Shown one piece after another: positions 1 through 64,000 of a stretch of 64,000 nt of DNA (position 1 is the stretch's first letter; every line of letters starts with the position of its first letter). This DNA comes from an uncultured Nitrospiraceae bacterium (GTDB taxonomy: Bacteria; Nitrospirota; Thermodesulfovibrionia; Thermodesulfovibrionales; UBA6898). Under the pieces are notes generated by a model. It searched no databases, was not told where the DNA came from, and was given only the letters and a program-made list of their open reading frames with translations. Made by a program: the position numbers and the translations under genes. The stretch spans positions 352,001 through 416,000 of the forward strand of contig CAWEQH010000008.1 in NCBI GenBank assembly GCA_963811165.1, written 5' to 3'.

Positions 1-328
1 TAATAAGAAGGTGGTCGGCTCTGCCCAGAAACGCTGGGATGACGGCCTTCTTCAACAGGGCTCCATCCCCTATTCCTATAACGAACAACGGATCCGAAAG
101 ATCTTCGGTGAAGATAAATATACTGCCTTGCGGGACTGTACTATAGGCCTCAAAGATGTCGTGCCGGAGCTGGATGAAGCCAGGTTCAGGGAAATCATCG
201 CGGCCTCTTTTGAAGAGGTCTTTGGTATCAGCTTTGTTCCGGCCCTTCCGTCTCAGGAGGAGTCGGCCCTTGCCCTGGAGCTTCAGAAGAAGAAATATCT
301 TCTGGCCCGCTGGAACTTTCCGGGGTAG
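1..328 (+). CDS. Lipoate-protein ligase A / octanoyltransferase family protein, C-terminal part (5' end outside window)
   Basis: Frame reads KKVVGSAQKR...LLQQGSIP, the typical LplA/LipM K-x-x-G-S-A-Q motif; ends in W-N-F. Confidence 0.75.
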   Translation, partial: NKKVVGSAQKRWDDGLLQQGSIPYSYNEQRIRKIFGEDKYTALRDCTIGLKDVVPELDEARFREIIAASFEEVFGISFVPALPSQEESALALELQKKKYLLARWNFPG

Positions 329-1271
329 TTTCCACAGGTGTCTCAATCGGGGAGGGCAGATTTTTTTTCATCTCCATCTCGAAATAGTAGTTGAACACGA
401 CCGCCACTATTACCAGTCCGAGATATCCCTGTACGACGTACGAGATGATATGAAAGGGAATGGATATTATCGTCCCTATGATGGGGATAAGATTAAAAGG
501 ATAGACAATAAGCATCACAAGGAAGCTTACGATGATATACCCTATAAGGAGAAGTGCATAAAGCCAAAAAGCGTTCTGGTGGACCCATACGAACTTGAAT
601 CCGTCCCTGAACGACCGCACTGCGCCCTCGCCCCTGAAGAAAAGCACTGCGATTCCGTAGACGGTTACAGAGAGGACGCCCAGGATGAGACTGACGCCGA
701 TCAGAATAAGTATCAGCGAGAAGAAGATCCCGAGGAAAAGGGCGAGTGTAGAGTCCTGGCCCTTGGCGGCTGAAACGACCGCAGCTATCCCGCCTCCAAA
801 GAGGCCGAGGATAAATGCAATGAATATGAATACGAGCCCGACGAGGAGCGAATACCACATGATCGGGAAGAAGAATTTTCGGGCCTCCCGGAAGAAGGAC
901 TTCATGCTGAATTTGGAAGAAGGATCGAGGATGCTTCGCCCGATAATGCCTACCGAACCGCCGAAGATGTAAAGTCCGAGGGTCGTTACCATGAGGATAT
1001 AGAAAAGAAAGCTTGATAAGACGATCATGACAAGACCGAAGTATTTCGAAAGAAGTTCGGCCGGGTTTTTGAATACGCCGATGAAGTCCTTTATTTCAGT
1101 AAGGCCCGTGAGGTCCAGACCGAAGATGATGAAGGCGATGCCGAGCGGTATCCCTACCATGATAAAAAACGCGATACAGTTGAAGAGCATCATGCCCGCC
1201 TGCACGGCAACGAGTTGCCACCTGCTGTTTACAAGCCTGAAACCGCTTTTTATCGCCTCGGAATACGTCAC
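228..1271 (-). CDS. Hypothetical polytopic membrane protein
   Basis: 347 aa with about 6 hydrophobic segments and an acidic/Pro-rich tail. Follows the helicase on the same strand and overlaps the convergent ligase gene by about 100 bp. Confidence 0.75.
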   Translation of the reverse strand: MTYSEAIKSGFRLVNSRWQLVAVQAGMMLFNCIAFFIMVGIPLGIAFIIFGLDLTGLTEIKDFIGVFKNPAELLSKYFGLVMIVLSSFLFYILMVTTLGLYIFGGSVGIIGRSILDPSSKFSMKSFFREARKFFFPIMWYSLLVGLVFIFIAFILGLFGGGIAAVVSAAKGQDSTLALFLGIFFSLILILIGVSLILGVLSVTVYGIAVLFFRGEGAVRSFRDGFKFVWVHQNAFWLYALLLIGYIIVSFLVMLIVYPFNLIPIIGTIISIPFHIISYVVQGYLGLVIVAVVFNYYFEMEMKKNLPSPIETPVETTPESSSGPEDISSSEAPGQGPTPPETEGPEQS

Positions 1272-1344
1272 TTCATCTCACCTGAGTAAAACGTTACCAC
1301 AGATCGCGGGAATTAGCGTATAAAAGTTATGGCACATCTTCGTA

Positions 1345-3303
1345 TTATACATCCTCGACCGCGATCTCCTCAAAACAATCTTTCGGGATTTCCTTCAGAA
1401 ACCGTGAAGGTTTCAGAAATCCGAGTGAATTCCAGTCCTCCGAGGAAATAGGATAACACACGTATAAATCTTCTTTTGCCCGCGTTACTCCCACATAAAA
1501 GAGTCTCCTCTCCTCTTCCTCATCGTCACTCCTGAGAGACTTTGCCGAAGGGAACCGGCCGTCGTTCATCCCGATAATGAATACCGCCTCCCACTCGAGC
1601 CCCTTTGCCTGGTGGACCGTCGAGAGGACCAATTTCCCGCCGGGAAGGTCCGCCTCTTCTGTTTGGGCCTCGGTCACCCCCTGAAGCGCAAGGTCGCTCA
1701 GAAACGTATCGAGCGAGTCGTACCTCAGCGCAAAGCGCGACATCTGCTCGATGTCTTCTATGCGCATCTCCGCGTTGGGATAATTGTTGTAGAGGTGGTC
1801 TTCGTACCCGTGCCTCAGGACAAAGTCAATCGCGGCGGATGGAGAGGAAAAATATTTTTCCTCCCGCAGCTCTCTGAGTACATCCAGGAAAAGGCCGAAC
1901 CCGCCGCCGGACTTTTTGGGGATCAGCCGGTAGGCCTCCGCGATCAACCCGACAGGGTCTTCCGACGCGCGAATGAACTCCCACACTTTACCGGAGGTAA
2001 TATTTCCCACTCCGCGGATAAGCTTCATGGTCCTCTTCCAGCTGATCTCGTCGAAAGGGTTTGTTATTATCCTCAGGTAGGAGAGGATGTCCTTGATATG
2101 CGCCTGTTCGAAAAACTTGAGCCCCGACCGGATTTCAAAGGGTATTCCTCTGCGCTGGAGTTCCATTTGGAGCTGCATAGACTGGTAATGCGACCGGTAG
2201 AGCACCGCCATCTGGTCGAAAGGCCTGCCGTCTGAGTTCATGTCCATGATTACAGAGGCGACGAACTCCGCCTCTTCGAATACGTCTTTAAGGGGCACTA
2301 CGTTGGGCGGCTCGCCGGACGGTACGACCGCGTGCAGTTCTTTTGCGAACTGCCTCCTGTTATTTGCGATGATGCTGTTTGCGAGGTAAAGTATCTCCGG
2401 TGTGGAGCGGTAGTTGGTCGTCAGTTTAAATATCAGGGCATCGCGGTACCTTTCGGGAAACTTGAGGATGTTTTCGAAATCCGCTCCCCTGAAGGAATAT
2501 ATCGACTGTGCATCGTCGCCCACGACCATCAGGTTTTGATCTCCTCCTGTGGTCAGGTCGATGATGTCTGCCTGAAGCCTGTTTGTGTCCTGGTATTCGT
2601 CCACGAGGATATGTCTGAACTTCAGGGAATAATACTCCCTTATGTTGTCGTGCTGCTCGAATATGTATTTCCATTTAACGAGGAGGTCGTCGAAGTCCGC
2701 GAGATTGAGCGCGACTTTTTTATTTTCATAAAGGCCGATGATCTTTTCGATGTCGTCGAGCGCATTTACAAAATGGGGGAACCTCTCTATGACAATATCC
2801 CCGGCCGGCAGGCCCGTGTTTTTCGAGAGGCTGTGTATCTCGGAAAAGACCGCGCCCCTGGGGAGAACGACGTCTTTTTTATGGACCTCCGCGATACAGG
2901 ACTCGAAGAGTTCCTTCGAGTCTTCCCTGTCGAGTATCGAAAACCCCTGCTTGTATCCGGCGAGGAGATAGTGCTGCCTCAGCATGAGGTTGGCGACATG
3001 ATGGAACGTGCCGCCGAAAATTCCCATAATATTCCTTCCGACGAGCCTCTCCGCTCTCCGCATCATCTCTTTAGCCGCTTTGTTGGTAAAGGTAAGGAGA
3101 AGTATGTTTTCGGGCCGTGTGCCGGCCTCTATAAGCCTTGCCACCCTGTACGTGACGACCCTTGTTTTTCCGGTCCCTGCTCCGGCCAGAACGAGCGCCG
3201 GCCCCTTTTCGTGCATGACGGCGGCATATTGCTCGGGATTGAGGTCTTTCTCGTAGTCGACCGTGAAGACAGGTTCTTCCCTGTGGAGACGGTATTTCTT
3301 CAT
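1345..3303 (-). CDS. UvrD/PcrA/Rep-family ATP-dependent DNA helicase
   Basis: SF1 motifs LAGAGTGKT, LTFTNKAA, VDEYQD, GDDAQSIYSFRGA, NYRS, STVHQAKGLEW, EERRLFYVGVTRA. Start placed at MKKY; ATG 3342 is an alternative. Confidence 0.95.
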   Translation of the reverse strand: MKKYRLHREEPVFTVDYEKDLNPEQYAAVMHEKGPALVLAGAGTGKTRVVTYRVARLIEAGTRPENILLLTFTNKAAKEMMRRAERLVGRNIMGIFGGTFHHVANLMLRQHYLLAGYKQGFSILDREDSKELFESCIAEVHKKDVVLPRGAVFSEIHSLSKNTGLPAGDIVIERFPHFVNALDDIEKIIGLYENKKVALNLADFDDLLVKWKYIFEQHDNIREYYSLKFRHILVDEYQDTNRLQADIIDLTTGGDQNLMVVGDDAQSIYSFRGADFENILKFPERYRDALIFKLTTNYRSTPEILYLANSIIANNRRQFAKELHAVVPSGEPPNVVPLKDVFEEAEFVASVIMDMNSDGRPFDQMAVLYRSHYQSMQLQMELQRRGIPFEIRSGLKFFEQAHIKDILSYLRIITNPFDEISWKRTMKLIRGVGNITSGKVWEFIRASEDPVGLIAEAYRLIPKKSGGGFGLFLDVLRELREEKYFSSPSAAIDFVLRHGYEDHLYNNYPNAEMRIEDIEQMSRFALRYDSLDTFLSDLALQGVTEAQTEEADLPGGKLVLSTVHQAKGLEWEAVFIIGMNDGRFPSAKSLRSDDEEEERRLFYVGVTRAKEDLYVCYPISSEDWNSLGFLKPSRFLKEIPKDCFEEIAVEDV

Positions 3304-3461
3304 ACGTGATATTTTAGCAGAGACCCGGGACATAAAATACACGAGTTTCCATGAGTATAACTCTCCAGTGAAGGATGGCTGTATGAGGCAAGCTTACTCA
3401 ATGAAAACCATGGAAGATACTAAGTGTATATGGCGAAAGGGGATAAGAGGATGAAGAAGAT

Positions 3462-3489
3462 AAAAAAAAGGCCTGCGAAATCACAGGCC
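3462..3489 (-). terminator. Rho-independent terminator of the cytochrome gene
   Basis: GGCCTG-N8-CAGGCC hairpin next to an A8 tract (U-tract on the minus strand), just downstream of the stop at 3515. Confidence 0.7.
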
Positions 3490-3514
3490 CTTGCTGGGTG
3501 GTAATGAGAATGTT

Positions 3515-4381
3515 TTATTTCTTCTTCTTGGGGACTTCCTTCGGCTTTGGTGCCTCTTTCGCGGCTTCTTTCGGTTGCGCCTGAGACCAGTTATTCAGGT
3601 CATGGGCGATGTTATGGCACTCGCCGCATTTCGGGAACTTTTTCATGATGCCGGCCGGATGAGGTGTGCCATGGCAGTCTTGGCAGTGGGGCACGGTCTT
3701 GTGCTTTTCCTGATGGCAGAATGCGCATGTCAGCGCCTTGTGCTTGGCCTGGCTTGCACCGAGGAGATCGAAGGCCTTTTTGTGACACGTGCCACAGTCC
3801 TTTGACGGGGTATCGGCAGCATAGGTCACTTGCTTGGGCATATGTGCCTTGTGGCATTTCTTGCAGTCGGCGACAACCATTTCCGCCGAATGTGGTTTGT
3901 GGCACTGGGTGCACTGAGGGACCTTGCGGTGAACACTGTGACAGAAGGAGCAGTCAAAGGCGCTATGCTTGCTCTTGTTGTCTTTGAGTTGAGCTATTTG
4001 CCGGGTGTGGCAGGTGGCACACGCATCCGTTACTTTGCCCGAAAAAGAGATATTCAAAGGCGTATGCGGATTCTTGTGACAGCTGAGGCAGCCCTTAAGT
4101 TCGAAGTGGGCCTTTCCCATATGACAGTCGCTGCACTGTGGAATGGGTTTCTTGACCGTCGGCGGATGGCCGACATGACAGCCCGTACACCCGACGTCCT
4201 TATGTTTTCCTCCGGCGGTCGCTATATCCGCAGGCGGAACTTCATGGCACTTTGAACAGTCTTCGTTTGTCAGAGCGGGTTTTGTCTGGGCATGCGCCGT
4301 GCCGGCACAAATCAGAAACACCGGGATCGTCACTACCAGGAACAATACGGCAATGATTCTGCTGCTTCTTGATGATTTCAT
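3515..4381 (-). CDS. Periplasmic multiheme cytochrome c (12 CxxCH motifs)
   Basis: Signal peptide ending AHA. CSKCH, CTGCH, CSDCH, CLSCH, CATCH, CSFCH, CTQCH, CKKCH, CGTCH, CAFCH, CQDCH, CGECH. Confidence 0.93.
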   Translation of the reverse strand: MKSSRSSRIIAVLFLVVTIPVFLICAGTAHAQTKPALTNEDCSKCHEVPPADIATAGGKHKDVGCTGCHVGHPPTVKKPIPQCSDCHMGKAHFELKGCLSCHKNPHTPLNISFSGKVTDACATCHTRQIAQLKDNKSKHSAFDCSFCHSVHRKVPQCTQCHKPHSAEMVVADCKKCHKAHMPKQVTYAADTPSKDCGTCHKKAFDLLGASQAKHKALTCAFCHQEKHKTVPHCQDCHGTPHPAGIMKKFPKCGECHNIAHDLNNWSQAQPKEAAKEAPKPKEVPKKKK

Positions 4382-4463
4382 CTTCCCCCCTTATGAATAA
4401 TTTTTGAAGTGGTGCGGTACTTCTTTCACCATACTCATTTAGGATATAAAGAATGCCGCACAG

Positions 4464-4479
4464 TGCCAAGATTATGCCA
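4464..4479 (-). promoter_or_regulatory. Possible sigma54 -24/-12 promoter for the cytochrome gene
   Basis: Minus strand reads TGGCAT-AATCT-TGGCA, about 80 bp upstream of the ATG; imperfect -12 element. Confidence 0.35.
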
Positions 4480-4582
4480 TAGTTCCTTGCAGCAGTCAAC
4501 GGGGTTGTGTTTGCTTTTCAATCTTGATAAAAAAAGCGGCAAAAGGGTATATTATCTAACTAATCTTTTCCGGAGGTGGCAG

Positions 4583-4909
4583 ATGTTTACAGGATTGGCG
4601 TACGCGATGGGGCCCAACCCTCAGGGTGGGCAGGGTGCCGGCGGCGGAATAATGGGCTTTCTTCCACTTATCCTTATTTTCGTAATATTCTATTTCCTTC
4701 TTATAAGACCCCAGCAGAAGAGGGCGAAGGAACAGAAGGCCATGCTGGACAATCTTAAAAAGGGCGATAAGGTAATTATTTCCGGAGGAGAATTCGGGAT
4801 TATAGAGGAGGTAAAGGGCAACACGGTTGTAGTCAAGATCGCCGAAAACGTGAAGGTCAAGTACGGCAAGGCATATGTCGCTGCGCTGAGACAATCGGAC
4901 GACGAATAA
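4583..4909 (+). CDS. yajC: Preprotein translocase subunit YajC
   Basis: IFYFLLIRPQQKRAK...LKKGDKVI..GG motif; GGAGG RBS before ATG 4583; precedes secD. Confidence 0.95.
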   Translation: MFTGLAYAMGPNPQGGQGAGGGIMGFLPLILIFVIFYFLLIRPQQKRAKEQKAMLDNLKKGDKVIISGGEFGIIEEVKGNTVVVKIAENVKVKYGKAYVAALRQSDDE

Positions 4910-5032
4910 GGTAAAGAAGTCCGCTGTTGGAGGCTGCCTGAGCGATTATCTCGCCTGACCTGTTTCGTAAGCTGGATCGAGAGACTAAAAAATGAGAGTG
5001 AAAGATATCGTCGATATTATTGCGGAGGTTCA

Positions 5033-6655
5033 ATGAAAAAAAATATTCTCTGGAGGATCCTTTTCATAGGGTTCACACTGCTTGTCGCGGTGGTTTTCTT
5101 TCTTCCCAATACACCACTTTTTAAATATATGCCGGAGTGGTGGAAAAAGGGCATGCCGAACAAGGGCATTATCCTTGGACTAGACCTCCAGGGAGGGCTT
5201 CACCTCGTCTTTGAGGTCGAGGGCGATAAGGCGGTAGAGACCTCTACCGACCGCTACGTGTACATGATCAGGGATATGCTGGCCAAGAAGAAGATCCAGG
5301 CCGAGGTGAAGAGGAACGGCCTCAATATAGAGATATCGCCTTCGGGTCCTGAAATAGCCACTGCCGTCAAAGACGGCTACCCTATCCTTGATACGGTGTC
5401 GTCGGGACAGCCCTTTGTACTGAAGATCTCCGACAAGGAAGCAAAGAGGATAAAGGACAGCGCCGTAGACCAGGCGCTTGAGACGATCAGAAACAGGATC
5501 GACCAGTTCGGTGTTTCGGAGCCGAGTATCCAAAGGCAGGGAGAAAACGAGATCGTGGTCCAGTTGCCGGGCGTAAAAGACCCGAAGCGCGCCATAGAAC
5601 TCGTCGGCAGGACTGCACAACTGGAATTTAAACTCGTCGACGACGAATCGCCGATTGCGGCGCAGCTTCCCCAGGTGGTCCAGCCCGGGGATGAAGAGAG
5701 GGTGCTTGGACAGTTCGCCGATAAGATCCCGGCCGACGACGAGATCCTCTTTGAGAAAAAAGTGAACAGTGAAACAGGCGCCGCGATCAAGATACCGATC
5801 CTTCTTAAAAAGGAGGCGGCCCTTACCGGCAACCTCCTGAGCGAGGCGAAGGTGAGCCTCGGTAGCCAGCGCGCCGAACCGTATGTCTCTATATCGTTCA
5901 ACACCGAAGGCGCCAAGCTCTTCGATGAGGTGACCGGCGCGAATGTAAAGAAAAGGCTTGCTATCATATTGGACAATACAATCTATTCCGCCCCGGTTAT
6001 CCAGGAGAGGATATCGGGCGGCAATGCGCAGATCACCGGCAATTTCAGTATGGATGAGGCGAAAGACCTCAGTATCGTATTGAAAGCGGGCGCACTTCCC
6101 GCGCCGCTGAAAATGCTCCAGAACGTGACCGTGGGACCTTCGCTTGGAGAGGACTCGATCAGGGCGGGGATGCTTGCCGGGGTGATCGGCACGGTTGCGG
6201 TCATCATATTCATGATCATATACTACAGACTTTCCGGAGTTATCGCCGACTTCGCCCTCGTGCTGAATATCGTTCTTCTGTTCGGCGCAATGGCTTCCCT
6301 TAACGCGACGCTGACCCTTCCGGGCATCGCCGGGGTTATCCTGGCCATCGGCATGGCCGTCGACTCAAACGTGCTGATGTTCGAACGTATCAGAGACGAA
6401 CTGAGGACCGGAAAGACCCCGAGGTCGGCCGTCGATTCGGGATATCACAAGGCATTCTGGACAATCTTCGACTCCCATGTGACGACCCTTATCACCGCCG
6501 TGGTCCTCTTTCAGTTCGGGACCGGGCCGATAAAGGGCTTTGCGGTGACCCTGAGCCTGGGTGTTCTCATAAATCTATACACTGCGCTCATAGGGACAAA
6601 GACGGTTTTCGATCTCATCAACTCCAGGCGTGACGTGCAGAAATTGAGCATATAG
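5033..6655 (+). CDS. secD: Protein translocase subunit SecD
   Basis: [47 protein letters not shown]. Confidence 0.98.
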
Positions 6656-6679
6656 CTTACAACTCGTAGAGGAGGCAGG

Positions 6680-7591
6680 ATGTTAGAGATTATCAAAAAC
6701 ACAAATATAGATTTTATGGGAAAGAGGAAGTTCGCATTCGTCTTTTCGGGCATCCTCGCGATCATCGGTATCATCGCGATTATCCAGGTGGCAAACGGAC
6801 GGGCGAATCTCGGGATCGATTTTGCGGGTGGTACGGCGATACAGCTGAAGTTCTCGAAGCCTGTTGCACTCCATGCGGTCAGGAGTGCCCTGGAAAGCGG
6901 CGGGATAAGAGACTTCGAACTGCAGGATTTCCCCGCGACGAACAAGATCCTCATACGGGTGAAAAAATCAGAGCAGCAACTCGGTAAGTCGGCGGACGCC
7001 ATTACTTCAGTAATAACGCAGAAGATGCCGGACAATACATATGTTGTGGATTCCACTACCGAGATAGGCCCCAAGGTCGGCGGAAGACTGAGGGCGGCTT
7101 CGGCCAGTGCCGTGGGGTGGGCGACGCTCGGCATCCTTATCTATATCGCTGTCAGGTTCAAGCTTAATTTCGCCGTCGGCGCGACTATCGCGACCTTCCA
7201 TGACGTGCTTGCTGTTCTCGGGATTTTTTTCCTGCTCGGCAAGGAAATCAACCTGATCCTTGTGACGGCGCTGCTGACAATCGCCGGATATTCCCTTACC
7301 GACACGGTCGTCGTCTTCGACAGAATAAGAGAGAACCTCAAGGCGAGGCTGAAAGACCCCGTCGAGACGGTCATGAACGGCAGTATCAATGAAGTCTTAT
7401 CAAGGACGATCGTTACCTCCATGACGGTCTTCATTACTTCGCTGGCGCTCTTCCTTTTCGGCGGTGAAGTGATCCATGATTTCAGTCTCGCCATGCTCAT
7501 GGGGGTGATCGTCGGGACCTATTCATCCATATTTGTTGCGAGCCCCGTGGTATTGCTCTGGAGAGGGAAGAAGCCAATAGGGAAAAGATAG
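6680..7591 (+). CDS. secF: Protein translocase subunit SecF
   Basis: GIDFAGG, FHDV, GYSLTDTVVVFDRIREN, GTYSSIFVA. Confidence 0.98.
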   Translation: MLEIIKNTNIDFMGKRKFAFVFSGILAIIGIIAIIQVANGRANLGIDFAGGTAIQLKFSKPVALHAVRSALESGGIRDFELQDFPATNKILIRVKKSEQQLGKSADAITSVITQKMPDNTYVVDSTTEIGPKVGGRLRAASASAVGWATLGILIYIAVRFKLNFAVGATIATFHDVLAVLGIFFLLGKEINLILVTALLTIAGYSLTDTVVVFDRIRENLKARLKDPVETVMNGSINEVLSRTIVTSMTVFITSLALFLFGGEVIHDFSLAMLMGVIVGTYSSIFVASPVVLLWRGKKPIGKR

Positions 7592-7685
7592 CGCGTGACG
7601 CGTAATGCCCCCGCGTAGCGGGCCGGCGGGCTGCGAAGGAGACGGGAGAAAGGCATGCAGTGCGGGTTGCGCATAACGGGTCCTT

Positions 7686-9437
7686 ATGAATAGACGATGG
7701 CTCCTGAACAAGACAAACCCCGAATTTATCCAGCATATATCTAAGACCGCATCTGTGTCCCCGATCTTTGCCCGGGTGCTGGTGAACAGGGGACTGAAGT
7801 CCGCTGCTGCCATTGCCGATTTCCTCGCCCCCGCGGTTGCGCAGTTGTCAGACCCCTTTGATATTAACGGCGTGGATGCGGCTGTCAGGAGAATTAAGGC
7901 GGCCATAAAAGGAAACGAGCGCATATTTGTCCACGGCGACTATGATGCCGACGGCATTTCCGCAACTGCGATCGTATATCATACGCTCAGGGAACAGGGG
8001 GCCGACTGTCTGTACTTTATCCCTGAAAGGTTCGGTCATGGCTACGGGTTCCATCCACACGGGGTGCGGGAGGCGAAGGACGCCGGGGCCTCGCTGATTA
8101 TTACGGTCGACTGCGGGATCACGTCCTTCGAGGCGGTTGCTGCCGCACACAGGGAAGGTATCGACGTCATCATCACCGACCATCATGAACCGGCCAAAAA
8201 AGCGAAGCGGGAATCGCAGGGCGAAGAAGACAAAGCCGCGATCCTTCAACCGGCCGGTCCCCCGACCCGTGACAGTATCGTGCCCGATGCATTTGCGGTC
8301 ATAAACCCCAAGATCTCAAATCAGGGGACTGCCGTTGAAAACCTTTCGGGGGCCGGGGTGGCGTTGAAATTAATGCATGCACTCTGCGGAGGCAGTCTCT
8401 CAGATATGCTTCCCCTCTTCGACCTGGCGAGTATCGGGACGATCGCGGATGTAGTGCCGTTGACTGGAGAAAACCGCGTGATAGTGCGTAACGGACTGAC
8501 GCTTATCAATAGGGGGAATCGTCCCGGGATAAGGGCCCTGATGAAGGTCGCGGGGATGGAAGGGCGGGAGGTAAGGGCGGGAAGGCTTGCATACTCGGTG
8601 ATCCCCCGGATAAATGCGGCAGGAAGGCTCGCTGCATCGAGAGACGTGGTGAAATTGCTGACAACCGACTCCGAAGACGAGGCATGGGAGATCGCGGTCT
8701 GGCTGGACAGACTGAATACGGAGAGACAACGAATAGAGGAAGTCATATTCCAGGAAGCACTTAAAAAGCTCGATGCCAAAGATACATGTTCTGCAATAGT
8801 CCTCTCGGGCCGTGGATGGCATGAGGGTGTTATCGGGATAGTTGCGTCGCGGATAGCAGAAAAGTTTTCGAGGCCCACGGTAATATTTTCGGTCGAAGAC
8901 GGGGTCGCGAAAGGTTCGGCGCGAAGTGTCCCCTCCTTTGATGTGTGTGGGGCGCTGTCGGACTGCAGTGATCTGCTTATCAGTTACGGCGGGCACAAAC
9001 AGGCCGCGGGGGTCAAACTCGAAGCGTCGAAACTGGGCGATTTCGAAAAGAGGCTCAGTTGCCTTTGCGGGGCCGGGGAGATCAAATCCGCTGCGGAGAT
9101 AACGATAGATGCAGCCGTGAACCTTTCGGATATGAACTTCGGGCTGATCAGGGAGTTGAATATGCTTGAACCCCTGGGACTCGGTAATCCCGAGCCTCTT
9201 TTCGGCGGGCGGATGCTGGATGTGCTGTCCCCGAGGATGGTTGGGTCCAAGCATGTCCGAATGAAGCTCTGTCAGAGGTCCTGCTGCGTCGATACGATAG
9301 GGTTTGATATGGGGCAGGCTATCGACAAATTCGATCTTTATGAGACCATAGATGCGGTCTTCACTCCTACCATTAACGAGTGGAACGGGGGGCGATACCT
9401 TCAGCTGGTCCTGAGGGCCTTCAGGGCGAGTGTGTAG
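7686..9437 (+). CDS. recJ: Single-stranded DNA exonuclease RecJ
   Basis: GDYDADG, TVDCG, TDHH, GTIADVVPL, PRINAAGR, GSARS, GGHKQAAG. Confidence 0.97.
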   Translation: MNRRWLLNKTNPEFIQHISKTASVSPIFARVLVNRGLKSAAAIADFLAPAVAQLSDPFDINGVDAAVRRIKAAIKGNERIFVHGDYDADGISATAIVYHTLREQGADCLYFIPERFGHGYGFHPHGVREAKDAGASLIITVDCGITSFEAVAAAHREGIDVIITDHHEPAKKAKRESQGEEDKAAILQPAGPPTRDSIVPDAFAVINPKISNQGTAVENLSGAGVALKLMHALCGGSLSDMLPLFDLASIGTIADVVPLTGENRVIVRNGLTLINRGNRPGIRALMKVAGMEGREVRAGRLAYSVIPRINAAGRLAASRDVVKLLTTDSEDEAWEIAVWLDRLNTERQRIEEVIFQEALKKLDAKDTCSAIVLSGRGWHEGVIGIVASRIAEKFSRPTVIFSVEDGVAKGSARSVPSFDVCGALSDCSDLLISYGGHKQAAGVKLEASKLGDFEKRLSCLCGAGEIKSAAEITIDAAVNLSDMNFGLIRELNMLEPLGLGNPEPLFGGRMLDVLSPRMVGSKHVRMKLCQRSCCVDTIGFDMGQAIDKFDLYETIDAVFTPTINEWNGGRYLQLVLRAFRASV

Positions 9438-9485
9438 GCGCGTTGTCTTTGGGTCCCAATTCTGCCCAAAGTAGTATAATAGGGA

Positions 9486-11612
9486 ATGCCAGACACGTTG
9501 TCACTCAACGGTCTCCTTGACAAGGTCCGTTCATACAGCCACGGGAAAGATCTTGATATCCTCGAAAACGCATATCACTTTTCGAGAGAGGCCCACTGCA
9601 GCCAGAAACGGAGCGAAGGGTCGCCCTATATAAAACATCCGCTCTCCGTCGCCTACATACTTGCCGATATCAAGATGGACGTTTCTTCCATCGCGGCCGG
9701 TCTCCTGCACGATACCATAGAGGACACGGGCACTACGATCGACAACGTCAAAAGCCTTTTCGGCAAGGAGATTGCCTTTATCGTCGAGTCCCTCACGAAG
9801 CTCTCGAAAGTTGAGTTCAGGACGCAGAAAGAGGCCCAGGCCGAAAACTTCCGCAAGATGCTCCTTGCCATGTCCGAGGACGTGAGGGTGATCCTTATAA
9901 AATTTGCCGACAGGCTCCATAACATGCGCACCCTCCAGCACCTGCCGGAAAACAAGCGACAGAGGATAGCCGCGGAGACACTCGAAATATACGCCCCCCT
10001 TGCCAACAGGCTCGGCATCGGCTGGCTGAGGGCCGAGTTTGAGGACCTGAGCTTTAAATTCCTGATGCCCGATCTCTACGAGGAATTGGTCAGAAAGGTG
10101 GCGACGAGAAAAGAAGAGCAGGAAGGCTATATCAGGGAGCTTATCGAACTCATCGATAAGAAACTGAAGGAAGAGGGGCTGCCCGGCAGGGTCAGCGGAC
10201 GGATCAAGCACCACTACGGGATTTACCAGAAAATGCAGAAACAGAGGATCACCTTCGAACAGGTCCACGATGTCCTCGGACTGAGGATACTGACGGACAC
10301 GAAGGCGAACTGCTACGCGATTCTCGGACTGATACATTCTCTCTGGACCCCCATCCCCGGAAGGTTCAAGGATTATATCGGCGTGCCGAAATCAAACATG
10401 TATCAGTCCCTTCATACTACCGTCATAGGCCCCAAAGGCGAGAGGGTCGAATTCCAGATAAGGACGGAGGAGATGCACAGGATTGCCGAGGAGGGGATCG
10501 CGTCCCACTGGAAATACAAGGAAAAGGGGGCTCTCGACGAAAAGAGCAGCAAGTACATATCGTGGCTCAGGGACCTTGTGCAGGTACAAAAAGACGTTCC
10601 CGACGCAATGGATTTTCTCGAGGCGGTAAAAGGCGAGGTGGTACCCGAGGTGGTGTATGTTTTCACCCCCAAAGGGGAGATAAAGGAAATGCCCATCGGC
10701 TCCACGCCCGTCGATTTTGCTTACAGCGTCCATACCCAGGTAGGCCACAGGTGCGTAGGCGCGAAGATAAACGGTAAGATAGTCCCGCTCAGATACAAAC
10801 TGAAAAACGGGGACACGATCGAGATCATTACGTCTCAAACGCATGGGCCGAGCAGGGACTGGCTCAAATTCGTCGTGACCCAGAGGGCGAAGACCCGGGT
10901 CAAGCAGTGGATAAAGGCCGAGGAGAGGCACCAGAGCGTAGAACTCGGGATCAAACTTTTGGAAGGTGAACTCAGGAAGCATAACATGAGCAATGCGCTC
11001 ATGAAATCGGATGACATCCTGAAAGTGGCGAAGGCTCTCGGTATGACTTCGCTCGAAGACCTTTTCGTATCGGTCGGGTTCGGAAAGGTTTCCCCCCATC
11101 AAGTCGTCAACAGGCTGCTTCCTGAAAAGGTCGCTGAAGAGCCCGAGCCGGTCAGGCTGAGAAAACCGGTCAAGGAACATAAAGGCGTCAGCATCAAAGG
11201 GATCGATGATGTGCTCTACCATACGGCGAAATGTTGCTACCCCGTCCCCGGAGACAATCTCGTCGGGTTCGTAACCATAGGCAAGGGTGTTACGGTCCAC
11301 CGCCGCGACTGCTCCAACCTCGAACGCCTTGTCGTGGAGGACGCCCGCCTTGTCGACGTCGAATGGCAGCCATCAGGCGATGCGACGGCGAACGCCAGGC
11401 TTTTTGTCGAGACCGTTGACAAACCCGGGATCCTGGCGAACCTTTCGGCCCTGATCTCATCCGTCAACATAAATATTAACCATCTCGCGGTTTCGACTCA
11501 GGACCTGAAAGGGCACATAACCTTTATCATAGGCGTCAAGGACCTGTCGCAGCTGAAAGCACTTATCCAAAAGATAAGCCAGATGGAAGGCATATTGAGG
11601 GTGAAGAGATAA
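9486..11612 (+). CDS. rel: Bifunctional (p)ppGpp synthetase/hydrolase RelA/SpoT
   Basis: HD hydrolase LLHDTIED, ADRLHNMRTL, synthetase YQSLHT/EFQIRT, TGS domain and C-terminal ACT domain. Confidence 0.97.
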   Translation: MPDTLSLNGLLDKVRSYSHGKDLDILENAYHFSREAHCSQKRSEGSPYIKHPLSVAYILADIKMDVSSIAAGLLHDTIEDTGTTIDNVKSLFGKEIAFIVESLTKLSKVEFRTQKEAQAENFRKMLLAMSEDVRVILIKFADRLHNMRTLQHLPENKRQRIAAETLEIYAPLANRLGIGWLRAEFEDLSFKFLMPDLYEELVRKVATRKEEQEGYIRELIELIDKKLKEEGLPGRVSGRIKHHYGIYQKMQKQRITFEQVHDVLGLRILTDTKANCYAILGLIHSLWTPIPGRFKDYIGVPKSNMYQSLHTTVIGPKGERVEFQIRTEEMHRIAEEGIASHWKYKEKGALDEKSSKYISWLRDLVQVQKDVPDAMDFLEAVKGEVVPEVVYVFTPKGEIKEMPIGSTPVDFAYSVHTQVGHRCVGAKINGKIVPLRYKLKNGDTIEIITSQTHGPSRDWLKFVVTQRAKTRVKQWIKAEERHQSVELGIKLLEGELRKHNMSNALMKSDDILKVAKALGMTSLEDLFVSVGFGKVSPHQVVNRLLPEKVAEEPEPVRLRKPVKEHKGVSIKGIDDVLYHTAKCCYPVPGDNLVGFVTIGKGVTVHRRDCSNLERLVVEDARLVDVEWQPSGDATANARLFVETVDKPGILANLSALISSVNININHLAVSTQDLKGHITFIIGVKDLSQLKALIQKISQMEGILRVKR

Positions 11613-11692
11613 CAGGGCCGGTCAGGGTGAAATTAACACTTTTTTTGTTATATAATTGCGTATGCCCTTTGCAAATTAAGGAGAAGACCTGA

Positions 11693-12496
11693 ATGAAAAA
11701 ATATACCGTCCTTGCCTGCTTTTTCGCGATCTCGTTATTGTTAATGCACCGTAGCGTATATGCGTTCGGAGGGTGCGAGGAAAACTGCGAGAAGTGCCAT
11801 TCCCTGGATCAAAAAGAAGTCCAGGGTATTTTCGAGAAGATGAAGGCGCCCGATATGAAGGTGCTGGACATTAAGATGAGTCCCGTACGGGGACTATGGG
11901 AAGTATCGGTCGAGAATAAAGGCAATCGCGGGGTGATGTATGTGGGTTTTTCAAAAAAATATATCATGCCCGGCCCGATATACGAAGTGGAGACGGCATC
12001 CAATAAGACACAGGAGAGTCTAAGCGGGCAGAGCGAACCGGCCGACCGGTACGTCGACGTCAAGAGGATCCCGATCGGTGATGCGCTCCTGCTGGGAGAA
12101 AGGGACGCCCGCTACAAGGTGATCGTCTTTACCGATCCGGACTGTCCTTACTGCGCTAAGCTGCATGCAGAGCTGAAAAAAGTCGTGTCCGACAGAAAAG
12201 ACATAGCCTTTTATCTTAAGCTTATGCCCCTCAAATTCCATCCCGATGCCTACTGGAAAGCTCAGAGTATCCTCTGCGCGAAATCCGTGCAGAGGCTTGA
12301 GGAAAATTTCGGAAAGAGGCCGATCCCAAAGCCTGAGTGTGAGACGAGGGCCGTGGATGAAACGATCAACCTGGGAAAGGAACTCGGGATAACCGGCACG
12401 CCCACATTGATAATGCCCGATGGTCTTGTCGTCGTTGGGGGGAGAGAGGCTGATAAGATCGAGGAGCTTGTCTTAAATCCTAAGAAAAAGGGGTAG
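11693..12496 (+). CDS. dsbC: DsbC-family thiol:disulfide isomerase with N-terminal CxxCH
   Basis: Signal peptide, FTDPDCPYC active site, GITGTPTL; extra CEENCEKCH segment after the signal peptide. Confidence 0.88.
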   Translation: MKKYTVLACFFAISLLLMHRSVYAFGGCEENCEKCHSLDQKEVQGIFEKMKAPDMKVLDIKMSPVRGLWEVSVENKGNRGVMYVGFSKKYIMPGPIYEVETASNKTQESLSGQSEPADRYVDVKRIPIGDALLLGERDARYKVIVFTDPDCPYCAKLHAELKKVVSDRKDIAFYLKLMPLKFHPDAYWKAQSILCAKSVQRLEENFGKRPIPKPECETRAVDETINLGKELGITGTPTLIMPDGLVVVGGREADKIEELVLNPKKKG

Positions 12497-12507
12497 AGAG
12501 GGAAATT

Positions 12508-13164
12508 ATGAGGGTATCGTTCATATTTTTTGTTTTTGCGGCTTTGGCATGCATGCCGTCCCTTTCTTATTCGGATGTAAAGGTAACGCTGACAAACGGC
12601 AGGGAGATCATAGCCGATACGTGTGAGGAGGAAGGCGGCCAGCTCGTTTGTACGAAAATGGGAGGCGCCTTCAATATCGAAAAAAAGGATGTGGGGAGCA
12701 TCAAGGAGATAAAAGGCGGGGGGGACGAGCCCTTTTCTAAAGAGCCGGCTTCCCCTGTGTCTACGGAACCTGAAAAGAAGACGGACGACACTCCGGGCGT
12801 GAGCCGTGCAGACAAGGGAAAGCCGGCCGCCGGCGGACAAGCCGAAGCGATGAAGCGGCTTGAAGAGGTTACACAAAAAAAACGGGAACTGTCCTCCGAG
12901 CGCGAGAAGCTGGTGAAGGAAGGAGAGCAGCTTCAGGAGGATCTCAAGAAGGCGCCCGACTGGATGCCTACAAAGCAATATGATGAACTCAACGCGAGGA
13001 ACGAGCAACTCAAGGAAAAGATTAAGCTCTTCAACGAAGAGACGGGAAGGCTCAATGAAGAAGAGAAGCAGATAGTCGAGGGGCTGAAAAAAGAAAGACT
13101 GAGCGGCATAAATGGCACACCGCCTGAGTTCTGGATTGTGTGCCGGAATTTATCCTTCCATTAA
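12508..13164 (+). CDS. Secreted hypothetical protein with C-terminal coiled coil
   Basis: Signal peptide, small domain VTLTNGREI, linker, then a Glu/Lys-rich helical region. Confidence 0.75.
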   Translation: MRVSFIFFVFAALACMPSLSYSDVKVTLTNGREIIADTCEEEGGQLVCTKMGGAFNIEKKDVGSIKEIKGGGDEPFSKEPASPVSTEPEKKTDDTPGVSRADKGKPAAGGQAEAMKRLEEVTQKKRELSSEREKLVKEGEQLQEDLKKAPDWMPTKQYDELNARNEQLKEKIKLFNEETGRLNEEEKQIVEGLKKERLSGINGTPPEFWIVCRNLSFH

Positions 13165-13197
13165 GATCTTCACCCTATGGAGCCGACAGGGGCGTAA

Positions 13198-14316
13198 TTG
13201 AAAATTCTTCAGATCATCTATGAAAGTTATGGGAACCCTTTTGGGGTCGGGGGTGCCGGCGTAAGGGCATATGAGGTGTACAAAAGGCTGCGGGACCGGC
13301 ACGAGATCACCTTGCTTTGCATGAAATATCCCGGGGCGAACGATGGATACATCGAGGGACTCAGACATGTCTTCGTCGGAACAGAAAGCAGGAGTCTTGC
13401 GAAAAGCGTCATCGCGTTTACTATACGGGCCGGCAGGTTTGTGCGTCTTTTCGGCAACGACTTCGACGTCATAGTCGAGAATTTTCTTCCTTCAACGCCT
13501 TTTTTTTCGAGGTTCCTTTCGAAGTCGCCGGTTATTCTGCAGATCCAGGGTGTGATGTACGGGCATTCATTAAGAAAATTTAACCCTCTATACTCTGTGC
13601 CGATGTATACCGTAGAGAAGGTATATCCATCGTTTCACGACCGCTTTATCTTCGTCTCGGAGGTTACGCGCGCCAAGGTGATGCGCGGCGTAGGGAGGCC
13701 GGTGAAACTCTGCCGGGTAATTCCCAACGGCGTCGGTGACGACCTCCTCGCGGCGGAAACTGCGGAGGGGGATTACATCCTTTTTTTTAGCAGGATAGAC
13801 GTATATACGAAGGGTATCGATATCCTGCTTGGGGCTTTCGAAAGTCTGGTACGGGAGTTTCCCGGCGTCAGGCTTGTCATGGCCGGATACGAGTTCGATA
13901 GTTATGAGAGGCTCGTTTCGGGGCTTCCGGAGGAGATTAAGCATAAAGTCGAATATGCGGGATTCCTGACGGGATTGCAAAAGACCGCCCTTCTGTCCGG
14001 TGCGAGGATCGTCGTACTGCCCTCCCGGCATGAATCATCGCCGGTAAGCATCATCGAGGCCGCTGCATGCGGCAAACCGCTCGTCGTCAGCGACATAGAG
14101 GAGATGAAGTTCGTCGAGGACAATAATTTCGGCGTGAGATTCCCTTCGGGATCGGTGAAGGGGCTGAAAGATAAGATGGCCCTTCTCCTGAGTGACTGCG
14201 CATTGAGAACTGAGTTGGGCGCGAGGGGGCGTGAATATTCGAGAAGGTTTTTGTGGGGCTCCATTGCGAAGGAATTTGAAAATACCTTAGAATTAACAGT
14301 TCATGAGCAAAAATAA
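13198..14316 (+). CDS. Glycosyltransferase family 4
   Basis: GGAG N-terminal motif, IPNGV, KGIDILL, PSRHESSPVSIIEAAACG (ExxxxxxxE). Confidence 0.92.
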   Translation: MKILQIIYESYGNPFGVGGAGVRAYEVYKRLRDRHEITLLCMKYPGANDGYIEGLRHVFVGTESRSLAKSVIAFTIRAGRFVRLFGNDFDVIVENFLPSTPFFSRFLSKSPVILQIQGVMYGHSLRKFNPLYSVPMYTVEKVYPSFHDRFIFVSEVTRAKVMRGVGRPVKLCRVIPNGVGDDLLAAETAEGDYILFFSRIDVYTKGIDILLGAFESLVREFPGVRLVMAGYEFDSYERLVSGLPEEIKHKVEYAGFLTGLQKTALLSGARIVVLPSRHESSPVSIIEAAACGKPLVVSDIEEMKFVEDNNFGVRFPSGSVKGLKDKMALLLSDCALRTELGARGREYSRRFLWGSIAKEFENTLELTVHEQK

Positions 14317-16552
14317 GAAGAAAGCAGTCAACAATAGTAAAAGGGGTTTATCTCCAGAAGTCTTCGGCGAGAGCAGACGAATGCATCTTGGCGCAGTGGC
14401 CTTTTTGTTTTTTTCGACTTTTATTGCGTACTCGGTTTCTCTTCACGGAACATGGGCGCTGGACGACAGTTTTATCGGACAGTTCCAGAACATATCAAGC
14501 GTACTCAACTTCCGCTTAGGTTACAGAAAAATCGCCTATCTGACCTTCCAGGTCAATAAGCTGATCGACCCCCTTAGTCCCCTGAATTACAGGGTATTTA
14601 ATATCCTTATCCACGTTGTGAATGCTTTCCTCCTTTACTGGATAGCCTTTCTGACTTTGCGCCTTAAGGACTTAAAGGATGAATACGGCCGTTATGCATA
14701 CGCCGTTTCGCTTGTGAGCGCTGTGGTTTTCGCGCTCCATCCGATTAATATCAACGCCGTTACCTATATAGTTCAGAGGATGGCGTCCCTGGCTACGATG
14801 TTTACCCTTCTTGCGTTGCTCTGTTATATCTCCGCCAGGACTTCGGGCAGCGTGAAGAAGTCCGCGGGCATGTATGCGGCAACTGCGGCGTGTATCGTAC
14901 TGGGGATATTCTCAAAAGAAAACGGCGTTATGGCCATCCCCCTTTTATTGCTGTATGACTTCTTTTTCCTTCAGAAAGAATTCAGGAAAGGCCTCGTTCA
15001 GGCCGGTATAGGCATCGCAGCGGTAGTGATCGTGCTGGGGGTGTCCTCTTTCTTTCTTGATTTCAAAAAGGCGTTTATCGCCATAGCGGATACACTGTTA
15101 CGGCCGAACCGGCCGATAGAAGCGTTGAGCTGGACCGCGATTGACGTCTACTGGACGCCGCTTCAGCATATTCTCACCGAGTTCAGGGTTGTGGTGAGAT
15201 ACATATTTCTCCTGTTTGTGCCGCTGCCCCGGTTCCTTGTCTTCGATTGGTGGGGATTCCCGATTTCAACCGGCATCGCAGCCCCGCTGTCGACCCTATC
15301 ATCGTTTTTCATTATTGTGTCTCTCATATCTTTTGCTGTTTATAAGCGCAAAGAGCTGCCCTTTCTTTCCTTCGGGATACTCTGGTATTTTATTGCGCTC
15401 TCCCTGGAAAGCTTTATTGCGGTGGGCGCGGACCTTTATTTTGAACATAGAAACTACCTTCCCGTGGCGGGACTTTTCTTCGGCGTGTCGGCCCAGATAC
15501 TGACTGCGGGCGCTCTCAGGGAAAGGGTCCTCAGAGGGAGGGTCCTCTGGACCGGAATCGTAGTCCTGTCGTTGTTTCTCGGCCTTTTGACCTTCCAGCG
15601 AAACCTCGCCTGGAAGGATTCCATAACCTTATGGACCGATACTGTTCACAAGACCGAAGGGAACCTCAGGGCTATGATCGCACTCGGCAACTCTTACCTC
15701 AAGATGTCTGATGTAGCCTCGGCGAAGGAATATTACCGGCAGGTCATGGACATCAGTATGGCCGACAGAAGGGCACAGTTTTTTCAGGATTCGGCATACA
15801 GTCTGGGCATGATTTATCTTTTCACGGACGACCTGGAAAGGGCAAAGAGCGTAATAGCACTGCTGGATGCCAAGATGGAGGCGCCCCTGAAGGTGAACAT
15901 ACTGAAGGCCTTTTACCGCTCCTCAACCGGAGACATCGAGGGCGCGGTAAAAATGTATACCCTCATTTTGCCGAAGACCTCCGGGTTGGACAGGGTTATC
16001 GTGTATACGCTGCTGGGTGATGCGTATCGCAAAAAGGAGCGGCCCGATGAGGCGTTGAAATATTATAAGAGCGCCGTGGCGGAAGATCCTTCTTTTGCCG
16101 CCGCATACTACGGCATGGGGGATGCGTACCTTATGAAGAGGGACCTTGGCAGGGCCACCGATTGCATAAATATGACTCTGAAGATCGCCCCCGAACATGT
16201 GCTGGCCCTGTCGGAAATGGCCGAGATACTGCTCACACAGAAAGCCTCTGTCGAAAAGGCGAGGGTCTACGCGGCGAAGGCGGTGGCGCTTGCCCCGGTA
16301 TTCTATCAGCCTTACCTGACGATGGGCAACGTACTCCTGGTCTACGGGCGCGATAAAGCCGCCGAAGAATATTTCAAAAAAGGGTTAGAGAGAGGCGCGA
16401 AAGAGTATATGATCCCTTTTAGCAAGGCCCGGGCATATTTCCTCATGGGTGATAAAGAAAAGGTTTTTTCCAATTTGCGGGACGTCCTTTCGATGAAGGA
16501 TACCCCGGAAAATCTAAGGAAGATGATCGAAAGAAACATGGACAAAATGTGA
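14303..16552 (+). CDS. TMTC-like GT-C membrane protein with C-terminal TPRs (putative protein O-glycosyltransferase)
   Basis: First-loop DD (WALDD), FALHPININAVTYIVQR, SKE, EHRNYLP, WKDSITLW, then TPR-like repeats. Confidence 0.8.
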   Translation: MSKNKKKAVNNSKRGLSPEVFGESRRMHLGAVAFLFFSTFIAYSVSLHGTWALDDSFIGQFQNISSVLNFRLGYRKIAYLTFQVNKLIDPLSPLNYRVFNILIHVVNAFLLYWIAFLTLRLKDLKDEYGRYAYAVSLVSAVVFALHPININAVTYIVQRMASLATMFTLLALLCYISARTSGSVKKSAGMYAATAACIVLGIFSKENGVMAIPLLLLYDFFFLQKEFRKGLVQAGIGIAAVVIVLGVSSFFLDFKKAFIAIADTLLRPNRPIEALSWTAIDVYWTPLQHILTEFRVVVRYIFLLFVPLPRFLVFDWWGFPISTGIAAPLSTLSSFFIIVSLISFAVYKRKELPFLSFGILWYFIALSLESFIAVGADLYFEHRNYLPVAGLFFGVSAQILTAGALRERVLRGRVLWTGIVVLSLFLGLLTFQRNLAWKDSITLWTDTVHKTEGNLRAMIALGNSYLKMSDVASAKEYYRQVMDISMADRRAQFFQDSAYSLGMIYLFTDDLERAKSVIALLDAKMEAPLKVNILKAFYRSSTGDIEGAVKMYTLILPKTSGLDRVIVYTLLGDAYRKKERPDEALKYYKSAVAEDPSFAAAYYGMGDAYLMKRDLGRATDCINMTLKIAPEHVLALSEMAEILLTQKASVEKARVYAAKAVALAPVFYQPYLTMGNVLLVYGRDKAAEEYFKKGLERGAKEYMIPFSKARAYFLMGDKEKVFSNLRDVLSMKDTPENLRKMIERNMDKM

Positions 16553-16561
16553 CGGCCGCCG

Positions 16562-16933
16562 TCAGGTGTCGCTGCCTTTGTCTTCTCCTCCTGCGCTCTT
16601 GTCCAACTCCGACTCCAGGAGCGCTATCTTCTGGCTCAGTTCCTTGATCTTCCCGGATAGGTCCGAAATGACTGAAGAAAAGTAAAGCAGTGCAAGGACT
16701 AGGCAGAATATCATCCATGCGAAAACAAGCGCCGGCGGGTATCCTATGCCGAGCCTCTTTGCGAAGGGGTCTATGATTTTGTCGGCAACCGAACCTGCCA
16801 TCAATGCAATTGCCACTGCGAACCAGGCTATCGACAATTCCTCCCTGAACCGTTTGCTCCTGACAAGTTCGAATATGGCGATGAAAAGGATTATGCCCAT
16901 GCCGAGAATGATTATTCTGATCCCAGCAGACAT
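16562..16933 (-). CDS. DUF2304-family small membrane protein
   Basis: Three TM segments, LGIGYPP, C-terminal IKELSQKIALLE; translationally coupled (TAATG) to the upstream GT2. Confidence 0.85.
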   Translation of the reverse strand: MSAGIRIIILGMGIILFIAIFELVRSKRFREELSIAWFAVAIALMAGSVADKIIDPFAKRLGIGYPPALVFAWMIFCLVLALLYFSSVISDLSGKIKELSQKIALLESELDKSAGGEDKGSDT

Positions 16934-17634
16934 TACCGGCCCTTCCCCCTGACGAGGACCATGATAATTGCGAGACACATTTTGAGGACGTAAAGCAGTG
17001 GTCTCACCCCGCTATGCATCGACCTGCCGTCGGCATTTTCCCTCATGACTACCGGCGCCTCCGCAATTTTGAATCTGCTCTTATGGAGGGCCATGATGAT
17101 ATTCACGTCGGGATAGTCGAGCGGGTAATTGTCTCCCTCGGCGAGGTAGGTGAACGCGTCCCTGCCGATGAGTTGAAAGCCCGACGTAGGGTCGGTGATA
17201 CCGACGCCGGTGTATGCCTTCGCGATGAAGGAGAAGAGCTTTATGCCGATCCTTCTCAATAAATCGATCTTGTAACCCCGGCCCGTGAATCTCGAACCGA
17301 TAACGACGTCGGCCCCGCTGCCCTTCATGACATTTATGAGGCTGCAGGCAGACGAGGAATCATGTTGCCCGTCCGCGTCCAACGTTATTACGAAATCATA
17401 TCCCCTCTTCACGGCAAACCGGAAACCCGTCTGCAGCGTGGCCCCGTAGCCCAAGTTAAAAGGATGACTCACCACAGGGACGCCTTCCGTGATCGCAGCG
17501 TTACGCGTTCCGTCGTCAGAGCCGTCGTCAACGACCAGGATGTCGGAAGAAGGGATGTTTTTTCTTGTTTCGGCGATGACGGAGGCGACCATCTTCTCTT
17601 CATTATATGCCGGTATGATCACAAGGTATTTCAT
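16933..17634 (-). CDS. GT2 DPM1-like polyprenyl-phosphate glycosyltransferase
   Basis: IPAYNEE, VDDGSDD, NLGYG, LDADGQH, GSRF, TDPTSGF. Confidence 0.92.
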   Translation of the reverse strand: MKYLVIIPAYNEEKMVASVIAETRKNIPSSDILVVDDGSDDGTRNAAITEGVPVVSHPFNLGYGATLQTGFRFAVKRGYDFVITLDADGQHDSSSACSLINVMKGSGADVVIGSRFTGRGYKIDLLRRIGIKLFSFIAKAYTGVGITDPTSGFQLIGRDAFTYLAEGDNYPLDYPDVNIIMALHKSRFKIAEAPVVMRENADGRSMHSGVRPLLYVLKMCLAIIMVLVRGKGR

Positions 17635-17942
17635 GAATATGATCCGAAGACGATCACCCAGTATAGATGCCCGGAAATCATATTTTGTTATTATACGTGA
17701 CAGGTGTCCGGGTTATCAAGAAATATGCTCCATATCGTTGAAATGGCCTGCCGGTATATGACGATACCGCCGGCTTTGAGGATTTTTTTAAAAAATCTTG
17801 CCGTCGTCCGTAACGGGATACTCGCATCTTAAGCGAAAGAATCGGGTATCAGAAATATGATACTGATATGGCTTCCCGACCGCCTTCTTAGCCGGGCGTT
17901 TCCTTGACATAGGAAGGTAAATAAATTATCTTATGTAACATA

Positions 17943-20321
17943 ATGAAAAAGAGGTGCTTGATGTTCAGTAGAGTAATCGGTTGTTTCATATCTGCCCTTA
18001 TCATCATGTCTATTTCGATAGATGCGGCATATTCCTCGGATGGCGGCATGTTGACTCCCGGTTCAACAACTTCTTCGCCGGATAACGCCTTGACGCGTGC
18101 GTTACTGCACGGTGTCACGGTGGCAGGTCTTTTCGCCCCGAGTACTATGAGTACGAGGAAGCCCCCCTCTGATTCTCAACCGGGAGCGCAACAACCAGCA
18201 CAACCTCAACCTGCATCTCCGCAGCAGGCAGCGCCCGCTGCTCAGCCTGCGGCGACACCATCCCCACAGCCTGAAACAGTTCAACCGGCACAGCCTCCTG
18301 TACCCGCGACGCCTGTGCCGCAGCCTGAAACAGTTCAACCGGCACAGCCTCCTGTACCCGCGACGCCTGCGCCACAGCCTGAAACAGTTCAACCGGCACA
18401 GCCTCCTGTATCCGCGACGCCTGCGCCGCAGCCTGAAACAGTTCAGCCGGCACCACCTCCATTCGCGCCCGCCACTCCGATACCGCATCCTGTTATGCCC
18501 CACGCTGTGCCGGCAAAGAGGGGTGATGTCAGTTTTAACTTTGATGACGCCGACGTCTATTCGGTGATACAGACGATATTCGGGGACGTCCTGAGGGTTA
18601 ACTACATTATAGATCCCCGCGTCAAAGGTAGGGTGAATTTCAGGTCCGTTGCTCCGGTTGCAAAAGAAGACGTGCTTCCGCTGATGGAGGTAATCCTGCG
18701 GCTTAACGGCGTCGGCATAGTGGAGGAAGGGGGGCTATACCGGATTGTGCCTATCGCGGACTTGCCCAAGGAACCGGCGCCTGTCGGTATGGGCAGGGAC
18801 CCCGAAGAAATCACTCTTACCGGGAAGGCGCGGCTTCAGGTGGTGCCTATCAAGTATATCCAGTCTACCGAGATGACGAGGATCCTGACCCCGTTTCTTT
18901 CGACGAGCGCCGTGATCGTCGATGTGCCGAAGAGCAACCATATCGTCATCATCGACACAGATGCCAATGTGAAAAGACTCCTTCAACTTGTCGATACGTT
19001 TGACAACGAAAAGCTCAAACAGGTGACCCCCAAGGTATTCGTGTACGCTGTGCAGAACAGTAAGGCGAAGGATGTCGCTGCGCTTCTGCAGCAGATTTTT
19101 CAGAAGGGGGGAGCATCGACTGCCCCAAAAACATCGACGACAACGACGTCGCAGAGGCCGCCTATCCCCGGTCAACCTACAGCTCCGACTACGCCTTCGC
19201 AACAGATATCGGTAGGAGGCCAATCTACAGGGGAGGCGCTTGTTTCGGATATCACGAGGATTATTCCGGATGAGGTCACTAATACGATCATCGTTCTCGC
19301 TACGCCGGAGGACTACGGGCTCATACTTGATACGATTCAAAAAATAGATATCATGCCGAGACAGGTCCTCATTGAGGCACTGATAGTAGATATAACCTTA
19401 ACGGATAATCTGAGTTTCGGACTTTCATGGTCAATGAATACCGATCTTAAGCTGACCGGCTTGAAACCCTTTAAGAATCCATTGGACCTTACGGGTCCGG
19501 GGTCCATGGCGTCAGTCAATGCCGGCAACCTTTCATCGACTCCATCTGACAAAGGGTTTACCTTTATAGGTCATGACCCCTCTGGAAACGTGAGGGCCGT
19601 GCTCTCGGCCCTTGATGACCGGTCGAGGGGAAAAGTGGTGGCGGCGCCCCACATCCTTGTGTCGGATAATCGCGAGGCGAGGATCCAGGTGGGGCAACAG
19701 ATTCCCATTGCCACTTCAACTTCTTCTACGCCTATTGCTTCAACGGTGACTCCTGGTACGACCACAACTGCTATTCCCGTTGTGGGCACTTCCACAATCC
19801 AGTATAAAGATATCGGAATTATCCTTAAAGTAAAGCCTCAGGTGAACGATAGCGGGCTAATCGCCCTTGAGCTGTCCCAGGAGATTTCCTCGATTAGTGC
19901 TAAACCGGTAACAGTTGGGGGGCTGGACGAGGTCAGTATCGACAAGACAGAGGCGACTTCAAATCTGGTTGCGCGCGACGGCGAAACGATCATTATCGGG
20001 GGCCTTATAAGGGAAGATACGTCTCATGGGACAACGGGGTTTCCATTTCTGAGTAGAATCCCTATTATCGGGGCACTCTTTGGGACTACGGAAGATACCG
20101 CCACAAGGAAAGAAACGATTATCCTGCTCACGCCCCATGTTATCAGAAACCAGCAGGAGGCAAAGAGTGTCACGTCAGAATTTGCCGACCGGTATAAGAA
20201 TGCTACCAAGGACAACGAGCTGGACAAGTTCATCCAAGGTGGAGGCCGGAAGCAGGGGCCCGAAAAGGAACAACCGAAGGAACAGCCTATAGAGCCTGTT
20301 CCTAATTCAAGGCAGAACTGA
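17943..20321 (+). CDS. gspD: Type II secretion secretin GspD with Pro/Gln-rich N-terminal extension
   Basis: N0 domain FNFDDAD..NYIIDPRVKG, QVLIEALIVDI, EARIQVGQQIP, IQYKDIGIILKVKPQVN, IIIGGLI, PFLSRIPIIGALF. Confidence 0.95.
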   Translation: MKKRCLMFSRVIGCFISALIIMSISIDAAYSSDGGMLTPGSTTSSPDNALTRALLHGVTVAGLFAPSTMSTRKPPSDSQPGAQQPAQPQPASPQQAAPAAQPAATPSPQPETVQPAQPPVPATPVPQPETVQPAQPPVPATPAPQPETVQPAQPPVSATPAPQPETVQPAPPPFAPATPIPHPVMPHAVPAKRGDVSFNFDDADVYSVIQTIFGDVLRVNYIIDPRVKGRVNFRSVAPVAKEDVLPLMEVILRLNGVGIVEEGGLYRIVPIADLPKEPAPVGMGRDPEEITLTGKARLQVVPIKYIQSTEMTRILTPFLSTSAVIVDVPKSNHIVIIDTDANVKRLLQLVDTFDNEKLKQVTPKVFVYAVQNSKAKDVAALLQQIFQKGGASTAPKTSTTTTSQRPPIPGQPTAPTTPSQQISVGGQSTGEALVSDITRIIPDEVTNTIIVLATPEDYGLILDTIQKIDIMPRQVLIEALIVDITLTDNLSFGLSWSMNTDLKLTGLKPFKNPLDLTGPGSMASVNAGNLSSTPSDKGFTFIGHDPSGNVRAVLSALDDRSRGKVVAAPHILVSDNREARIQVGQQIPIATSTSSTPIASTVTPGTTTTAIPVVGTSTIQYKDIGIILKVKPQVNDSGLIALELSQEISSISAKPVTVGGLDEVSIDKTEATSNLVARDGETIIIGGLIREDTSHGTTGFPFLSRIPIIGALFGTTEDTATRKETIILLTPHVIRNQQEAKSVTSEFADRYKNATKDNELDKFIQGGGRKQGPEKEQPKEQPIEPVPNSRQN
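18264..18460 (+). repeat. In-frame 54-bp tandem repeat, about 3.6 copies, encoding PQPETVQPAQPPVPATP(V/A)
   Basis: Units start at 18264, 18318, 18372 and 18426 and are near-identical. Confidence 0.95.
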
Positions 20322-20493
20322 CCGAGGACGCGGAGCGCCGTATCAGGCTGGAAAAAGTGTGGAGCGTTACTGTACATTAAGAAACACAGCCTGTGTGCAT
20401 AGCGACACACCGGTTGGCAAAACAATAAATATAGTATGCAGTAAAAACGGTGAGTTACGATGCCATAATTGACCAGGAGAATGATGAAAGTCA

Positions 20494-20509
20494 TGGCATA
20501 TTTATTGCA
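20494..20509 (+). promoter_or_regulatory. Putative sigma54 promoter
   Basis: TGGCAT-ATTTA-TTGCA in the AT-rich intergenic region upstream of the lipoprotein and surface-protein genes. Confidence 0.65.
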
Positions 20510-20573
20510 AGAAATAGTTAAACAATAATTTGTGTAATATATACCGACGGGATTGAAAATTTTTAAAAAAAAC

Positions 20574-20602
20574 TTGACAGGAAAAAATATTGATAATATC
20601 TT
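20574..20602 (+). promoter_or_regulatory. Putative sigma70 promoter
   Basis: TTGACA-17 bp-TATCTT, about 50 bp upstream of ATG 20655. Confidence 0.55.
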
Positions 20603-20654
20603 ATACGAAGATGCACGCCGTATGACGCGGGAGAACAGATTTGCGCTGACAACG

Positions 20655-21090
20655 ATGGGGCAAAAGTTTATTTATATCGCATTTTTTTTCTTGATTATTT
20701 TTTCAGGATGTTCTATAAAAGAGGCAACAAAAAATGGATCGGATGGAGGGGAATTGAGGGAACGGGTCTGCCACGTACTGGCAACTTAAGGTAAAAGAGG
20801 ACTTTGTGAAGAGTTACGAATATGAGGCCCCTAATTACAGGAAACAGACAAACATGATAAATTATCTTAAGGGCATCAACACCGATGTAGTGAAATATTT
20901 GGCAGCGACCCCGGGCGACGTGAAGCTCGACGGGGACTCGGCGCGTGTCAAGGTGCAAGTGAGGGTCAGGGTAAAGCTGCCTCAGATGAAGAGCGATGAA
21001 TACAGCACTCTTCTTACGGAGAAGTGGGTTAAAGTTGATGGCGTATGGTATCATGTCCCCGCGGGTATCAGACCGCGCGGCGTGAAATAA
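20655..21090 (+). CDS. Small lipoprotein, interrupted by one apparent frameshift near 20770
   Basis: MGQKFIYIAFFFLIIFSGC lipobox. LRERV continues in another frame as TYWQLKVKEDFVKSYEYE...EKWVKVDGVWYH. Confidence 0.75.
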
Positions 21091-21234
21091 ATGGCGGTAG
21101 TTTTTTGTATAAAGTTGGTCAAAAAAACCAGGAAAGAAGGAGGTGATGGAGGGCACAGAGCTTAGCCGTTTTATATAAAGATTTTCAAGATTCTGATTTA
21201 ATCAGAGGAATATTATTAAAAAGGAGGAAAGTAA

Positions 21235-22606
21235 ATGTTTAAGAAAGCAGTTTTTCTTGCGTTCATTCTCATGGCATTAAGCTTCGGCTCGGCCTTTGCG
21301 ATCAGATAGACTCAATGGCTTCGAGCAGTGGCGCCTGTGCCGCCAACCCAGCTCTTCGTCAATCCGGGCGGTCTGGGCGATGCCTTATCTACGGGTATTA
21401 TAACGTCGAGGAGCCAGGATCAGATTTCTTCACAATCACCAACACAAGCGCAGTCATTGGTGCCAGGGTGAGGCTCAGGTTCAGAGAGGCGGCTACACTG
21501 ACCCAGGTAACGGGGTCTGCCATGTCAGTGGTAACGGAAGCCAGGAAGTACTCGACTTCGACATATGCCTGAGCAAAAATGACATGTGGTCCGGCCAGCT
21601 GGTGGCCAATTCCACAGGCACCACGCTCATCGGTCGTGACAATGATACGTTTGTACAGGTCGGTGACAATACTGCAACCGATATAGGCATTTTCACCACG
21701 ATGTTTCCTTCCGGCGTTGCCTTCAAGTTTGGTGCGGACAACCTGAACATCACAGGCGATCAGACCAGAGAAGGCTATTTCGAGATCATCCAAGAAGATC
21801 AGATGGATGAGAACTGCAATCAACCCACGGCCGATGATCCTAAGCCTTCTAATCCATGCACATGCGGCAATCAGCGGGATCTTCGGACTCCAATAGAAAA
21901 CGTCCTGATGGGGCATACATACATTGTCAATACGGCCACAACCTCGATCTTCTCTTATGCCGCAACCGCTCTTGCCGATTTTGACGCTTCAGGTTTAGTA
22001 TTCACGATCAATTCCAACAGGCCGAACCTTAAGGACGACAGCGAGGACGGAACTATTACTCCGGTTAACTATGCGCTGACCAAGTCACAGATCATGGCTA
22101 TCTATGATATCCAGTCCTCTATCGACGGCAAGGCTGGCCTGATAGTTACCTTCCCGACAAAGTGGGCGACACATATCGACACTTTCACCGCCGGTAAGTG
22201 TGATGCGGCCCCTTCGGATATCTTTGATGACACGTCCGTAAAGGTGACGATATGGGACGACGCGGAAAATGCTCCTACCGTTACCTGTCAGTTCTCGCCT
22301 TGCACCACCCCGACGCCTGTTGATCTTCCTAATGAAGTCAACCTCGTCGATATTAATTCAAGCGGGATCTTTACCTCTGACGGGATTGTTCCTGTTGCGA
22401 CGGCATTTGATTTTGGCTGGATCAACATAGACCTCGTCAATAATGGTTCCGCATCTACTCCTGTTAGCCCGGCTCATTTTACAACGTTCCAAGGGCAAAC
22501 TACGAACGGTCTCCCGGCCATCGGTTATTCAGTTGAGACATTTGCCGGCGGAAGTTTCTCCGGGTTGGTTCCGCTTCAGTACACAACTAACGTAACCGTA
22601 GAATAA
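21235..22606 (+). CDS. Probable S-layer/major cell-surface protein; several apparent single-base frameshifts in 21300-21510
   Basis: AAGGAGG RBS and signal peptide MFKKAVFLAFILMALSFGSAFA. Stitched frames give QLFVNPGGLGDA-IYGYYNV..TITNTS..RVRLRFREA..NGSQEVLDFDICLSKNDMWSG, then an acidic Thr/Asp-rich body with FGWINIDL and GLPAIGYS. Has its own terminator. Confidence 0.7.
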
Positions 22607-22628
22607 TATTCTGCCTCTTATTTTCGTG

Positions 22629-22661
22629 AAAGGGAGGACCTTCGGGCCCTCCCTTTTTTTT
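22629..22661 (+). terminator. Rho-independent terminator
   Basis: AAAGGGAGGACC-TTCG-GGCCCTCCCTTT followed by a T-run, downstream of the stop at 22606. Confidence 0.9.
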
Positions 22662-22921
22662 GACCCGCAGCAACTTGACGGTTTTTCGACCCCGGCTGAC
22701 CTACTCCGGCAGCAAATTGACAGAAAATGTCTGCATCTCAAACGCTAAAATGAACCTTCAATCTGGACAACGCATCTTCCCGAAAGCCCCGGCAGATACC
22801 TCTTCCCAATTTATAACTAATTATTGCGGCCTTAAAACGCGTTGCAAACCATAAGACATCGCTTTCAGCAGATGTACACACATCAGGACGATAATTCGCA
22901 GAGAATTTGTTATAAGACCCC

Positions 22922-22945
22922 GTAGGGGCGTGATTCATCACGCCC
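22922..22945 (+). repeat. Single GTAG-family REP-like palindrome
   Basis: GTAG followed by GGGCGTGA-TTCA-TCACGCCC. Confidence 0.5.
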
Positions 22946-22981
22946 TTTTTATCTGACATGGTGATTCAAATCACTGAAAAA

Positions 22982-22997
22982 TGGCATGAAAAGTGCA
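22982..22997 (+). promoter_or_regulatory. Putative sigma54 promoter
   Basis: TGGCAT-GAAAA-GTGCA upstream of the Cys-rich secreted protein gene. Confidence 0.55.
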
Positions 22998-23232
22998 ATA
23001 TTAATTTGAGAAAAGGTTAAAATAATTTAATCGAAATCGCCGTGTCAGGTGTGTTAAAATAAAATGCGTCTTATTTTAAAGCGAGAAATTAGGGATAATT
23101 TATTGATTAGCTTAAGAAACTCAGGAGGTGTAGGTTATGAAGGGCAGGAGCAAAACAATTTTTGGAGATGAGGAACCCGCTTTTTTTAAGTTGGGGATGA
23201 GTAATACAATCCGTGAAGTGCGGGAGGTCAAG

Positions 23233-24713
23233 ATGGGCATCGCGAAAACTTTTATGAGAAGAGCGGGAATGGGGATTATTGTAGTTTTTGCTCTTTTGGT
23301 AGGTAGTGCGGTAAGCTGGGGTGATACAACTATTTATGTGTATCAGCAGCTAGCAGTGGCGCATTGACGATAAAGGCAATCGATTGCGATGGAAATAAAG
23401 CGACGCCGACGCAGACTGTCGCAATTCCGAACTCGTGTTTTACCCCGACTTTATTCTGGGATTCCGCTGTCCGGCGCGCTGAGACTCAATGGATTTGATT
23501 CTCTTAACAATCCCAGCTGGACAGGGACAATTGATGCCACCGGTGTGTTTACAACCACAATGGCCCCTCCCCTCCCAACGGTAACTGTAGCTCAGTTTCA
23601 GCTACCGTTGAAGCCTCTGTAGTGAATGCGGCGTTCCCTGACAAAATACCGTGCACGGGCTACACATGGACCGCGTGTTCTGGCGGCGTCATGACGAGAA
23701 CCGGTGCTACCCCACCGGGGTGTGTTTCGGACCAGCCGACGATGTTGTCCTGCGTGTCAGCCTGTACCAGTTGGACTTATGGTTCCTGGACGCCGGCATC
23801 ATGCGCCGCCGGAACCATCCAGTCCAGAACGGCAACTGGAATTCCATCAGGTTGCGTCGGACTGCCTGACGCACTAACGGTGCAGAGTTGCCCTCCACAG
23901 GCCTGCACGGGTTACAATTATACTTTAGGAACGTGTCAGTCAAACAATACGGCTCCCGTTGTTAGCTATGCTGGTGTGCCGGCGGGTTGTTCAGGCGGAG
24001 CTACGCCGGCAACAACCCAACCCTGCGTCTTTAGTGCGCCGACCTGCACGAGTTTTACGTATTCTGCATGGTCGCCCTCGGAAACTTCGTGCACTGCAGG
24101 ACAGACCCTGACGAGGTCAGTTTTAACAAGTTCACCTACTCCCTGTAACGGAGGCAACCCTGTTACGACGGAGGCTTGCCCTGTTACTCCCGGCGGCGCT
24201 ACCGCATTAAAGATCAATGATACAGCATCGAAATGGACCGTACCCGCGGGCGGCACTTATTTATTCAGCGCCACATTACCCAGCGCCTGTACAACAACGT
24301 CTAAACAGCTCAGGTTTAGCGTTACCGGGCAACAGACTTCTCCGAACGTAGATATAGTAATTAAGAAAGGGTCTGCGCCAACGCGTGCTGATTATCAGAA
24401 TTTATTTAGCATATCGGGTATCACTGCCGGTCAGTACACCGACTGCGTAAAGGTTACCGGCACCAACTACTGTAACGGAACTGGAACATTCTTCTGGAAC
24501 TTTTCCGGCACCGGCTCCGGTGAAACCACAATTGCTTATGCGGACTATAGTCTTACCCCTCCGGCCGGGTCCGCAAAGAGGTGGCTCAATGCTCCTATCA
24601 ACGCCTATGCCTCGGTCCCGAATTTCAGTCAGGCGGGCACGTATTATATGTTGCTCGTCAATACGAGCTCTAAAACGTCGACGCTTGTGAATGCTGCATT
24701 TTACTGTTACTGA
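23233..24713 (+). CDS. Secreted Cys/Thr-rich protein with thrombospondin-like repeats; about 3 apparent frameshifts in 23340-23620
   Basis: GGAGG RBS and signal peptide (..VGSAVSWG). Repeats CTGYTWTAC, CTSWTYGSWTPASC, CTGYNYTLGTC, CTSFTYSAWSP; C-terminal beta-rich domain ending AGTYYMLLVN. Confidence 0.7.
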
Positions 24714-24732
24714 CGACCACGGCAGGACTGAT

Positions 24733-24765
24733 AAAAGAGGGGCATTCACTGCCCCTCTTTTTTTT
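24733..24765. terminator. Bidirectional Rho-independent terminator
   Basis: AAAAGAGGGGCA-TTCAC-TGCCCCTCTTTT followed by a T-run, between convergent genes. Confidence 0.9.
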
Positions 24766-24901
24766 GACGCTTGCCCAAAGGAATATGCCCTTGCTAAACA
24801 AAAAAATGTAATCCCCTGCCATAAGAATTTTTGGTGCAATGATTGCCACGCATTATTACGATGATTTACGCATTATCCGGAGCAACGGGTGGACTGTGTC
24901 T

Positions 24902-25909
24902 TTAACGGGAGTGGTCTTTGAAAGAACGGACTATCTTCTCGTAGAGATGTTTACGGGACGTGCCTTCAGGGAGAAAGGTATCTCTCACCCCGTAGTATTT
25001 TTTCGCAAGTTTTTGGAAAAGGCCGGTTTCAAGCTGACGGAGATGATTTCCGAGAACGGCAACGCTCTCCTCCCTTTGTTTTAGATCGAAGGCGAGTTTT
25101 TCTATCATCTTGTCTTTTTCGGCACTCTTTTCTTCAATCATTCTTACTTCTTGCAAAAGGGTGTCTGCAACCCGGAGATTATCGAGCAAACGGTCCTCCA
25201 AAGAGGGAACGTGCAGGTCATTTGAGAACCACGTTATCACCTCTGCCAGCGTCGGCGGCGCAGCAGGCATCCAGAATGCCTCGTAATAAGAATCCCGAAG
25301 GGTAAAGAGCGACCTTGACCTGTTGAGACCTAAGTTGGAAGCTATAAAGGTCTCCTCTTTCTTGAGCATGCTGTAATGATAGCGCATAAGGGCCTTTTTC
25401 TTTATCTCTATCACAGGGCCTATATCGACAAGGACATTGAACCTGACCGGATTATATATCTCGTAGAAGGCAAGCAGCAGGCCGGGAAATCCCCGCGACG
25501 CCTCTATGCAGGCGAGTGCTGTTTCCCTATGGTCGGGGTGTATTTCCACAGGCGCCGGGACGAAGACAATCTGGGGTTTCAGATCGGCGAAAAGTCCCGC
25601 AAGCCGCGACCTGACAGAGTCTCCGTGTTCCGAAAACTTTCCGTCCGGCAAGTCCAGACAAACGAGCGCATGCGCGCCGAGGATCCTTACTGCGTCCTCA
25701 CATTCCTTTCTCCTTAGCTCGCCTCTGTTGTCCTCGGGAATGTTTACCGCTTCCCCGCGCGAAAGGGCGACAACGGTAAACTGAATCTTGCCCGAATAAA
25801 GGGCTATAGTGCCGCCGCAGCCGAGTGACTCGTCATCCGGATGAGGCGCCAGGACCAAGGCCCTGTCGATGTCCGGGAGTCCCAGGGTGAAGTCCGTCAA
25901 TTGAGACAT
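24902..25909 (-). CDS. PIG-L/LmbE-family deacetylase with C-terminal coiled coil
   Basis: APHPDDESLGCGG, RRKE, HPDH; charged helical C-terminus. Confidence 0.9.
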   Translation of the reverse strand: MSQLTDFTLGLPDIDRALVLAPHPDDESLGCGGTIALYSGKIQFTVVALSRGEAVNIPEDNRGELRRKECEDAVRILGAHALVCLDLPDGKFSEHGDSVRSRLAGLFADLKPQIVFVPAPVEIHPDHRETALACIEASRGFPGLLLAFYEIYNPVRFNVLVDIGPVIEIKKKALMRYHYSMLKKEETFIASNLGLNRSRSLFTLRDSYYEAFWMPAAPPTLAEVITWFSNDLHVPSLEDRLLDNLRVADTLLQEVRMIEEKSAEKDKMIEKLAFDLKQREESVAVLGNHLRQLETGLFQKLAKKYYGVRDTFLPEGTSRKHLYEKIVRSFKDHSR

Positions 25910-26988
25910 AAGACCCTCCTCATGCGTTCCCTCCAGATGCCGATATCGTAATGTGCCACTATAATGTCCCTGCCCCTCTCTGAGACCATCCGGTATAAGG
26001 TAGCGTCTGAAAGCAGCCGGTCAATGGCACGCATGATCGCACGAATAATATCTTCGGGGCCGCGGCCGGGGAGAGGGACCGACAGCGCCGAAAAAGGCTC
26101 CTTCGAATACAGATCTGCGAGAAAGCCCACAGGCGTCCCTATCACCGGCAGCCCGCACGCCATCGCCTCGGCAGCCGCTAACCCGAAACCCTCGTACCTA
26201 GACGGAAAGACCATGAAATCAGAAAGACTGTATAGTTCTTTCAAGCGCGCCCGATCAAGCCCCGAAAATGAGCGGTGCCGTCCGCTGTCTGCCGGAGGAG
26301 GGTCCCCGCCGGAAGGGGAAGCAATAATCCAGAACAATCCCGGCGTCCCCTCCATCAGCCGCTCCATGATGTCCCTTCCCTTTGGAAGTTCCCACCGGCC
26401 GACAAAAAGTCCGACCCTTTCAGTATGCGGAATTCCGTAAAGACTCCGTAGGCCCCTCCGGTCGGCGAGTCTGCGGAAAAAATGCGTATCCACCGGATTG
26501 GCTACAACAGAGACGTCTGTGAGACCGTAATATTTCTTAAGTTCGGACCCTACATGGTCGCTGACCGCGATGAGCCTTGCCCCGGCGGCGGAGGCCTGTT
26601 CAAGCAGCTCCCCGACGATATATTTGATCTCAAGATATGAACTTAAGGGCAGGAGTCCCTTGAGTGCATCGGCATACCCGCCATGGGTCGAATGGAATAT
26701 CACGAACGTCCCGAGCCTCTTCGGGAAATACCCGCCGCCATAGTAGCCGTTTGATATGATGAATTCGTACTTATCAGACGGGCGGTTGAGAAGACTTCTT
26801 CCGGCCGCGTATACCTGTCCGATGAAAGGGTTGTGCAGCCCGCACGTATTTCCGAATTCAGAGGCGCAGATAACATCCGTCTTAATATGTGAAGATTCAA
26901 TCAGATCAATGAGGGCATTGGTGAAAGTCTCAATCCCGCCGGTGCAAGTGAAAGGGTTAAATCCTGTAAGTACAAGTGCCTTTTTCAT
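25897..26988 (-). CDS. Glycosyltransferase family 4
   Basis: GGIE, NPVD, FVGR..KG, PSRYEGFGLAAAEAMACGLPVI. Confidence 0.93.
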   Translation of the reverse strand: MKKALVLTGFNPFTCTGGIETFTNALIDLIESSHIKTDVICASEFGNTCGLHNPFIGQVYAAGRSLLNRPSDKYEFIISNGYYGGGYFPKRLGTFVIFHSTHGGYADALKGLLPLSSYLEIKYIVGELLEQASAAGARLIAVSDHVGSELKKYYGLTDVSVVANPVDTHFFRRLADRRGLRSLYGIPHTERVGLFVGRWELPKGRDIMERLMEGTPGLFWIIASPSGGDPPPADSGRHRSFSGLDRARLKELYSLSDFMVFPSRYEGFGLAAAEAMACGLPVIGTPVGFLADLYSKEPFSALSVPLPGRGPEDIIRAIMRAIDRLLSDATLYRMVSERGRDIIVAHYDIGIWRERMRRVLCLN

Positions 26989-27263
26989 AAGAAAACTCTT
27001 TTCTCTTTTTCAATTTTCTCATCGAAGAGCATACACAGTGCGTCATATGACAAAACGCAATTATTCAATCCTCTCTATTTTACAGGATAAAGAAACTCTA
27101 GACTATAGCGCCTCTCATTCAGGCACCCCTTATCCCCCGGGAACCACTAACATTAAAGCACACCGGACAGCGACAGGTCTATTTTCAATGCAATAGCCGA
27201 CCACCTTTTAGTTGCCTTTGGTTATGAACAAATGCTGACTGGGAGAGAGGCGGAAGTTGCCTT

Positions 27264-28082
27264 TTACTGCCGATAACCTGAGTTCGTTTTTCCGAATTCA
27301 GCAAGTTCAATTTGAAAGTCGTGCCCTGCACTTCGGATATTTTCATTGAAGATTTCCAGACAATATTGATATAGTTCTATGTCCAGCCGGTAATATTCTT
27401 TGATCGCCTTCTCGACATCGCTGCTGACCTGATCGCGGGTAACGCGGATGGACGGGGTGACGTTCTCCCGAACGTAATAGCAAGACGACCAGCCCAGCTT
27501 CTTTTTGAAAAGCAGAATGGATTCGTCGAAGCGCTCTGTAATACCCACGGCCGCACATTTACGCACGTTCTCTTTGGCGAGTTCCAATGCGTTCTGCGGC
27601 AAAGGACCCGACAACGTAAGGTTCTCCCAGTTCACACAGCCGCTAAGCATCCGGGTATACAGATTAGCCAGGCCAGATTGCGCCCGCATCTCCACATACT
27701 GGAGAAGCGACATGCCTTTTTCATTAACCTCTCTGTAGTGGGTATGCTCGGGAGTGCTCATAGTAAAATTATAATCGGAAATGGCCCTCGCGACAGGCTC
27801 GCGCAACATCGAAATATACCGGACCTGACTTCCCAGCCATTGCCCGATACCGAATGGAACGTGCCCTTTCACACACCGGATCTCCGCCCGCTCGGCCTCG
27901 GACAGCGATCGTAAGCGATCAATCGAGTCCTGGACTCTTTCAATGCCGTTTCCGTCGATGTCGAAAGTCTTTTGGCCCCCGTATTGGCGATCAAGAATGC
28001 GCTGCAGTGTGCTGCCGGCGGCCTTCGGCATGTGAATAAAAACCAACGTATAAGAACTGATAAGAAATTGCTCTTTCAGCAT
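27264..28082 (-). CDS. Sulfotransferase family protein
   Basis: FIHMPKAAGST (5'-PSB), GH, LREPVARAISDY (3'-PB), VGITERFDES, LDIELY. Confidence 0.88.
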   Translation of the reverse strand: MLKEQFLISSYTLVFIHMPKAAGSTLQRILDRQYGGQKTFDIDGNGIERVQDSIDRLRSLSEAERAEIRCVKGHVPFGIGQWLGSQVRYISMLREPVARAISDYNFTMSTPEHTHYREVNEKGMSLLQYVEMRAQSGLANLYTRMLSGCVNWENLTLSGPLPQNALELAKENVRKCAAVGITERFDESILLFKKKLGWSSCYYVRENVTPSIRVTRDQVSSDVEKAIKEYYRLDIELYQYCLEIFNENIRSAGHDFQIELAEFGKTNSGYRQ

Positions 28083-28229
28083 TAAAGTAAAATAGCACGA
28101 GAAATGAGAACGTGTCAATCCAAACGGACGATTTTGTCATCGCACCCCCCTTGCATTTCGAGGACCTTTACGGGTGCGGATATGTAGATAAAACAGACGC
28201 AAAAATTGTATGATTATACTAACCGCAAG

Positions 28230-28997
28230 ATGACTAATTGGGTAAACCTTGTAAAATATTTCCTCATTAAAGATATAAAGTCCAGATATGCCGGCTCCGG
28301 GCTGGGAATGCTCTGGACTATTATGATGCCTATTTTTCAGATACTCCTTTACTGGTTTGTATTTTCGACGGTGATGCGCGTAAGGCCCCACGCTAATGCC
28401 CAGATCCCTTATGTTCTCTTTCTTCTTTCTACCTATTTTTTTTGGCTTGCCATCTCCGAGGGCATCTCCCGGTCGGGCACGACGATACTAGAGAATGCCG
28501 AAATTGTGAAGAAGGTCCCCTTCCCGATAATTATACTGCCGATATCGATTACCCTTTCGAGCTATTTGCAGAGTATGGTGGGCGTTGTCTTATTTATCCT
28601 TGTCTTTACGTTTTCAGGGCTGTCCCACCTGTCCATGTTTATGATAGTGCCTGTGCTCATTCTCCAGCTTCTTTTCTCCGTGGGAGTCGGAATGTTGCTT
28701 GCCGCCATTGTCCCTTACATGAGAGACCTCCAGCAGATAATCGGGTATGTGCTCCAGGGAATGTTCTTCCTGTCCCCCATACTTTACAGCCTGGAGGCTA
28801 TCCCGGAGAATATCAGAGGTCTTACCTATCTAAATCCTGTAACACTTTATGTCGAGTCCTACCATAAGATAATATTAGAAAGGACCCTGCCTGGTCCCTG
28901 GTATTGGGGAGCGATGGCCCTTTGTTCGGGTCTGTTTTTATTCCTCGGGATAAAGGTTTTTACAAAACTGAACGAGGGGTTTGCAGACATACTTTGA
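28230..28997 (+). CDS. wzm: ABC-2 polysaccharide export permease Wzm
   Basis: DIKSRYAGSGLGMLW, VKKVPFP, RDLQQ, FFLSPILY, LNP, FADIL. Confidence 0.92.
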   Translation: MTNWVNLVKYFLIKDIKSRYAGSGLGMLWTIMMPIFQILLYWFVFSTVMRVRPHANAQIPYVLFLLSTYFFWLAISEGISRSGTTILENAEIVKKVPFPIIILPISITLSSYLQSMVGVVLFILVFTFSGLSHLSMFMIVPVLILQLLFSVGVGMLLAAIVPYMRDLQQIIGYVLQGMFFLSPILYSLEAIPENIRGLTYLNPVTLYVESYHKIILERTLPGPWYWGAMALCSGLFLFLGIKVFTKLNEGFADIL

Positions 28998-30163
28998 TGA
29001 GTGAAGACATCGCAATCAGCATGAAAGACTTGAGAAAGGTCTACCGCCTCTACCAAAAGCCGATAGACAGGCTCAAAGAGATCCTCTTCCGTACACGGTA
29101 CCACAATGAATTTGTCGCGCTTGACGGTCTTAGCATAAGAGTGAAGAAAGGGGAAACCCTCGGCGTTATCGGTGAGAACGGGGCGGGGAAGTCAACCCTG
29201 TTGAAGATAATTGCGAGGACCCTCAAGCCCACAAGCGGGGAGGTCAATATCAACGGGATGGTCTCCTCCCTGTTGGAACTTGGCTCAGGGTTTCATCCCG
29301 AATTTACAGGGATTGAAAACATCTATTTTTACGGCTCCCTTTTAGGGATACCCTCTTCTGAGATGGCCAGGAGGGTACAGGATGTGGTCTCTTTCGCCGA
29401 AATCGGGGAGCATATCAATTATCCCCTGAAGACCTATTCATCGGGGATGCATGTGCGGTTGGCATTCTCGGTTGCAATGGCAGTTGAGCCGGACATTCTT
29501 GTTGTGGATGAGGCGCTTTCCGTCGGGGACCTCTACTTTCAGAAAAAAAGTACGGACAAGATATTATCGATTAAGGAGGCGGGCAAAACCATTCTTTTTT
29601 GTTCCCACAGCATGTACTATGTCAACAGGTTATGTGACAGGGTCATCTGGCTGAAAAACGGCCAGGCCGCGCTAGAGGGTTCGGCCCACGAGGTCACTCA
29701 GGCTTATGAAACTTACCAGCTCAAGAAGGAACAGGCAAAAAGTGCGGCTCCGTCTGTATATGCGGCTGGAGAAACCGGGCATGTAGCATTTCTTCTGATC
29801 CGCAATTTGATCATTACGCCTTTCCCCAGCGTAAGGAGCGGTGAAGACCTGAACATAGAGATAGAAATTGAGGCCCTTGACGACTCTGTTCCCTATAGGA
29901 TAGCGGCGGTGCTCCGGAGGATAGATAACGTGCAGATTGTCGGTATCGGTACGAGAGCCCACGAGCCACTGCATGGAAGCAGGAAGATCAACCTCTGCCT
30001 TCCCGGCATTCAGCTGAAGGAAGGCACATTTTTTCTGAATATCCATGCCATGGATGAGCAGTTTATCCATATCTACGACAGCAAGTCGACCCCTTACTTT
30101 ACAATACCGAAGGAAAGCATTGAGCCGGGGTTTATCAACATACCTTACCGATGGACTATCTGA
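28997..30163 (+). CDS. wzt: Polysaccharide ABC exporter ATPase Wzt with C-terminal extension
   Basis: GENGAGKST, YSSGMHVRLAF, VDEALSVGD, CSH; about 140-aa C-terminal Wzt_C-like domain; TGATG coupling to wzm. Confidence 0.92.
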   Translation: MSEDIAISMKDLRKVYRLYQKPIDRLKEILFRTRYHNEFVALDGLSIRVKKGETLGVIGENGAGKSTLLKIIARTLKPTSGEVNINGMVSSLLELGSGFHPEFTGIENIYFYGSLLGIPSSEMARRVQDVVSFAEIGEHINYPLKTYSSGMHVRLAFSVAMAVEPDILVVDEALSVGDLYFQKKSTDKILSIKEAGKTILFCSHSMYYVNRLCDRVIWLKNGQAALEGSAHEVTQAYETYQLKKEQAKSAAPSVYAAGETGHVAFLLIRNLIITPFPSVRSGEDLNIEIEIEALDDSVPYRIAAVLRRIDNVQIVGIGTRAHEPLHGSRKINLCLPGIQLKEGTFFLNIHAMDEQFIHIYDSKSTPYFTIPKESIEPGFINIPYRWTI

Positions 30164-30190
30164 GATCTATATTCACACTCTTTCCGGCGG

Positions 30191-31159
30191 ATGAAATCGG
30201 GGCCCTCTATAAGTAAAATTCTCGACATAAGACTTTACAGGGCGGGTGATGAGGTCGGCATCACGAGGCTTTTTAAAGAGGTCTTCGGTAGGGGAATGTC
30301 TCTGGATGAATGGAGATGGAAATACATCGAAAGCAATCCCGCGAAGGTCTATTCCACAGTCGCTATCCATGAAGAACTCGGAGTGGTCGGACATTACGGC
30401 GCGGTCCGCGTACCATTGATTTACATGGGAAGGCCGGCCGGAGGTCTTGCCATCTGCGACGTGATGATACTTCCTCCTTTCAGAGGGATTAAGACACTGA
30501 AAGAAATCTCCTGTCTAACTCCCCGTGAGGCGGTCAGAGACGGCATTATCGTCGGGTATGGTTTTCCCGAGAGAAACGCTCTTTTGAGACCGGCCCTGCA
30601 GCTTGGGATTTATGAGATGGTGGAAGACGTGATGGAATGCGCTAAGGAAGCAGCTTTCCATGATGATGTGGACCGTTACCGGTTTAAACTTTTTCCACTG
30701 GATTATTCCGACGCTAAGATAGACCGTTTGTGGGACAGGTGCAAGACAGACTTGTCGATGGCGGTTGTAAGAGACAGGAGATACCTAACCTGGAGGCATA
30801 AAAACCACCCACTTTTCCGTTACGAACTGTGGGGGCTTAAAGGGCGCATCGGAAGCAGTCTGCTAGGGTATGCAGTTTTGAAAAGGGAAAGCGACCGGGT
30901 GCTGCTGATCGACTTTCTCTCGACAAAACAGACGCTCCCGGCCCTTATTGGAAAAATCGAAAACCTCATCTGCTCGGGAGGTCCCGGGACTTTGACGCTC
31001 TGGGTCCCCCCTTTTATGGAAAAAACCTTCACCACCCTGGGGTTCTCGGCAAAAAAAAGTGCGACTGCCATCCCGCGGACCACTCAGGAGCCTACCCTTT
31101 CGAAAGCGGATATCGCAGGGCATTTTTTTTATACCATGGGTGATACTGACTTTTTTTAA
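30191..31159 (+). CDS. GNAT-family acyltransferase
   Basis: EWRWKY..NP, VVGHY, DVMILPPFRG, YGFP, YLTWRH..HP, terminal MGDTDFF. Confidence 0.78.
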   Translation: MKSGPSISKILDIRLYRAGDEVGITRLFKEVFGRGMSLDEWRWKYIESNPAKVYSTVAIHEELGVVGHYGAVRVPLIYMGRPAGGLAICDVMILPPFRGIKTLKEISCLTPREAVRDGIIVGYGFPERNALLRPALQLGIYEMVEDVMECAKEAAFHDDVDRYRFKLFPLDYSDAKIDRLWDRCKTDLSMAVVRDRRYLTWRHKNHPLFRYELWGLKGRIGSSLLGYAVLKRESDRVLLIDFLSTKQTLPALIGKIENLICSGGPGTLTLWVPPFMEKTFTTLGFSAKKSATAIPRTTQEPTLSKADIAGHFFYTMGDTDFF

Positions 31160-31166
31160 CGGGTGT

Positions 31167-32060
31167 CTATTTCCCCTGCGCCTTGCCTGTTATCCTGTCT
31201 TCGAAAATCTCCACCCCTGCTTTTTCTTTTGCGGTGAGAACGAACTCGACTTGCCTTGGAATTTTCAGTTCGTTCTTAAGGTAGTCCCTGATCGACGCCT
31301 TAACTTCCTCAAGGCCCATGGTCCTCGCTTCCTTGTGGTCTTCCACTTTTATAATATGATAGCCGAACTTCGTTTCCACAATATCACTGATAGCCCCGGG
31401 TTTCAGGGAAAAGGCCGCGTTTTCGAAAGGCTTTACCATCTTGCCCCTCGCGAAATAATCTGTGTCGCCCCCTCGTTTTTTCGTGCCGAGGTCGTCGGAA
31501 TACTCTGATGCAAGTTTCGCAAAGTCTTCCCCTTTCTCGGCCCGCTGACGCAACTCGTTTATTTTTTCTTTTGCCTTTTTCTTCTCCTCATCGGTTGCCT
31601 TGGCAGAGACCTTGATCAGTATGTGCCTTGCACGTACCTGTTCAGGCACCTTGAATTTCTCCTTATTAGCGTCATAGTATTGCTTTATGTCCGCGTCACT
31701 TACGGTAATATCCTTTGCCAATGCCTTCCCTAAATAGTGGGTTGCCGTAAAGTCATCAATCATATACTGAAGCTGTTCCTTGAATTCCGGATCTTTATCG
31801 AACCCTTCCTTCCTAGCCAGGGCCGCCATGATCTTGACCTCGATCATCCTTTTTACCAACGTGATTTTCTGTGCGGGATTATCCTGTAAAGACTTCTGTC
31901 TTTCGGCAGGGTAATAGCTTATAAGTCTGTTAAGATCGGACATTTTTATCACAAAATCTCCGGCCTTGGCAAGCACAGGATCGGTTTCCTCTGCGGCCGA
32001 AATTTGGACAAAAAGAAACGTTGCTGCGAATATCACCAAAAAAAATTTTGACATCATCAA
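31167..32060 (-). CDS. PpiC/parvulin-type peptidyl-prolyl isomerase (exported)
   Basis: Signal peptide; [41 protein letters not shown]. Confidence 0.92.
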
Positions 32061-32221
32061 ACCTCCGAAAAAATATTGTTTTTTTACTCTATCACACCAT
32101 TCAAAGAGAATTCAAAATGGCAAAGAGAAGAAAAATGGCGCATGAGGATGACCCTATTCTTTCTCGATTTGGCGGATCCGGCAGTTCCGAAAGCTGCGCG
32201 TAGTTTTTCCTGCCAGCGGCA

Positions 32222-32995
32222 TCAGCATGTCGGTTCCAAAGGCGTGACATGGCTTAGCTGTGCATTGTAGTTCGAAGGCCGACTAACGTTCCGCCTGAAG
32301 AGCGTTCTAGGTACCGGCGCCGCTCCAGGTGCCGGTTGCGGATTTGCGAGCCGCGATGTTGCCGCCCGCCCGACAGGCGGTTGCTGAGGCGGAAAAATTT
32401 GTTGTCCCGGTGTTGCAGCCTGAGTACCCGGGACTGTCGTTGCTCCCTCTCTCGTTTTTGACTTGGATGGATCGTTGAGAGACACAGCCAATTTTTCATC
32501 TCCCCTGGCCATGACGACCTTGTCAGTGTCTATTTCCTTAACGACAAAGCCGCTCAATGCCTCTCCCACCCTGAGTGGTATTTGTTTTTTCCCCCTAGTT
32601 GGTGCATTCTGGGGGGCTTTCCTGTCTTCCATGTATGCGATCCGGAGATCGTTTTCTATCAGCGTTCCGTACAGGACGAACTCGGGCTTGGGAAGGGGTA
32701 TTACGGCAATGTCTTTCTTTTCGGGCGGTATCCTTCTTTCCGGGTGAAAAATGTTTTGTTCGGCTATAAGAAAGTAATCCGATGGTGAAGGGCTCTTGCT
32801 TTCTACCGGCTTTTCAGTAGTCTTCGAAGGGACGGCCGTCGGTATTTTCGATGAAGGTGCCGTTAATTTAAGGCTTTTGCCTGAAAGAGGCATGAGCATG
32901 TTATTGGCAAAGACAATGAGGACCGCCGCCAGCACGATATTGACCACGCTGAAATTGCTGAGTATCAATCTTGTCCTGCCCATACTATTTGCCAC
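32222..32995 (-). CDS. GspC-like type II secretion protein
   Basis: N-terminal TM, NIFHPERR, FVLYGT, VGEALSGFVVKEI (HR-like domain); last gene of the gsp run. Confidence 0.65.
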   Translation of the reverse strand: MANSMGRTRLILSNFSVVNIVLAAVLIVFANNMLMPLSGKSLKLTAPSSKIPTAVPSKTTEKPVESKSPSPSDYFLIAEQNIFHPERRIPPEKKDIAVIPLPKPEFVLYGTLIENDLRIAYMEDRKAPQNAPTRGKKQIPLRVGEALSGFVVKEIDTDKVVMARGDEKLAVSLNDPSKSKTREGATTVPGTQAATPGQQIFPPQQPPVGRAATSRLANPQPAPGAAPVPRTLFRRNVSRPSNYNAQLSHVTPLEPTC

Positions 32996-33536
32996 CCGTA
33001 AGGGCCGACACGTCCAGCTTTATCAGGAGGTCTCTGGGCTCCCTGAAGTTCCTCACCCTGGTATCGAGTTCTTTCACGACAAGATAAGGTGTCCTCGATT
33101 CTATTGAAAAAAGAATGTCTTCGAGTGCCCGTATATCGGGCAGTACCGCGTCTATGCTGACGGTGATGACCTTGAACTTGCCGTGGTCTTCGGGTTTCCC
33201 GACACGTTCGCTCGAAATGGACCCGCCCCTGCCTGCGACAATGCCCTTGATCGTTTCTTGGAGCGTGGCGGCCGAAAGAGAAAGCGTCTGTCCCTCGATC
33301 AATTTGGTCTTGTCCGCTTGCTGCTCATCTTTCAATGCGGCTATCTGTTTTTCGAGGTTCGGCTTCTCCGCAATGAGTGCGTTTGACTTTTCGAGTATTC
33401 TCAAGCCCACTGTCTGCTCCTCTTTGATAGTGTCAAGGTCCGACTTTACCCTCTTGTAGCCATAATTGTAGACCGCAAAGACCAAAAGCCCCAGCATGAG
33501 CGGCATCGTGAGTATAAGAGTCTTATTTTTTTTCAT
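32985..33536 (-). CDS. gspM: Type II secretion protein GspM
   Basis: TM plus coiled coil, AATLQETIK, LFSIESRTPYLVVKEL; follows gspL. Confidence 0.8.
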   Translation of the reverse strand: MKKNKTLILTMPLMLGLLVFAVYNYGYKRVKSDLDTIKEEQTVGLRILEKSNALIAEKPNLEKQIAALKDEQQADKTKLIEGQTLSLSAATLQETIKGIVAGRGGSISSERVGKPEDHGKFKVITVSIDAVLPDIRALEDILFSIESRTPYLVVKELDTRVRNFREPRDLLIKLDVSALTGGK

Positions 33537-35106
33537 TTTTCGGCCTTTCTCCTGCCGTCTTTTTCACTCCGCTGTCCGTTTTTTGGGCTGGTTCGCTCTT
33601 TTTAATGCCCTCAATCTCCATCTTAATGACAAACCTGTCCGAATTCATCTTCACGTCTCTGAATGTCGGAGACGCGAACTCGACTTTTTGGAAGAGTTTC
33701 GATGCCTCCAGTTTCGGCAGGAGTTCACTGGCCGATGCAGCATAGCCCTCTATATCGACCCCTGTCTCTGTGACCCTGACACGCGTCAACCATGTTGACT
33801 TGGGAAGGACGACGGTAAGTTCTTTGATGATATTCAACACCATAGGCCTGTCTTCCTTGAAACCTCTTATTGAGGCTATCTCGGCGGCTAAATCCTTGGT
33901 CGTCTTTTTCAAGTCTTCGACTTTTTTTACCTCTACCTTTTTCGAAGCGGCCTCATGCGTTATTTCGGCGAGCCTCTTTTTTTCTACGCGCAAAGGTGCG
34001 AGAAGGTAGATGACCCACACGACGATAATAGCCGCCGTCAGTATGACCGTGGATATCACTGGGGGCTTTTGCTTTGCATACACGCCTCTTTTAAGAAGGT
34101 TCATTCCCCTGTCACGTTCCTGCAGCGTCTCTATCAGGCTTCCCACCGCGCCATAGGGGACCTCTTGCGAAGTCTGGGCGAACTTTATCCTGGCGTCCGT
34201 CGGTCTCAATAATGAGAAGGGTACACTCAGCCGGACCTTAAGTAATTCAACAAGAGAAGGACTGTTATTCTTAAAATGTGCGACGATCTTGGGCGACTTG
34301 CCCCGTTCCTTCGAGGCCTCGATAAGCTTTTTCAACGATGCAGAGATAGTCTCCGCCCTGGAGCTGTCGTCGGTCGCCGTAAAGAAGCCGGAGAAAACCT
34401 GCACCAGTGAGCCCCCGGTGAATTGTGCCCCTTCGTATTCCTTTTCATCAATCCCTATGAAGAGGATGTCTGAATCTTTTTCCTTCTGCCCGCAAAGCGC
34501 GGTAATGCCTGCAAGGTCGACGGTAATTCCGCTTATGGTAAATCCGTTTTCCGAAAGGGAGGTCATATAGGGCATTACCGCATCTGCCCTGGCCGCCATG
34601 ATAAGCAGGACGATTTTCTCACCGTCCTCTTTCAATACCCTGAAATCAAAAAACGCCTCATCGGAAGTGAAGGGTGTGATTCTGTCCATCTCATAGGCCA
34701 CGACAGACGCCAAATTCTCTTTTACCGTGGAGGGGAATTCGACCGTCCTTATGATCGTCCATGCCTTTGGGATGCTCAGCGTGATTCCGGTCCTGGGCGC
34801 GCCGAATTCGTTTACCGCAAGCGCCAGAGACGATACCATTTCATCCGGCTGAGGATATCTTGAGGTGCCTTCCAAGGGATATGTCTTTGCGCCATACACG
34901 GTCGTCCCTGAAAGGAATTTCGTACCGTAAGCAACAGAGATGTTCCCCTTTCCGATTGATACGGCGAGGCCCTTTTGAGGAAAGATCATGTCATCGGCCG
35001 GACTGAAAGTGAGTACCCTCTGAAGAAAACTCCCCAGTTTCATCAGCCTCGGGAGCGATCCGTGGGCAAAGGTCGTTAATTTCTTAAGTGTGATCGCTTC
35101 CGCCAT
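33523..35106 (-). CDS. gspL: Type II secretion protein GspL (PilM-like cytoplasmic plus PilN-like periplasmic domain)
   Basis: VAYEMDRITPF, MNLL, TM, ELTVVLPKSTWL, IEGYA, LEASKLFQKVEFASP. Confidence 0.8.
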   Translation of the reverse strand: MAEAITLKKLTTFAHGSLPRLMKLGSFLQRVLTFSPADDMIFPQKGLAVSIGKGNISVAYGTKFLSGTTVYGAKTYPLEGTSRYPQPDEMVSSLALAVNEFGAPRTGITLSIPKAWTIIRTVEFPSTVKENLASVVAYEMDRITPFTSDEAFFDFRVLKEDGEKIVLLIMAARADAVMPYMTSLSENGFTISGITVDLAGITALCGQKEKDSDILFIGIDEKEYEGAQFTGGSLVQVFSGFFTATDDSSRAETISASLKKLIEASKERGKSPKIVAHFKNNSPSLVELLKVRLSVPFSLLRPTDARIKFAQTSQEVPYGAVGSLIETLQERDRGMNLLKRGVYAKQKPPVISTVILTAAIIVVWVIYLLAPLRVEKKRLAEITHEAASKKVEVKKVEDLKKTTKDLAAEIASIRGFKEDRPMVLNIIKELTVVLPKSTWLTRVRVTETGVDIEGYAASASELLPKLEASKLFQKVEFASPTFRDVKMNSDRFVIKMEIEGIKKSEPAQKTDSGVKKTAGERPKNEKK

Positions 35107-36142
35107 CGCTCTCCGTCTGGTCCTTTACCGGGTTCTTTGCAGGACTCTTATAATACATGTACTTAACCTTGTTATCTTGTCCCATCACGATCGTCGCCTT
35201 GACCGTGTACGGACCTTTTGCGTCGCCTTTGTAAGCCGAAGATTCTATCGTAAAGACGTTGCCTGCCCCCCCCAAGGTAATGAGCGAGTTAAACGGTGGC
35301 TTAACGGCCGCGAGCATCCCCTGAATGTTTGCCGCACTTGCAGCATCAGCGGGATTTCCACGCGAACTCACTATCGCCTCAGCGGCCTCGGCTGTTATGC
35401 CTGGGACAGCCATCAAGACCTCCTTTGGTGCGGCGTTTGCGTTGATTGGTGCGGCGGCTGCGTTGCCCGGGCCGCTCGTCGAATTTACGGTCAATAAATC
35501 TATCAAACCCTTATTCTTTCCGGTGCCGTACAGTATCTCCGGGGTCATTCCCTTTACCAGCAAAAGTTCTTCCAGCGTATCAAAATCGGCGTCCTTCGCC
35601 TTATACGGGTTCGGAAGAGACGTGTAGTAGTCACTTTCAGCGCCGTGAAGCCTGGTAAGGTCATCAGCGTCTTTCCAGTCTAAAACGGAGTCGACTATTG
35701 TGTCCGCCTGCTCTTCCTCAACGCCGGAATTCATCAAAACGTTCTTCAATATTATAGCAGACGAGTCGTTTAGTGTGTTGATGTTTATCTTACCGGACTC
35801 ATCGATGATGCTGACCGTATAATATCCGTCTTCCGTCTTGACGGTATTTGGAGTGCCGTCCGTTTTCCATGCCTCGCCGCCCTCAGGGGGGATCTGGGCA
35901 CCGGGAGGGTTCATTTTTGCGTAGGCGATTTCTATAATGCCCCTCTCTATGCCGGCCTCTGCGAGAAATTTTTTTTCAACACCTTGTTTAAATGCCAGTG
36001 AAGCCTGAGTCTCCGTCCGCCCCGTGTAAGAGAAGGCCAGGACAATGACCATAAGCACCGTCAATACCCATAAGACCATGATTAGGGCGATCCCCCTCTC
36101 ATCTCCTGCTGAAGACTTTAATGGTCCTCCGGCAGACATCAT
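35084..36142 (-). CDS. gspK: Minor pseudopilin GspK
   Basis: ERGIALIMVLW, DESGKININ, DWKDAD, EELLLVKG, INANAA. Confidence 0.93.
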   Translation of the reverse strand: MMSAGGPLKSSAGDERGIALIMVLWVLTVLMVIVLAFSYTGRTETQASLAFKQGVEKKFLAEAGIERGIIEIAYAKMNPPGAQIPPEGGEAWKTDGTPNTVKTEDGYYTVSIIDESGKININTLNDSSAIILKNVLMNSGVEEEQADTIVDSVLDWKDADDLTRLHGAESDYYTSLPNPYKAKDADFDTLEELLLVKGMTPEILYGTGKNKGLIDLLTVNSTSGPGNAAAAPINANAAPKEVLMAVPGITAEAAEAIVSSRGNPADAASAANIQGMLAAVKPPFNSLITLGGAGNVFTIESSAYKGDAKGPYTVKATIVMGQDNKVKYMYYKSPAKNPVKDQTESDGGSDHT

Positions 36143-36801
36143 TTCATGATACCCGGAGTGACTGTGGCGGCGTTGGCGACGGCCTTCTCGTTGAGAGACG
36201 CGGCGGCCCTTACCGGGATGATGAAGGCAAAATTATTTTGGCCCGACACGAGATGGAGTTTGACCTTCTCGGGGATGTTGATATCGTCCGTCCACTCATC
36301 CGTCCAGCTGCCTTTTTCGTCTGTTGGGCCCTTGGAATAATATTCGAAATAAACCTTGTCAAAAGAGCCCAACAGCGGCGTCTCCGTGCCTTTGTCCATG
36401 CCCGCTATATTTTCAGTCGCCTTCATGGTCTGTTTTCCGTCGTTGCCGGTCTCAACGGCGTAGGACACCACCGTGTATCCTCTCTGCCCCCCCCAGATTG
36501 AATAGTCGGTCGAAAATTTCAGAGAGTCTCTGGCCGCCTTGAAGTAGCGTTTTTTTTCTCCGTTGTCGTCATAGGTGAGGCCTGTCATGGACTGGATCTG
36601 GGCCTCGATGATGTTAAGTGATGTCCTCATGCGCTCGAGGGCGTCTATCCTCTTTTCCCCCCTGTCGACGGACTGAATGCCGAGTCTCATCGCCCCCGCC
36701 ACAATGACGACGATGATGGCGGTCATCGCTATGGCGATCATCAGCTCTAAGAGTGTGAACCCGCGGCTGTCAAGCCTTCTGCATCCGGTGTTTTTTATCA
36801 T
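36139..36801 (-). CDS. gspJ: Minor pseudopilin GspJ
   Basis: RGFTLLELMIA prepilin motif; size and position. Confidence 0.85.
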   Translation of the reverse strand: MIKNTGCRRLDSRGFTLLELMIAIAMTAIIVVIVAGAMRLGIQSVDRGEKRIDALERMRTSLNIIEAQIQSMTGLTYDDNGEKKRYFKAARDSLKFSTDYSIWGGQRGYTVVSYAVETGNDGKQTMKATENIAGMDKGTETPLLGSFDKVYFEYYSKGPTDEKGSWTDEWTDDINIPEKVKLHLVSGQNNFAFIIPVRAAASLNEKAVANAATVTPGIMK

Positions 36802-37211
36802 ACCTTCTTGGGTATCGCCTTCATGGTCTTGAGCGTTAACGCGCGCTCCTTGACGCCGTCTTTCCAGTGCACAACAAGTTGTATCTGAAGGAGCTTCAAA
36901 GGAAGGTTCTCGGTCCTTCCTTCTTCGGCGTTTGTTATTGCAACGTCTATCCTGTATCCGTCCGGCGTTGTCTCCGACGATGACTTCTCGGAGATGTCCT
37001 CGTCGTCAAGGACTTCCCGCATCGCCGACTCCGCCTTCATTACCGCCTTCGCCAGATCCTCCGAAATAGCGATCCCTCTTAGGTTTGCCGAGAAAAGCTG
37101 GATGATCACTATGAGGGCGATGCTGAGGAGCGCCAGGGCAACAAGGACCTCGAGAAGCGTAAAGCCCCGGCTTGAGGAAAAAGGGAAACGCGGCTTCCGA
37201 TATGCCGGCAT
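36798..37211 (-). CDS. gspI: Minor pseudopilin GspI
   Basis: RGFTLLEVLVA; size and position. Confidence 0.85.
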   Translation of the reverse strand: MPAYRKPRFPFSSSRGFTLLEVLVALALLSIALIVIIQLFSANLRGIAISEDLAKAVMKAESAMREVLDDEDISEKSSSETTPDGYRIDVAITNAEEGRTENLPLKLLQIQLVVHWKDGVKERALTLKTMKAIPKKV

Positions 37212-37646
37212 CTATTTCACCACCGCAGAGCCCACGATGGGATCGAGCTCGATGCGGACGGTTTTTTTTGAGTTCCAAAGGACAATTGTGCCGCCCTGGG
37301 TTCCGCCGGTGGGAGGAAAATCGAACTGATATTTGCCCGTCTGGACGTCACCCTGCAGCGGGTCAACTACCTTGATGGAAATCCCCGGGGGGATGTCCCT
37401 TGAGGTGACGTTATCAATCCCGAATTTGTGCGCTTCCATATCTATCGTGAGAGTCTGTTTTTCGCCTTTTAATTGTGCCAGGGTCCTGGCATGACGAATA
37501 GAGGCGACCATTTCCCTCGTCGTTGCGCTGAATTTACTTGAAGGCAGCGAATTGGAAAAAAGGACTGCGACCAAAGAAAGCGTCAAGCCGATAAGAAACA
37601 TCACGACGATCAGTTCCAGAAGTGTGAAGCCCTTGTCCTTGTCCAT
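37212..37646 (-). CDS. gspH: Minor pseudopilin GspH
   Basis: KGFTLLELIVV, IRHARTLA, FPPTGGTQGG. Confidence 0.82.
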   Translation of the reverse strand: MDKDKGFTLLELIVVMFLIGLTLSLVAVLFSNSLPSSKFSATTREMVASIRHARTLAQLKGEKQTLTIDMEAHKFGIDNVTSRDIPPGISIKVVDPLQGDVQTGKYQFDFPPTGGTQGGTIVLWNSKKTVRIELDPIVGSAVVK

Positions 37647-37659
37647 TATATTATGTTTC

Positions 37660-38853
37660 TTAAACAGGCAGATCTGTGATACTGAAGATTGCCATGAGCA
37701 TCGACAGCACTATAAAACCGATGACCAGTCCCATCCCGAGGATCATGGCCGGCTCCATGAGACTGACGAACCGCTTTATCGCGACGCGCAGGCTCTTTTC
37801 GTAGGTTACGGCCACTTTCAAAAGCATGGTATCGAGCTGGCCGGTCTCCTCTCCCACCTTTATCATAGAGAGGGCGAGGGCCGGGAAGACTTTGGCGTCT
37901 GTAAGGGGAGCGGCGATGCCCTTGCCTTCTTTTGCGCCCTTCGATACCGCGTCGATGGCAGAGGCTATTACCCGGTTGTTGATGATGTCTTTTGCGTTAT
38001 GAAGCGCCTGTAACAGCGGAACACCGCTTCTGATGAGGGTCCCAAGTGTCCGCGCGAACCTTGCGGTCTCTATCTTTTTGATCAAGTCACCCGCCAGCTT
38101 GAGTTTGAAAGAGTCCCACTGGAGTCGTCCCTCATCGGTCTTGACGAAATTTCTGAAAATGACCCATCCTCCGGCGGCGACTGCCAGCAGTATCCACCAG
38201 TAGGAAGCCAAGAAGCCGCTAAAGCCGATGATTATACGGGTCGAAAGCGGTAATTCAGTATGCATTTCAGCAAAAATTACCGAGAACTTAGGGAGGACAT
38301 AGGTCAGCAGCACGATGATCGACGCCCCTCCCGTAAACAGGAGGATAACCGGGTATATCATCGCGGAAAAGACATGGTCTTTCAGTTCCTTTGATGATTC
38401 GAGGAACTCGTTCAGTTTATCGAGCACGACGTCGAGCACACCGCCGGCTTCGCCGGCCCTGATCATATTTACATAGAGTTTAGGAAAGACCCGCGGGTGT
38501 TTCTGGAGCGCGTCTGAAAAGGAACTGCCCTCCCTGATAGATTTCAGCACCGCTTTGATGATGTTCTTCATCTCGTTGCTCTCGGATATGTCGGAAAGGA
38601 TGTTAAGACTCCTGTCGAGCGGTAACCCCGCGCCCAAAAGCGAGGAAAGCTCGGTCGTAAACGTGAGGATGTCCCCGCGCGACGATTTAAGGATAAATCG
38701 TTTCCCTAACCCTTCCTTGGGGGTGGCTATGGTGAGAGGGATGACACCCGAGTTTCTCAGACGTTCTGCGACATCCCGTTCATCTGCTGCTTCTATTACG
38801 CCTTCCACGATGGCGCCGTCTGTGGTGGTGGCCTTGTAAGAAAAGATCCCCAC
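37660..38853 (-). CDS. gspF: Type II secretion platform protein GspF
   Basis: AGLPLDRSL, AGEAGG, AMIYP, SGVPLL, VGEETG, LMEP. Confidence 0.93.
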   Translation of the reverse strand: MGIFSYKATTTDGAIVEGVIEAADERDVAERLRNSGVIPLTIATPKEGLGKRFILKSSRGDILTFTTELSSLLGAGLPLDRSLNILSDISESNEMKNIIKAVLKSIREGSSFSDALQKHPRVFPKLYVNMIRAGEAGGVLDVVLDKLNEFLESSKELKDHVFSAMIYPVILLFTGGASIIVLLTYVLPKFSVIFAEMHTELPLSTRIIIGFSGFLASYWWILLAVAAGGWVIFRNFVKTDEGRLQWDSFKLKLAGDLIKKIETARFARTLGTLIRSGVPLLQALHNAKDIINNRVIASAIDAVSKGAKEGKGIAAPLTDAKVFPALALSMIKVGEETGQLDTMLLKVAVTYEKSLRVAIKRFVSLMEPAMILGMGLVIGFIVLSMLMAIFSITDLPV

Positions 38854-40391
38854 TATACCTCCTGTGTTACCCTGAGTACCTCGCTGAGAGTTGTGGTCCC
38901 TTCCCTTATCTTTTCAATACCGTCTTCCAGAAGAGTTCGCATCCCGTGCTGCTTGGCCGAGTCTCTGAGCTGGTTGGAGTCAGCGCTCTTGAGGATCAGT
39001 CTGCGGACGTCGTCATCCACAAGCAGCAGCTCGAAGATCCCCAACCTGCCGAAGTAGCCTGTATAGGCACAGTGTTCGCAGCCTTTTCCCGTATAGATAG
39101 TAACATCACTGCTGATCCCGAGCTTCTCGAGACCTTCCCTGTCGGCGGACGTGTCCACCGTCTTACAGGATGGGCAGATGATCCTTACAAGCCTTTGCGC
39201 GAGAATTCCCCTGACGGTAGAGGACAGGAGAAAATTCTCGACCCCCATATCCAGCAGCCTCGTGATGGCAGTCGGCGCGTCGTTCGTATGCAGCGTCGAA
39301 AAAACAAGATGGCCTGTCAGTGCAGACTGGATCGCTATCTCGGCGGTTTCGAGGTCCCTGATCTCGCCGATCATGATGATGTCGGGGTCCTGCCTTACGA
39401 TATGGCGCAGCGTGCTGGCAAAATTCAGGCCGATCTGAGGCTTGACCTGGATCTGGTTTACTCCCTTGAGCTGGTATTCGACAGGGTCCTCAACCGTGAT
39501 TATCTTTCTGTCCGGCGAGTTTATCTTGTCGAGCGCGCCGTAAAGGGTTGTTGTTTTTCCGCTGCCGGTCGGACCGGTGACAAGTATGATGCCGTTAGGT
39601 TTTGTGATGACCTGGTTGAAACCTTCGAGAGTTGCCTGCGGAAAACCGAGAAGATCGAGATCTACTACGATGCCTTCTTTATGAAGTATCCTCATGACTA
39701 TGCTCTCTCCGTGCATAACCGGTATGGTCGAAACCCTGAGGTCGACTTCTTTCGTGCCTACCTTGAGCTTTATCCTGCCGTCCTGGGGGAGTCTTCTCTC
39801 GGCGATATTGAGCTTTGCCATGATCTTTAACCTCGAAACTATCGCAGCCTGCAGTTTCTTCGGCGTGGATTCGGTTTCGTGCAGGACACCGTCTATGCGG
39901 TACCTGACCTTCAGTTCATCCTCGAAGGGTTCTATATGGATATCGCTCGCCCTGCTCTCGATCGCCCTGGTCAGCACGAGGTTGACGAGTCTGATGATCG
40001 GCGCCTCCGAGGCGAGGTCTTTCAAATGCCCGACATCTTCCTCTTCCTCCTTGACGAACTCAAACCCCCTCTCCCCCATGTCCTCGACTATCTTGTTTAT
40101 GTTTTGGGGCTCGTTGCCGTAAAACTTGGCTATATAATCGCTGAGGGCCTTTGGATCGGCGGCATACACCGTAACCTCTGCCGAGGTTGCCACCCTCAGG
40201 GCATCGATAGTCTGGCCGTCTTCGGGGTTTGCCATCGCCACCTTCAGTCTGTTTTGCTTGAGTTCCAGAGGAACGATCAGGCTCTCTCGAATAAAACGGG
40301 AAGATATACCGTTCAGGACAAAAGGGACCTTAGGCAGGTCTTCGGCCATCAGAAAGGGACTATTTACCGCGGCGGTATCTGAATCGGACAT
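38853..40391 (-). CDS. gspE: Type II secretion ATPase GspE
   Basis: ASDIHIEP, RLPQDG, GPTGSGKTTT, EDPVEY, RQDPD, GEIRD, TLHTN; CPSC/CEHC zinc motif. Confidence 0.95.
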   Translation of the reverse strand: MSDSDTAAVNSPFLMAEDLPKVPFVLNGISSRFIRESLIVPLELKQNRLKVAMANPEDGQTIDALRVATSAEVTVYAADPKALSDYIAKFYGNEPQNINKIVEDMGERGFEFVKEEEEDVGHLKDLASEAPIIRLVNLVLTRAIESRASDIHIEPFEDELKVRYRIDGVLHETESTPKKLQAAIVSRLKIMAKLNIAERRLPQDGRIKLKVGTKEVDLRVSTIPVMHGESIVMRILHKEGIVVDLDLLGFPQATLEGFNQVITKPNGIILVTGPTGSGKTTTLYGALDKINSPDRKIITVEDPVEYQLKGVNQIQVKPQIGLNFASTLRHIVRQDPDIIMIGEIRDLETAEIAIQSALTGHLVFSTLHTNDAPTAITRLLDMGVENFLLSSTVRGILAQRLVRIICPSCKTVDTSADREGLEKLGISSDVTIYTGKGCEHCAYTGYFGRLGIFELLLVDDDVRRLILKSADSNQLRDSAKQHGMRTLLEDGIEKIREGTTTLSEVLRVTQEV

Positions 40392-40525
40392 ACAAAAAGT
40401 ATACCATAGGGGGGAATTTTTTTACCAAGAACAGGCCCTAAGGCTCCGCAGCTAAAGGTAATTTCAGTAAAAGAAAGCATTACTGTATAATACCTGGGAA
40501 AGAGGACAAAGGCACGATCAATAGC

Positions 40526-41428
40526 ATGACAAGCGTCATTATTCCTATAAAAAGCGCCGGCAATGAGGTGCGTGATCTTTTGGCCAAATTAAAGGCACAG
40601 ACCATCCAGTCAGAGATAATAATTGTCGACTCTTCGTGCTCTGATGAAGCAGCCGGTATTGCCGGATCTTTCGGCGCGAGGTTGGTGAAGGTCAAAAAGG
40701 GGGAGTTCGACCACGGAGGCACACGGACCATGGCGGCAAAAGTGGCGAAAGGCGACATCCTGATTTTTTTCACACAGGACGTTTTGCCCTTCGATGACCG
40801 GTCGACTGAAAACCTCGTGCGGCCTTTCGAGGACGAGACTGTTGGGGCGGCATTCGGAAGACAGGTGCCTTATCCCGATGCCTCACCCTTTGCGGCGCAC
40901 CTCAGACTTTTCAATTACCCGGAAACGTCCTCTCTTCGGAGCATAGCGGACAAAGAAAAATTTAAGATCAAGACCCCATTTTTATCGAATGCGTTTTCGG
41001 CGTACAGGAAAAAAGCCCTTCTCGAAGTCGGCGGGTTCAAGGAGAGACTGATCTTGGCAGAGGATACCTATGCGGGCGCTAAATTATTGCTCGCGGGGTA
41101 CAAGATAGCCTATACGGCAGATGCAGCGGTCTACCACTCGCACAATTATACGGCCTTCCAGGAATTTCAGAGGTACTTCGACATCGGCGTCTTTCACGAA
41201 AGCGAAGGGTGGATACTGGAAGAGTTCGGCAGGGCGGAAGGCGAAGGGATGCGGTACGTAAGGTCGGGGATTTCGTTCCTGATACATCATGGGAAACGCC
41301 ATCTTCTCCCGGAATTCATGATACGAAATTTTATGAAGTACACCGGATATTTTATGGGAAGGAACTTTGAGAGACTTCCTTTGGGACTGACGAGGAGGCT
41401 TAGCATGCACCGGCACTGGTGGGGATGA
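40526..41428 (+). CDS. GT2 glycosyltransferase (rhamnosyltransferase-like)
   Basis: VDS, FDHGGTR, TQD, GRQ, AED, HSHNY, RYFDIG. Confidence 0.88.
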   Translation: MTSVIIPIKSAGNEVRDLLAKLKAQTIQSEIIIVDSSCSDEAAGIAGSFGARLVKVKKGEFDHGGTRTMAAKVAKGDILIFFTQDVLPFDDRSTENLVRPFEDETVGAAFGRQVPYPDASPFAAHLRLFNYPETSSLRSIADKEKFKIKTPFLSNAFSAYRKKALLEVGGFKERLILAEDTYAGAKLLLAGYKIAYTADAAVYHSHNYTAFQEFQRYFDIGVFHESEGWILEEFGRAEGEGMRYVRSGISFLIHHGKRHLLPEFMIRNFMKYTGYFMGRNFERLPLGLTRRLSMHRHWWG

Positions 41429-41558
41429 ATAACCGCTGAATCCGCTCTGATGCAGCAATCACGCAAAATTGGTGGTCATGGCTGACCGGTTCTCTGGCGG
41501 AAAAAAGGCGCATTATTTATAATAAGGAAGTTGACTTCTGACGGCGTGGAGAGGCGTA

Positions 41559-42041
41559 ATGGTTCCCAAAAAAAAGAAAAAGCAGTTAAGGCCCGGATGG
41601 GACGAATATTTTATCAATATCGCCAAGGCGGTCTCTGCGCGCGCAACGTGCCTCAGGCGCAGATACGGCGCGGTCATTACAAAGGACAATATTATCGTCA
41701 GCACCGGGTATAATGGGGCGGCATCGGGGGTTAAGGACTGTATGGACGTCGGCAAGTGTACGAGGAAGGAACTGCAGATACCGCACGGCGAGCGGTACGA
41801 GCTCTGCCATAGCGTGCACGCCGAGGCGAATGCGATAATCCGGGCCTCTGCTGATGAACTGACAGGCGCAACTATTTATATATCAGGGGCGGACAGCGGG
41901 GCGGGCGAATGTCTTTCCGAGCCCTGCATGATGTGCAAGAGGATGATCCTGAACGCAGGGATAGTAAAGGTTGTCTACTCAGACGGCGACGGCTCGTATC
42001 ATCTCATTAAGCCCGCGCAGTGGCTCAAGAAGCGCATCTGA
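41559..42041 (+). CDS. dCMP deaminase (ComEB family)
   Basis: RPGWDEYF, TGYNG, HAEANA, PCMMC. Confidence 0.93.
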   Translation: MVPKKKKKQLRPGWDEYFINIAKAVSARATCLRRRYGAVITKDNIIVSTGYNGAASGVKDCMDVGKCTRKELQIPHGERYELCHSVHAEANAIIRASADELTGATIYISGADSGAGECLSEPCMMCKRMILNAGIVKVVYSDGDGSYHLIKPAQWLKKRI

Positions 42042-42067
42042 AGTTCCCGTCCAAACTGTTCAAATAT

Positions 42068-44302
42068 TTATTCCGCAAGCCATTTCCTCAGCAGGAACTT
42101 CGCGCCTTCCTTGTCGAGAGGCTCGTTTCTGTTTCCGCACTGGGCGTCCTGCACGCATGACGGACAGCCGCCCGTACAGGGACACTCCTCGATAATTTTG
42201 AGCGTGGCAGTCAGCCATTCTCCGGGGCATTCGACGGCCCTTTTTGAGAGTCCGACCCCGCCCTCATGACCGTCATACACGAAGATCGCAGGAAGGCCGA
42301 AAGCGGGGAACCCTGTATGGCTTAGCCCGCCGATGTCCCCCCGGTCGCATAAGGCAAACAAAGGGATGGAGGCGATTGCCGCATGTTCGACTGCGTGGAG
42401 TGTGCCGCCAAGGTCAAACCCTCCTGATTCTATCTCGCCCTTCGTCTTTCTGTCGATGACGGTCCAGACGCCCTCGGTCTCAAACACATACTCGGGCAGG
42501 GTGAGATCGTGAGTAGAGATCCTTACCCTGTCGAAAATCCGTTTCCTGTCATACCCCGTAACCTTGTGCGTCATCCTGAGGGCGCCCCAACTGAATTCGG
42601 TGCGGCCGAATCTCCTCTTCCCCTGTTCTTCGATGATCTCAGTTTCTCCACCGCTTAGGGGCTGAGTGTAGTAGTGTGATTTGACTTCTTGGCAGACGGC
42701 CTTCTTTTTTGTGATGTCGAGTTCGAGGACCCTGAACTGCCTGCCCCGATGAAGGTATATCGCACCCGGAAATGCCTCCTTAAAGACCCTCCAGCCGCTC
42801 AGTTCCCCAATCTGCCGGCCGCCTTCGTTTACGAGAGCAAAACGATCGCCCACTGCCCTAATTGCCACTTCCCGGTGCGGGTGTTTGTTCACGGAAAACC
42901 AGACATCCCCTTTTTTTCCCGGGGATAGTCCGTCTTCGGCCGTCAGTTCATCGATAACAGGCATATGCCTGTTCATATCATATACGGCATCGTCCCTCCT
43001 TAGGGGAAGTTCTGCTGCCGCGCATGCGAGATGTTTTTTCAGTATGTTTCTGTTCTCTGCATCGATCACTGCGGCCTCATGGCTCTTTGCGAAGAACTCC
43101 TCAGGGTGTCTCATGAAATAATGATCGAGCGCGTCCTGGGCGGCTATGAGGACCACAACGGATTCCTCTCCCTGTCTTCCGACGCGGCCCGCCCTCTGCC
43201 ATGTACTCGATACCGAGCCCGGATACCCGCAGAGGATACAGCAGTCAAGTCCCCCTATGTCGACCCCGAGTTCGAGGGCGCTGGTGGAGACCACTCCGAG
43301 GAGTTCCCCGCTGAACAGTTTCGCCTCGATCTCGCGCCTCTCTTTCGGGAGGAACCCCGCCCTGTACGGGCTGATCTTTGTCGCCAGCTCAGGTACGTAA
43401 TTCAGTGTCCAGGTGTAGATGAGTTCCGTTATCTTTCGCGCCCTCGTAAAGACTATTGTCCTTATGCCGGCCCTCAGACATTGTGCGAAAAGCCGTGTGG
43501 CCACGGTATAAGGGCTCTCTATCGGATTGACGAGGAAGAAATGTTTTCCTGCCGAGGGCGCCCCGCTTTCCTGGACCGTCTCGAAGGGAAGACCGGTGAG
43601 GTCCCCGGCCAGCCTGGACGGGTCCGCTATGGTTGCGGAGGCGGCGACGAACCTGGGAGATGATCCGTAAAAATCGCAGATCCTTCTCAGCCTCCGAAAC
43701 ACCTGCGCGACATGAGACCCGAAGACCCCGCGGTAACTGTGGACCTCGTCAACCACTATGAATTTAAGATTCCGAAAAAATTCTTCCCATTTTTTGTGGA
43801 AAGGCATGATCGCAAGATGCAGCATGTCGGGGTTCGTGAAGATAACGTGTGGAAGGGATTCACGGATATTCCTTCTGGCAAAGGAGGCAGTGTCTCCATC
43901 GTACACCTTTCCCGTCTCACCCATACCGAGAAGACCGGAAAGCTCATTAAGGTTTCTCAACTGGTCCTGTTCGAGCCCCTTCAGGGGAAAAAGGTAGAGC
44001 GCAGTGCTTTGGGGGTCGTCCATTATGGTCTCCAGTACCGGTATGTTGTACGCCAGGCTCTTGCCGCTGGCCGTGGGGGTCATCAGGACCACGTTCCTGC
44101 ACCCTCTTATGAGATTGACAGTCGCTGTCTGGTGGAGGTAAAGGCGGTCGATCCCGCTTTGAGAAAAGGCAACCCTGAACTTGTCACTGATCGTGAGTTC
44201 GCCATAGCGGGCGGGTACCGGCGGAATATATTTATATCCCGCGACCTGGAGCTGAAATTCCCTGTCTTCATCGAGGAACTTGAGAAAGTCTTTAATAGGC
44301 AT
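42068..44302 (-). CDS. DEAH-box helicase with C-terminal DUF1998 (MrfA/Hrq1-like)
   Basis: TASGKS, TNPDMLH, DEVH, SAT, QRAGRVGR, HAVEHA, CPC..GCPSC..C..N.PLDK. ATG 44365 is an alternative start. Confidence 0.93.
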   Translation of the reverse strand: MPIKDFLKFLDEDREFQLQVAGYKYIPPVPARYGELTISDKFRVAFSQSGIDRLYLHQTATVNLIRGCRNVVLMTPTASGKSLAYNIPVLETIMDDPQSTALYLFPLKGLEQDQLRNLNELSGLLGMGETGKVYDGDTASFARRNIRESLPHVIFTNPDMLHLAIMPFHKKWEEFFRNLKFIVVDEVHSYRGVFGSHVAQVFRRLRRICDFYGSSPRFVAASATIADPSRLAGDLTGLPFETVQESGAPSAGKHFFLVNPIESPYTVATRLFAQCLRAGIRTIVFTRARKITELIYTWTLNYVPELATKISPYRAGFLPKERREIEAKLFSGELLGVVSTSALELGVDIGGLDCCILCGYPGSVSSTWQRAGRVGRQGEESVVVLIAAQDALDHYFMRHPEEFFAKSHEAAVIDAENRNILKKHLACAAAELPLRRDDAVYDMNRHMPVIDELTAEDGLSPGKKGDVWFSVNKHPHREVAIRAVGDRFALVNEGGRQIGELSGWRVFKEAFPGAIYLHRGRQFRVLELDITKKKAVCQEVKSHYYTQPLSGGETEIIEEQGKRRFGRTEFSWGALRMTHKVTGYDRKRIFDRVRISTHDLTLPEYVFETEGVWTVIDRKTKGEIESGGFDLGGTLHAVEHAAIASIPLFALCDRGDIGGLSHTGFPAFGLPAIFVYDGHEGGVGLSKRAVECPGEWLTATLKIIEECPCTGGCPSCVQDAQCGNRNEPLDKEGAKFLLRKWLAE

Positions 44303-44551
44303 ATCTGATTTTAATACATAAGTGAGATGGAAAACCTGTTTCAGAGGCTTTACCAAAGCCGTCATTAAAAAAGCCGATTACGGCATTCTCATTCGCTTCG
44401 CTCCGGGCATCCCCGCTATGCGAAACCTGCTGAAGCCGTTCGAATGTCCCCGGCGCAAAGTTACGATGGCTCCCGGCTTCGGTTTCCGATGAGGGCCAGT
44501 TGTCCGTAATTGTGATAATATAAACTAAAGGGAAAGAGAGGGGGTTTTATT

Positions 44552-45004
44552 ATGAAAAGACCAGTCATAGTGATGGTAGTTGCCGTGCTGCTTTTTGGTT
44601 CCTTTGCCTTAGCCGACAGCGGCGTTAAATGGTATACGCTAGCCGAAGGTCAGCTAAAGTCAAAGGCGGAAGGCAAACCGGTCATCGTCGATTTCTTTTT
44701 CGGGAAGGGTTGTCCGAGGTGCGAATTTCTCGAAAAAGAGGTTTACCGCAACCCCTCCATCGCCAAAAAGATAATGGAAGATTTTATCCCTATAAGGATA
44801 GACCTGACCAAGAAACTCTCCAAAGAGGAAAAGGAGTTGGGAGAGAAATACGAATTCAAGAACGACTGTCTGCTCATTTTCCTTGATCGAAGCGGCAACC
44901 TCGTGAAAGACGCGACCGGGAAAAAACTCTGTTTTATCGACAAAGTGGACCCGGACGAATTTATCAAGTATCTCGATACAGTGAAGTCCGGAATGGGCAA
45001 ATAA
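44552..45004 (+). CDS. Exported thioredoxin-like protein
   Basis: Signal peptide, KPVIVDF...CPRC. Confidence 0.85.
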   Translation: MKRPVIVMVVAVLLFGSFALADSGVKWYTLAEGQLKSKAEGKPVIVDFFFGKGCPRCEFLEKEVYRNPSIAKKIMEDFIPIRIDLTKKLSKEEKELGEKYEFKNDCLLIFLDRSGNLVKDATGKKLCFIDKVDPDEFIKYLDTVKSGMGK

Positions 45005-45030
45005 GAGATGAGTGCTCAGTGATGCCGTAT

Positions 45031-45060
45031 TTGACATCCTAAAGGACAATGAGTTATTCT
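45031..45060 (+). promoter_or_regulatory. Sigma70 promoter of the tRNA gene
   Basis: TTGACA-18 bp-TATTCT ending 12 bp before the tRNA. Confidence 0.6.
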
Positions 45061-45072
45061 TAGTACCTCGAT

Positions 45073-45149
<77 letters not shown>

Positions 45150-45160
45150 ATTAAAATCAA

Positions 45161-45187
45161 GGGTCTGCAGAAATGCAGGCCTTTTTT
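45161..45187 (+). terminator. Terminator after the tRNA
   Basis: GGTCTGCA-GAAA-TGCAGGCC followed by T6. Confidence 0.75.
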
Positions 45188-45309
45188 GTTCCCCTGACCG
45201 AAGCAACCGGTAGGTATGCTTCTACCATCTCGCTTAAGGTGATCGAAGGCTGACGATTTTCTGGAAGGGCTGAATAAATACCGCCCGGTTTCCCGAAGGG
45301 GAGTCAGCC

Positions 45310-46743
45310 CTACGTCGTCCCGGTCACGTGCGAATCGACTTGAATGCCTTTCTTCTTTAGCTTATCGAGCAGGGTTGTCCGGTTGAGTCCGAGAAGCAGC
45401 GCCGCATTTTTTTTGACGCCTCCCGCTTTTTTCATTGCCTGAAGGATCAAGTCTTTTTCTATCCCGTCGATGAAGGCGTTCATGTCAATTCCCTCCCGGG
45501 GAAGAACGATCCCGCACCGGGGCCCGGGTGCATTTCCCGCTTCCTTGGCAGGGGCTTCCACCGGCGAAGGCGATCCATCGAGGAAACGTTCAGGGAGGTC
45601 TTCCGTCGAAACGAGGCCGTCGTCGTCAAGGATAACCAATCTTTCTATCAGGTTCTCGAGTTCCCTGACATTGCCCGGCCAGCTGTAGTTCATAAAGTGA
45701 TCAAATACCGTCGGACTTATCGTCAGCGGTTTCTTCTTTTTCCTTCTGCAGATGTCGCTCATAAAGTGTTCAATCAAAACGGCGATATCTTCCTTTCTCT
45801 CCCTTAGCGGAGGGATATGCAGGGGTATCACGTTAAGGCGATAGTACAGGTCTTCCCTGAAAGTGCCTTCTCTTGTTGCCTTCAGAAGGTCTTTATTCGT
45901 TGCCGCCAGTATTCTTACATCCGCCTTTATGGTTTTTGTGCCGCCCACCCGCTCAAACTCCCTTTCCTGCAGCACCCTGAGGATCTTTGCCTGGAGGTTG
46001 GGATGGAGCTCGCCCACCTCATCGAGAAGGAGGGTGCCGCCGTCGGCGAGTTCGAAGCGGCCCTTTCTTGTGGTGAGCGCCCCCGTAAATGAGCCCTTTT
46101 CGTGTCCGAACAGCTCAGACTCAAGAAGGTCTTTGGGAATAGCGGCGCAGTTTAAAGGGATAAACGGTTTAAAGGACCTCGAACTGTTAAAGTGTATCGT
46201 CTTTGCGACGATCTCCTTTCCGGTGCCGCTTTCTCCATAAATGATCACAGTGCTTTCCGTATCCGCTATCTTTTCGATGAATTTATGAAGTTTCTCAATC
46301 TGGGGGGAGGTCCCGATGAGGCCGTGAAAATCGTATCGGCTCTTAAGTTGTTTTTTGAGCATCTCATTTTCTTTCTGAAGCTTCGAGATATTCAGGGCCC
46401 TTTTTATGAGGATAAGCAACTCTTCGTACAGAAAAGGTTTTGTGACATAGTCAAACGCCCCGAGTTTCATCGCCTCAACCGCGGTCTGCACAGTGGCATA
46501 GGCGGTCATGACGATAGAGGGCACCTGGATATGAAGCGCAGCAGCCTCCTTCAGGACTTCGAGTCCGCCCATCCCCGGCATAATGAGGTCCACAAGAAAG
46601 ACATCGAAATGTTCATGCTTCAGCAGTTCGAGCCCGGTCGCTCCGTCCGCAGCCGTGTCGACGCGGAATCCTTCGCCGATAAAAAAAATACTTAGTGCAT
46701 CCCTTATGGATTCGGTATCGTCTATTACCAGAATGTTATGCAT
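45310..46743 (-). CDS. Sigma54-dependent response regulator (REC-AAA+-HTH; NtrC/FlrA-like)
   Basis: REC domain, GESGTGKE, ELFGHEKGSFTGA, WPGNVREL, AALLLGLNRTTL. Confidence 0.95.
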   Translation of the reverse strand: MHNILVIDDTESIRDALSIFFIGEGFRVDTAADGATGLELLKHEHFDVFLVDLIMPGMGGLEVLKEAAALHIQVPSIVMTAYATVQTAVEAMKLGAFDYVTKPFLYEELLILIKRALNISKLQKENEMLKKQLKSRYDFHGLIGTSPQIEKLHKFIEKIADTESTVIIYGESGTGKEIVAKTIHFNSSRSFKPFIPLNCAAIPKDLLESELFGHEKGSFTGALTTRKGRFELADGGTLLLDEVGELHPNLQAKILRVLQEREFERVGGTKTIKADVRILAATNKDLLKATREGTFREDLYYRLNVIPLHIPPLRERKEDIAVLIEHFMSDICRRKKKKPLTISPTVFDHFMNYSWPGNVRELENLIERLVILDDDGLVSTEDLPERFLDGSPSPVEAPAKEAGNAPGPRCGIVLPREGIDMNAFIDGIEKDLILQAMKKAGGVKKNAALLLGLNRTTLLDKLKKKGIQVDSHVTGTT

Positions 46744-47896
46744 GGTCTTCCTGTGAGGATGCCTGTAGAGGCCGCGTCATGATTTTATCTCCCTTCCATC
46801 TGAAGGGGAAGCGCACGACGTAGGTTGTTCCCCTGTCTGTGCTGCTTTCTATTGTAACCTCTCCCATATGCTCAGATACAATCTGTTTGACCACCTGTAG
46901 TCCGATCCCGAACTTATTTTCCCCTCTGCCGGCGAAAGGATCAAATACCGTATCGGCTATTTCCCGCGGTATGCCGCAGCCTGTGTCTGCGATCTTGATT
47001 ATGACCTTGTCCCCTTCGGCCCCGACCGAGACGGTGATCACGCTGTCCTCCCGGGCCTCTTCAACTGCGTTTCTCATAAGAAGGAGGAAAGCCGTCCTCA
47101 GCAGATCTTTTTCCATATTGATCGGCAGAGGGTCTCCGGGATAATCGGCAGCGATCCTTACCCGCTTATTCGCTGCTTCCCTCTCTGTAATAGAGACAGC
47201 TCTCCCCACGATCCCACCGATATCTTCGTACTGGAAATTCCGTCCCTTGCATCCCAGGAGCGCCTGAAAATCTTTCACCAGTATCTCCAGTTTTTCAGCC
47301 TCGTCCCGGATACGGCAAATATTTTCCCTCGCTTTTTCCGAGATCTCTTCTTTTTCGAGGGTTCTCTTGCACAGCCCTCCGATGACGGATGAGGGGTTCC
47401 TTAGCCGGTCGGCGACGGCCAGCGCCATAATGTGAGCGGTTCTTTCCGCAACGAGACTTTCAATGTTTTGACTGAACTCTTCGAGGATGTGTCTGTATTC
47501 GCTTTCCAGCTGGACAAGGTCTGAGTATCTGGAGGCTTTTTCAACAGCATGCAGCAGTTGCTCGGGCTTGTATGGCTTAATCATGAAATCGAAGGCGCCT
47601 TTTTTTATCGCATCGATGGTCTTGTCCATGTCCGCCTGTCCGGTCATGAGGATCACGGGGATATCGGGGTTCATTTCATGAACCTTTACGAGGAGGTCGA
47701 TCCCCGAAAGCCCTGGCATCACTATGTCCGTGAACACGGCGGCCACATGCAGTTTTTGCAGGCGCTCAAGGGCGTCTGCCGCATTCCTGCAGGCCACCAC
47801 GTAATATCCGCATTCGTTCAGCAGTAGGGAGGTAGCCTCAAGCGCGAAGATATCGTCGTCGACTACAAGGATAGTCCTGTTTGCCTTATCGCCCAT
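46736..47896 (-). CDS. REC plus histidine-kinase-like protein with atypical H-box
   Basis: N-terminal REC (VVDDD, TDIVMP, KP); VADRLRNP where AHELRNP is expected; DTGCGI and GIGL boxes. Confidence 0.85.
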   Translation of the reverse strand: MGDKANRTILVVDDDIFALEATSLLLNECGYYVVACRNAADALERLQKLHVAAVFTDIVMPGLSGIDLLVKVHEMNPDIPVILMTGQADMDKTIDAIKKGAFDFMIKPYKPEQLLHAVEKASRYSDLVQLESEYRHILEEFSQNIESLVAERTAHIMALAVADRLRNPSSVIGGLCKRTLEKEEISEKARENICRIRDEAEKLEILVKDFQALLGCKGRNFQYEDIGGIVGRAVSITEREAANKRVRIAADYPGDPLPINMEKDLLRTAFLLLMRNAVEEAREDSVITVSVGAEGDKVIIKIADTGCGIPREIADTVFDPFAGRGENKFGIGLQVVKQIVSEHMGEVTIESSTDRGTTYVVRFPFRWKGDKIMTRPLQASSQEDHA

Positions 47897-47930
47897 TACA
47901 CCCTTCCGGCGGGGCTATGAAAAACCCGCA

Positions 47931-49250
47931 TCATTTGCCTGATCCGTCCAGAGTTTCCTCATCTTCGACGACGAGCACGACTTTCGGGCCGCCAGGCAGT
48001 GATCTTACCGCCGGTTCGGCGGTAACGACCCCGGCTTTCTCCTCGAGGCGCGGCAGACAGATCGTGAATATCGTGCCTTTTCCCTCTTCGCCCGAAACCA
48101 CTATCTTCCCCTGGTGCTGTTCCACGATCCCGTAGACCGTGGAGAGACCGAGGCCGGTCCCCTTGTCTTTTTCCTTTGTCGTGAAAAACGGGTCGAATAT
48201 AAAGGGCCGTGCGCTTTCAGGTATCCCGGTACCCACATCGCTCACAGAAAGCAGCACGTAACTGCCCGCGGGGATCCCCGCATATCTGGCGGCCGCCTCA
48301 ACGCCGAGATCACGCCCGGAGGTCTCTATCGTCAATTTGCCGCCAGCGGGCATAGCATCACGTGCGTTTAAGGCCAGGTTAATGATTATCTGCTCCATCT
48401 GGGTAGGGTCGGCCCTTACAGTTCCGATATCCGGGGCCAGGAGCGTCACAAGCTCGATATCTTCTCCTATCAGACTCTCAAGCATCTTGCGGATGCCCTT
48501 GACACAGTCATTTAGGTTCAGCACGCGCGGCTCGATGATCTGCTTTCGGCTGAAAGCCAGAAGCTTGTGGGTCATCTCCGCCGCCTTCAGCGCCGAGCCG
48601 CTTATCTTCTGCAAAATCTTGTACTGTGCATCTTCGGGCTTGAGCTTCCGCATAAGGGTCTCCGAGAACCCGATAATCGCGGTCAGATAATTGTTGAAAT
48701 CATGGGCGACGGTACCGGCGAGTCTGCCTATCGACTCCATCTTTTGCGACTGGTAAAGCTGCTCTTCGATCCGCTTTCTCCGGGTGATGTCGGAGATTAA
48801 GCCGTCGTAAGCGACAAGACGCCCGTCTTTGTCGCAACGGGGGACGGACGTGTTCCTGACCCAGCGAATGGAACCGTCTTTATGGATTATGCGGTGTTCG
48901 ATTGCGGGCACAATCTCGCCGGACAGCACTTTTTCGGTCTGTCCCATTACCGCGTCTCTGTCGGGTTCGTAGATCATCCTGTACCAAAGGTACGGGTCTG
49001 AGGCATATTCCTCGGGTGAGTAGCCGGTCAGGTCGACGCAGCCTGCTTTGTGGGAAGTGGCGACGGGAACCCCGTTCTCTATCGTAACTGTGTATATATA
49101 GTCTGTCACAGATTCCAGTAAGCGCTTACACCTTTTTTCACTCTCGATCAGTTTTTCTTCGGCCCGGTTGCGTTCCGACACTTCATGTTCAAGCTCCTCG
49201 TTGAGCCTCCGGATTTTCTCCTTGGCCGCCGTGCGCTTCGCTACCATCAA
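47931..49250 (-). CDS. PAS sensor histidine kinase; C-terminal receiver truncated
   Basis: [45 protein letters not shown]; stops 7 aa after VLVVEDE. Confidence 0.85.
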
Positions 49251-49430
49251 CTCCGGTTCCTCTTTGGCCTTCCGGAGGGTCTCTTCACCCTGTTTGCAAT
49301 CGAAGAAAGTCGTAATCCCAGTCCTAATTTCATTTGCCTAAAGGCGCTCCTTCTTTTTCGTTAACGCCGTTATGTCCCCAGAGTAGAGACATATTCACTA
49401 TATTTATATAGTAGCTCTTTTGTTGTGTAT

Positions 49431-49486
49431 GTCAAATTGCTGACGTTCCGACGGTCTACTTATTATCACACTGTCATTTCCTTGAC
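49431..49486. promoter_or_regulatory. Two GTCA-N6-TGAC palindromes (candidate enhancer sites)
   Basis: GTCAAATTGCTGAC at 49431-49444 and GTCATTTCCTTGAC at 49473-49486, 42 bp apart. Confidence 0.6.
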
Positions 49487-49540
49487 GCCGGCAGCTGTGC
49501 CGTCATCCCGCAATAGCCTGAAATGCCATTGTTTTTGGAC

Positions 49541-49556
49541 TGGCACAGCATTTGTA
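49541..49556 (+). promoter_or_regulatory. Putative sigma54 promoter of fliA
   Basis: TGGCAC-AGCAT-TTGTA about 30 bp before the ATG; -12 reads GT rather than GC. Confidence 0.55.
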
Positions 49557-49584
49557 AATATTCGGCATATAGTAAGGAGGGACC

Positions 49585-50346
49585 ATGCAGGAATATAGAA
49601 CAGAAACGTGTGAAGAAGAGAAAGAACAGACCCTTCGCGATTTTTTACCGTTCATAAAATATACTGCCAGCAGACTGGCCTGGCGGCTTCCGCCCCAGCT
49701 CACGGCGGACGACCTTGTCAGCGCGGGCATGCTGGGCCTACTCGATGCCTTGGAGAAATACCAACGCGGCAGGGCCAAGTTAAAGACTTACGCAGAGTTC
49801 AGGATCAAGGGATCCATGCTCGACGAACTGAGGGCGGTGGAGTGGATGCCGAGATCTATAAGAAAAAAGGTGAATACCCTTAAGAAGGCCTATGCCGAGC
49901 TCGAAATAGAATTCGGCAGACCGCCTGAGGACGAGGAAGTCGCCGGGGCGCTGAACCTCACGCTCGACGAATATTACAGAACTCTCGGCGACGCAAACGG
50001 CGCGATTGCGTTCAGGTTTGAGGACTTCGAGGGCAACGGCTATGCGGAGGACGGACTGAACATCCTGGAGTGTATCCCGGACCCCAACGGATGCAATCCC
50101 CTTACCGCCCTGGAAGAGAAGGCCCAAAAAGAGCAGGTTGCAGATCTTATTGATGAACTGCCCGAGAAGGAGAGGCTGCTCCTATCTCTTTACTACTGGG
50201 ATGAACTTACCATGAACGAAATAGGCAAAATTATGAGACTGACCGAGGGAAGGATCTGTCAACTGCACAATCAGGCGCTGATAAGGTTGAAGGCGAAAAT
50301 GGAGGGCGCCAATGACGCTAAAGAATGTACGGTAAAGACCCGATAA
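49585..50346 (+). CDS. fliA: RNA polymerase sigma-28 factor FliA/WhiG
   Basis: DDLVSAGMLGLLDA, TYAEFRIKGSMLDELR, LYYWDELTMNEIG, TEGRICQLH. Confidence 0.93.
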   Translation: MQEYRTETCEEEKEQTLRDFLPFIKYTASRLAWRLPPQLTADDLVSAGMLGLLDALEKYQRGRAKLKTYAEFRIKGSMLDELRAVEWMPRSIRKKVNTLKKAYAELEIEFGRPPEDEEVAGALNLTLDEYYRTLGDANGAIAFRFEDFEGNGYAEDGLNILECIPDPNGCNPLTALEEKAQKEQVADLIDELPEKERLLLSLYYWDELTMNEIGKIMRLTEGRICQLHNQALIRLKAKMEGANDAKECTVKTR

Positions 50347-50546
50347 ATGGGTCTGATGACGCAGCCGGGGAAAATTATGTTTCTGATTAAGGACTGGCTT
50401 GAGCAACTTCTAGCGCCGATGACTTGAGCCTCTTTGAAGATGTGTCGGTCGATGCGCACGGCCAGGTCGGAGTTCACCAAGACAGTCAAGACCCCGACCT
50501 GCTGGATGACTCCGGGTTTCAAGCGAACGGGAGATATATATCGATC

Positions 50547-51602
50547 ATGGTAAGGGTACTAATAGTAGACGATTCCGCCTTTATGAGAAACATCCTCTCC
50601 ACCATGCTTTCCTCCGACCACGAAATCTCGATAGTTGGTACCGCCCGCGACGGCCGGGAGGCGATCGAAAAGGTCGAAAAGTTAAGACCCGACGTCGTCA
50701 CCATGGATGTCGAAATGCCTAAGATGGACGGGATAACGGCCCTCAGACATATTATGGACAAGACCCCTGCGCCTGTCATTATGCTCAGTGCCCTTACGAG
50801 CGAAGGCGCAAAGGCGACGCTCGACGCGTTTGACCTTGGTGCAGTCGACTTTATACCAAAAAACCTTTCAGAACTTTCGATAAACATCGTAAGGATCAGG
50901 GAGTTGCTTCTCGATAAGGTGAAACAGATAGGGATGAAGGGGCTTGTGAGGAGACCCAAGGCCCAGGGCACTTGTACCGTCAGGCCGGCGATTCCCGTGA
51001 AAATGGCGCACCGGGTTGGAAGCACGGGCGAAAGGAGTATCTGGATAGTGGCGATCGGCTCGTCGACCGGCGGTCCGCGTGCCCTCCTGGACATCATACC
51101 CAAACTGCCGAAGGACTTCCCTTGCCCGATCGTGATCGCCCAGCATATGCCGCCGAATTTTACCGGCCCCTTTGCGCAGAGGCTGAATCAGGTCAGTAAT
51201 ATAACGGTGAAGGAAGCTGAAGAAGGTGAGGGACTCAAGCCCGGGGTCGCAGTGGTCGCGCCGGGCAGCGGACATATGAGGGTGAAGAGGGTGAATGGGA
51301 AGACGGTCGTATGCATAAACGGATATAAGGAGGACTTTATTTACCGTCCCTCGGTAGACGCCCTTATGTCCTCTGTCGCGGAGTTCTTTCCGGGCAGGGC
51401 ACTGGGCGTGATACTGACGGGTATGGGCAATGACGGTCTCAAAGGGCTTATCAAACTGAAAGAAACCGGCGGGAGGATATTGGCACAGGACGAGGGGTCC
51501 TGCGTTGTCTACGGCATGCCTAAGGCGGTCGTCAACGCCGGCATTGCGAATAAGGTCCTTGCGATAGATGCGATCGCAGGCGAGATAGTCAACTCTGTTT
51601 AG
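50547..51602 (+). CDS. cheB: Chemotaxis methylesterase CheB
   Basis: REC VLIVDDSAFMR; GSSTGGP, QHMP, RPSVD, LTGMGNDG, VVYGMP. Confidence 0.96.
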   Translation: MVRVLIVDDSAFMRNILSTMLSSDHEISIVGTARDGREAIEKVEKLRPDVVTMDVEMPKMDGITALRHIMDKTPAPVIMLSALTSEGAKATLDAFDLGAVDFIPKNLSELSINIVRIRELLLDKVKQIGMKGLVRRPKAQGTCTVRPAIPVKMAHRVGSTGERSIWIVAIGSSTGGPRALLDIIPKLPKDFPCPIVIAQHMPPNFTGPFAQRLNQVSNITVKEAEEGEGLKPGVAVVAPGSGHMRVKRVNGKTVVCINGYKEDFIYRPSVDALMSSVAEFFPGRALGVILTGMGNDGLKGLIKLKETGGRILAQDEGSCVVYGMPKAVVNAGIANKVLAIDAIAGEIVNSV

Positions 51603-51625
51603 TCGTGTCCTGTCCCTGATTATTT

Positions 51626-52495
51626 GTGATGGCAAAGAACTACAGAAGCGCCAATGAGCCAGCGATAATGTCCAAGAAGGATTTCCGCATGCTGGCCGAA
51701 TTCATTCATTCGGAGTGCGGCATAAGGATGCCGGACTCGAAAAAGGTGGTGCTCGAGACGAGGCTCAGACGAAGGCTCAGGGTCCTCGGCATGGACTCAT
51801 ACGCCAGATACTGCGATTACGTCTTTAGCCCGGAAGGTACCGAGCGCGAGCTTTTCCATATGATCGATACGGTCACTACGAACAAGACTGATTTTTTCCG
51901 GGAGCCGCGGCATTTCGAATATCTGACCGGTACGGTGCTGCCTGAGATGGTCCGGGCGAAAGGGACCGGGATCAGAACGAAACTGATGGTCTGGTCCGCT
52001 GGATGCTCCACAGGGGAAGAACCCTACACCCTGGCGATGGTACTGAGCGATTTTGCAGAGGGATGGCGCGGGTTTCATTTCATGGTCCTCGCAACGGACA
52101 TTTCCACCCAGGCACTCAATAAGGCAAAAAACGCCATCTACGAAGAGGAGAGGGTCGAACCTGTCCCATGGGAGATGAAAAAGAAATATCTCCTTCGGAG
52201 CAGAGACAGGAGCAAAGGTCTTGTGTGCATCACGCCGGCCTTGAGAGAGACGGTGAAGTTCCGGAGGTTGAATTTTATGGAAGGGGACTTCGGAATGAGA
52301 GAACCGCTCGATATAATATTTTGCAGGAATGTGATCATTTATTTTGACGCACCCACTCAGGAAAGATTGCTGAACCGTTTCTGCAATCACCTAAATGGAG
52401 GCGGCTACATATTCGTGGGACATTCCGAAACGCTGCATAAGCTGGATGTCCCGCTGCTCCAGGTTTCCCCGACGGTCTACAGGAAGATTTTATGA
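51626..52495 (+). CDS. cheR: Chemotaxis methyltransferase CheR
   Basis: TTNKTDFFRE, WSAGCSTGEEPYT, ATDIS, IFCRNVIIYF, GHSE. Confidence 0.96.
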   Translation: MMAKNYRSANEPAIMSKKDFRMLAEFIHSECGIRMPDSKKVVLETRLRRRLRVLGMDSYARYCDYVFSPEGTERELFHMIDTVTTNKTDFFREPRHFEYLTGTVLPEMVRAKGTGIRTKLMVWSAGCSTGEEPYTLAMVLSDFAEGWRGFHFMVLATDISTQALNKAKNAIYEEERVEPVPWEMKKKYLLRSRDRSKGLVCITPALRETVKFRRLNFMEGDFGMREPLDIIFCRNVIIYFDAPTQERLLNRFCNHLNGGGYIFVGHSETLHKLDVPLLQVSPTVYRKIL

Positions 52496-52575
52496 AGCGC
52501 TTTTACCATAACCTAAAGACTGTCTATCTCAGACCCTGCGAGGTATATATCAGTCTGAAGGAGCCTGCACTCTAA
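52492..52575 (+). pseudogene. cheD: CheD N-terminal stub (27 codons)
   Basis: ATGA overlap with cheR. Reads MKRFYHNLKTVYLRPCEVYISLKEPAL*, like the CheD start (YLxPGE..S.EP), but stops before T-x-LGSC. Confidence 0.6.
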
Positions 52576-52596
52576 AGACATGGTTTCTCTTTGGGC

Positions 52597-52623
52597 TAAA
52601 GTAATTAACAAATATGCCGATAA
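52597..52623 (+). promoter_or_regulatory. Sigma28 promoter of flgM
   Basis: Exact TAAA-N15-GCCGATAA. Confidence 0.9.
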
Positions 52624-52654
52624 AAAAGGAAACATCTCTCACAGGAGAGTCGGA

Positions 52655-52945
52655 ATGGGGCTTTACAAAAATAAACCCTCGGAAGGGCAGATTGTTCACG
52701 TCGCGGCCCGGAGGGTAGGTAAAAATGATCCTGCACTGGAAAAATGCCCATTCGGTGAAGAGGGCACTGACAGTATAAATCTTTCAGGGATATCCAGGGT
52801 AGGGAGCGAGCGGAAAACCGCCCTTGCGCAGTTGCCGGAAATCAGGTGGAGCAAGGTCCTGGCCATCCAAAAAGCATTGGTCGAAGGGACGTATGAGATC
52901 GATTCGCGGAAGATAGCCGCAGTGTTGATCGATGAAGCGGTATGA
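52655..52945 (+). CDS. flgM: Anti-sigma-28 factor FlgM
   Basis: DSINLS, LPEIRWSKVLAIQKALVEGTYEIDSRKIA; AGGAG RBS; sigma28 promoter. Confidence 0.85.
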   Translation: MGLYKNKPSEGQIVHVAARRVGKNDPALEKCPFGEEGTDSINLSGISRVGSERKTALAQLPEIRWSKVLAIQKALVEGTYEIDSRKIAAVLIDEAV

Positions 52946-53361
52946 TGCCAGATGAAGCCGTTATAAAGATATTGAACGAGCAGATAAATGTGTACAAGAT
53001 GCTTGTTGATCTGCTTCAGAGGGCCTGTCTTCCCGAACTAAACGGCTTGGGTGTCGAGGCGCTTTCAAAGGAGAAGGACACCTTGATTACGAGGTTGAGA
53101 CTTTTGGAGGAAAAGAGGATGAGGCTTTTCATGAAGCATTTTAACGGTGATGTCAGCCTCCAGAAGCTGGGCGAACTGACCGGAGATGATATCTTCATGG
53201 AGATACGATCGAAACTGCTTTCCCTTCTTCAGAGTATCGAGGAATTGAATCAATTCGACGGGCTGGGGCATTTTCTCAACTATATAAAATTAGAGACCAC
53301 GGTGGGTTTTTTGGGGCTTTCCGGCCGGAATAGGGGCGCGGGTGCTGACATTTCAAGGTAG
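52942..53361 (+). CDS. flgN: FlgN-like flagellar export chaperone (possibly degenerate)
   Basis: Helical protein coupled to flgM (ATGA); LNEQINVYKML, LEEKR, ELNQ. Confidence 0.65.
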   Translation: MMPDEAVIKILNEQINVYKMLVDLLQRACLPELNGLGVEALSKEKDTLITRLRLLEEKRMRLFMKHFNGDVSLQKLGELTGDDIFMEIRSKLLSLLQSIEELNQFDGLGHFLNYIKLETTVGFLGLSGRNRGAGADISR

Positions 53362-53456
53362 ATGTCACTTTTCGTATCGTTTGACCAGCCGCGCTGAGAA
53401 AATAAATTCTTTTTTTGGCCTGGACCTAGACCCGTTAGAACGTCGGCGATGTCTCC

Positions 53457-53945
53457 TTAGCCCAGGAGGGAGGCAACTTTTTTGACGAGGGAAAGGATCA
53501 ATCTGTGCCGCGAGAGCTTCGACGGACGGATGAACCTCCTGGCTATGAGCCAATTGAACGGGAATTTCAGATGGAAATTATAGCGCGAAGACCTTACCGC
53601 CCTGCCCATCACATCTTCAAACGGAGTGAACCCATCATCGCCTTCGACAGCGTCACCCCTCGTAATTATGCCATGCCCCGTAATCTTTATGACCCTGTGC
53701 AATACGAGTCGGCCCTCCCAGTTCCGTAAGAAGGCGATATCGCCCACCCGCAACGATTTGCCGGGTTGTATCTCCACGTTGTCTCCATGCTTAATGAAAG
53801 GTGACATGCTGCTCCCGCCTGCCACAAAGACAAGGCCTTTGCCGCTTCCGAGCACTTCTTGAGCTATGTCATGGAAGTTTTCCCTGCCGATGTCGAACAT
53901 GCCCGATGGTAATCCCTTTTGGAAAAGCGCCATGTATTTCCTCAT
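53457..53945 (-). CDS. S24/S26-family peptidase-like protein
   Basis: GSSMSPFIKHGD (Ser), VGDI, LHRV, TRGDA; no N-terminal membrane anchor. Confidence 0.82.
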   Translation of the reverse strand: MRKYMALFQKGLPSGMFDIGRENFHDIAQEVLGSGKGLVFVAGGSSMSPFIKHGDNVEIQPGKSLRVGDIAFLRNWEGRLVLHRVIKITGHGIITRGDAVEGDDGFTPFEDVMGRAVRSSRYNFHLKFPFNWLIARRFIRPSKLSRHRLILSLVKKVASLLG

Positions 53946-54862
53946 CCCGAGACGAACCCTTCAAGCAAGTCCGCCGCCTTCTGGTCCGGTGTGAAGTGAA
54001 GATCATAGGAAGGTACGGCCGAGACCAGTTTACTGCAAAACGCAAGGATCATCGTCAGTGTCCCAGCGTCGTACCATGGTATGGTAGTTACCGGCATAAG
54101 CCGCTCCAGCGCTTCATTAGGACCTATAGCCACAATCCTGTTTGTTTCGCTCTGCATCAGAAAGTATATCCCCGTGAGTGGAAGGTCCTTATTTATAGCA
54201 ATGCCTGCATCGCCCGGCCATGGCGTTCCGAAGGCCCTGAAACCTTCCCCGACCTTCCTGACTATCACGCGGTCATCACTGAGCGCCTCGTGCCCAGCCG
54301 AAGAAAGGAGCCTTGAAATTGTGCTTTTCCCTGCGCCGGATTTTCCCGGAAAAAGACAACCTTGTCCGCCCACGTCAGCGAAGGAGGAGTGGAACAAGGC
54401 CCCTTCCCTATGTGCGAGCACGTACATCATCAATAGTTGATCCAGCGGATAGATCAGAGGATTTCTGACCATCTTTTTGCCTTCAACTTCCACAATGGTC
54501 ATGTCACCGCAATAGATGGTCACTTTTTCGAAGGCGCGATCAAAGCGGGCCACGCATTCCGGACCACCGGGTAAAGAAGGGTTTAGGACCAAATAATATT
54601 CGGCTCCCTTTTTACACATGGCCCATGAATCGCCGCATCTGAAGATTTCCGTCAGCTGCCCGGTGCGGGGAAGGTCTTTTATTTTCAGGTCTACAGGAAT
54701 AGGCTGAGCCCCTGCGTCACGGATGTCTGCGCTTGCAATAAAGGGCTCATACGTTGCCGGGTTGGGCTCAATCAGTAATGGCATATCTACAGAGCGAATG
54801 AGGAAGCTAATATCCGCGATCGATATTCTCATCGAGCGCGAGCTGCGGTCCATTACAGGCAT
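53942..54862 (-). CDS. HPr-kinase-like P-loop protein (ScmC-like)
   Basis: LFHSS, GKSGAGKST, LSDDR, GTPWPG. Start uncertain (54862 or 54832). Confidence 0.8.
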   Translation of the reverse strand: MPVMDRSSRSMRISIADISFLIRSVDMPLLIEPNPATYEPFIASADIRDAGAQPIPVDLKIKDLPRTGQLTEIFRCGDSWAMCKKGAEYYLVLNPSLPGGPECVARFDRAFEKVTIYCGDMTIVEVEGKKMVRNPLIYPLDQLLMMYVLAHREGALFHSSFADVGGQGCLFPGKSGAGKSTISRLLSSAGHEALSDDRVIVRKVGEGFRAFGTPWPGDAGIAINKDLPLTGIYFLMQSETNRIVAIGPNEALERLMPVTTIPWYDAGTLTMILAFCSKLVSAVPSYDLHFTPDQKAADLLEGFVSG

Positions 54863-54881
54863 CGGATGACCACGTTGGCCA

Positions 54882-55064
54882 TTAAGATCCATACGCTCCA
54901 GGCACGGAACAAGGCGAAAAACCGCACGATCCGCCATTTTTCCCGGGCGCTCCATTAGTTGATTTGCAGTTGACAGCCAGCACTTCTTCGGCAGCCAGCG
55001 GTATGGTCCTCAATCTTGGTTTGTCATAGGGCTGTTTGGAGATTTTTTCTTTCTTCTGTTTCAT
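54882..55064 (-). CDS. Putative RiPP precursor peptide (60 aa)
   Basis: MKQKKEKISKQPYDKPRLRTIPLAAEEVLAVNCKSTNGAPGKNGGSCGFSPCSVPGAYGS: YxxPxL leader motif, Gly/Ser/Cys-rich C-terminus, AAGGTGA RBS. Confidence 0.8.
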   Translation of the reverse strand: MKQKKEKISKQPYDKPRLRTIPLAAEEVLAVNCKSTNGAPGKNGGSCGFSPCSVPGAYGS

Positions 55065-56160
55065 GATCATCACCTTTCGATAAACGGTTTATTATGCGTC
55101 GATAACGAAGCTCTCCCATCTTGCAGATATAGTCGGAGAGTATGTCCTCCGACCCGCTTTCCAGTCTGAAAAAAGAGGGACAGTAGCCGCAGAGATTTAT
55201 TTTTTCGCAGCCCCTGCATGCGAACCCGGTACCTGCTTTTTTTCTTCTTATCCGAACTGTGATATCGTCCCAGCCAGCGGAGAACCCGCCTCCGGAGATG
55301 TCGTTCTGAATATCCAGAGTCATCATACAAGGTTGAAGCATGCCGTAAGGGTCGACATGGAAACCGGTCACCCCGGCCCCGCACCCGTACAGGTCATCAG
55401 TCAATATATGCCCCTTCATTCCTTGAAAGAAATTTTCCCAGAGACGGACCCGCTTAGGGTCGGAAAATTCCCTTTCTATTGCCTCCTCGGGGGAGACCCT
55501 GAGACCCAGGGGCGCTTTGTCCCCGTCTGTACAGGGTGATATCGCCGCGTCGAACCGGAACCGGACGCCTAATCCCTCGGCGATATGCTGCATTTCTAAT
55601 AATTCATGACTGTTTGTTGTCATGAGTATCGTCTTGAGATTTACCTTTATGTTATTTTCCAGGAGCCGCCTTATCCCCAGCAAACACCTTTCGTAAGAGC
55701 CTTCGACCCCCGTTACTTCTTCATATGTGCGTGCAGTGGCCCCGTAAAGACTTATCTCCACTAGAAGGGGGGGGAGGTCCCTAAATAGCCCGATGACTTC
55801 ATCCGTTACCAGAGTGCCATTGGAGAAGACCGTGATCAAGAGCCCTTTTTCCTTTGCATTCCGGTAAATCTCCGGAAAGTCTGTCCGCAAAAGGGGCTCC
55901 CCGCCGGTGATAAGCAGGTTCAAGCACCCTGCCTCTGCAATTTCATCGAGCAAAGAAATAATCCTTGCGGTGCCCATTTCACGCGACTGTCGTTTCCGCC
56001 TTGAATCATCCCCTCCCAAATAGCAATGAACGCATCTGAGGTTGCAGCGATAGGTGATCTCAAGGCTTCCTGAAAGGGGTATATGATCTCTCGCAGACTT
56101 CAGGTAGAACTCGTTCATGTATTCTGCGGCAGTGGGCCATTTTCCATCCGGGCACTGCAT
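55024..56160 (-). CDS. Radical SAM/SPASM domain protein (peptide maturase type)
   Basis: CNLRCVHC, TGGEPL, ISLYG; SPASM CGAG..PC..CRGC...CGYCP..C. Confidence 0.92.
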   Translation of the reverse strand: MQCPDGKWPTAAEYMNEFYLKSARDHIPLSGSLEITYRCNLRCVHCYLGGDDSRRKRQSREMGTARIISLLDEIAEAGCLNLLITGGEPLLRTDFPEIYRNAKEKGLLITVFSNGTLVTDEVIGLFRDLPPLLVEISLYGATARTYEEVTGVEGSYERCLLGIRRLLENNIKVNLKTILMTTNSHELLEMQHIAEGLGVRFRFDAAISPCTDGDKAPLGLRVSPEEAIEREFSDPKRVRLWENFFQGMKGHILTDDLYGCGAGVTGFHVDPYGMLQPCMMTLDIQNDISGGGFSAGWDDITVRIRRKKAGTGFACRGCEKINLCGYCPSFFRLESGSEDILSDYICKMGELRYRRIINRLSKGDDHETEERKNLQTAL

Positions 56161-56162
56161 CT

Positions 56163-56483
56163 TCAGCTTGTCCCTTCATGGATCAGCCCCGCTTCCAGGA
56201 GCTCCGCAATAAACTCCTGAATGTCGGAGTCGGCCTGTTCCTTGCCCACATCGAACCTGGCGATAATATCGTCACGGATCTCATTCACCTTTTTTTTGCC
56301 GTCCAGACCGTCCCATATATATGCCGCGACGGGAGTAAGGGTGAAGATATTTTGCATATCGGCCAGCTGCCCTTTGACCGGAACAAGGAACAGTTCCCCG
56401 CCTATCCTGCGGGAGACGACATCCTTGTCGGGCAGAAATACCTTGCCCCATATGTCGCTATGCGATCGGTGAAACGATTCCAT
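56163..56483 (-). CDS. PqqD-family RiPP recognition element
   Basis: VVSRRIGGELFLVP, FTLTPVAAYIWDGLDG, FDV...DIQEFIAEL...GLI. Confidence 0.9.
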   Translation of the reverse strand: MESFHRSHSDIWGKVFLPDKDVVSRRIGGELFLVPVKGQLADMQNIFTLTPVAAYIWDGLDGKKKVNEIRDDIIARFDVGKEQADSDIQEFIAELLEAGLIHEGTS

Positions 56484-56497
56484 AGTCGTCTTTATCT

Positions 56498-59400
56498 TTA
56501 TCTTAATCTTATCTTAAGCGCCGGATCGCCCAGGATGCCGTATATGTCGGTCATAAAGGGCAGGGAGCCGGTCAGCTTGTATTTTGCGAGTGCCTGTTTC
56601 ACCGCGTCGCCGAGGGTCTTTTTCTTGTCTGTGAAAACGGCCTTATAGAACTCCCTGTTCAGTATTTTAGCCTCTGAGTCGTCTGAGAGTCCAGTGGAAG
56701 ACCATACTGCAGCCGCACCGCCGTTGTCTTTCAAGACAAGCAGACTGCCTAACGTGGAATACCCGGGGATTGCAAATTCACCCGCCGAACATGTCATGGC
56801 AGTCACGATGGGAAGTCCTGCTGCATTTGGCAGAAGGGGCATATCGTCAGTAGTCAGCACCCCCTGTCCTGAAAGCTGGTACGGCGAGGCATGGCCTATG
56901 TAGTTGAAAAATGCCGCCCCGATGCCGAGGTCATTGAAAAGCATGGTTCTTGCGGTGTTGGCAGAGACCTCCGAAAGGTATACCTTTTCCCTTATATAGT
57001 TGTAAGGGAAAAGGGCCGCCAGCCCTTCGCTTTCGGCTGTAAAATCCCCTGCCTCGTCGGGGTTGTCGGCAAGCAGGATTATCCGGTTGCCCTTGGTCTT
57101 CTCAAAGTTCTTTATGTTGGTTATGGCATTCTGCAACTCCTTGGGCGTCAGCGCCGGCAGTCTCCCTATCGCCATCTCGGGCAGATGGTTCCCATTTATA
57201 TCGGCCAGAGAATTGTCGGATGTGGCCAGACCGTATAACGACGGGACCAAAGCCGGAGGGATCAGGTTCCAGCCGAACCCCAGGTTATCCCTGTAGTCCC
57301 ATGTGCCCTCTCCGGCCAGGACCACGTATTGCGGCGCTTTCTTCCAGTTGGAATACGCATACGAAAGGAACTTCCTGATGGCGTCCGGGCTTGAAAGACC
57401 GAAGTTGAATTCGTTCATGATATCATCGAGATTTACTGACCATGGTTTTTAGTCCCTGTGATGTCCTGTAATCCGCAAGGGGTTTGGCGGCTGAGGCCAG
57501 TTCCGACGGGGCTATCACGATGTAGTCGGCCGCGTTACTCCTCGCCTGCAGATTCGATGGGTTGACCGCCTCGGCGTTAACGACCTTAGTGACAGCATCT
57601 GCCGCTACCGACATATAAAGCGCTCCCGGTGAAACAGGGGTCAGGCTGACCTGCCAATCGCCGGTAGTGCCGGTAACAACGGCAGAGGTGTTCAGTTTCG
57701 GCAGTTGTTGGTTCGCAATGTCCAAGACAAGTATGTCCGGAGTAGCCGAAGTGAACCCTCCGATACTTACGCTTTTGTTGCCGTCTCCCCTGAAGACCAG
57801 CTCATTGCCGTCTGTGTTATATAATCTTTTGTATTTGAGGTCGAAGGAGTCTATGAGATCATAACTCCAGGGGACTCCTGCATCGAGCAGACCAGCCACC
57901 TCAAGCGTATTATTCCCCTCGACAATCAAAGACTGAGAGAAAGAAGCGGTCAGGGTATAGGCGTCCAGGCCGCTCCATAGTCCTTCACCTATCTGATGAT
58001 CGTTTAGCTTCACCACCACATGATGGTCGGGAGTCATTCCGGTGTCCGATCCGCCAAGGAGATGCAGCTGCAGGGTGGCCATCTCCTGAGTCTCCGCTTT
58101 CCCGGTTACCTGGAACGAAAGTTCTTTTGGAAGGTCTGAGTAAGCAGGGCTGAGGTAGATGCCCGTCCAGGCCCACAGGTCCGCCTCAGGGTCGGTGAAC
58201 TGGCCGAGGTTCGGGATCATGTCCTGTTCGAGGTGCAAGGTGTCTGTGAAGGTCTCATCCCCCGTTACAGGGACAGGCTTCGGCCGGTCTCGTTGGTCAT
58301 GGGCGTTCCCTTGCCGCTATCGATCCAGTATATGTTATCACGGGTATACACATTGTCCGTCCCAACGCCGTAGAAGAAGATGCCGGTGTTGTTCTGTGCA
58401 GGCAGATAGGCAACCTGCTTGCCCTGGCTGCTCATGGACAACTGGTTGTTTTTGATCATGGCAGAGGCTTTTGCGTAGCTGATACCCAGCATGGATGAGA
58501 TATCGTTTGCATCCACGTAATAGAGCCCATTGTCCGTAATAGGGATCTTTATGCGGATTCCGGTCTGTTTCGTATTGGGGTCCTTTACCGATCTTTCGAA
58601 AGAGTCCCGTGACTGTAAGCGGGCCTTCTCTGAGACCGACAGTCCACGGGGCTCTCTGGTGTAGTCGGACGAAGAGGAGGCGTTTACGCCGGCTGACCTT
58701 GCCGCACTGCTCTTGAGTGCCTGAGAGCCGATAACATCTCCGCCTCCGACCACGATGGAGAAGGGGCCGTATATGATTCGATTGCCGCTCTTTTCAACCT
58801 CGACAAGCTTGTACTTATAGGCTCCGCCAGGTGAAGCATCCCTGTCGATAAGTGTATATGTTCCGCCATTAGGCGACGTGAGCATCCCCGGCAGCAGGCC
58901 CTCTGTCACACTCTGGTATTTACCTGTGGCAGGGTCAAGTCTCTGCAGGTAAAAGCCCAGCGTATTGTTCTCCAGCGTCGTCTCCCACTCCACCACCACC
59001 TGGCCGTTAAGCTCATGGGCACTGAAGGAGGAGAGGACCACCAGAGTCGGAGCAGCAGGACTGTAGTACCCAAAATTGACCCCGCTCTGATTGCCGCCGC
59101 CAAGGTTTACCGTCTCCTGGCCGTTGAAAGGACCTGTTGTGCCCTCGGTCTTCTCATAGGAAGTGGAGAAACCCGTCAGCACGCCTGCCGCGTCCGTAAT
59201 TTTGATCGTATAGGTGCCGCTGGCCAGGCCATTAAAAATGTAAGTGCCGTCTGAAGCAGTGGCTGTTGTGGCGACAACAGTGCTGTTTTGTAACAGATCG
59301 ATAGTTACCCCGGCCAGCCCGCCTTCTCCGCTGTCGATTGCCCCGTTATCGTTGCTGTCTTGCCATAAAGTACCTGACACGCTCCGGGGGGTCGTTGCCC

Positions 59401-62400
59401 GATAGCCGAAATTTTCTGTCAGGACACTAACCCCGCCGCTAATGATATATCGCTTGCTGCTGGCCGCACCTTCCTGCATCGCTGTCTGTCCCGGTGAATG
59501 TATACCCAGTCAACGGGGTCTGCGGGGAGCCGCTTACGCATTCGATACTCACGATATAATTTCCATCGCTCAGACCGGAAAAGATGTAGTTGCCGTTTGC
59601 ATCAGTAGTAAGGGTGGCAACAACTCGTCGCTACCGTCTATGCGCCGAGTTCCGGAATCGGTATATAACTCACTGTAATTCCGCTGAGGCCGGGCTCGCC
59701 GGCAATCCTGGGCACCGTTGCCGTTCATATCATTAAATACCGTATAGCCGATCGCCCTTTTCAGGCTGTACCCGAAGTTGGGGGCAGAAGAGTAATCAAC
59801 ATTGCCCGCAAGATTGACGATCTGTTTTGAGCCGGTTACCGCAGAGGTGGTCGTGCCGTAGTAGTTGGCGAGCTTTCCGCCTGTGTCGGTGATCCTGACG
59901 GTATAGTCCGCCCCGCCGCCGGTAAGCCCCGAAAATGTGAATAAGCCATTGGCGTCAGTCGTCGTATTTGCAATGGCATTGAGACTCGCATCGAGCAGGT
60001 CCACAGTCACATAGGGTATCCCGGTTTCACCGGCGTTAAAGACGCCGTTGCCGTTGGAATCGGACCAGACGCGGTCGGTGATGGTATAGGTCGATGCGCT
60101 ATGGTAGCCGAAATTGGCAAACAGGACGACCTCGCCTGAACTGAGGTCCTGTATAAGTAAGGGATTGCCGGACGGCGCGGTCCTCGTATACCCTGAAAGC
60201 TTCGTCTGGGTTTCATCGATTCGCAGGAAGTAGTCATTCGTGCCGTTGGCTGTGACACCGGTAAACAGATAGCTTCCGTCCGGCGCGGTAGTAACGGTAC
60301 TTACTTTCGTATCGGTTGCAGGATTGAATATCCGGTCACCGTTGTCCAGCCAAAGCTCTACGCTCACACCGGCCAATCCGGCTTCGCCCGCATCGCGAGT
60401 CCCGTTACTGTTTGCGTCGCTCCAGGCGTAATTGCCGATGGCCGCAAAACCCGCAGCCGATTTATACCCCAGGTTCGCGTTCGTAAGAGACTGACCGGCG
60501 GTAAGATTGAAGGTGTTCGTGCGGTTGTCCGTGTGGCCTGATGGCGCCGATTGCTGCAACCCGGAGGGAATGGTCCTAGGGGTAACCTCCACGTAGTAGC
60601 CGTTACCTGGCTCCATGCCGGTAAAAAGATAATGTCCTGTGGAGTCTGTCGTTGTCGTCATGACCGTGGCACCAAGCCAGTCCTTCAGGGTCACCTCCAC
60701 ATTACCAGTCCCGGTTCGCCTATATCCTGAGCGCCGTTGCTGTTTGAGTCAAGCCAGACCCGTCCCCCCGCTTCCGCGCTCTGTGAAGAAGGGTTCACGA
60801 CCAGATTCGTAACACTGGCGCTGACAGGCAAAGTAATTCGATTGCAGTTACTAAAGCGGTATTGGTTATCTGGTCAATTCCAGCGGCAAGGGGATTGTCT
60901 ACTGTGACATTATAAGTGAGCGTCAATGTGCCGACCTGCCGGCAGCGTATACCCAACGCCCTTGGTAAGCAGCTCCGGCGGAGCGTTCGGCTGGATATCG
61001 ACGTGAAAATTATCTGCGTAGAAGTAATGACCCGTGTTAGTGTACCCAGCCGAAACTACCAGTCTGACTCTGGTGTTGCTGCGAAAAGTATGTCGCAGGG
61101 ACGGAAAAACTTAGTTGCGTGAATGCAGTAAAGCGCCCCGATAAAAGTGGCAATGTTGTTCCAGGTGGTACCGTTCGTTGAGACATCTAAAGTAACGGTG
61201 TCCCCGGTCCCGGCACCTGTTTGACTACCATCGAAGATTATTGAGGCGCTGCCAGCCGATGAAAGATCGACACTGCGCTGTATTCCCCACGGACGAGTCA
61301 TGCCGTTAGCATCCTCGAAAACGCAGTTGCCCGCCTGTTATCCGCACTTGTCCACCGCCAACGTTATTGTCATCATTTATTTCAGTCCAGTTCGAGGCCC
61401 ATGTGCAGCTTGCCGTTATTGTTCGTATAGACACTGATAGTGAAATTGTCCAGAAAACTGCATATCGGTGACGCCTGGAGCACTACCTGCCACATAACTC
61501 ACGTCCAGATGGCAAAGGATCGTAGAGAGAAACACCCGTAACGGAATACCGCTGTGGATTCGTCACCGTAACGTATAGGTAAACTGGTTGCCTGGATACA
61601 GGGGATTCGTTGCATTAGAGGTCTTTGTGACCGTAAGATTGCCAAAAGTATTAAAAGCGAAATCCGAAGCGACAAACGTTTGGCTTGCTCCTGCCACGGT
61701 CCTGGTGCCGCTCGCCTGCACCACGTTGCGGGTGATATCGCCTACGGCGAAAATCTGCGTAGTCTGTGCAGTGAACGTGATGGTGATCGTCTGGTTCGGC
61801 GCCATATTGCCGAGCATACTGCTGGGCCAGGTCAGGATCAAATTGCCGCCGCTAATCGTGGGATTTGCGCGGCGCCGCTTATTGTGGTCATAGTCCGCCA
61901 GGGTGATCGTCGTGCTCTTGTTGACATACTGCCAGCCCGTTGGCAAAGTATCGATCACACTGATCCCATTTACATCAAAGTGATAAGAATTAACCACGAG
62001 GGTATAAGTGGATTGCGAACCCGATGCTGTTGCGACCACGACCGGGTTTGCGGATTTCTGGACTGTGAGCACCTTGTCGATAAAATCGCCGCCGGGGAAT
62101 GAGACATAACCCAGATCAATGGCCGGTGTTCCTGTAGGTGCTGTATCCGGATTTTGACCGTATGCGATCGCAATGGGACCGGTTGCCCAAACATGGCTGT
62201 TAGACATATCCCCGTCAGTCGCATCATACACGTATTGGGTCTGTAAGCGGTTAAGCGTATATGTATGATCGGCAACTCCATCATGATTTCTATCGACAAA
62301 GACCCGGGTATTGTCCTGGACAGGGGTGATAAAGATTCCTGAGTCATCGTAATCTCCCGCGGGGATAGGCGTACTGGTATGCCCCGGGAGCCCATCCGAA

Positions 62401-63627
62401 GAAATGCTCGTTGCCGAGCAGAAATGACGGGACAAGGGGATAGCCCCATTCATGGGTTGGTCCTCCGGTGTCGATGGTCGATACACCCCAGAAGACATCA
62501 GTAGCCTTCAGATAGACGCCGGAACCTGCCGGCACATACCCCCCGGTCATCTCGCTGAAAGAGCGTGTCTGTCCAGCGGGAACGCTGAATGAGCCCGAGG
62601 TCGTGCTGGTCTGGTAGTTGATAGTCAGGGCAGAAGACTGCGGGTTAAAGAGATAAAGCTGGGTGGGGAAGTTCAACCCCGCGTCGCTCGGAACAGGGGC
62701 ATAATATTCCTTGTCCCACATGCCGCTCGGAAAGGCGCTGAAGCCCCGGGCCTCAAATGTCGCGGTCTGGTCCCCTACTATGTAGTTTACCTGGAGCGTA
62801 TCTGAGCCCTGTATGACTGCTCCGGTAGGAAGGGATACCGTGCCTGTAGTCGGAAACGGCGCGAAACGATCCAGCAGGAAACTCTCTCCGGCGTTCAGCG
62901 TAACCTGAGTTGCGGTCTGGGTGCAGGGGTTATTGTGACTTATGCAGACAGTATCGCCGAATACCCCGTCCTTATTGAAATCAAAGGTGACAACGGTGTT
63001 ATCTTTTGTTGCCTGAATCAGTGCGAACACCCTTCTGAAATCGAGATAGTTCCGGGGAGCACCATAAAGATCGTCGCCGAAGGGCATGATATACCTGACC
63101 ATCTGCGGCTTGACCGGATAGACCTCCCAGGCCAGAGAAAAAACAGTTCCGTCGGTCTCATCCCAGCTCGAGCGCGTGACAGTTACCACTCCGCCGGCCA
63201 CATAGATGCGGTCGCGGCCGTCATAAAAAGTGGCGGTCCCCCTCGGGTTTACCGGAATGTTGGAGCTTTCAAATATCTTGCTGTCTCCGGCGTTGGCCAG
63301 GACATACTTCTCATCGGCAGTTGCGTCGGGGTTGTTCGGGTCGAAATTATATCCGTTCTCCCAATGGTCGTAGTAGATCGTAGTATCTGGGGACCAGGCA
63401 ACAACGCTGATGATTGTATGCCTGGGAGCGTTTAGGGCAACGGGACCGGCAGCACCGATGTCGGCCCATACCTGTCCCATGATGTTTTCATCACCGGGGA
63501 TGTAGTACTCGGAATAACCTGCAGGGGCAGAGCCGTAGCTGTAAGTCGCGCATGTTAACAGGATTATGAGACTTAATAATAATCCAGGAAGACTAATTAT
63601 CGGGTCCTTTGATCTCTTTGAAAGCAT
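56498..63627 (-). CDS. Giant secreted protein (about 2,350 aa if intact): N-terminal domain, DUF11-like, SdrD-B/Cna-B-like repeats, C25 (gingipain-family) peptidase; broken by many apparent frameshifts
   Basis: GGAGG RBS and signal peptide at 63627. Abutting ORF pieces 62344-63645, 61563-62498, 61056-61301, 59570-60700, 58265-59479, 57423-58238, 56498-57418. Repeats of WxDxNxNGxxDxGExG; ADYIVI, YVVLAG, IGRLP, YIGH, MTC, LGDPAL. Confidence 0.8.
56506..56774. repeat. Direct repeat, copy A (identical to 63732-64000)
   Basis: 269 bp with no mismatch seen on manual comparison; offset 7226 bp. Confidence 0.95.
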
Positions 63628-63729
63628 ACCTATTCCTCCCGTCAATCGAGCACTGCCGATGCGCGATAATGCCTCGTGTTTACATTTATACTGGGTTATT
63701 CATATTTCATTTCTTTTTTTTAATGGTCT

Positions 63730-64000
63730 TTATCTTATCTTAAGCGCCGGATCGCCCAGGATGCCGTATATGTCGGTCATAAAGGGCAGGGAGCCGGTCA
63801 GCTTGTATTTTGCGAGTGCCTGTTTCACCGCGTCGCCGAGGGTCTTTTTCTTGTCTGTGAAAACGGCCTTATAGAACTCCCTGTTCAGTATTTTAGCCTC
63901 TGAGTCGTCTGAGAGTCCAGTGGAAGACCATACTGCAGCCGCACCGCCGTTGTCTTTCAAGACAAGCAGACTGCCTAACGTGGAATACCCGGGGATTGCA
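63730..64000 (-). CDS. 3' end of a second C25-family protein (continues beyond window); direct repeat copy B
   Basis: ..GGAAAVWSSTGLS..TLGDAVKQAL..ILGDPALKIR*, DNA identical to 56506-56774. Confidence 0.9.
   Translation of the reverse strand, partial: AIPGYSTLGSLLVLKDNGGAAAVWSSTGLSDDSEAKILNREFYKAVFTDKKKTLGDAVKQALAKYKLTGSLPFMTDIYGILGDPALKIR

Follow-up and report, generated by a model that had tools for sequence, protein, structure and literature searches.

A conserved peptide-maturation cassette that joins a radical SAM/SPASM enzyme to an HprK-like kinase and an S26-type peptidase probably makes a small phosphopeptide

Five uninterrupted genes form a probable peptide-maturation cassette

What is made by five tightly packed minus-strand genes at positions 53457-56483 of the window (the whole 64,000-nucleotide stretch of DNA that we analysed)? 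The sequence-only reading had named these genes from their motifs as an orphan RiPP-like cassette, and coordinates and domain matches agree with that gene list; all five genes are uninterrupted. They encode a PqqD-type stand-alone RiPP recognition element (RRE; 56163..56483, 106 aa; PF05402, E 7.6e-17), which is the sole PqqD match in a genome-wide search; a radical SAM/SPASM enzyme, the predicted peptide maturase (55024..56160, 378 aa; PF04055, E 9.5e-24); a 60-aa precursor peptide (54882..55064) from a family of 560 database proteins (clusters); an HprK-like kinase (53942..54862; PF07475, E 1e-6, below its cut-off); and an S26/SipW-like (S24/S26) peptidase, the predicted leader peptidase (53457..53945; PF00717, E 2e-5; TIGR02228, E 1e-9, below cut-off), which has no N-terminal membrane anchor. 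The open frame of the kinase runs from 54955, and homologue lengths point to a start close to 54862. Counts of promoters and terminators did not exceed those in shuffled sequence (8 versus 8.3 and 7 versus 10.3, respectively).

Gene identities, intact catalytic motifs, precursor conservation and co-occurrence are matters of observation, and together they make it fairly likely that this is a conserved peptide-maturation cassette for a small phosphopeptide with a probable role at the surface. The PqqD protein would hold the YxxPxL leader, the radical SAM/SPASM enzyme would bridge three conserved cysteines as thioethers, the kinase would put a phosphate on the last serine, and the S26 peptidase would strip the leader. 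A PF14907 nucleotidyltransferase from a distant polysaccharide locus would attach a sugar to that phosphate, in the way of PsmN in the pseudomycoidin pathway, and the finished phosphopeptide would act at the cell surface. We infer every chemical step of this pathway by analogy with known systems.

The word "orphan" proved too strong, because a giant C25 gene adjoins the cassette and the nucleotidyltransferase is present in trans. The window itself was said to hold neither a nucleotidyltransferase nor an ABC transporter; the first part stands, but 23 kb from the cassette, at 28206-30160, there is an ABC-2/ATPase pair of the type used in polysaccharide export, probably unrelated to the cassette. 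There is no exporter within the cassette, and the genome's best MsbA-like match is in an LPS-type locus.

The precursor keeps three cysteines and a terminal serine

The precursor has a charged N-terminus, a YDKPRL leader motif, the sequence AEEVLA, a core with Cys33-Lys34, Cys47 and Cys52, and a terminal Gly-Ser. Its start had been placed at 55073, but the ATG at 55064, which gives 60 aa, is the most likely one, and a Met stands in that register in 26 of the 27 closest homologues. It matched no Pfam or NCBIfam family, and its Atlas neighbours are unnamed clusters. The expectation that homologous loci would hold a short peptide open reading frame was borne out: of 34 genome loci, 32 have the precursor next to the radical SAM enzyme (one of the two exceptions lies at a contig edge, the other is a weak match that is not a cassette), as do 53 of 78 metagenome loci, a good many of them short contigs. 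Of 13 listed differences between the precursor and its counterparts in contigs of related strains, 9 fall at third codon positions. The peptide is almost certainly the substrate of the cassette.

With a leader-only profile, we found a terminal Ser in 81 of 86 unique complete precursors (the other 5 end in another residue), compared with 513 of 4,250 background short open reading frames, a control that is only partly independent because the leader profile was made from full-profile matches. Among the matches listed, 119 of 120 database homologues also end in Ser, a count that is partly circular. The cysteines are the most conserved core residues of the family; alignments show that the three-Cys pattern is kept while the loops between vary, and 8 of 82 precursors have only two.

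The cut that frees the core would fall after Glu-Glu-Val or nearer the first Cys. By analogy with the LPP pathway described below, we slightly favour the former site, at which the distance to the leader Tyr and the Glu at −2 are the same as in LPP. Cleavage immediately in front of the first Cys looked attractive in the wide set, where Gly, Ala, Ser or Thr occupies −1 in 74 of 81 sequences, but it is not preferred because this small-residue rule fails in the 27 closest homologues (Asn in 13, Ser in 8, Lys in 4). A lipobox at the same stretch was dropped, there being no preceding hydrophobic helix.

The radical SAM enzyme lies apart from heme-type paralogues, and its best solved relative is SkfB

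The enzyme carries the radical SAM motif CxxxCxxC at residues 39-46 and a SPASM-type domain in which C260, C278, C315, C318, C324, C327 and C346 are invariant; the cysteines of both domains are invariant in 78 homologues. At E 1e-20 its family comprises 2,467 clusters, not all of them within cassettes. No NCBIfam model reached its cut-off, and the top one, the decarboxylating mycofactocin maturase MftC, scored 114 bits, far below it.

The sequence-only reading had turned on the enzyme not grouping with heme/Ahb enzymes, and this held. The AhbD model gave 113 bits (cut-off 500) for the cassette enzyme and 448 for the genome's own AhbD-like paralogue, and a quick tree, from which 34 of 105 rows were left out as contigs too short to label, put the cassette enzymes on one side of a branch and five paralogues on the other (SH-aLRT 94). 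An identity as AhbC, AhbD or NirJ is not supported, the enzyme scoring below cut-off and lying apart from the genome's heme-type enzymes.

The best solved relative is the sactisynthase SkfB (E 8e-26; next, E 2e-14). Like the sactipeptide and ranthipeptide systems (SkfB, CteB, PapB), the cassette sets a SPASM radical SAM enzyme beside a short Cys-rich substrate; unlike them, it has its RRE as a separate gene, adds a kinase and an S26 peptidase, and scores far below cut-off with all family models. By analogy with SkfB, we lean slightly toward a thioether over other radical chemistry. The bond type is not fixed, because no conserved Asp/Glu or aromatic acceptor occurs across the precursor family, and the same cassette might instead perform epimerisation, decarboxylation or oxidation (for example, near the terminal Gly-Ser), with the cysteines left free as disulfide or metal ligands. 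The missing acceptor, the odd number of cysteines, the rank of MftC among the models and the presence of the epimerase YydG among the weaker solved relatives all point that way. We nevertheless regard such chemistry as unlikely, if a serious contender, since SkfB leads the solved relatives by a wide margin, the cysteines are so conserved, and related cassettes with three enzymes retain the same precursor Cys pattern.

The kinase and peptidase resemble those of the LPP pathway

In the HprK-like kinase, the His, GKSGAGKST and DD motifs align with those of HPr kinases; 65 of 70 homologues have the His-Walker motif and 69 of 70 the DD/DE motif. Ser46, His83 and Asp98/Asp104 of the S26 peptidase are conserved, with the Ser present in 50 and the HR in all of 53 homologues. 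In both paeninodin and pseudomycoidin, an HprK-like kinase is known to place a phosphate on the C-terminal Ser, and for the latter the addition of a hexose to this phosphate requires PsmN (PMC6993621). In the LPP pathway of Bacillota (LppA/B/K/S/D/N), an RRE, an HprK-like kinase and an SpI-like leader peptidase process a YxxP precursor, and the catalytic residues of LppS (S29/H68/D93) provide a precedent for the S26 peptidase (PMC13381572). A kinase that phosphorylates the peptide and an S26 protein that removes its leader are thus supported by experimental precedent (PMC13381572), and by this analogy we consider it likely that the terminal Ser is phosphorylated and equally likely that the S26 protein serves as leader peptidase.

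The likeness to LPP extends to a discrete RRE with an HprK-like kinase and a soluble SpI/S26-type peptidase (Ser/His/Asp), a YxxP leader with a Glu 15 residues from the Tyr, the lack of a lasso cyclase, ties to polysaccharide loci and a PF14907-type nucleotidyltransferase, which for the cassette is in trans. There are also clear differences. The LPP pathway has no radical SAM enzyme (PMC13381572), whereas the cassette adds one together with a three-Cys core. The precursor lacks the HQxIxFETxxS motif, so that only YxxP and the Glu match the LPP leader consensus YxxPxVLxHQxIxFETxxS. The LPP phospho-site is Ser3 of the core, but the cassette has Val at +3 and its conserved Ser at the end. The cassette cluster has neither an MsbA-like exporter nor an NTP transferase, the PF14907 gene being on another contig; it has a giant C25 neighbour, and its host is, from the names of matches, of Nitrospirota type rather than Bacillota. 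The 834 column heads of the LPP supplement include Peptidase_C25 and Radical_SAM (PMC13381572).

The phosphorylated lasso peptides (paeninodin; PsmK/PsmN) share with the cassette a YxxPxL leader, a stand-alone RRE, an HprK-like kinase with DD and a terminal Ser. The cassette differs in having no macrolactam cyclase or B2 protease and no Asp/Glu in the core for a ring; across the 95% complete genome, asparagine-synthase-type PF00733 gave two short matches and no full-length one. The bioinformatically defined SynChlorMet system (TIGR04248-04251), invoked in the sequence-only reading, likewise combines a PqqD protein, a radical SAM/SPASM enzyme and an HprK-like protein, but it has an ScmE/ScmF pair where the cassette has a single enzyme. 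Membership in it did not survive the model scores: ScmC 36.5 (cut-off 125), ScmD 45.4 (100), ScmE 83.6 (400) and ScmF 81.4 (400) bits.

A literature search by title and abstract, covering few subscription papers, found no description of the cassette and no match for SynChlorMet. A term search of PMC10288494 gave nothing relevant, although its supplements, a compendium of ~15,000 enzymes, may include the family; PMC13692751, by its abstract, concerns a different system. The family joins a radical SAM step and three conserved cysteines to an LPP-like chaperone-kinase-peptidase core, and it is widespread, small enough for rebuilding in E. coli and likely to offer at least new radical chemistry.

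The cassette recurs together with a PF14907 nucleotidyltransferase

The cassette is conserved across dozens of environmental bacteria, and the same gene set is present in 33 of 61 related genomes, a recurrence beyond chance. A single-protein search of genome contigs had returned only 3 distant loci. Of the 33 genomes with the cassette, 32 also have a PF14907 nucleotidyltransferase, compared with 6 of the 28 cassette-free ones, and in three two-genome families (f7, f8, f12) one genome has both the cassette and PF14907 and the other has neither. This profile match overstates the link, because polysaccharide loci commonly have PF14907 and related genomes are not independent samples. The copy in this genome, at C1:676343, sits in a polysaccharide locus on another contig. 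By analogy with PsmN, we think it somewhat more probable that the nucleotidyltransferase takes part than that it does not. The polysaccharide-export genes BBP2, Wza, Wzc and Wzy lie beside 6 of 13 genome loci that lack C25, and a function linked to surface polysaccharide or surface proteins seems reasonably probable. Through the link to PF14907 and, in one large group, the tight one to C25, one can test directly why peptide genes of this kind group with those for polysaccharides.

Alternatively, the peptide could be secreted as a free signal or antimicrobial, or it could inhibit the C25 protease, with its link to surface genes reflecting only shared regulation or a common island. Core loops do differ from lineage to lineage, two to four precursors occur in some loci, the cassette is patchy within one genus (4 of 8 genomes), and ABC transporter genes occur in 13 of 113 loci. 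Against this, the genome here has one precursor, with a core almost invariant across the 27 closest homologues, the cassette has no transporter or immunity gene, and pseudomycoidin and paeninodin showed no antibacterial activity. What LPPs and phosphorylated lasso peptides do is itself stated to be unknown (PMC13381572). We judge this alternative unlikely and keep to the surface phosphopeptide.

A giant PorU-like C25 gene adjoins many cassettes

Only 14 nt separate the PqqD gene from an upstream giant gene (56498..63645, minus strand, ~2,400 codons), which was omitted from the earlier note and belongs to the picture. It lies in pieces, with about nine frame changes and Pfam matches piece by piece, and is colinear with intact orthologues of 2,581-2,716 aa. 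At its breaks near 57436, 58281 and 59447, contigs of related strains do not agree with the window; with its giant gene broken, the region may be undergoing decay in this copy, unless the breaks are assembly indels. The parts are a predicted signal peptide (the protein is thus predicted to be exported), IgGFc-binding-like, DUF11 and SdrD-B repeats and then a constant module. The latter holds a PorU-like C25 domain (56498..58740; PF01364, E 5.5e-62) with its catalytic His (56891-56893) and Cys (56789-56791) codons intact. A second, intact giant gene, whose 3' end enters the window at 63712..64000 on the minus strand (2,480-codon frame, C8:415730-423172), has a different passenger but a 2.5-kb module 98% identical to that of the first.

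The best solved relative of the module by sequence is PorU of the T9SS (PDB 6ZA2), matched by profile over positions 103-732, and that of the intact copy by fold is also PorU (E 6.6e-29 over 811 columns), although its score with the PorU model NF033707 is 209 bits (cut-off 420). Here the module is fused behind its own passenger. At the border of variable passenger and constant module lies a domain (58740..59090, minus strand; model pLDDT 82.8) that begins Pro-Thr-Leu-Val, a PT-x-aliphatic border similar to T9SS cargo cut sites, and that is a candidate sorting tag. Its best fold matches are FnIII domains (Z 9.7), with no T9SS CTD among those listed. An Atlas lead to Por_Secre_tail proteins scored 0.82 and is a lead only; searches of the genome with the T9SS models PF18962 and PF14349 gave zero matches to a CTD or to SprA, the controls being silent too.

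C25 adjoins the cassette in 18 of the 19 genome loci with an enzyme identity of at least 45% (the miss is a contig edge), in 17 of 19 other genomes and in 31 of 78 metagenome loci, and its position may be upstream, downstream or within the cassette. The linked loci fall on both main branches of the quick tree (5 changes; 34 of 105 rows left out). In the sister group (38-45% enzyme identity), C25 is nearby in 0 of 13 genome loci. All 20 PF01364-matching genomes among 61 relatives hold the cassette, 18 with C25 adjacent and 2 with other proteins elsewhere, whereas of 201 genomes of the phylum just 3 combine the two; in 9 the module occurs but no precursor was matched, and 8 of those lack PqqD altogether, while 12 carry a precursor and no module. 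The link is not obligatory.

These data allow an extension of the surface phosphopeptide reading, in which the RiPP would be a structural linker. The PorU-like C25 module would cut its own passenger after the Thr and, as a self-fused sortase, join this giant adhesin to an amine of the mature, cross-linked peptide (its new N-terminus or the conserved Lys), while the phosphorylated, glycosylated Ser end would be bound to surface exopolysaccharide. In its favour, besides the frequent adjacency and the PorU-like fold, are the invariance of the catalytic His and Cys in 26 aligned modules, tandem copies with a common module and distinct passengers, a border Thr retained in at least 90% of 28 rows and resembling the T9SS PT/GI cut consensus, and the ability of PorU to attach cargo to free amines, peptides included. 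In addition, in 10 of 10 loci read, C25 proteins that occur without the cassette bear a lipobox or a membrane helix at the C-terminus; most fused enzymes instead terminate with the catalytic domain. Yet the link fails in the sister group and is rare across the phylum, the tag has a generic FnIII fold and in many relatives starts Pro-Leu-Pro-Val, without the Thr, the PorU model score is about half its cut-off, and no route is known from a cytoplasmic peptide to an exported enzyme. We therefore hold this extension to be rather improbable; if true, it would be a protein-anchoring system outside Bacteroidota with a RiPP as the anchor.

Still harder to credit is a role for the C25 protein, in place of S26, as the leader peptidase after export, cutting for example after the conserved Lys. 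Lys-specific gingipain is among the C25 relatives and the Cys-Lys of the precursor is invariant, but a cut after Lys34 would lose a conserved Cys, LppS is a precedent for S26-type cleavage, and the module is nearer to PorU than to gingipains. Both groups, moreover, have the S26 peptidase with its Ser/His intact, all 13 genome loci without C25 among them.

A compact cassette with a genuine precursor gene

The source genome (3.66 Mb, 95% complete; the window is C8:352001-416000, on contig C8) carries the five packed minus-strand genes noticed in the sequence-only reading (window 53457..56483), encoding a PqqD protein, a radical SAM/SPASM enzyme, a 60-residue peptide, an HprK-like kinase and an S26-like peptidase; neighbouring genes overlap, or are separated, by a few bases. 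Database hits that bear a name indicate a Nitrospirota, Thermodesulfovibrionales-like source. All are single-copy in the genome except for the radical SAM family. The GC content of the cassette is in line with that of the remainder of the window, and a 10-kb contig from an independent run covers the whole cassette with 103 differences and one gap. Next to it, at window 47931-53361, lies an isolated fliA, cheB, cheR, flgM and flgN run; a PAS histidine kinase (47931-49250) ends a few residues into an apparent receiver domain and FlgN looks degenerate, so there is possibly decay beside the cassette.

The precursor peptide is a real gene. When we used the enzyme as bait in 61 related genomes, 34 matched, one of them weakly and without a cassette. 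Homologous loci do carry the short peptide ORF that had been proposed: the precursor adjoins the enzyme in 32 of the 34 genome loci fetched and in 53 of 78 metagenome loci. Its N-terminal pattern, [YW]xxPx(L/I/V)xx(I/V)xLxxEE-hydrophobic-Cys-Lys, is followed by a loop mostly of 11 to 18 residues, Cys-x4-7-Cys and, after the last Cys, mostly five or six residues with a terminal Ser, which is found in 81 of 86 unique complete matches to a leader-only profile (background, 12%). By manual reading, 9 of the 13 differences listed within the precursor gene in related-strain contigs fall at third codon positions, including that of the Cys33 codon, and the remaining 4 are all in the loop. In related cassettes that have three radical SAM genes and lack C25 (L149-L152, L111, L120, L127 and L130), the precursors are longer and end in Ser; L111 has four precursors, and L152 has a lone one distant from its enzymes.

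The enzymes and their probable product

Judged by their residues, the enzymes of the cassette seem to be intact. In the radical SAM protein, CxxxCxxC and seven C-terminal Cys are conserved across 78 homologues, the HprK-like kinase retains its His, Walker A and DD, and the S26-like peptidase retains Ser, His and Asp, with no N-terminal membrane segment on inspection of its sequence. The roles of SPASM cysteines and the small-residue rules of signal peptidases are general knowledge. A heme-type assignment, raised earlier as a danger to the peptide reading, did not hold: with the AhbD model the enzyme scores only 113 bits, whereas the paralogue encoded in the same genome reaches 448, and in the tree it falls on a separate side from the heme-type paralogues, so the cassette enzyme is not of the heme type. 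Among relatives with a solved structure, the sactisynthase SkfB is its best match. The main rival, which concerns this one step, is that the enzyme performs other radical chemistry, and we regard it as rather unlikely.

In linear polyphosphorylated peptide (LPP) systems, as portions of PMC13381572 describe them, a discrete RRE brings the YxxP leader to a peptidase of the SpI type (residues S29, H68 and D93), Ser3 is phosphorylated by an HprK-like kinase, and the clusters are located in capsule loci; the terms radical SAM, SPASM and C25 do not occur in its main text. According to passages of PMC6993621, paeninodin and pseudomycoidin are phosphorylated by HprK-like kinases on their terminal Ser, and PsmN adds hexose. 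The cassette would resemble both LPP and these phosphorylated lasso peptides in its working but belongs to neither, and within the limited coverage of the literature searched we found no description of the five-gene cassette. We consider it probable that the product is a peptide that would be bridged by thioethers, phosphorylated on its last Ser, possibly glycosylated at that same Ser, and freed of its leader by the S26 protein.

New here is a genome-level match between the occurrence of the cassette and that of PF14907, a nucleotidyltransferase family. The single PF14907 gene of the source genome lies on contig C1 in a polysaccharide locus, where glycosyltransferases flank it; a BBP2-Wza-Wzc-Wzy cluster is ~46 kb away. 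PF14907 occurs in 32 of 33 genomes with the cassette versus 6 of 28 without it (61 genomes, with non-independent kin); since kin are not independent, this co-occurrence is a lead, not proof.

An unannotated Cys-containing protein of 150 to 214 residues, with a signal peptide and no Pfam match, is encoded near the cassette in 11 loci (L025, L028, L036, L038, L040, L042, L043, L048 and L050-L052), and the same protein precedes the BBP2-Wza-Wzc genes of the source genome (G000:C1:620160-620627; L153:4161-4628). A small surface-glycan cluster at window 24905-31156 encodes a de-N-acetylase, a GT4 glycosyltransferase, a sulfotransferase and an ABC-2 permease with its ATPase.

The S26 gene (window 53457-53945) is 83% identical to a same-genus orthologue, 58-60% identical to divergently placed copies in the C25-less sister group (enzyme identity, 38-45%) and only 21-35% identical to most members of its own group (enzyme identity, at least 45%). 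Loci in this comparison are L024, L050, L051, L049 and L046. Because identity is higher to the C25-less copies than to most of its own group, the gene was likely exchanged between cassette types. Elsewhere, the S26 domain has a fusion partner: either a polysaccharide export protein of the Wza type, within a single open frame, or a GNAT domain (L102:5272-6678, L109:13142-14590; L041, L043, L072).

Association with giant C25 proteins

Directly upstream of PqqD (window 56498-63645, minus strand) is a gene whose giant product carries a predicted signal peptide, adhesin-type repeats and, at its end, a C25 domain. About nine frame changes interrupt it, and related-strain contigs deviate from the window at several of these breaks, which may reflect assembly error or recent decay. 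A second, tandem copy (window 63712-64000 and G000:C8:415730-423172; L135) is intact, with DUF11 repeats and an N-terminal domain unrelated to that of the broken copy. The 2.5-kb ends of the two copies are 98% identical and their fronts are unrelated, a passenger swap that is also new here. The related genome G034 has the same tandem arrangement, likewise with frame breaks (L030, L137).

Among 20-odd orthologues, the common part spans the last 840 to 940 residues; it opens with an almost invariant Thr, after which comes an FnIII-fold domain. The predicted model of the C25 module (pLDDT, 88) has PorU as its best match, over 811 columns, and we infer that the module is a sortase. Parts of PMC4560394 and PMC11969387 describe PorU-type sortases as joining cargo to free amines and cutting at PT/GI-like sites. 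This FnIII-fold domain is also located no more than 60 residues from the C terminus in 31 of 83 other proteins, and in 7 of 10 loci that lack the cassette it adjoins stand-alone C25 genes, one of these cases being weak; therefore, the enzyme and its tag make up a general unit.

The link between cassette and C25 is tight within the window's own group but not obligatory. C25 adjoins the cassette in 18 of 19 genome loci of this group, and the link recurs on both branches of the tree, with the genes arranged in several ways. C25 is near the cassette in none of the 13 sister-group loci, which frequently adjoin polysaccharide-export genes instead. Among 201 genomes of the phylum, 9 have the C25 module without the precursor, a tally of peptide-less C25 systems that is new here, and 12 have the precursor without the module. 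The thread common to C25-linked and C25-less cassettes is the cell surface. The boldest reading, in which the PorU-like module uses the peptide as its anchor, seems to us improbable.

In L139-L148, from genomes without PqqD, stand-alone membrane-anchored PorU-like C25 genes lie beside separate Thr-FnIII-tagged proteins, probably constituting an unnamed protein-sorting system. The window also contains a type II secretion cluster (17943-20318 and 32225-40391) with a GspD-like secretin, GspE, F, three pilin-like genes, K, L/PilM-N and M, through which the giant proteins might be exported.
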